Positions 1 through 22,445 of a DNA stretch of 22,445 nucleotides are shown here, piece after piece. The stretch's first letter is position 1. Every line of letters begins with the position of its first letter. Source of the DNA: an uncultured virus (IMG/VR IMGVR_UViG_3300042515_002586). Taxonomy: Duplodnaviria; Heunggongvirae; Uroviricota; Caudoviricetes. The notes beneath the pieces are model-generated. The model ran no database searches and was not told the origin of the DNA. It saw only the letters and a program-made list of their open reading frames with translations. The stretch lies in IMG/VR virus record IMGVR_UViG_3300042515_002586. One strand, given 5' to 3'. The translations under genes were made by a program, and so were the position numbers.

Positions 1-982
1 CACAGTATGAAGCACCTAAATAAAGATATTCTCCTTTAAAATTCATAGGCTGTAAATTAAAAGTTTTTTCCATATCTTGTAAATACTCTTTTGTAGTAAA
101 GAATAAGTTATAATTACCAATAACTAAAACAAAAGCAATAGCTATAAAACAAAAAGAAGAACCATGTTGCTCACCACTACAAGTAAAATTAGTTGAATAA
201 CTTTCTATTGTATGTAATTCAGCTATTGACTTTATTGATGTGTCTTTAGCTGGTAAAACTCCATATTCTTTTAAATCAGTAAAATTATTACCATATGTAT
301 TAGAAGGATTATGCTTATTATAACAAACTTTATTAACTCTAAGAGGATCAAATGAACTTAAGAAAGGTAAAAGAGATATTAGTTTTTCAAGATGGAAATT
401 TGTTTCAGCTTCATCGTGCTTTAAGAATGATACTTTAGAATAGTAAGGTTTTAAACCAGTATCATAATAACTAATCTCTTCACGAAATAAATTTCTAGTT
501 ATTTCGTTATTTGTATCAATACTAAAAAGATTCTCAAGTACTTGTAAAATTTTTAGACTTTCTAAAAATTCTTGATCGTCAATATCTACTAAAAATTTAT
601 AAGTAAAATAACCTTGAGATGCTGTTTGTGTAATTGGACAAGAATACCGATTTAACCTAAATAAAGTATCTCTAAGAAAATAATACTTTAATTTGAAACT
701 ATGATGAGTACCAACTAAATCTTTACTATCAGCAGATACAATGTCAATTCTCTTAAGTTTACCCATTTTAACAAAACATTCCATATCTGAAATTTCATAA
801 GATATTGAATCTTCTGTAGATTTAAATGTAACAGTAAAAAACTCAGGTCTATTACGACTTGTAGATTCAAATCTAAATGTTGTATTATTAAAATAACCTG
901 TGTTAACTAAGTCTTTTATATATTTTTTTAAGGCAAAAGAAAGAGTATTAAGTTTTTCTTGTTGTGAAGAAGTAGGTTTCAT
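1..982 (-). CDS. hypothetical protein, partial (>=327 aa, runs off window start)
   Basis: Not in ORF track. Hand translation from ATG at 982 (MKPTSSQQEKLNTLSFALKKYIKDLVNTGYF...) stays open to position 1; no recognisable motif. Confidence 0.8.
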   Translation of the reverse strand, partial: MKPTSSQQEKLNTLSFALKKYIKDLVNTGYFNNTTFRFESTSRNRPEFFTVTFKSTEDSISYEISDMECFVKMGKLKRIDIVSADSKDLVGTHHSFKLKYYFLRDTLFRLNRYSCPITQTASQGYFTYKFLVDIDDQEFLESLKILQVLENLFSIDTNNEITRNLFREEISYYDTGLKPYYSKVSFLKHDEAETNFHLEKLISLLPFLSSFDPLRVNKVCYNKHNPSNTYGNNFTDLKEYGVLPAKDTSIKSIAELHTIESYSTNFTCSGEQHGSSFCFIAIAFVLVIGNYNLFFTTKEYLQDMEKTFNLQPMNFKGEYLYLGASYC

Positions 983-986
983 TTTT

Positions 987-1163
987 TTAAATAGAAGATT
1001 TTGTTAAAGTAAGACTAGGTTCTGCTTCATATTCATTTAAGTAGTAGTCTTCACATTGAATAGTATAACGAAATTCGTCATAGTCGGGTAAGGATTGATA
1101 AATTGCATTAATGTCAAAAAGCTCATTATCAATATAAACTTTATTTTTTAGTTGATCATCCAT
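987..1163 (-). CDS. small acidic hypothetical protein (58 aa)
   Basis: Hand translation MDDQLKNKVYIDNELFDINAIYQSLPDYDEFRYTIQCEDYYLNEYEAEPSLTLTKSSI fills the gap between the terminator and the next gene. Confidence 0.6.
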   Translation of the reverse strand: MDDQLKNKVYIDNELFDINAIYQSLPDYDEFRYTIQCEDYYLNEYEAEPSLTLTKSSI

Positions 1164-1164
1164 T

Positions 1165-1195
1165 AAAATAAAAAAGGGGAAGTTTCCTTCCCCTT
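1165..1195 (-). terminator. Rho-independent terminator
   Basis: Minus strand AAGGGGAAG-GAAA-CTTCCCCTT then TTTTATTTT, 5 nt after the stop of 1201..1710. Confidence 0.85.
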
Positions 1196-1200
1196 ATCCA

Positions 1201-1710
1201 TTAACTAGCTGCTTCTTTTTCTTTTGTAATGTGATAAGCGTTATGTTCTACAACAGCTTTCTTTACAGCATCAATATCTTTATTAAAATTTTCAAAAGAA
1301 ATACTCTTCCATTCTGCTTGTTCATTTTTAACAAATACGTTAACTAATGTAACATTTGGAGTTGTAGTTCCTGGTTTAACTTTAATCTTAATCTCATCAT
1401 TCTTAGATACATTCTTTAAGTTTGCAACTAAGTTTTGAGAGAATACAATTTTGATATTAGATTTAATGTAATAGTAAGTGTTGTTAGGTTCATCACATAA
1501 TGTTACAATCAATGCATCATAAGGTTCAACACCAAACTTACCAGGTTGTTTAGGTGTGCCTTCATCATGCTTAATAGAGACAGCAACAAACTTACCTGTA
1601 ATAGATTCTGCTTCTGTAGGGAAGGAACCAGCAGGTAAGTCGTTAGTAGAGATTACAAAGTTGCCATTAAGAGGCTTTACATTGTATTTAATTTTAGGTG
1701 GTTGTATCAT
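1201..1710 (-). CDS. hypothetical protein (beta-rich, possibly OB-fold/ssDNA-binding-like)
   Basis: 169-aa ORF followed by a terminator; the fold is a guess from the strand pattern only. Confidence 0.55.
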   Translation of the reverse strand: MIQPPKIKYNVKPLNGNFVISTNDLPAGSFPTEAESITGKFVAVSIKHDEGTPKQPGKFGVEPYDALIVTLCDEPNNTYYYIKSNIKIVFSQNLVANLKNVSKNDEIKIKVKPGTTTPNVTLVNVFVKNEQAEWKSISFENFNKDIDAVKKAVVEHNAYHITKEKEAAS

Positions 1711-2383
1711 TTATTTCCAATCTGTTCTTTTTAATTAGAGTAGCTAGTTCTTGTAAACTATAGCCCTCAATGCTATGTTGAACAAAATTAGAAAGGTTAG
1801 GGCAAGATTTATGAATATTTTGATTAAAAATTTCAAGATTTTGCAAGTAATCACCACTAGTAATGTCTATTTGAGCAATAATTGGAGTTTCAATAGTCAA
1901 ATTATTGCTTTTTAATTTCAAGTCTGTTTTATTCAAACAAGAAACTATAATCATTAAAGTAGTATAATCAAAGTTAGGATTCTTCTTAATATAATCTGTT
2001 TTTTCAGCTGAAAAAGTAGTTTCTTTTTCTTTAAGAAGTCTAGTAGGATTATACATAAAATCTTCTCCTAATGCAATTTTAGTAAGAAGATCTCTCATAG
2101 TAATACTTTTGTTCTTACTAATATATGGTTTACCATCTAAAGTAAAACTTTCTAAACTTAGAGAGTAATTTCCAATTTCATTAGCAAAACCTGGTACCGC
2201 TAAAATTGACAGTAAATTAGTATTAATTAATGGTACTTGTTCTTGAAGCTCAGAACCTGTAGCTGTTTCAGCAACTACAGGTTGAGCAATCTTTTTGATG
2301 GTTTTTTTCCTAGGTGGCTTTGTAGAGATGAGTTCTCCTTCTGCATCAAAGCTTGTTTGTATTTTTGTTTTTGAGATAGCCAT
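1694..2383 (-). CDS. hypothetical protein
   Basis: 229-aa ORF with AAGG upstream of the ATG; basic, low-complexity N-terminus. Confidence 0.75.
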   Translation of the reverse strand: MAISKTKIQTSFDAEGELISTKPPRKKTIKKIAQPVVAETATGSELQEQVPLINTNLLSILAVPGFANEIGNYSLSLESFTLDGKPYISKNKSITMRDLLTKIALGEDFMYNPTRLLKEKETTFSAEKTDYIKKNPNFDYTTLMIIVSCLNKTDLKLKSNNLTIETPIIAQIDITSGDYLQNLEIFNQNIHKSCPNLSNFVQHSIEGYSLQELATLIKKNRLEINDTTT

Positions 2384-2410
2384 AGCCTTTTTAAGTTTGT
2401 TGATTTTTTC

Positions 2411-2776
2411 TTAGATAACTGAAATTGATTTACTAGTTACCTTATAAGTAAAACTTGCTTGAGACACGTCTTGAATCATATGGGCAAGAGTTACAGGTTC
2501 TACATCTAAAGTTTCTGCTAGTTTCTTTAAATCAAAGTTAGTTGATAAATTAAAACTGGCTTCTGCTTTTGCTTGTGGTTCGTTTTTTGCAACTTGAATA
2601 TTTTGTAACTTTTGAATTGTTTCTAAACTAGGAATAGCTTCTTGAGTTAAGTATCTTCCAAGTTGTCTTGGAGACTTACCAATCATAGTAGCTACTTCTA
2701 CTTTTGTTCTTGAAGTAAGTAATTTCTTAGCTGTACTTGTAAATTGTTGTACGTTTTTTTTCGTTACAGTATTCAT
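2411..2776 (-). CDS. XRE/Cro-C1-type helix-turn-helix DNA-binding protein
   Basis: TKVEVATMIGKSPRQLGRYLTQEAIPSLETIQKL fits the XRE HTH pattern; later segment LKKLAETLDVEPVTL resembles XRE C-terminal helices. Confidence 0.75.
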   Translation of the reverse strand: MNTVTKKNVQQFTSTAKKLLTSRTKVEVATMIGKSPRQLGRYLTQEAIPSLETIQKLQNIQVAKNEPQAKAEASFNLSTNFDLKKLAETLDVEPVTLAHMIQDVSQASFTYKVTSKSISVI

Positions 2777-2794
2777 AATATATGTTGAAGGTTT

Positions 2795-3133
2795 TTACAC
2801 CACAATAGGTTTTTTTATATGATTTTGCCAAAGCTGTGCTGCCAGTGAAAGAACCGTATCATCAGAGTACAAACACTGAGTAAAGAAAATATTATCCTTT
2901 ATAAACCTATTTATAAGAAAAATACTTTCCTTTGCTCTTTCAAATGGTTCTTTGACATTTTGACTATATATAGAACAAGAGTTTTGGGCTTTAGAAGTGC
3001 TAAAACCCAAAACCATAGTAGAACCTTCAAAAATTGAGTATCTATCTTCTTGTTCTACAATAGAAAGCTCTCCAATAACGCGAGAAGATTTAACATCTTC
3101 TTTTTTTGTAGTGGCTCTACTACTTTTTCTCAT
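2795..3133 (-). CDS. hypothetical protein
   Basis: 112-aa ORF in the co-directional run. Confidence 0.7.
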   Translation of the reverse strand: MRKSSRATTKKEDVKSSRVIGELSIVEQEDRYSIFEGSTMVLGFSTSKAQNSCSIYSQNVKEPFERAKESIFLINRFIKDNIFFTQCLYSDDTVLSLAAQLWQNHIKKPIVV

Positions 3134-3136
3134 TGA

Positions 3137-3523
3137 TTAAAACTTAAATCCAACAGACAAGCCAACATTCCATTGACTATTTTGAGGAAGTTCAATCTTT
3201 CTCATAGTACCAACATATCCACCAGTTAAGGATAAGGACATTGCCCTATAATCTAAAAACCTATAAGACAATGTTGGACCAAGATAAAGAGTATCAAAGC
3301 GATTGTCCTTAAATGGAGTTCTCAGTGTCTTAAGATAGTTATCACTATCAAAACCACCGAAGAGTCCCAAACTAAACTTGTCTTTGCTCAAAACGGGCAA
3401 AGTAAGCCCCAACTTAGTGTTAACATCTCGATCATTAAAAGTACCGAGTAATGTAACATTTGCTTGGGCTAGAGAAATTGTAGCCAAACTTGCTACAGCA
3501 ATTAACATAATTAATTTTTTCAT
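3137..3523 (-). CDS. secreted protein, probable small outer-membrane beta-barrel
   Basis: Signal peptide MKKLIMLIAVASLATISLAQA, amphipathic strands (FSLGLFGGF, LYLGPTLSYRF, LSLTGGYV), C-terminal WNVGLSVGFKF ending in Phe; AAGGA RBS. Confidence 0.65.
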   Translation of the reverse strand: MKKLIMLIAVASLATISLAQANVTLLGTFNDRDVNTKLGLTLPVLSKDKFSLGLFGGFDSDNYLKTLRTPFKDNRFDTLYLGPTLSYRFLDYRAMSLSLTGGYVGTMRKIELPQNSQWNVGLSVGFKF

Positions 3524-3552
3524 TTTATTTTCCTTTAAAATAGGTAAACTAC

Positions 3553-3912
3553 TTAGAAAGTAGGAACACCTAAAATCTTAACATGGAATTTGTCTTTTTC
3601 AACAATTTCCTTTTTAAATACGAGAGTACTGTTATTGTACTTCTCAAAGTATGTAGGATCAACGTCAGTAACTTTAGCAGTATTCTCATGTGCCATATCT
3701 ACTTTATAAATTAACTTATCGTTTTCTCCGATTAGGTCAAAGTTCTTTAAACATTCAGGACTATTAATTTCCTGAATTGCTTCTCTTAAAAGAACCATAT
3801 GAGTGTTTTCATCGTTACTAACAGCACCATATTGAGGATTCCAAAGTAAATGGAAAAGTCTATAAGCAGGTGCGTCTTCAGTTGCCGGGATTTCTTTTTC
3901 TAGTGTTAACAT
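3553..3912 (-). CDS. hypothetical protein
   Basis: 119-aa ORF. Confidence 0.7.
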   Translation of the reverse strand: MLTLEKEIPATEDAPAYRLFHLLWNPQYGAVSNDENTHMVLLREAIQEINSPECLKNFDLIGENDKLIYKVDMAHENTAKVTDVDPTYFEKYNNSTLVFKKEIVEKDKFHVKILGVPTF

Positions 3913-3939
3913 AGTTTTGTATGTGTTTTGTTGTGAGTT

Positions 3940-4086
3940 TTATTGAATGTTCTTGTGGCCTACTAAAATAAACCATATATTGACAGCTAATATAAGCTGT
4001 ACAATAAAGCCGATAGGATAACATAAAAAGCAGATAGCAAATACAAAAATGCAAGTTATTAATGCAGAGTATTTAATTTCATTCAT
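3940..4086 (-). CDS. small membrane protein (48 aa)
   Basis: Hand translation MNEIKYSALITCIFVFAICFLCYPIGFIVQLILAVNIWFILVGHKNIQ; TAATG overlap with the upstream gene. Confidence 0.65.
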   Translation of the reverse strand: MNEIKYSALITCIFVFAICFLCYPIGFIVQLILAVNIWFILVGHKNIQ

Positions 4087-4310
4087 TACTTTTTATCCTT
4101 AAACTGTTCTTCCAACCAATCTTCATTCTCTTTCGTGTTATCTATATAATAAGAAAACAATAGAGCTAGTAAAGAAACAATTAAAAAGAAGGAGAAAATA
4201 TTTTTTTGTTCTTGATTGTACCATAAAGACGGAACCATCAAATAAAAATCACCTAAAATAAAAGTAAGTGTTATTAAAAGTAGTATATAAGTAGTGAGTT
4301 TTTTTAGCAT
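4086..4310 (-). CDS. two-TM membrane protein
   Basis: Two hydrophobic stretches and a charged C-terminal tail. Confidence 0.7.
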   Translation of the reverse strand: MLKKLTTYILLLITLTFILGDFYLMVPSLWYNQEQKNIFSFFLIVSLLALLFSYYIDNTKENEDWLEEQFKDKK

Positions 4311-4341
4311 TAAAATATTAACCCATTTTTGTATTTTTCAA

Positions 4342-4536
4342 TTATGAAGCCATCCTTTCTGGATCTTCATAATCATTAGTATCAATTTGAACAACTTTAA
4401 AATATGGAAACAATTTATTTTTCAAGATAATATTCCAACAATAATCTTTAGATTCAATAATAATAGAACAATCTAAACCTAATTTTGTTGGATCAATAGT
4501 ATAGTACGGTTCTTCTCTTGTTATAATAGTGTACAT
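4342..4536 (-). CDS. hypothetical protein
   Basis: 64-aa ORF, TAATG-coupled to the upstream gene. Confidence 0.65.
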   Translation of the reverse strand: MYTIITREEPYYTIDPTKLGLDCSIIIESKDYCWNIILKNKLFPYFKVVQIDTNDYEDPERMAS

Positions 4537-4940
4537 TATATAATCTTTTTTGGTCTTCCTCTAGGTCTTTTAACTTCATTAGTTACCTTAGTAGTTTCTT
4601 TTCCTTTAGATTTTATAATTTTTGTTGGTACTTCTTCTTTTACTGCTACTGCAACATCTTCACCTTTAAGTTTAGATTGTTTAAATACAGTATTTGAAAT
4701 AGTTTTTTCTATGAAAGTAATTTCTTTCTGAGTGAAACTATTTTTAATTTCAAAATCCATACTTATAAAGTATTCTAGTCCAGTATAGTTTATATTGTTA
4801 ACAACGTACCCTTTCTCAGTCAAAATATAAAATAACTCATCAATTTTTTGATTGAATATATTAGAGTATCTATTTATCTTCTTATTATCAGAATTAAAAG
4901 GTATTGAATATTGATAAAAAGTTTTTGTATGTTGTAACAT
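4536..4940 (-). CDS. hypothetical protein with C-terminal AT-hook
   Basis: C-terminus KRPRGRPKK is a canonical AT-hook (PRGRP core flanked by basic residues). Confidence 0.7.
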   Translation of the reverse strand: MLQHTKTFYQYSIPFNSDNKKINRYSNIFNQKIDELFYILTEKGYVVNNINYTGLEYFISMDFEIKNSFTQKEITFIEKTISNTVFKQSKLKGEDVAVAVKEEVPTKIIKSKGKETTKVTNEVKRPRGRPKKII

Positions 4941-5153
4941 TTAAGTAGTTATGTTGGTTAGTTTACAGTATGTTAATGTATATCGCAAATAGTTGCTCCA
5001 CTTACTATAGTTTATAGGTGAAAATGATCTAGGAAACTCGGAACTAAGACATATTTTACTTTCCATTAAGTGAATAGAAAGAAACTGTCCATTAATGATG
5101 TAGTAAAATTCACTAGGATTAGTACTCCAATCTTCAAACTCATAAAATTTCAT
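4941..5153 (-). CDS. small aromatic-rich paralog family protein (array 1)
   Basis: MKFYEF...YCKLTN; close paralog of 5140..5352. Confidence 0.75.
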   Translation of the reverse strand: MKFYEFEDWSTNPSEFYYIINGQFLSIHLMESKICLSSEFPRSFSPINYSKWSNYLRYTLTYCKLTNITT

Positions 5154-5352
5154 TAGTTAATTTACAATAAGCATAAGCCCATTTTAAGTACTTTGCATAT
5201 TCATATCCTACATAAGATTGAGGTAATTGAGCATTTAAATGAACTGAATTCTTATAGAAATATACACATAAAAATTGATCATTAATGTTGTAATAAAATT
5301 CGTTGATACCCCAACCAAACCACGATTCAAATGCGTAAATTTTCATGTTCAT
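5140..5352 (-). CDS. small aromatic-rich paralog family protein (array 1)
   Basis: (MN)MKIYAF...YCKLTNEIL. Confidence 0.75.
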   Translation of the reverse strand: MNMKIYAFESWFGWGINEFYYNINDQFLCVYFYKNSVHLNAQLPQSYVGYEYAKYLKWAYAYCKLTNEIL

Positions 5353-5509
5353 TTGTTAATTTATTATGTTGAATAATAAAACTAGAAGAGTAATTTAAAA
5401 CTATATTTTTATAGTCATAAGTAAAAATAATATAAAAACAAGTGTCATATTCAAATGGATTATAAGAAAAGAATTTACTTTTAGCATCAAGAAAAAAATC
5501 AAATTTCAT
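5327..5509 (-). CDS. small aromatic-rich paralog family protein (array 1)
   Basis: MKFDFF...HNKLTNE; ATGA overlap at its start. Confidence 0.75.
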   Translation of the reverse strand: MKFDFFLDAKSKFFSYNPFEYDTCFYIIFTYDYKNIVLNYSSSFIIQHNKLTNEHENLRI

Positions 5510-5694
5510 TCTTTAGAAAAATATTCGTAATCTAATTCTTGAGTTATTTTATTATACTTAAGAGTAAAAGTATAGTGATCAAAAATTATTAAATGTCTTG
5601 AAGGATTAGAGACAATTCTAAAAATTTCCTCAGAATTTAATTTAACATAAAAATAATGACGACGAGAAAAAGTCAAAAAACTATCAAATTTCAT
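5506..5694 (-). CDS. small aromatic-rich paralog family protein (array 1)
   Basis: MKFDSF...YNKITQEL; ATGA overlaps at both ends. Confidence 0.75.
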   Translation of the reverse strand: MKFDSFLTFSRRHYFYVKLNSEEIFRIVSNPSRHLIIFDHYTFTLKYNKITQELDYEYFSKE

Positions 5695-5879
5695 TGGTGT
5701 ATAATAGTACTAAGTTTACTCAATGCCTCTGTTAATTTATTATATTTAATTATACGCCGATTATAACTGAAGTTTATTAAACCATAATCATAGTTAAAAA
5801 TAATGCACAAAGATTTGTTTTTAATTAAATCATATCTATGATAATGACGACCTGTGTCTATAAAGTATGAATATTTCAT
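5691..5879 (-). CDS. small aromatic-rich paralog family protein (array 1)
   Basis: MKYSYF...YNKLTEAL; shares IIFxYDY with 5327..5509. Confidence 0.75.
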   Translation of the reverse strand: MKYSYFIDTGRHYHRYDLIKNKSLCIIFNYDYGLINFSYNRRIIKYNKLTEALSKLSTIIHQ

Positions 5880-6061
5880 TAATTCCTTATCTCAGTATAC
5901 TGCTCAAATTCTTCAGTTAAGTTATTATATTCAAGATTACTGACTTGCATAAAAGGGTGGTATTCTAAATAACTATAGTCTGAATCAAAATAAATATAAA
6001 CCATAGCTATACAAGCATAGTAGCTATAACCTGAAACTATAGAATAATCTTCAATTTCCAT
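5879..6061 (-). CDS. small aromatic-rich paralog family protein (array 1)
   Basis: Ends YNNLTEEF; TAATG overlap with the next gene. Confidence 0.7.
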   Translation of the reverse strand: MEIEDYSIVSGYSYYACIAMVYIYFDSDYSYLEYHPFMQVSNLEYNNLTEEFEQYTEIRN

Positions 6062-6269
6062 ATTTTGGGTAATTAGTTTGATTGGTTATTTTATTATAAT
6101 AACGTCTAGTAGATCTTTCTTGGTAAATTAATTCAATACCTTCACTTCTATTGATGTAAAATTTAATATTAACACAAAATTGACGATCTAATGAATAAAA
6201 TGTAAAATTATGATTAGAATTCTGCGGGTTTTTAGGGTGTGTAAATAAGTGTTTATATGAGAAAATCAT
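6051..6269 (-). CDS. small aromatic-rich paralog family protein (array 1)
   Basis: Start moved from 6281 to 6269 (MIFSYK...), which gives an ATGA overlap with 6266..6445; ends YYNKITNQ. Confidence 0.7.
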   Translation of the reverse strand: MIFSYKHLFTHPKNPQNSNHNFTFYSLDRQFCVNIKFYINRSEGIELIYQERSTRRYYNKITNQTNYPKYGN

Positions 6270-6445
6270 CGTGCTATCCATACATCTTCAGTTAACAAAG
6301 TGTATATACAATTAACAGAATACCCACAAGTAATAGATAGTTTTGTATCACCAAGATCTATATACATTGGATATTTTATTGTATTATACCTATAACATGG
6401 AACGTTATCGCCAATACCCCAAAATGAAAAACAAGAAAATTTCAT
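6266..6445 (-). CDS. small aromatic-rich paralog family protein (array 1, 59 aa)
   Basis: Not in ORF track: MKFSCFSFWGIGDNVPCYRYNTIKYPMYIDLGDTKLSITCGYSVNCIYTLLTEDVWIAR. Confidence 0.75.
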   Translation of the reverse strand: MKFSCFSFWGIGDNVPCYRYNTIKYPMYIDLGDTKLSITCGYSVNCIYTLLTEDVWIAR

Positions 6446-6534
6446 TAGTTTTTCTTTAGAAAAGCATTAGATAAAATAAACAGAAGTAAGATAAATAAAA
6501 CAAAAGCAGTTATAAGTAAAATGATTATTTCCAT
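6445..6534 (-). CDS. single-TM micro-protein (29 aa)
   Basis: Hand translation MEIIILLITAFVLFILLLFILSNAFLKKN; its TAA overlaps the ATG of the first array-1 gene. Confidence 0.6.
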   Translation of the reverse strand: MEIIILLITAFVLFILLLFILSNAFLKKN

Positions 6535-6545
6535 AATTTATTGAT

Positions 6546-6824
6546 TCAATCAAAGTAGTCTAAATAGTCATCATTTAGCTTTTGTTTTTCTTTACTCCAT
6601 TGAATATGTCTGTTGCTTAAACATCGCTCACAACGGCAACGATGATTAGTGCCTTTTCCTTCATTAATTAAATACATTTTTCTATAAGTTAAAAAAGAAG
6701 TAAATCTGGGATCTGACCAATAACGTCTATTTTTATGCCACTTCCATTCAGAATATATTCTTTTATTTAATCTATTTTTTACTCTTTCTGTAAAATGTCT
6801 TCTAATTGACCTGCTTCTTTCCAT
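6546..6824 (-). CDS. Arg-rich hypothetical protein with CxCxxC motif
   Basis: RSRSIRRH N-terminus and CRCERC; probable metal binding. Confidence 0.7.
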   Translation of the reverse strand: MERSRSIRRHFTERVKNRLNKRIYSEWKWHKNRRYWSDPRFTSFLTYRKMYLINEGKGTNHRCRCERCLSNRHIQWSKEKQKLNDDYLDYFD

Positions 6825-7056
6825 CTAACAAAATTTTTGGTTGATTAAAATAGTCATGTATTCCTTTTAATGATATCAATAAAAATAAGATATTGAGAAT
6901 CATAAAAGGAAGTGTATTTACTATAACAGAATAAACTAATAAACAGCTTGTTCCTACTATATTAATAGTATGCCAAGCTAAATCATTAATTTTATTATTT
7001 GTTTTTAAAAAATAACTTAATAAAGTAAGAAACATTCCTATTAAACCAATGATCAT
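6802..7056 (-). CDS. CBU_0592-like three-TM membrane protein
   Basis: IGLIG..LTLLSY, NIVGTSCLLVYS and PFMILN pattern recalled for the CBU_0592 family. Confidence 0.7.
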   Translation of the reverse strand: MIIGLIGMFLTLLSYFLKTNNKINDLAWHTINIVGTSCLLVYSVIVNTLPFMILNILFLLISLKGIHDYFNQPKILLDGKKQVN

Positions 7057-7361
7057 TTTATTTTCCCACTATTTCTTCTTTCTCTACGTTGTGCTCTAAA
7101 AGATTCCATATCTTCATCATTTAATTCAGAATAAATTCCTTTATCTTTAATAGGAAATGAAATAAGATCTCCTATATTAAATTTAGTAACATAAATAGGT
7201 GCAAAACTATATTGCCAAATAGGTCTAAGAAAAAAACCTTTCTTATATAAACAAGTCCTATATATAAATTTAAACCATACAATACAAGACACATTATCTG
7301 GAAAGTTAATTTTTACTGGATACCAAGCAAACCATTTTTGAGAAATTGTAATTTTATCCAT
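7053..7361 (-). CDS. phage hypothetical protein (WFAWYPV motif)
   Basis: KWFAWYPVK...VWF motif recurrent among phage hypotheticals (from memory). Confidence 0.7.
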   Translation of the reverse strand: MDKITISQKWFAWYPVKINFPDNVSCIVWFKFIYRTCLYKKGFFLRPIWQYSFAPIYVTKFNIGDLISFPIKDKGIYSELNDEDMESFRAQRRERRNSGKIK

Positions 7362-7462
7362 TATACATCATCTTCATTATTAAGCCACTCAATCCATTCA
7401 AGAAATAAAGATACCATAACTATCAAAAAAATAATAAAAACAATTGCTGTAATAATTGGCAT
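7361..7462 (-). CDS. single-TM micro-protein (33 aa)
   Basis: Hand translation MPIITAIVFIIFLIVMVSLFLEWIEWLNNEDDV; TAATG overlaps at both ends. Confidence 0.65.
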   Translation of the reverse strand: MPIITAIVFIIFLIVMVSLFLEWIEWLNNEDDV

Positions 7463-7869
7463 TATTCATCACTTTCCCTATCAATCATATCTTGCATTCT
7501 CTCTCTTATATACTCAGCATATTCTGGGGAAGTAACAATTGTTTTATAATGTTCAGCATGTTTCTGTGTCCTAAAAGAATTACAGTATTTAGAAGCGTGT
7601 TCTAATTCACATGAACCTTTTCTTACTATTCCATTAATACTTAAATACCAGCCTTTTTGATTACCTTTAGGAATGTATTGAGTATAAATTTCTCTTGGAA
7701 TTACAAATTCTTTAATAAATACATCTATTGAATAACTTTCTGGTATTGGTGAACCGCTTTGCCAACAAAGTAATACTTTGTTATTTACTACACCTAAAAA
7801 AATTACTGTACCAGCACGGCTTTCAACTAAGTCTTGTGGTTTTAGTGCTTTAAATTGTTCTTGTGTCAT
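7462..7869 (-). CDS. phage hypothetical protein
   Basis: 135 aa; C-half YIPKGNQKGWYL...NSFRTQKHAE resembles 18260..18460. Confidence 0.7.
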   Translation of the reverse strand: MTQEQFKALKPQDLVESRAGTVIFLGVVNNKVLLCWQSGSPIPESYSIDVFIKEFVIPREIYTQYIPKGNQKGWYLSINGIVRKGSCELEHASKYCNSFRTQKHAEHYKTIVTSPEYAEYIRERMQDMIDRESDE

Positions 7870-7871
7870 TT

Positions 7872-8273
7872 CTATTTTTCGTATTCTCTAATAAATGCTT
7901 CAATAGTTGTATCAATATCAAAGTCATTCATTCTCCATTGACAATTACCAGCACCACCATGTGATGGCCAAATAAGGCCACAGTATTTTGTACCAGGTAA
8001 ATAAACTAAGTAATAATCCAAATCATTTCTTTCAACAGCAACTTCTAAATCTATGCTTACCCACTTTTCAAAAAAAGAGTCATCCCTCCAAAGTGCAATA
8101 GGGTGAGTTTTAATTGCTCTTTTAATATAGTCAAATACTCTTTCGCCACTAGGTAAAACTAATCCAGATTTAAGATTAGATTTTTCTGGTTCTTTAGTTT
8201 CTATATTGTTTAAAATAATTGCAGCTTGTTGTGCTGCGACAGAAAGATTTTGTAGTGCTTGAGTTGGAGTCAT
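7872..8273 (-). CDS. hypothetical protein
   Basis: 133-aa ORF with AAGGA RBS and ATGA overlap. Confidence 0.75.
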   Translation of the reverse strand: MTPTQALQNLSVAAQQAAIILNNIETKEPEKSNLKSGLVLPSGERVFDYIKRAIKTHPIALWRDDSFFEKWVSIDLEVAVERNDLDYYLVYLPGTKYCGLIWPSHGGAGNCQWRMNDFDIDTTIEAFIREYEK

Positions 8274-8491
8274 TTTTCTTCCTTATCTAGATATATTTTA
8301 ATTGGGAATTTTGGCTCGTAATTTGGATTCATAGCTGACATAACATAAATAGTTGCTACTACCATACAATGAGACAATGCAAATAATGGTTTAAGTAATG
8401 AGTGTCTTGCATACATTATAATATGTTCTTCTTCTAAACCTTCTACCCAAACTGGGCAAAAACCATATAACCCTTTATTTCTTTTTTTCAT
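8270..8491 (-). CDS. hypothetical protein, one hydrophobic segment
   Basis: 73-aa ORF, GLYGFCPVW motif. Confidence 0.65.
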   Translation of the reverse strand: MKKRNKGLYGFCPVWVEGLEEEHIIMYARHSLLKPLFALSHCMVVATIYVMSAMNPNYEPKFPIKIYLDKEEK

Positions 8492-8504
8492 TTTAATTTT
8501 TTTT

Positions 8505-8696
8505 TTATTTTTGTGGGTGATTTTTAACTATTTCTCTTAAAATATAATAAGAAAGTATACAATGACCACATCTGTAAATTGAAATCATACTACCATACAT
8601 ACCTAAGCCTATGTAATGATCTTCTGCTGTTAAACCTGTTACATAATAAAATGTTCTATAAAGCTTAGATTCAAAAATATAGTTTCTATTATTCAT
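8505..8696 (-). CDS. probable divergent member of the small paralog family
   Basis: 63 aa, Tyr-rich; SYYILREIV resembles SYYKLRQEIV of 13478..13636. Confidence 0.6.
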   Translation of the reverse strand: MNNRNYIFESKLYRTFYYVTGLTAEDHYIGLGMYGSMISIYRCGHCILSYYILREIVKNHPQK

Positions 8697-9018
8697 TAAA
8701 ATTTATTTTAATATAACCCTCAAATTTCTTGTCTTTTAATTCTCTTAAAACACTATAACCTTCAAATAAAAAATTAATTTCTTTTGTTTTACCTATAGAA
8801 CTAGATTTAATTACTTCTTGTATTCTATCAATTTCTTCTTTTGCATCGTTAAAATTAGTCTCATCTCTAAATTCTTCTGTACCATGCTTATGTAAAGCAG
8901 CACCATGAATTAAGTTTAATAAATTATCTAAATCTCCACCAGAGACTAGATAAGTACTCTCAACATGGTCAATTATTTGTTCCCATTCTTCTTTAGTTGC
9001 TTTTCTATATTTTCTCAT
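8689..9018 (-). CDS. hypothetical helical protein
   Basis: 109-aa charged ORF, not of the array family. Confidence 0.7.
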   Translation of the reverse strand: MRKYRKATKEEWEQIIDHVESTYLVSGGDLDNLLNLIHGAALHKHGTEEFRDETNFNDAKEEIDRIQEVIKSSSIGKTKEINFLFEGYSVLRELKDKKFEGYIKINFNE

Positions 9019-9223
9019 AATAATTTGTTAGGTAATTATAAACTATTAAAGGCTTGTTTGTATAAAGAGTATAATCAGTATAGACTACAGTAGATCTTAT
9101 TGTAAGTGCTTTTAAGTATTTATCAAAAACAATATGAAATGTTTTATGTTGTTCAAAATCAAAATCATAAGAATATTGATAATCAGTACAATATTGAGAA
9201 GTATAAAAAATATTAAAAACCAT
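9005..9223 (-). CDS. small aromatic-rich paralog family protein (array 2)
   Basis: MVFNIF...YNYLTNY. Confidence 0.7.
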   Translation of the reverse strand: MVFNIFYTSQYCTDYQYSYDFDFEQHKTFHIVFDKYLKALTIRSTVVYTDYTLYTNKPLIVYNYLTNYYEKI

Positions 9224-9503
9224 TATTAGTTACTTCATTATTTAAACAATTAAATTCTATATTAGGAAAAAGTATTCGTGAATTTTTTAAAACACAAAAA
9301 GAATCATGATTAAGGTCTGTATTCAAACAAGAGGTAAGATAATCAAATTCTATAGATTCTTTACGAAGAGAAATATGAATATTAGAATAAGAAAAAGCAG
9401 GATAAATATTTATTTTTCCAGGTTTTGATTTAAAAAAAATGAAGTTCAATTTCTTAAAATTTTTTTGGATTAATCTAAAACTTTGGGACATAAAACTTAT
9501 CAC
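9213..9503 (-). CDS. small aromatic-rich paralog family protein (array 2)
   Basis: Motif variants FDYLTS and FNCLNNEV; start uncertain. Confidence 0.6.
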   Translation of the reverse strand: MISFMSQSFRLIQKNFKKLNFIFFKSKPGKINIYPAFSYSNIHISLRKESIEFDYLTSCLNTDLNHDSFCVLKNSRILFPNIEFNCLNNEVTNNGF

Positions 9504-9690
9504 TCAATATATCAGTTAATTTATTATAATTATAGTATTTTTTACCTAATTTGTATGTAGATTCTATATTATAAAATATCTCTATTAAACTACCTAAATT
9601 AGTTATTCTAATTGAATTGTTATTAGAATTTTTAAACGAATAAGTAGAAAGTCCAATTACGCCAGCATCATCTATAAAATCAAATATCAT
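9475..9690 (-). CDS. small aromatic-rich paralog family protein (array 2)
   Basis: MIFDFI...YNKLTDIL. Confidence 0.75.
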   Translation of the reverse strand: MIFDFIDDAGVIGLSTYSFKNSNNNSIRITNLGSLIEIFYNIESTYKLGKKYYNYNKLTDILSDKFYVPKF

Positions 9691-9694
9691 ATAC

Positions 9695-9964
9695 TTATTT
9701 TATAATCTCGTAATAGCTTTTCAAAGTATAAGCTTTAGTTTTAGTTTGAACAATATGTATTTTATCTTTAGTAATTTCATCTGTTAAGGTATCATAATAA
9801 GTAATATGACTTAAGTTAGCTAAATCATAAGCTATGATTATTTTATTTGAAGAATTAGTCCGTTTAGTATTAAAACGACCATCAAAATTAATTTCAAAGG
9901 GCATATAAAAACCATTATACTCATAATTAAATCCCCTAGAATATCTACAACGCCTAAAAATCAT
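9695..9964 (-). CDS. small aromatic-rich paralog family protein (array 2)
   Basis: Start moved from 10021 to 9964 (MIFRRC...) by family consensus; YDTLTDEI. Confidence 0.65.
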   Translation of the reverse strand: MIFRRCRYSRGFNYEYNGFYMPFEINFDGRFNTKRTNSSNKIIIAYDLANLSHITYYDTLTDEITKDKIHIVQTKTKAYTLKSYYEIIK

Positions 9965-10262
9965 ATATACCTCTATGAACATCAGAATTATATTGATAAA
10001 GATAATAAAAACTAGAAACATCTAATAAGTTATTAGTCAAACAACTATAAATAAATGTTGATTGAAAAGTAGTTTTTTTAGAGTTTTCTAAGTAAGCTAA
10101 ACTAATTTTATTATCTATAAAATGAATACAAATAGGATTAATTTTTGAATCATAAGTAGGCTTAGTATAATTAAAACAATTATCAATAAAATCATAAAAA
10201 GGTAGCTTTTTACGTTTTGTAATTTTAAGTATACGAAGTATATTCATGTAAAATAATTTCAT
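9954..10262 (-). CDS. small aromatic-rich paralog family protein (array 2)
   Basis: Likely start MKLFY at 10262 (uncertain); YSCLTNNL. Confidence 0.6.
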   Translation of the reverse strand: MKLFYMNILRILKITKRKKLPFYDFIDNCFNYTKPTYDSKINPICIHFIDNKISLAYLENSKKTTFQSTFIYSCLTNNLLDVSSFYYLYQYNSDVHRGIYDF

Positions 10263-10461
10263 TAGTTGATAGACAATATTCAATACGTAGTTTACCAACA
10301 TGTAAAACATGCCAAAGAAAAACTAGTGATGTGTTTAATTTTGCTGTTGTAGTAGTTTTCCAAATAGTAAATTCTATATCTGTTCTTTTATATGTATAAT
10401 GACAAAAATCTGAATATACCCACGCCTCAAAATTATTTATATAAACTAGATTACTTTCCAT
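10225..10461 (-). CDS. small aromatic-rich paralog family protein (array 2)
   Basis: YCLSTNEII. Confidence 0.7.
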   Translation of the reverse strand: MESNLVYINNFEAWVYSDFCHYTYKRTDIEFTIWKTTTTAKLNTSLVFLWHVLHVGKLRIEYCLSTNEIILHEYTSYT

Positions 10462-10711
10462 ATTTGTTTTTATGAAGAACTAATTCTTCATTTAGTATAT
10501 TATAAGAATTAATAATATGAGCAGAATATAAATATTCAAATGGAAAGTGAGTTATAGGAAAAACATATTCAGAATGGAAATAATAAATATTAATTGATTT
10601 ATTATTTCCAAAAGAAATTAAAAATCCTTTATACTTAAAATCTTTTGATACCCCATTTCGAAAAGTAATAGGATAACTATGTTGATCTATAACATACTTT
10701 TTAAATTGCAT
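10451..10711 (-). CDS. small aromatic-rich paralog family protein (array 2)
   Basis: MQFKKY...YNILNEEL. Confidence 0.7.
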   Translation of the reverse strand: MQFKKYVIDQHSYPITFRNGVSKDFKYKGFLISFGNNKSINIYYFHSEYVFPITHFPFEYLYSAHIINSYNILNEELVLHKNKYGK

Positions 10712-10980
10712 GGTAGTTTCTTATTATGGTTCATAAGAACATGAAATTTCTCAGTATCCATAATATAACGAGCAGAATAGTTTGAGTATTCAGTTTTAAT
10801 AAAGTGAACACTTAATTCATTAGCTAGAATCTCATATGATTTTAAGTTATTAGAATAATATAATTCAATCTCTCCGTGTGTTGTTATAGAAATTAAAACA
10901 TTAGAATATAAAAAATCTAAAAAGAATACAACACCTTTGTAAATAACAAGTGCACTGCGATTGTATGTTGAAAATTTCAT
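10687..10980 (-). CDS. small aromatic-rich paralog family protein (array 2)
   Basis: MKFSTY...YEILANEL; shares DFxYxxxLIS...IxxYY with 10451..10711. Confidence 0.7.
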   Translation of the reverse strand: MKFSTYNRSALVIYKGVVFFLDFLYSNVLISITTHGEIELYYSNNLKSYEILANELSVHFIKTEYSNYSARYIMDTEKFHVLMNHNKKLPCNLKSML

Positions 10981-11168
10981 ATTATTTGATTTGTTGGAAG
11001 ATATAAACTAAAAAGTTTCTTATCATCGTGAAGAAACATTATCTCATTATAAGAAAACCAAATAGTAAAATAGTACATAGTTAGATTTCTATAAGAAAAA
11101 TCACGGCAGTCAATATAAAGTATAAAATTCATTTTAATACTACTTCCAAATCCAATAAGGTGCTTCAT
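10977..11168 (-). CDS. small aromatic-rich paralog family protein (array 2)
   Basis: Ends LYLPTNQII with ATGA overlap; start may be MNFILY at 11132. Confidence 0.6.
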   Translation of the reverse strand: MKHLIGFGSSIKMNFILYIDCRDFSYRNLTMYYFTIWFSYNEIMFLHDDKKLFSLYLPTNQII

Positions 11169-11322
11169 ACCTTAATTCTTCTGTCAAAATATTATAATAA
11201 CAAAATAAGTACCCATTAGCAAAAATCTTAATACTTGGCCCATTAAAACCAAAACCTAATTTATTAAGACTATTTAAATGTCTATAGCTGTGTTCACGGA
11301 AGACATATCTTTCGTATTTCAT
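11140..11322 (-). CDS. small aromatic-rich paralog family protein (array 2)
   Basis: MKYERY...YNILTEEL. Confidence 0.75.
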   Translation of the reverse strand: MKYERYVFREHSYRHLNSLNKLGFGFNGPSIKIFANGYLFCYYNILTEELRYEAPYWIWK

Positions 11323-11600
11323 ATAAATAATGGTTCTGGTCTTTTTTGATGTTTATTAATTGTAAAAATGTTAGTTAATGCACAATAATCAATTTTATAA
11401 GTTTGATAACAATTCTGAATTAAACAAAAAACCTCAGTTTTCCTAATAGTAATTTTTTCTGTTGTTTTAGTACGACAATAACTAACAATAAATATATTCC
11501 TATCAGTGTTAGTTAATGTATTAGTTAAGCAATATTGATAATTAAAACCAAGTACTTCTCCAAAACGACTAAGATTATGATCAATTTTATTAAAAATCAT
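11319..11600 (-). CDS. small aromatic-rich paralog family protein (array 2)
   Basis: MIFNKI...YCALTNIF. Confidence 0.7.
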   Translation of the reverse strand: MIFNKIDHNLSRFGEVLGFNYQYCLTNTLTNTDRNIFIVSYCRTKTTEKITIRKTEVFCLIQNCYQTYKIDYCALTNIFTINKHQKRPEPLFI

Positions 11601-11626
11601 ATAGTTATAAATTCCGACTTATTTTA

Positions 11627-11986
11627 TTATTGTAACTTAGCTTTAGGACTATAAACTAACATTTTAGATTTAGAAGAAGAAAGTTCAATACGAAAATTAT
11701 CTATGTGGAAATCAAATGTAATTGTTGTATAGTTGCAAATATAACCATAAGAAAAAGTAAAGTGTTTCCAACTTACTGGAGGAACAATACAGTATTCAAA
11801 TTCATTAAAGTTGTATGTTAATTTAGAATCCATATAATAACAAAAACGATGGGGAGCTTCATTATTTTCTTTAAAAGTAAAAATCACATTTCCTCTACTA
11901 ATTTTAATTAAAAAATTTTGTGTTTTATTTAAAAAAGCATAACTTAAAGAGTTATCATCGTTAACTCCAAATAATTGAAATTCCAT
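11627..11986 (-). CDS. paralog family protein, probable two-unit fusion (119 aa)
   Basis: Start moved to MEFQLF at 11986 (TAATG overlap with upstream stop); internal YYMDSKLTYN then a second unit-like half. Confidence 0.65.
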   Translation of the reverse strand: MEFQLFGVNDDNSLSYAFLNKTQNFLIKISRGNVIFTFKENNEAPHRFCYYMDSKLTYNFNEFEYCIVPPVSWKHFTFSYGYICNYTTITFDFHIDNFRIELSSSKSKMLVYSPKAKLQ

Positions 11987-12198
11987 TATATTTTGATTTT
12001 GAGATTTTCCCAAGATTGAGTAAGTAAATTATACTCAAAGAATAGATTTAAATTGTACACTGAAGGATCAGTGTGAAGTACATACTCAGCAACATAAATT
12101 GTATACTTATCTATACCATAACGTAATGAAAATTCCCCTCTAGTATTAAAATAATAAAAAGCAGGAATTATTTCGTTATTATAAACTTTAAATTTCAT
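11986..12198 (-). CDS. small aromatic-rich paralog family protein (array 2)
   Basis: MKFKVY...YNLLTQSW. Confidence 0.75.
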   Translation of the reverse strand: MKFKVYNNEIIPAFYYFNTRGEFSLRYGIDKYTIYVAEYVLHTDPSVYNLNLFFEYNLLTQSWENLKIKI

Positions 12199-12425
12199 TA
12201 TCTATAGTTTAGTTCCTCTGTAAGGATATTATAAAATGTATATACGTTATGGCCTTTAGCACTCATATTTAAACTTTCAAAATTACTATCAGTAATAGTA
12301 ACCATTACTCTACTAAAACTTATTTTAAATATTGTTGCTTCTGATTTAGATCCGTAATCGTAGGAACGATAACTATAACTAGTAGTCCCATTTGAAGGAT
12401 ATCTTCTAATACATATAAATTTCAT
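12198..12425 (-). CDS. small aromatic-rich paralog family protein (array 2)
   Basis: MKFICI...YNILTEEL. Confidence 0.75.
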   Translation of the reverse strand: MKFICIRRYPSNGTTSYSYRSYDYGSKSEATIFKISFSRVMVTITDSNFESLNMSAKGHNVYTFYNILTEELNYR

Positions 12426-12595
12426 ATTGAATTATGCCACACTTCATTTGTTAAAATATTATAATTAAAAGAACCTGTTCCATCATAAAGCCAAAATGAG
12501 ATAACTTCAGACAACATTAAAATACTTATATTGTATGTAAATTCATTTCTTAAAGTATAATCAAATTCATAATCTTCAAAACTAAAAAATATCAT
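12422..12595 (-). CDS. small aromatic-rich paralog family protein (array 2, 57 aa)
   Basis: Not in ORF track: MIFFSFEDYEFDYTLRNEFTYNISILMLSEVISFWLYDGTGSFNYNILTNEVWHNSI; ATGA overlaps at both ends. Confidence 0.75.
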   Translation of the reverse strand: MIFFSFEDYEFDYTLRNEFTYNISILMLSEVISFWLYDGTGSFNYNILTNEVWHNSI

Positions 12596-12747
12596 ATAAA
12601 TATCTCATCTATTTGTTTATCATAACTACAATAATAATGACCATTATAATAAAAAGATATAAAGTGAGGTGCATTTATTATACTATTAAAATATATTTTG
12701 TGCCTATACCTATATAAGCCCATCTTAATAAACTGTGAAAATATCAT
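12592..12747 (-). CDS. small aromatic-rich paralog family protein (array 2, 51 aa)
   Basis: Not in ORF track: MIFSQFIKMGLYRYRHKIYFNSIINAPHFISFYYNGHYYCSYDKQIDEIFI; ATGA overlaps at both ends. Confidence 0.75.
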   Translation of the reverse strand: MIFSQFIKMGLYRYRHKIYFNSIINAPHFISFYYNGHYYCSYDKQIDEIFI

Positions 12748-12914
12748 TTAGTTATACTCTCAGTTAGTTTATTATAACTTATTCTATTTTTATAGTTATA
12801 AGTAATATGTATGTTCTCAAATCTAACACTTATTTCAATAAAAGTTACAGTATAAATCTGTTCTGAATAAGTCCACCAGTGTTGTATATCAAGAAAGTGA
12901 ACTGAAAATTTCAT
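12744..12914 (-). CDS. small aromatic-rich paralog family protein (array 2, 56 aa)
   Basis: Not in ORF track: MKFSVHFLDIQHWWTYSEQIYTVTFIEISVRFENIHITYNYKNRISYNKLTESITK; ATGA overlaps at both ends. Confidence 0.75.
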   Translation of the reverse strand: MKFSVHFLDIQHWWTYSEQIYTVTFIEISVRFENIHITYNYKNRISYNKLTESITK

Positions 12915-13117
12915 AGTATACCTTCAGTTAATAAAGAATAAGTATATAAAGTGCAAGGGTGATAACGCAAAGCAATTGAATTATCAATAAACAAAACACT
13001 AACTAAAAAAGGTGTAATTATTCTATATTCTGATATGAGTTTTTGAATAAGTGTATACTCATAATAAGAATGAGTAGGACAAATAGATTCTTGAGCATAA
13101 AAAAGATTTAATATCAT
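12911..13117 (-). CDS. small aromatic-rich paralog family protein (array 2)
   Basis: MILNLF...YSLLTEGIL; close paralog of 13278..13481. Confidence 0.75.
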   Translation of the reverse strand: MILNLFYAQESICPTHSYYEYTLIQKLISEYRIITPFLVSVLFIDNSIALRYHPCTLYTYSLLTEGIL

Positions 13118-13281
13118 TTAGTCACTTCATTTGTTAGTTTACAATATTTAGAATATCTGTAACTACCAATATAAAAATTCATTTTATTATCTCTAATAGT
13201 AATAAAAAAACTTAAATTACTATTATTTTGCCTATAAGAGTATTCTTCCACAATAAAATCATAAAATGAATAAAATCTCAT
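13114..13281 (-). CDS. small aromatic-rich paralog family protein (array 2, 55 aa)
   Basis: Not in ORF track: MRFYSFYDFIVEEYSYRQNNSNLSFFITIRDNKMNFYIGSYRYSKYCKLTNEVTK; ATGA overlaps at both ends. Confidence 0.75.
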   Translation of the reverse strand: MRFYSFYDFIVEEYSYRQNNSNLSFFITIRDNKMNFYIGSYRYSKYCKLTNEVTK

Positions 13282-13481
13282 CTTATATTACCAGTTAATC
13301 GGCAATAAGTACATAAAGTAAAATAACCAAATCGGAAAACAATTAAGCCATCAATAAACAAGAAAATAAGAGAATTACTATTTTTTAAAATAGTGGTATA
13401 AGCATGATATAAAATTCTTGGTCCAAAGCTATACTCGTAAAAAATTAATTCTGAATTAAAATAAAATTGATATGGTTTCAT
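13278..13481 (-). CDS. small aromatic-rich paralog family protein (array 2)
   Basis: MKPYQF...YCRLTGNIR. Confidence 0.75.
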   Translation of the reverse strand: MKPYQFYFNSELIFYEYSFGPRILYHAYTTILKNSNSLIFLFIDGLIVFRFGYFTLCTYCRLTGNIR

Positions 13482-13636
13482 ACTATTTCTTGTCTTAGTT
13501 TATAGTAAGAAAAATAATAAATCCCATCCCACCAAAAATGAATAAATCCATCGTTATATCTAATATTAGTTGTACGGAATGATGTTTTGGTTTTTACATA
13601 AACAAATTCAGACTTATAATATCTACGTAAAATCAT
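13478..13636 (-). CDS. small aromatic-rich paralog family protein (first gene of array 2, 52 aa)
   Basis: Not in ORF track: MILRRYYKSEFVYVKTKTSFRTTNIRYNDGFIHFWWDGIYYFSYYKLRQEIV; ATGA overlap with the next gene. Confidence 0.7.
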   Translation of the reverse strand: MILRRYYKSEFVYVKTKTSFRTTNIRYNDGFIHFWWDGIYYFSYYKLRQEIV

Positions 13637-13638
13637 AT

Positions 13639-13665
13639 AAAATAAAAAGGGGCATTTCTGCCCCT
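13639..13665 (-). terminator. Rho-independent terminator
   Basis: Minus strand AGGGGCA-GAAA-TGCCCCT followed by TTTTATTTT. Confidence 0.85.
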
Positions 13666-13688
13666 ATAAACAATAAGTTTTGTATACC

Positions 13689-13773
13689 AATGTTTTTATT
13701 TTGTTAAAGTACTAAGGAAACCTAGAAACCTACCTTTAAACAAAATGGTAATTATAAAACTACCATAAACATT
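13689..13773. other. structured non-coding segment (candidate sRNA/leader)
   Basis: Nested inverted repeats: 13689-13695/13767-13773, 13699-13709/13734-13745, 13745-13750/13761-13766; tandem GAAACCTA x2 at 13717-13732. Confidence 0.35.
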
Positions 13774-13779
13774 TTTTAA
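13751..13779 (-). promoter_or_regulatory. possible sigma70-type promoter
   Basis: Minus strand TTAAAA-N17-TATAAT; weak evidence in DNA this AT-rich. Confidence 0.25.
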
Positions 13780-14315
13780 CCTAATTTAATTTTAAACTTT
13801 CGAGATTTGTTTGGATTATGTGGATTAACAAGAGCTACTGGAGAATTAAATCTAATAAAACCCTTCAAGTCATAACTCTTAAAGAATGCAGAGGTGTTAG
13901 GATTAGCAATACGAAATCCATTTCTGTTAACATGATAATCCTTATCACCAGCTAACTTTTCAGTAGCTCTGATAAAAGCAATTGATCTTGCAATTCTACC
14001 GTCAAACTGATCGTCTTGGTGAGGTGAAGCTACGCCTTCAGCAATTACTTCATAATCTTCAAAAGTGAGTTTTCTATTCTCATTAAGCACATTCATGTCT
14101 TTTAATCTTCTAATAATACATGTAGTAACTTTTTTTACAATTGAAGCTTTTCTACTTCTTACTACTTCAACATTTTGTGTAGAAAAATCAACTCTGATTC
14201 CTTGTTCTCTTAAGCTATTTGTTTTTTGCTTGTGTCTTTCTTGAGTTGTTTGTTGGTGAAGTTCCCGGAGTTCTTGCCGGAGAATTGCTGCTGATCGTTG
14301 ATCTTGGTTATTCAT
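13776..14315 (-). CDS. phage hypothetical protein
   Basis: EGVASPHQDDQFDGRIARSIAFIRA resembles the recurrent phage motif GxAxxxxxDxFxxxxxxxIAxxRA; coiled N-terminus. Confidence 0.75.
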   Translation of the reverse strand: MNNQDQRSAAILRQELRELHQQTTQERHKQKTNSLREQGIRVDFSTQNVEVVRSRKASIVKKVTTCIIRRLKDMNVLNENRKLTFEDYEVIAEGVASPHQDDQFDGRIARSIAFIRATEKLAGDKDYHVNRNGFRIANPNTSAFFKSYDLKGFIRFNSPVALVNPHNPNKSRKFKIKLG

Positions 14316-14804
14316 TTATTTTTTCCTTTTGTATTTTGGGATTGTTGGTACTTTATAATCATGGGGAAGAATAGTTACTCTAACTCTTCTTCTACCAAAC
14401 TTATAAGCCTCTGCTCTGTTAGACATGGCAATATCTATTTTATTGCCTTTAATCATGCCTCCAGTATCTAAAGCTGTAGCATATCCAGTATACCAAGGAC
14501 TTTGTATGTAAACCTTTGTATACAGGGGAATTACTCTAGGGTCCACTGCTATGACCCCTGGCTTTACAGCATGGCCTGTAGCAGTCTTAGGACCACCTTG
14601 AATGCCTGGTCCTGCATAATAAGCAGAAGCATTCATAACAAGAGTTTTATTTCTAGATAAACCTCTTGATGTTAAGTTACTGTAATATCTTGATGACTTT
14701 ACAGAACTTTCTTTTGTTGAAACCTTACTAGTAAGTAAGGTTGGATTGTTCCCTATAGTTGTTGAAATTGTTAACAACAGAAGGGAAAGTAAATATTGTA
14801 ACAT
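14316..14804 (-). CDS. 3D (Asp-Asp-Asp) domain protein, MltA/SPS-like lytic transglycosylase, secreted or anchored
   Basis: ASAY, TATG, GVIAVDPRVIPL, ALDTGGMIKGNKIDI and FGRR motifs; hydrophobic N-terminus; GGGAGG RBS. Confidence 0.92.
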   Translation of the reverse strand: MLQYLLSLLLLTISTTIGNNPTLLTSKVSTKESSVKSSRYYSNLTSRGLSRNKTLVMNASAYYAGPGIQGGPKTATGHAVKPGVIAVDPRVIPLYTKVYIQSPWYTGYATALDTGGMIKGNKIDIAMSNRAEAYKFGRRRVRVTILPHDYKVPTIPKYKRKK

Positions 14805-14860
14805 AAGTTACCTCCCATATATATTTTTTTTATTTAAAAATATTAGTGTAATAAATTTAC

Positions 14861-15037
14861 TTATTTTTTACCCGCATTAACTTTCTTACCACAAACTGTA
14901 CAAGTTTTAGGTGCTGATTCTGATTTTTGATCAGAAGAAGTATAAACTCTCTTACCTTTACCATAAATTCTGTCTTGGTATTGTGCTGAAAGTGTGTTTC
15001 CTGCTGCGTTACTTACGCAATTACATTGTATAATCAT
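14861..15037 (-). CDS. small zinc-ribbon-like protein (58 aa)
   Basis: Not in ORF track: MIIQCNCVSNAAGNTLSAQYQDRIYGKGKRVYTSSDQKSESAPKTCTVCGKKVNAGKK; CxC plus CTVC; AAGGA RBS. Confidence 0.8.
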   Translation of the reverse strand: MIIQCNCVSNAAGNTLSAQYQDRIYGKGKRVYTSSDQKSESAPKTCTVCGKKVNAGKK

Positions 15038-15068
15038 TTGTATTTCCTTTTAGTAGGGTGTTTTAAAT

Positions 15069-15254
15069 TTACCATATATCGTCGTCACTACTTTCTAATT
15101 TAGTAAGTGTTGTTGGATCAAGATCTATATTCGCCTTTGTACGACTCATACAGATAACTGTTCTAGGTTCATGATCATAAAAAGTTAGTGGTGTTACAAC
15201 ATGACCTTCAATTAACCCATCGGTGACATAATCACCACGTTTAAATTCTATCAT
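15069..15254 (-). CDS. hypothetical protein (possible SH3/KOW-like barrel)
   Basis: FKRGDYV...GHVV pattern. Confidence 0.6.
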   Translation of the reverse strand: MIEFKRGDYVTDGLIEGHVVTPLTFYDHEPRTVICMSRTKANIDLDPTTLTKLESSDDDIW

Positions 15255-15279
15255 AACTATCGAAATAAGTTCAAAAGTT

Positions 15280-15504
15280 TTAATTAAGTGTTTTTTTGAA
15301 CTCTAATATTCTTAAATTAACTAAAGATTTCCGCATATCTAAAATATCAACACCTTTTAAATATTCATTTAAAGGATGTTGAATTTCTTTGACTGTAGGG
15401 TTTATTCTTTTTAATCCATCTTTAATAGCTTCTTCTAATGATGTGTGGTAAAGATTAGACAATACCACATTATTAATAACCATTAAGTAAACATGTTCAA
15501 ACAT
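15280..15504 (-). CDS. hypothetical protein
   Basis: 74-aa ORF. Confidence 0.65.
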   Translation of the reverse strand: MFEHVYLMVINNVVLSNLYHTSLEEAIKDGLKRINPTVKEIQHPLNEYLKGVDILDMRKSLVNLRILEFKKTLN

Positions 15505-15505
15505 A

Positions 15506-15739
15506 TTAAGTTAGTGTATTTTCTTCTAAGAAAGGAAGCCCATTTGGAAAGAAATGGGTGGGTTCAAATTCTACTTCCCTAAAAGTACCCTTATAAACCC
15601 ACCTACCAGATTCTCCATCTTCACGGTACAACCAAGTAGCCCTGACAGTCTTCTTAGTATTAGTAATAACTTCTACCTTACCTTCAGTACTTGCATACTT
15701 AATATCAGCTATATATAATGGAAAAACTTCTGTAAGCAT
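15506..15739 (-). CDS. hypothetical protein
   Basis: 77-aa ORF ending ...GRWVY...EPTHFFP. Confidence 0.65.
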   Translation of the reverse strand: MLTEVFPLYIADIKYASTEGKVEVITNTKKTVRATWLYREDGESGRWVYKGTFREVEFEPTHFFPNGLPFLEENTLT

Positions 15740-15742
15740 ATT

Positions 15743-16306
15743 TTACTTATCAGTATCTACGTTTTGAGTAGTTTTTCTGAAAGACATAGGCTGATCAGAA
15801 ATGTGAATTTCTCCACCACCCCTGTAATGTTGATGGTAAACATCATTAGTATCAAACCAATAAAGATATTCTACTGATGACCCATAAGTACCATCATCTC
15901 CTGGTAATTGGTAAGAGTAATATGTTTTACCATTAATGGTCATTCTTTCAGGATATGTACCATTAACACTAGACCAATTAGAAACTAAATCACTTGGAAT
16001 TAATCTCTTTGAAGAACTTGTTACCTTGCCTTTAACAGTAGACTGAAATACAATATCTCCAGTGAAAGGAGAAATAATATATAGGTACTTAATAGAACCT
16101 GGTTTATTATCTCTTAATAGTCTTTCAGCAATGTTTCTTTGTTCTACAGTATTGCCATTTGCATCAGGTTTAACTTGTACTGTAGCAAGTTTAACTCCAG
16201 ATGCTGATTCAACAGTTTGATCTGATCGTAAACTATCACAACCAGTTAAACCCACAAATAGTAGTAAAAGAATGAAGAGATAAGAGAATTTGTTTAATGT
16301 TTTCAT
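15743..16306 (-). CDS. lipoprotein
   Basis: Basic N-terminus, hydrophobic core and lipobox LTG-C; GKVTS and DGTYGSS motifs. Confidence 0.8.
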   Translation of the reverse strand: MKTLNKFSYLFILLLLFVGLTGCDSLRSDQTVESASGVKLATVQVKPDANGNTVEQRNIAERLLRDNKPGSIKYLYIISPFTGDIVFQSTVKGKVTSSSKRLIPSDLVSNWSSVNGTYPERMTINGKTYYSYQLPGDDGTYGSSVEYLYWFDTNDVYHQHYRGGGEIHISDQPMSFRKTTQNVDTDK

Positions 16307-16329
16307 ATTAGTATTTTTGTGTAGTTGAA

Positions 16330-16773
16330 TTAGTTTTCAATATAAGCTGCTACTTCTCTTGGAAGAGGATCACTAGCACCTTTAGGTAGTTTACCTACAT
16401 TAGTAAAGTCATAATTTTCTTTAGCCATCATTGCATTATACTCAGCAGCTAAACCGTTATAACTTGCCTTTAAACCATCAAGTTCACTTGACCATTGTGC
16501 AAGAGTTAACCTATCTTCTCGATTCCAATCTTGTGGTTTAGTGTCTCCGTATGATTTATTCAAAGAATCAATTTTAGTCTTAAAAGCATTAAGACTTGCT
16601 TTCTTTGCTTCTAATGCAGCATACATTTCTTTAAAGGTTTCATACCTTGAAAGTAAAGTACTTGCTTTGGTTTCATTGAATACAGTTGATGATGCGTCTG
16701 AAACGTACCCACAACCTACTGTTAGAATTGATAGTGCTACAATAGCACCCATAATTGATGTTTTGTTATTCAT
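16330..16773 (-). CDS. coiled-coil lipoprotein
   Basis: Hydrophobic N-terminus with lipobox-like TVG-C; long heptad helices; AAGGA RBS. Confidence 0.75.
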   Translation of the reverse strand: MNNKTSIMGAIVALSILTVGCGYVSDASSTVFNETKASTLLSRYETFKEMYAALEAKKASLNAFKTKIDSLNKSYGDTKPQDWNREDRLTLAQWSSELDGLKASYNGLAAEYNAMMAKENYDFTNVGKLPKGASDPLPREVAAYIEN

Positions 16774-16798
16774 TGTATTTGTTTTCCTTCAAATTAAT

Positions 16799-16969
16799 TT
16801 AGTCAATGTATAAAATATCAGTAGAATTAATAACTAGATTAATAATACCCTGTTGTTTAAATGCGTGAAACTGAGTATTAGGATTAGTTACTAAAGCGTC
16901 TAGAATTTTATCAACTACGTCTTGTTCTATAACTAAAGTTGTACCATTTTTGAAATGTATTGTTCTCAT
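16799..16969 (-). CDS. small hypothetical protein (56 aa)
   Basis: Not in ORF track: MRTIHFKNGTTLVIEQDVVDKILDALVTNPNTQFHAFKQQGIINLVINSTDILYID. Confidence 0.7.
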   Translation of the reverse strand: MRTIHFKNGTTLVIEQDVVDKILDALVTNPNTQFHAFKQQGIINLVINSTDILYID

Positions 16970-16973
16970 AATG

Positions 16974-17336
16974 TTAAATTGGAATTAATTTATCCCCATC
17001 TTTATTTAATCTGTAACAAGGATTTAATTCTAAAATTTCTTTTCTCCATTCTTCCATATTTTTCTCACAACAACCATTACAACCAAACTCATCTGGATGC
17101 CATTTAGATTCACAATGTTGACATTTAATTATATATCTAACTTCTAATGTTGGGTTTTCAACATAGTATGGTAAATCTACATGTCTTCTTACTTGTGCAG
17201 CAAAGTCATCAAAATACCTGGAAACTTCTTGTTGAGATGGTGGTTTTTTATGGGGCCAAGTTATATCTAACTTGATAAAAGCATCCTCAATTTCGCTCCT
17301 AAATTTAGGTTTTGGAATATTAATTTGTTCACTCAT
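16974..17336 (-). CDS. hypothetical protein with CxxC...CxxCC metal-binding motif
   Basis: CQHC and CNGCC. Confidence 0.7.
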   Translation of the reverse strand: MSEQINIPKPKFRSEIEDAFIKLDITWPHKKPPSQQEVSRYFDDFAAQVRRHVDLPYYVENPTLEVRYIIKCQHCESKWHPDEFGCNGCCEKNMEEWRKEILELNPCYRLNKDGDKLIPI

Positions 17337-17466
17337 ATTTCTTTCCTGTTATTCGTTCAACAGCTTTTTTAAATGCTTCTTGTTTAGTAAGTGACCATTG
17401 GTTTACTCTCTTATTAGAATTTCTAATATATTGTTCTCTTCGTTGTTTTGCGCTTAGTAGTTCCAC
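17329..17466 (-). CDS. small basic hypothetical protein (45 aa, GTG start)
   Basis: Hand translation MELLSAKQRREQYIRNSNKRVNQWSLTKQEAFKKAVERITGKKYE with GGGAG RBS; fills the gap between neighbours. Confidence 0.6.
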   Translation of the reverse strand: MELLSAKQRREQYIRNSNKRVNQWSLTKQEAFKKAVERITGKKYE

Positions 17467-17669
17467 GTGTTTCTCCCGTAGCCTGATCCTAGTTTAGAGT
17501 TCTGCAACTCGGTAATCTTGGCTTTGAGGACAGCAGTTTCTTTTTTGTAATCTTCAATATTATCAATAAGAACTGTAACCATTTTTGCAGCTGGTCTGTC
17601 CATAAACTGATAGCAATCCTTTTTTAGCGTTGCAAGGTCTTCGTCTGACATTCTTAAATATTGGCTCAT
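17454..17669 (-). CDS. hypothetical protein (coiled coil)
   Basis: 71-aa ORF with GAGGT RBS. Confidence 0.7.
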   Translation of the reverse strand: MSQYLRMSDEDLATLKKDCYQFMDRPAAKMVTVLIDNIEDYKKETAVLKAKITELQNSKLGSGYGRNTWNY

Positions 17670-17670
17670 T

Positions 17671-17886
17671 TTATATTTTCTTTACCTCATCCCAAGTTTT
17701 AGGACTACCAACTTTCTTTTGAATTCTTGCCATTTCTTTTGCTGATAATCCTGAGTAAATACTTTCTGCAAATAAAGGATCTTCCATTTCTTTTCTAAAT
17801 GAATTCCCTAAAAACAAATATTTTCTGAATCGTTTAGCTATAAATCTTAAAATATTAAATGTAAGTTTATTTAGTAATTTCTTCAT
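17671..17886 (-). CDS. hypothetical protein
   Basis: 71-aa ORF, TAATG-coupled. Confidence 0.65.
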   Translation of the reverse strand: MKKLLNKLTFNILRFIAKRFRKYLFLGNSFRKEMEDPLFAESIYSGLSAKEMARIQKKVGSPKTWDEVKKI

Positions 17887-18260
17887 TAATGACTTATTTT
17901 AATATAAAGTTGATCATCATCAAAACGACGAGAAGAAATATCATACATTAAACAATTATTGTATAAAAATTTAAAAGTACCTGAACTGATTTTAATAGTT
18001 GAGTTGCGATCATTAATCATTGCAAATGTTCCTTCTTCTTTTTTTAAATCACTAAATGTATAAAGTTTCTTTTGTTTAAATGGTTGAAAACCAAGAACTT
18101 CAAAAATAGCTGGATGACCAAAAACATCAGATTCTATAGCAACATTTTGAGTTTTTTCTATCCAAGATACTTTAATTATTTTGTCAGTAGAATTACTTAC
18201 AAATTCAACTTCTGGCCACCTACATAAAATCAAATCTTCTATTGTTATTTTTTTACTCAT
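17886..18260 (-). CDS. hypothetical protein, paralog of 18465..19070
   Basis: Shared IxxExLxxCxW, LGFxP[FY], YTF and IKI motifs. Confidence 0.7.
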   Translation of the reverse strand: MSKKITIEDLILCRWPEVEFVSNSTDKIIKVSWIEKTQNVAIESDVFGHPAIFEVLGFQPFKQKKLYTFSDLKKEEGTFAMINDRNSTIKISSGTFKFLYNNCLMYDISSRRFDDDQLYIKISH

Positions 18261-18460
18261 TATTGTAACTTACCCCAAGCTTCGGCATCTTCGTAAGTAC
18301 GATGCACATTATCTTCCCAGTAATTATAAACATCATGAATATCTGTGTTCCAAATTCTTTCTGCAACGACAGCCTTAAACAGCTTTTTAAATATCCATAT
18401 CTTAGGTTGATACCAATAAAAATAGGTATCACCGTCTTTTGGTTTCCATTGTTTATTCAT
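18260..18460 (-). CDS. phage hypothetical protein (WKPKxGDTY...NVHRTYEDAE)
   Basis: Start moved from 18556 to 18460 (MNKQWKPK) to remove a 92-nt overlap with the upstream gene. Confidence 0.7.
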   Translation of the reverse strand: MNKQWKPKDGDTYFYWYQPKIWIFKKLFKAVVAERIWNTDIHDVYNYWEDNVHRTYEDAEAWGKLQ

Positions 18461-18464
18461 GTCT

Positions 18465-19070
18465 TTACCACTCTCTGAATTTTTTAGGTTTACCTTCCCA
18501 ATCGTAATATCTAGCAAGTCTACGTTTCTCTTCTCGGTGTAAAACACCTTTTTCATCCTCTAAAACAGCCCAACCATCATAAATATAAATGAATGTATGT
18601 ACTGAATTAATATCATTTATTAACTTAGTTCCTGATACAAGTTGATCTGCAAGATCAGAAGCCCAAGGTAAATCTGTAGAAGGTCTATTTTCTTTTATCT
18701 TAATAAAAGATTGAGACATAAATGAAACTAACTTTGGAGAAGGAGAACCCAAGAAATTAACATGAAGATTATCATTAACTCTAAATTGAGTATTAAGTAA
18801 CCTAGAAAACTTTTCAATATAAAGTCCTGGTTCCTGTATTGCCTCAAAAAAAGTATAAGTTTTTAGTTCCTTTTTACGATACGGAACAAATCCAAGATCT
18901 TTAAATGTAAGTAAATGATATGCATAAGTTCTCTTGTTGTCAATATAAACATCAAATATATCTTGACTTGAACTAGTACGACGTAATTCTATAAGTTTAC
19001 CTCTAGGATCATAAGTATGTGTTGCCTGATCCCAATTACAGATTTCTAACTCTTCTAATTCAATACTCAT
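18465..19070 (-). CDS. hypothetical protein, paralog of 17886..18260 with C-terminal extension
   Basis: 201-aa ORF with GGAG RBS and ATGA overlap. Confidence 0.75.
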   Translation of the reverse strand: MSIELEELEICNWDQATHTYDPRGKLIELRRTSSSQDIFDVYIDNKRTYAYHLLTFKDLGFVPYRKKELKTYTFFEAIQEPGLYIEKFSRLLNTQFRVNDNLHVNFLGSPSPKLVSFMSQSFIKIKENRPSTDLPWASDLADQLVSGTKLINDINSVHTFIYIYDGWAVLEDEKGVLHREEKRRLARYYDWEGKPKKFREW

Positions 19071-19759
19071 TTTATTAACTCCAAAAATTCTTTAGCCCAT
19101 TTAACAGTAATTCTTACAATAGCTGAATTTTCAGGTGTATCACCTGGTTTAATTGATAAGAACCACCTTTCAATGGGACGATTACTATCAGGTTTTATTA
19201 AACAAGTTATTGAAGGATTTAGTTTATTAAGTGTACCAACTAAACAACAACACTCTCCAGAATAAACGTAACCATTAATTTTACCAGTCTGCAATGCAAT
19301 TATTAAACCAGGAACCTCATTTTTGGAATGTAAAAGAACGTTCCAAAAATCATCTCTAATATTATTTAAACTTTCTTTTATATCTGTATTATCTAATTTT
19401 ATTCTAAGTAAACAAGCGTTAGATAATTTTACTCCATCTAAATTTAAAATATTAGACAAATTTGCATCAGATAAATCTGAATCATGAAAATCTGTATTTT
19501 TTAAAATAGTTTGAGATAAGTTTGTAAAAGAAAAATTACAATCATAAAAATTTGATTCAGATAAGTTTGCTCCAGATAAATCAGTATGGTAAAAATCTCC
19601 AGATTTTAATCTCATATTTCGTAAACCAAGTCCAGTTAAATTTGCAAAACCTAGATTTACATTATCATTAATAGCTTGAGTAACAAGATCTCTTGCTGGG
19701 ATCTCTTTTTTAACTGAATAAATAACATTTTTAGTATATCTATGTCTAATTTCAATCAT
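19067..19759 (-). CDS. pentapeptide repeat protein (phage type)
   Basis: [ATS][DN][LF]xx repeats (ANLTG, TDLSG, ANLSE, SNFYD, TNLSQ, SDLSD, ANLSN), MIEIRHRYT N-cap, C-terminal domain with GECCCLVGT and PIERWF. Confidence 0.9.
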   Translation of the reverse strand: MIEIRHRYTKNVIYSVKKEIPARDLVTQAINDNVNLGFANLTGLGLRNMRLKSGDFYHTDLSGANLSESNFYDCNFSFTNLSQTILKNTDFHDSDLSDANLSNILNLDGVKLSNACLLRIKLDNTDIKESLNNIRDDFWNVLLHSKNEVPGLIIALQTGKINGYVYSGECCCLVGTLNKLNPSITCLIKPDSNRPIERWFLSIKPGDTPENSAIVRITVKWAKEFLELIK

Positions 19760-20210
19760 TTTCTTTACCTTCAGTATTATATACTTCTACTAATGCTTTT
19801 CTATATTCAGAAACTAATTTAACTTCTTCAGCATCTAATTTGTATAATTTACTAGTTTCTCTTGGTCCATGTAATCTATAAAATCTTGGATCTTCTTTTT
19901 TAATTTGATCCCAATTTCTGGTACCAACTTTATGATGCTCACTTATATAATTAGTATCATAAATGGTAATACCCTGAACTCCAACATTATTCGTATAATA
20001 TAACCTACCACCATCTCCACTGTATTTCCATAATTCATTTTTTCCTAGTTTATTATCTTCAAAACCATATTTAGTTGGACTTGATTCCCATCTTACTTGT
20101 ATAAAATCATGAATTATTTTTTTAAATTTAAAATTTTCATTTAATAATCTAAAACATAAAATACCTGCTATAATATTAAAAGTTGCTTGAATTGCGATAA
20201 TTTGTTCCAT
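19752..20210 (-). CDS. hypothetical protein with N-terminal hydrophobic segment
   Basis: 152-aa ORF, TAATG-coupled to the radical SAM gene. Confidence 0.7.
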   Translation of the reverse strand: MEQIIAIQATFNIIAGILCFRLLNENFKFKKIIHDFIQVRWESSPTKYGFEDNKLGKNELWKYSGDGGRLYYTNNVGVQGITIYDTNYISEHHKVGTRNWDQIKKEDPRFYRLHGPRETSKLYKLDAEEVKLVSEYRKALVEVYNTEGKEND

Positions 20211-21145
20211 TAAAAAATATACCTTATTTTACAGTATGGTAAGTATGTAGCTAAATGAGTTCTAAAGTCTTCAATTGCTTTTTTCTTTATAGTTAAAGCT
20301 TTGTATCTAACTACACTAGAATCACCTCTTTGAGTAGTTTTTAATTCCTGTACATTTGGATTCCATAAGTATGGTTCTGCTTTTGCATTCCAAGTTAAAT
20401 TAGAATTATGTAATTTTTCACTATGAGTTAAAAAAATACACTCACATTTTAATTGTTCTTTTACTTCTGGAAGAAGTATTGAGTCAATTAATTTAAATAG
20501 TTCTTTATAATCTTGTAACCATGCCTTTGTTAAGATAATAGGAGAAAAGTTAATATGGACTTCATAACCTTTAAGATACATAGAATTTAAATTTCTAATT
20601 CTACTCTCAATAGGAGAAGTACCAACTTCTACTATTGTAGAAATTCTTTGAGGCATTAATGATGCTCTAACTCTAGCTCTTCTTGGTTTACCTTTTTCAT
20701 TATATTGATTAACATCAATTAATTTAGTTGAGTTAGAAATTTTAGTAGCAAAGCTTGGTTTAACATTACTACCACGCATAAAAGCTTCAATAAAAATATT
20801 AGTTGTATTTATGTTTCTAGGTAATAATGCATCAGTATTTTCTGCTATATCATATGTCCAGTAGTACGGATCACATTGATTAGGTTCTTTCTTTAAAGGT
20901 AATTTCTTAAAATGCTTTTCAGTTTCCTTCCAAATAGTCCTTAAATTAGTATATTGCTCAATAGGATTACCCATAGCTCTATGTCTAGCCACAAAGCAGT
21001 AGGAACAGCTTAAATCGCATCCTGTAGCAAAACCAGGCATAATAAAATCAGTTGACCTACCATTGTCTAAAACATTAAAAGTCTTCCGCTCTTTTAAAAC
21101 TCTAGCCTGTTTTGCATTTTTGTATGCTTTAATATCAACTAACAT
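20210..21145 (-). CDS. splB: spore photoproduct lyase family radical SAM protein (TIGR03886-like)
   Basis: CxxxCxxC (CDLSCSYC), NGRSTDFI, PNQCDP, SFATK, EVGTSPIESRI and GYEVHINFSPII are collinear with SplB motifs recalled from B. subtilis (FVTK, EPGTSPLDKRI, GYPLGFIVAPI). Confidence 0.88.
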   Translation of the reverse strand: MLVDIKAYKNAKQARVLKERKTFNVLDNGRSTDFIMPGFATGCDLSCSYCFVARHRAMGNPIEQYTNLRTIWKETEKHFKKLPLKKEPNQCDPYYWTYDIAENTDALLPRNINTTNIFIEAFMRGSNVKPSFATKISNSTKLIDVNQYNEKGKPRRARVRASLMPQRISTIVEVGTSPIESRIRNLNSMYLKGYEVHINFSPIILTKAWLQDYKELFKLIDSILLPEVKEQLKCECIFLTHSEKLHNSNLTWNAKAEPYLWNPNVQELKTTQRGDSSVVRYKALTIKKKAIEDFRTHLATYLPYCKIRYIF

Positions 21146-21168
21146 AATAAAAACCCACTATTTAACTT

Positions 21169-22089
21169 TTAAATAATTTCCTTAATTTCATCTAGTGAGT
21201 TCAATAAAACTTTAGTATTATTATGTAATTCTAAGTTAGATTCCATACTTGAGTAAGACTTTTGTTCAATAGCTTTTACTTGTTGATTAATATTTTGAAT
21301 ATAAACTTCAGTTTCAGCTACAAAATCTGCTGCAAGTAGTAAGTTCTTAAAATCAATTGATGCTTTAAGTTCATTTAAGTCTGTATTAATTCCACTTTCA
21401 AACTCTTGTTTTTTAGCTAAAATATCATTCTTTATTTTAGTTAATTGTTGCCGTTGAACTTTAAGCTTATCCGTAATTTTTAAAGTTAATTCATGGTCAT
21501 TAAATTGGGTGTAACTTAGTGAATGTAATATTTTATCAATTTTTTGTAATTTTAAGTCAATATCTGAAATTAAATTTGAATACTTTTCATTAGTATAAAG
21601 CTTATAAATTTTGATTTTAGCTTCAGAATCATTAGAATAAAAAACTTTATTTTGTTGTTTAAAGTAAAAACTTTGAATTATAAGTCTTCTTATTATAGCA
21701 AATAAATAAGGTACATTTACAGGAAATAAAACAAAAGTAGTATAGCTTTCTCTTCTATAATCAATTTCATGGGTATAGTTATATACTAATTGTATTATAG
21801 GCCAAGAAATAAAACCAAAACAAGATAATCCAAAAAGTATATGACAAACAAAAGGTAAATTTGCTATAGCTGAACGATCAAAAAGAAACCATCCTATATA
21901 AGGAACACACAAAAAAACAAGATTAAGAAGAGAAACCCCTTCGGCAATTTCACAAGCATCTTTATTAAATTTTGTAGTATCTAATTTATCATTAAATGTT
22001 TCAATTTTGTTTCCATTTGTAATTAATTTAAAAAAAGTATCTTTTAAATAATTGAATTTTTGCTGTTTTTTGTATCTTTTTATATTCAT
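21169..22089 (-). CDS. membrane protein (about 3 TM) with C-terminal coiled coil
   Basis: Hydrophobic segments at about aa 52-70, 77-103 and 118-134, then a long heptad-rich tail. Confidence 0.75.
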   Translation of the reverse strand: MNIKRYKKQQKFNYLKDTFFKLITNGNKIETFNDKLDTTKFNKDACEIAEGVSLLNLVFLCVPYIGWFLFDRSAIANLPFVCHILFGLSCFGFISWPIIQLVYNYTHEIDYRRESYTTFVLFPVNVPYLFAIIRRLIIQSFYFKQQNKVFYSNDSEAKIKIYKLYTNEKYSNLISDIDLKLQKIDKILHSLSYTQFNDHELTLKITDKLKVQRQQLTKIKNDILAKKQEFESGINTDLNELKASIDFKNLLLAADFVAETEVYIQNINQQVKAIEQKSYSSMESNLELHNNTKVLLNSLDEIKEII

Positions 22090-22115
22090 GATGTTTTGGT
22101 TAAAAAGTTATTAAA

Positions 22116-22280
22116 TTACTTTACTTTTTCCTCTAGTTTTTTAACTCTAGCTTTAAGTTCATTTATTTCTTTTACGTGAGATATTCTTAAATCAGCAACC
22201 CACTTAGCTACTTCTATAACTCTATCTCCTAAATGTTCAATACTATTAGCCAGTTCTTCTAATAATCGTATAGTTGTCAT
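22116..22280 (-). CDS. small coiled-coil protein (54 aa)
   Basis: Not in ORF track: MTTIRLLEELANSIEHLGDRVIEVAKWVADLRISHVKEINELKARVKKLEEKVK. Confidence 0.7.
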   Translation of the reverse strand: MTTIRLLEELANSIEHLGDRVIEVAKWVADLRISHVKEINELKARVKKLEEKVK

Positions 22281-22445
22281 TTTATTATCCCAAGAAGTCT
22301 AAATAATACAGAAATAATAAAACTGATTATCATCCAAACTCCTAAAGTGTTTAATAAAGTTGGTTCAATTGTTGTTAATTTATAAAAAATTAAAGACTTA
22401 ATTAAAATCCAAGATAAAAAAACTCCTGACATGTTTACAATTAAT
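22277..22445 (-). CDS. membrane protein, probably partial (open to window end)
   Basis: ...LIVNMSGVFLSWILIKSLIFYKLTTIEPTLLNTLGVWMIISFIISVLFRLLGIIK; ATGA overlap with the next gene. Confidence 0.6.
   Translation of the reverse strand, partial: LIVNMSGVFLSWILIKSLIFYKLTTIEPTLLNTLGVWMIISFIISVLFRLLGIIK

Follow-up and report, generated by a model that had tools for sequence, protein, structure and literature searches.

A paralogous family of micro-proteins is encoded in two minus-strand arrays, with one outlying member at 8505-8696, on a 22,445-nt stretch of DNA (hereafter, the window) from an uncultured virus (IMG/VR IMGVR_UViG_3300042515_002586). About 6 kb of phage DNA is taken up by some 25-30 back-to-back genes for these tiny Tyr-rich proteins. 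A preliminary description of the sequence had reported a tandem array of tiny ORFs, which was confirmed, and had read it as a library of binders on a small beta-sheet scaffold, an interpretation that is partly supported. In our estimate there is an even chance that the family represents a lineage-specific expansion of host-directed micro-effectors, forming a panel of all-beta meander binders or inhibitors, a function that we infer.

The parent contig measures 146,445 bp. All genes of the window share one strand and are for the most part ORFans, the PHROG matches being a 3D-domain peptidase, pentapeptide proteins and phrog_6519. Since no phage hallmark gene was found in the window, the terms 'phage' and 'early' are used here as inferences.

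Two arrays of tiled genes

All 21 intact ORFs previously reported for array 1 (9005-13636) were recovered at the same coordinates, following each other almost without gaps. Together these ORFs, each 50 aa or longer, occupy 99.4% of this region on the minus strand, and its plus strand has none of that length; 300 mononucleotide shuffles gave a mean of 1.35 ORFs (maximum 4) and 5% cover (maximum 21%). Five ORFs noted as missing from the ORF track are real (57, 51, 56, 55 and 52 aa) and appear at a lower length threshold, so a 60-aa cut-off accounts for their absence. The proposed length span of 51-119 aa holds when the longest ORF is read from its in-frame ATG, but not from its TTG. Likewise, the ORFs are present within the proposed array limits, but the family extends further, to 4941-6445 (array 2) and 8505-8696. 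The latter, separated from array 1 by the unrelated ORF 8689-9018, resembles 11140-11322 with a pairwise z of 8.9.

Of 28 junctions at which an ORF of either array or 8505-8696 lies upstream, 13 are overlaps of 4 nt (ATGA), and the genes thus chained are therefore probably translated together. All eight junctions of the compact zone of array 1 are overlaps of 4 nt or 1 nt. At the downstream end, long overlaps (-86 and -68 nt) suggest that the real starts of 9954-10310 and 9695-10021 are internal. Array 1 appears to begin directly behind a promoter-like site and a hairpin with a stem of 7 pairs (-15.1 kcal/mol for a 71-nt stretch, z -2.2), a putative terminator or attenuator.

The genes of both arrays are real, as established by their tiling relative to shuffles and by their orthologues. 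For every paralogue tested, relatives carry a separate orthologue. All seven orthologues, at 60-99% identity, retain frame and motif and differ in length by no more than 2 aa, while the loops vary. Identity reaches 91% (P0004) and 69% (P0019) in the compact zone and 89%, 92% and 98% (P0005, P0007 and P0009) in array 2, and is 60% for P0015, equal in length to 11140-11322.

Table 1. Positions of array features in the window and results of family tests (counts out of 200 or 500 refer to shuffles)
Feature	Position	Strand	Basis or test
Sigma-70-like site TTAAAA-17-TATAAT, upstream of hairpin	13779-13751	-	Pattern scan
G+C-rich hairpin then T-run, 11 nt before first array-1 gene	13648..13665	-	Pattern scan, sequence
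Array 1 compact zone, nine ORFs of 51-75 aa	11986..13636	-	Leave-one-out HMM: 7/9 above all 200 shuffles, 2/9 equalled by 1/200
Compact-zone ORFs	13478-13636, 13278-13481, 13114-13281, 12911-13117, 12744-12914	-	
Compact-zone ORFs, remainder	12592-12747, 12422-12595, 12198-12425, 11986-12198	-	
ORF, 128 aa (TTG start) or 119 aa (ATG start at 11986)	11627..12013	-	No significant family signal: full HMM not significant, motif-block 214/500
93-aa member, YCALTN, longer tail	11319..11600	-	Motif-block 1/500; full HMM not significant
60-aa core member, YNILTEE	11140..11322	-	Leave-one-out 28.9 bits, 0/200
ORF of 63 aa	10977-11168	-	No significant family signal: motif-block 319/500, full HMM E 0.78
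ORF of 97 aa, degenerate YEILANE	10687-10980	-	No significant family signal: motif-block 81/500, full HMM E 0.52
Weaker member, 86 aa, YNILNEE	10451-10711	-	Leave-one-out 39/200
Weaker member, 78 aa, YCLSTNE	10225-10461	-	Leave-one-out 4/200
Array 1 downstream end, five ORFs	9005..10310	-	
YSCLTNN ORF	9954-10310	-	Motif-block 49/500; no significant family signal
YDTLTDE ORF	9695-10021	-	Motif-block 1/500
YNKLTD ORF	9475-9690	-	Leave-one-out 0/200
FNCLNNE ORF	9213-9503	-	Motif-block 9/500
YNYLTN ORF	9005-9223	-	Leave-one-out 14/200
63-aa outlying member, YYILREIV	8505..8696	-	A1 HMM E 0.0016, outside training set; motif-block 2/500
Array 2, eight family ORFs of 59-76 aa	4941..6445	-	Leave-one-out: 6/8 above all 200 shuffles; 6051-6281 1/200; 5879-6061 11/200
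Array-2 ORFs	6266-6445, 6051-6281, 5879-6061, 5691-5879	-	
Array-2 ORFs, remainder	5506-5694, 5327-5509, 5140-5352, 4941-5153	-	

Family relatedness, shared motif and predicted fold

Common to the micro-proteins, most of which have 51-78 aa, are M-K/I-F at the N-terminus, a Tyr at about position 15 and a motif, Y-[NC]-x-L-T-[NE]-E-hydrophobic, located 9-33 residues before the C-terminus, with T, x and E as its best-conserved positions. Among the 29 ORFs of the two arrays, 21 contain the form Y-[NCSTD]-x-[LI]-T, compared to 2 of the 45 remaining minus-strand ORFs, and residue shuffles (n=2000) contain it in a mean of 0.73 proteins (maximum 5). Every C-terminal motif string listed in the preliminary description was found, but its statement that most proteins begin with M-[KI]-F was too generous: the exact match holds for 8 of 21, and M-[KIRVQ]-[FYL] for 14 of 21 compared to 0 of 45 other ORFs. 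The cores are rich in Tyr, Phe and Ile. The reported Tyr/Phe enrichment is borne out by an aromatic content of 21% versus 11% in other ORFs, and Lys is depleted, so the aromatic richness is not merely AT-richness. Codon entropy at the motif Leu (1.68 versus a background of 1.75) and Thr (1.21 versus 1.22) equals the background, and the conservation therefore operates at the protein level.

About 25 ORFs bear the family signature. In a strict leave-one-out HMM test of 22 members, 16 scored above every one of 200 shuffles of themselves and a further 3 were equalled by only 1/200, so that about 19 pass. Pairs with z >3 amount to 39/253 within the family and 2/322 among controls, and cross-array pairs reach z 8.5. 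Four of the 21 array-1 ORFs gave no significant family signal in the full HMM and motif-block tests (Table 1), and among these 11627-12013 may be either a divergent member whose tail is long or an insert outside the family. When 1.84 billion protein representatives were searched with a profile, 17 matches were obtained at E <= 0.001, all of them proteins of the window itself or orthologues of these, and a search of Pfam and PHROGs with 29 ORFs gave nothing below E 0.01. The units thus form a real protein family and, as had been suspected, an unrecognised one. Judging from these searches, it is confined to one lineage of uncultured AT-rich lake viruses.

Tandem duplication, as earlier proposed, is supported by the greater closeness of neighbouring paralogues (mean z 3.41, dominated by one pair of z 34.9, versus 1.14 for distant ones). 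Mutual profile similarity of the units, which had been named in advance as a check, was found between array 2 and array 1 by hhalign (probability 90.2%, E 1.5e-6), but with only 15 motif columns aligned. Without the first three residues and the motif, no more than 2 of the 22 cores scored above their shuffles (threshold <=2/200); the paralogue cores have diverged beyond sequence recognition. Owing to these two results, a single scaffold is not proven by sequence.

AlphaFold2 predicted the same all-beta meander for two members, in agreement with the suggested beta-strand-like pattern. The model of 11140-11322 has five strands and a short helix (pLDDT 71.7, pTM 0.50), and that of the second member six strands (pLDDT 81.2, pTM 0.57). 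Both were built from one paralogue alignment, so they are not independent and deserve moderate confidence. The claim of a shared scaffold is favoured by two beta-rich models, but the sequence likeness rests on the termini. A structural search with both models returned no match, the weak best rows (Z 5.0-5.8) being single-layer or fibre beta sheets under the noise level of the tool (typical best Z of 7-8 for unmatched models). In both models the motif forms a strand end, a turn and the last strand of the sheet, with the highest pLDDT there.

A common tag on unrelated bodies is possible as well, though we hold it unlikely. The C-terminal motif would then be a linear peptide docking to a single host hub or phage protein as common partner, with the N-terminal bodies as adaptors or cargo and conservation reflecting the partner instead of a fold. 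The likeness limited to the termini, the constancy of the motif at varying distances from the C-terminus and its retention in orthologues with changing loops agree with such a tag. Against it, both models place the motif within the sheet, core lengths and beta patterns are similar, and tandem neighbours are closer than distant pairs, as duplication predicts.

Hypervariability, as originally claimed, applies among paralogues but not between strains. In three of the four lake metagenome runs compared, assembled contigs carry both arrays with a sequence identical to that of the window, while the region between them is variable. The arrays are therefore not a strain-level hot spot, and they fit poorly with a fast strain-level arms race. 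Among the runs listed, 7 contain at least half of the sampled words of the window; all are labelled lake water metagenomes, and one may be the source of this DNA.

Proposed role and competing readings

In the favoured reading of host-directed micro-effectors, old tandem duplications would have led to the lineage-specific expansion, and the ATGA-chained genes would probably be translated jointly from long transcripts. Each protein would be a small all-beta meander in which the first and last strands and the turn (the motif), all of them conserved, may hold the fold, whereas variable middle strands and loops would give every paralogue a distinct aromatic surface. By analogy with small-gene clusters expressed early by large phages, the set most likely works inside the infected cell by binding or inhibiting host proteins, for host takeover or counter-defence.

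The SPO1 takeover genes have early promoters of their own and are not known to form one paralogous family, unlike the arrays here. The SPO1 module comprises 26 small genes for proteins with distinct host targets (PMC6873191), and resembles the arrays in gene number (about 26-30 small genes), in the common orientation of the genes and in genome size (about 130-150 kb). SPO1-type similarity was found neither in sequence nor in fold, the only BFVD row of this kind being Staphylococcus phage TreP (E 0.13). Bacillus phage G carries about 35 zinc-ribbon copies as a lineage-specific small-domain expansion (Iyer et al. 2021, PMC7824862), likewise tens of tiny paralogues in a single phage lineage with a function only guessed. 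Unlike these, the array proteins are all-beta and Tyr-rich, not zinc ribbons, and are devoid of Cys pairs, and their genes lie in two tightly coupled arrays of a 146-kb genome that is not jumbo-sized. The T4-type hyperplastic regions provide nearly every ORFan with its own promoter and stem-loop (PeSL) cassette, and their genes are unrelated to each other and strain-variable (Arbiol et al. 2010, PMC2839356). Shared with them are a block of small, apparently accessory ORFans with G+C below the flanks and the promoter-like site and stem-loop heading array 1; the array genes differ in being paralogous, ATGA-joined, without intergenic space and identical to the window in contigs of three of the four lake runs compared.

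It is quite unlikely that the micro-proteins are packaged and ejected, with ...L-T-x-E as a prohead-protease site or capsid-targeting element; after loading into the head and trimming behind the Glu, they would be injected along with the DNA and act at once, similar to T4 internal proteins. The strong conservation of T, x and E suits this route, as the prohead proteases of T4-type and giant phages cut C-terminal to Glu (A-X-E, S/A/G-X-E, S/A/G/T-X-E) and the entry of variable cargo into heads is guided by short capsid-targeting sequences (PMC5694885). The T4 internal and giant-phage ejection proteins described there also combine a short conserved terminal element and a conserved Glu with variable small bodies. 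However, the published targeting sequences and propeptides are N-terminal whereas the array motif lies close to the C-terminal end, and the motifs given there lack the conserved Tyr, Asn/Cys and Leu that precede T-x-E in the arrays. Furthermore, the window has no protease or head gene, and thirty packaged species would be unusual.

An immunity-like array neutralising diverse toxins or effectors directed at the infected cell is very unlikely: polymorphic toxin systems are known to arrange small paralogous immunity genes in tandem (PMC3482391), but the window contains no toxin gene and no Pfam immunity family was matched. Highly improbable, too, is a hetero-oligomer, in which coupled translation would supply paralogues in equal amounts for edge-to-edge stacking into a larger beta structure, for instance a scaffold, a decoration or a body resembling a fibre. 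The thirteen ATGA junctions, the open, aromatic-rich meanders of the models and the sheet-like structural rows point in that direction, but those rows lie under the noise level, pI ranges from 4.1 to 9.7 and no structural genes are nearby.

A nucleotide signal, with the motif as a ribosome-binding, promoter or recombination site and the ORFs incidental or decaying, is largely refuted: compact-zone Glu codons (GAR) do lie 8-14 nt before the next ATG as weak Shine-Dalgarno-like elements and many copies encode Y-N as TATAAT, but TATAAT is missing from the Y-C copies, promoter-like sites show no enrichment (71 versus 84.8 +/- 9.1 in shuffles), the motif stands 9-33 codons from the stop and hence at no fixed distance from the next start, Leu and Thr codons are as diverse as background, ORF tiling is far above chance, and frame and length are retained in orthologues at 60% identity.

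Extent, termini and kinship of the array proteins

An uncultured lake phage carries, in two coupled arrays, a genuine family of about 25-30 paralogous micro-proteins that has not been described before. The preliminary description had placed 21 tandem minus-strand ORFs at 9005-13636 (array 1), and all of them sit at these coordinates, including five that are absent from the ORF track, each shorter than 60 aa. Together they account for 99.4% of this region's minus strand; the plus strand there holds no ORF of at least 50 aa, and 300 shuffles of the same stretch yielded a mean of 1.35 ORFs and 5% cover. ATGA overlaps form 13 of the 28 junctions that have a family ORF upstream. The limits originally set for the family were too narrow, as eight further ORFs with the same termini lie at 4941-6445 (array 2), which brings the array ORFs to 29. 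Moreover, an outlying member at 8505-8696 reached E 0.0016 against a profile built without it. Within array 1, 9954-10310, 10687-10980, 10977-11168 and 11627-12013 gave no significant signal in either the whole-length HMM test or the motif-block test; overall, the motif or an HMM signal is present in approximately 25 ORFs. A single long repeat protein interrupted by stop codons was rejected as a reading, since successive units differ in frame and start at an ATG of their own. An alternative genetic code was likewise rejected, as the ORFs stop at TGA, TAA and TAG and the frame changes at overlaps.

The termini consist of a start M-K/I-F and a motif near the C-terminus, Y-[NCSTD]-x-[LI]-T, extended as L-T-x-E. 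The motif is found in 21 of the 29 array ORFs versus 2 of the 45 other minus-strand ORFs, and the entire plus strand has a single copy; 2000 residue shuffles of the array proteins contained it 0.73 times on average and 5 times at most. The start had been attributed to most units of array 1, where its exact form M-[KI]-F is present in 8 of 21; it is also present in 4/8 ORFs of array 2 and in 0/45 other ORFs. The proposed mutual similarity of the units was supported by leave-one-out HMM searches: 16 of 22 members scored above every one of their 200 shuffles, and for three more a single shuffle of the 200 reached the score (19/22 passing at no more than 1 of 200). The weak members were 9005-9223, 5879-6061 and 10451-10711, and 10225-10461 was reached by 4/200 shuffles. 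Additionally, alignment z exceeded 3 in 39/253 family pairs versus 2/322 control pairs, in which a family member was aligned with some other small ORF. Mean alignment z was 3.41 for neighbours versus 1.14 for non-neighbours, the neighbour mean being dominated by the pair 4941-5153/5140-5352. This pair, at the downstream end of array 2, has by far the highest similarity of all family pairs (41% identity, E 3e-11, z 34.9) and looks like the most recent duplication.

At the sequence level, the shared scaffold claimed for the units rests on the termini. The termini are homologous, and in the profile-profile comparison of array 2 with the compact part of array 1 (11986-13636) the similarity (probability 90.2%, E 1.5e-6) is confined to 15 motif columns. 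When the proteins were trimmed to their cores, by cutting three residues from the N-terminus and the whole C-terminal part beginning at the motif, only 2/22 members were reached by no more than 2 of 200 shuffles; 13/22 stood at no more than 40 of 200, a collective trend that is weak at most. From their tandem position, comparable length and predicted structure, we infer that the cores are homologous as well.

Conservation of the termini is at the protein level. Among 28 motif copies aligned in register, the first base of the Leu codon is C in 10 and T in 15, and the third base of the Thr codon is A in 10 and T in 15. Over the 19 copies with exact Y-x-x-L-T, codon entropy was 1.68 bits at the motif Leu versus 1.75 elsewhere in the same genes, and 1.21 versus 1.22 at the motif Thr. 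Furthermore, the motif stands 9-33 residues ahead of the stop, so its distance to the next start codon is not fixed, and promoter-like sites are not enriched (71 versus 84.8 in shuffles). In the compact zone the motif Glu codons lie 8-14 nt ahead of the next ATG and may double as weak ribosome-binding sites, a role that cannot account for the motif copies further from the next start.

Predicted structure and genomic setting

Two members were modelled with AlphaFold2 from a common 28-row family alignment, and the models are hence not independent. For 11140-11322, five strands and a short helix were predicted (pLDDT 71.7, pTM 0.50), and for 13114-13281 six strands (pLDDT 81.2, pTM 0.57). In both, the motif runs from the end of the penultimate strand through a turn and along the last strand, and is the part predicted with most confidence. 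The predicted family fold is a beta meander. Foldseek searches of both models against PDB and BFVD returned no rows at E <= 0.001. VIA-align against 48,161 chains gave best Z values of 5.0 and 5.8, under the tool's stated noise of 7-8, and its top rows, likewise under the noise level, are single-layer or fibre-type beta sheets. Structure rows from the ESM Atlas reached TM 0.41-0.50 with no usable feature match, and a homodimer prediction for 11140-11322, run without controls, gave a score of 0.02 against a mark of 0.42. The noted Tyr/Phe richness is real, aromatics making up 21% of family residues versus 11% in other ORFs. Tyr is 2.3-fold enriched, Lys is depleted, Cys accounts for 2% of residues, and pI ranges from 4.1 to 9.7.

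Coding is on the minus strand throughout the window, and G+C is 22-25% over both arrays versus 30-34% in the genes towards the high-coordinate end. Only a few of the 40 non-array ORFs scanned have family matches in Pfam or PHROGs, and neither tRNA genes nor Rfam matches were found in the 22.4-kb window.

Annotated genes and putative regulatory elements around the arrays
Feature	Position	Strand	Basis or remark
HTH_3 regulator	2411-2776	minus	family match
phrog_6519 match	8270-8491	minus	PHROGs
7-bp G+C hairpin, then T-run	13665-13648	minus	lies 11 nt ahead of the first array-1 ATG
Sigma-70-like site	13779-13751, ~85 nt upstream of hairpin	minus	pattern scan
3D-domain peptidase	14316-14804	minus	family match
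Pentapeptide-repeat protein	19067-19759	minus	family match
SPL-like radical-SAM protein (spore photoproduct lyase family, PF20903)	20210-21145	minus	E 6.5e-19

The proteins of the window are recorded on a 146,445-bp contig. Gene layout and PHROG matches suggest that the window, which is without a hallmark gene, belongs to an uncultured freshwater phage. No nucleotide match among 50,697 phage records was obtained by megablast with either the array or 14000-22445, and tblastn with the SPL-like protein and the proteins of 306 and 73 aa gave no match in the phage collection. The 306-aa flanking protein has a single relative, at 89% identity. The 3D-domain protein has domain-only tblastn matches in 402 mostly Bacillus/Listeria phage records, at less than 60% identity, which say nothing about kinship. 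The SPL-like radical-SAM protein is encoded by a DNA-repair-type gene that is unusual in a phage.

A promoter cannot fit between the hairpin and the first ATG, so, judging from the sequence layout, array 1 would be transcribed either by read-through or from the upstream sigma-70-like site through the hairpin. Directly downstream of array 2, the ORF 4536-4940 (134 aa) carries F-Y-I-L-T-E at residue 37; its motif-block score was reached by 58/500 shuffles and is not significant. The ORF 3137-3523 (128 aa) has a signal-peptide-like start and a C-terminal GFKF, and from its sequence looks like a small outer-membrane beta-barrel. Such a protein would indicate a Gram-negative host; it has no Pfam match and no relatives beyond itself, and so gives no clue to the host. 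The ORFs 17886-18260 (124 aa) and 18465-19070 (201 aa), neither with a family match, are non-adjacent paralogues (27% identity over 85 aa, E 1.7e-5, all-against-all BLASTP).

Comparison with known systems and putative roles

Among known systems, the closest kind is a large phage in which a tiny protein has undergone lineage-specific expansion. An example is phage G, whose approximately 35 zinc ribbons were called an 'unprecedented' expansion in 2021 (PMC7824862). Copy number and lineage restriction are alike and the domain is different; the paired CxxC of a zinc ribbon occurs in none of the array proteins. T4-type hyperplastic regions consist of ORFans interleaved with promoter and stem-loop cassettes and vary among close strains (PMC2839356). 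The arrays are like these regions in being accessory, low in G+C and made of small ORFs. Unlike them, the arrays have a single promoter/stem-loop element (13779-13648) and 13 ATGA junctions, and are mostly constant, the consensus contigs of three runs being identical to the window over 9621-13442 and 5557-7453. The best functional analogy is the 26-gene host-takeover cluster of SPO1 (PMC6873191). A literature search on tandem small-protein arrays in phages found no paper describing this family, the motif itself not being searchable.

A putative role as a binder repertoire, as first proposed, is plausible for the family. Its boldest form is unlikely: a natural binder library built from some 30 copies of a minimal Tyr-rich beta-meander frame of approximately 55 aa, every copy being adapted to its own target among host proteins or defence systems. 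Such a library would be the viral equivalent of engineered Tyr/Ser mini-binder scaffolds, and its members would form a new fold class among phage counter-defence proteins. In a variant of this library, L-T-x-E would direct the whole set to one common partner or to the capsid. Alternatively, analogy with prohead-protease and capsid-targeting sequences may suggest that the family consists of packaged proteins. The protease motifs do end in Glu (A-X-E, S/A/G/T-X-E), but the capsid-targeting sequences are N-terminal (PMC5694885), whereas T-x-E here stands 9-33 residues from the C-terminus. Moreover, the family N-terminus offers only M-K/I-F, without a targeting propeptide ending in X-X-E. As for immunity to polymorphic toxins, no toxin-like Pfam match was found in the 40 flanking ORFs and no immunity family in the 29 array ORFs.

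Large phages give sizeable blocks of their genomes to tandem families of tiny proteins. The present family is clean and tractable, with approximately 30 members of 51-78 aa, a sharp, mutable motif and orthologues 60-99% identical, in a virus that recurs in lake water metagenome runs. If its members are specific binders of host factors, they would serve as about 30 new probes for a freshwater host that is uncultured, and would supply a new small scaffold too; should they turn out inert or structural, this would put a limit on how frequently arrays of this kind are to be interpreted as anti-defence.

Distribution, orthologues and strain variation

Searches of the 29 array ORFs against Pfam-A and PHROGs gave best E values of 0.044 and 0.011, respectively, all far short of the cut-offs, and 8505-8696 had no match in either. 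A profile search of 1.84 billion representative proteins returned 17 matches at E <= 0.001, all of them the window's own proteins or orthologues, and a word-based protein search returned only the window's own proteins and near-identical orthologues. Judged by these searches, the family is confined to this lineage. A related-locus search of viral contigs with three proteins found none, and two scans of metagenome contigs found no relative's DNA. The protein clusters, however, point to related contigs of 86 kb, 43 kb, 5.6 kb, 1.8 kb and 1.5 kb.

Seven orthologues on other contigs show 99%, 98%, 92%, 91%, 89%, 69% and 60% identity, with length and motif kept in all. Those at 91%, 69% and 60% are recorded on contigs of 1,830 bp and probably share a single one; in that case, paralogues that are neighbours differ greatly in their rate of divergence. 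In the orthologue pairs of 11140-11322 (60%) and 12422-12595 (69%), the first 11 and first 10 residues, respectively, are unchanged. The N-terminal segment differs among paralogues and is the most conserved part between orthologues; it is also the least confident part of the 11140-11322 model.

Among the runs listed, seven hold at least half of the window's sampled words. All are labelled as lake water metagenomes and come from separate studies, dated 2020-2025, and one of them may be the source of this DNA. The virus is also carried by a 2016 run (X8), and RNA runs are absent from the listed holders of window sequence. Contigs of four lake runs were mapped on 4000-15000 and compared as consensus only. 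The pieces 9621-10774, 9834-12828, 11386-13442 and 5557-7453, which together come from three runs, show no difference from the window, and 5109-5727 in array 2 (lake run X7) shows 7. The array proteins, described as hypervariable, are so between paralogues but not between strains, the array contigs being mostly identical to the window. The strain-level hot spot is instead the stretch between the arrays (7017-8473), the most polymorphic of the 11 kb compared. Here, the piece 7017-7864 has 25 differences and a 9-nt deletion at 7389, and 8269-8473 has 12 differences. One lake run joins 7864 to 8269, a 404-nt deletion by which the gene 7872-8273 (133-aa ORF) is lost. The 25 and 12 substitutions, the 9-nt deletion and this junction all lie on the same contig.
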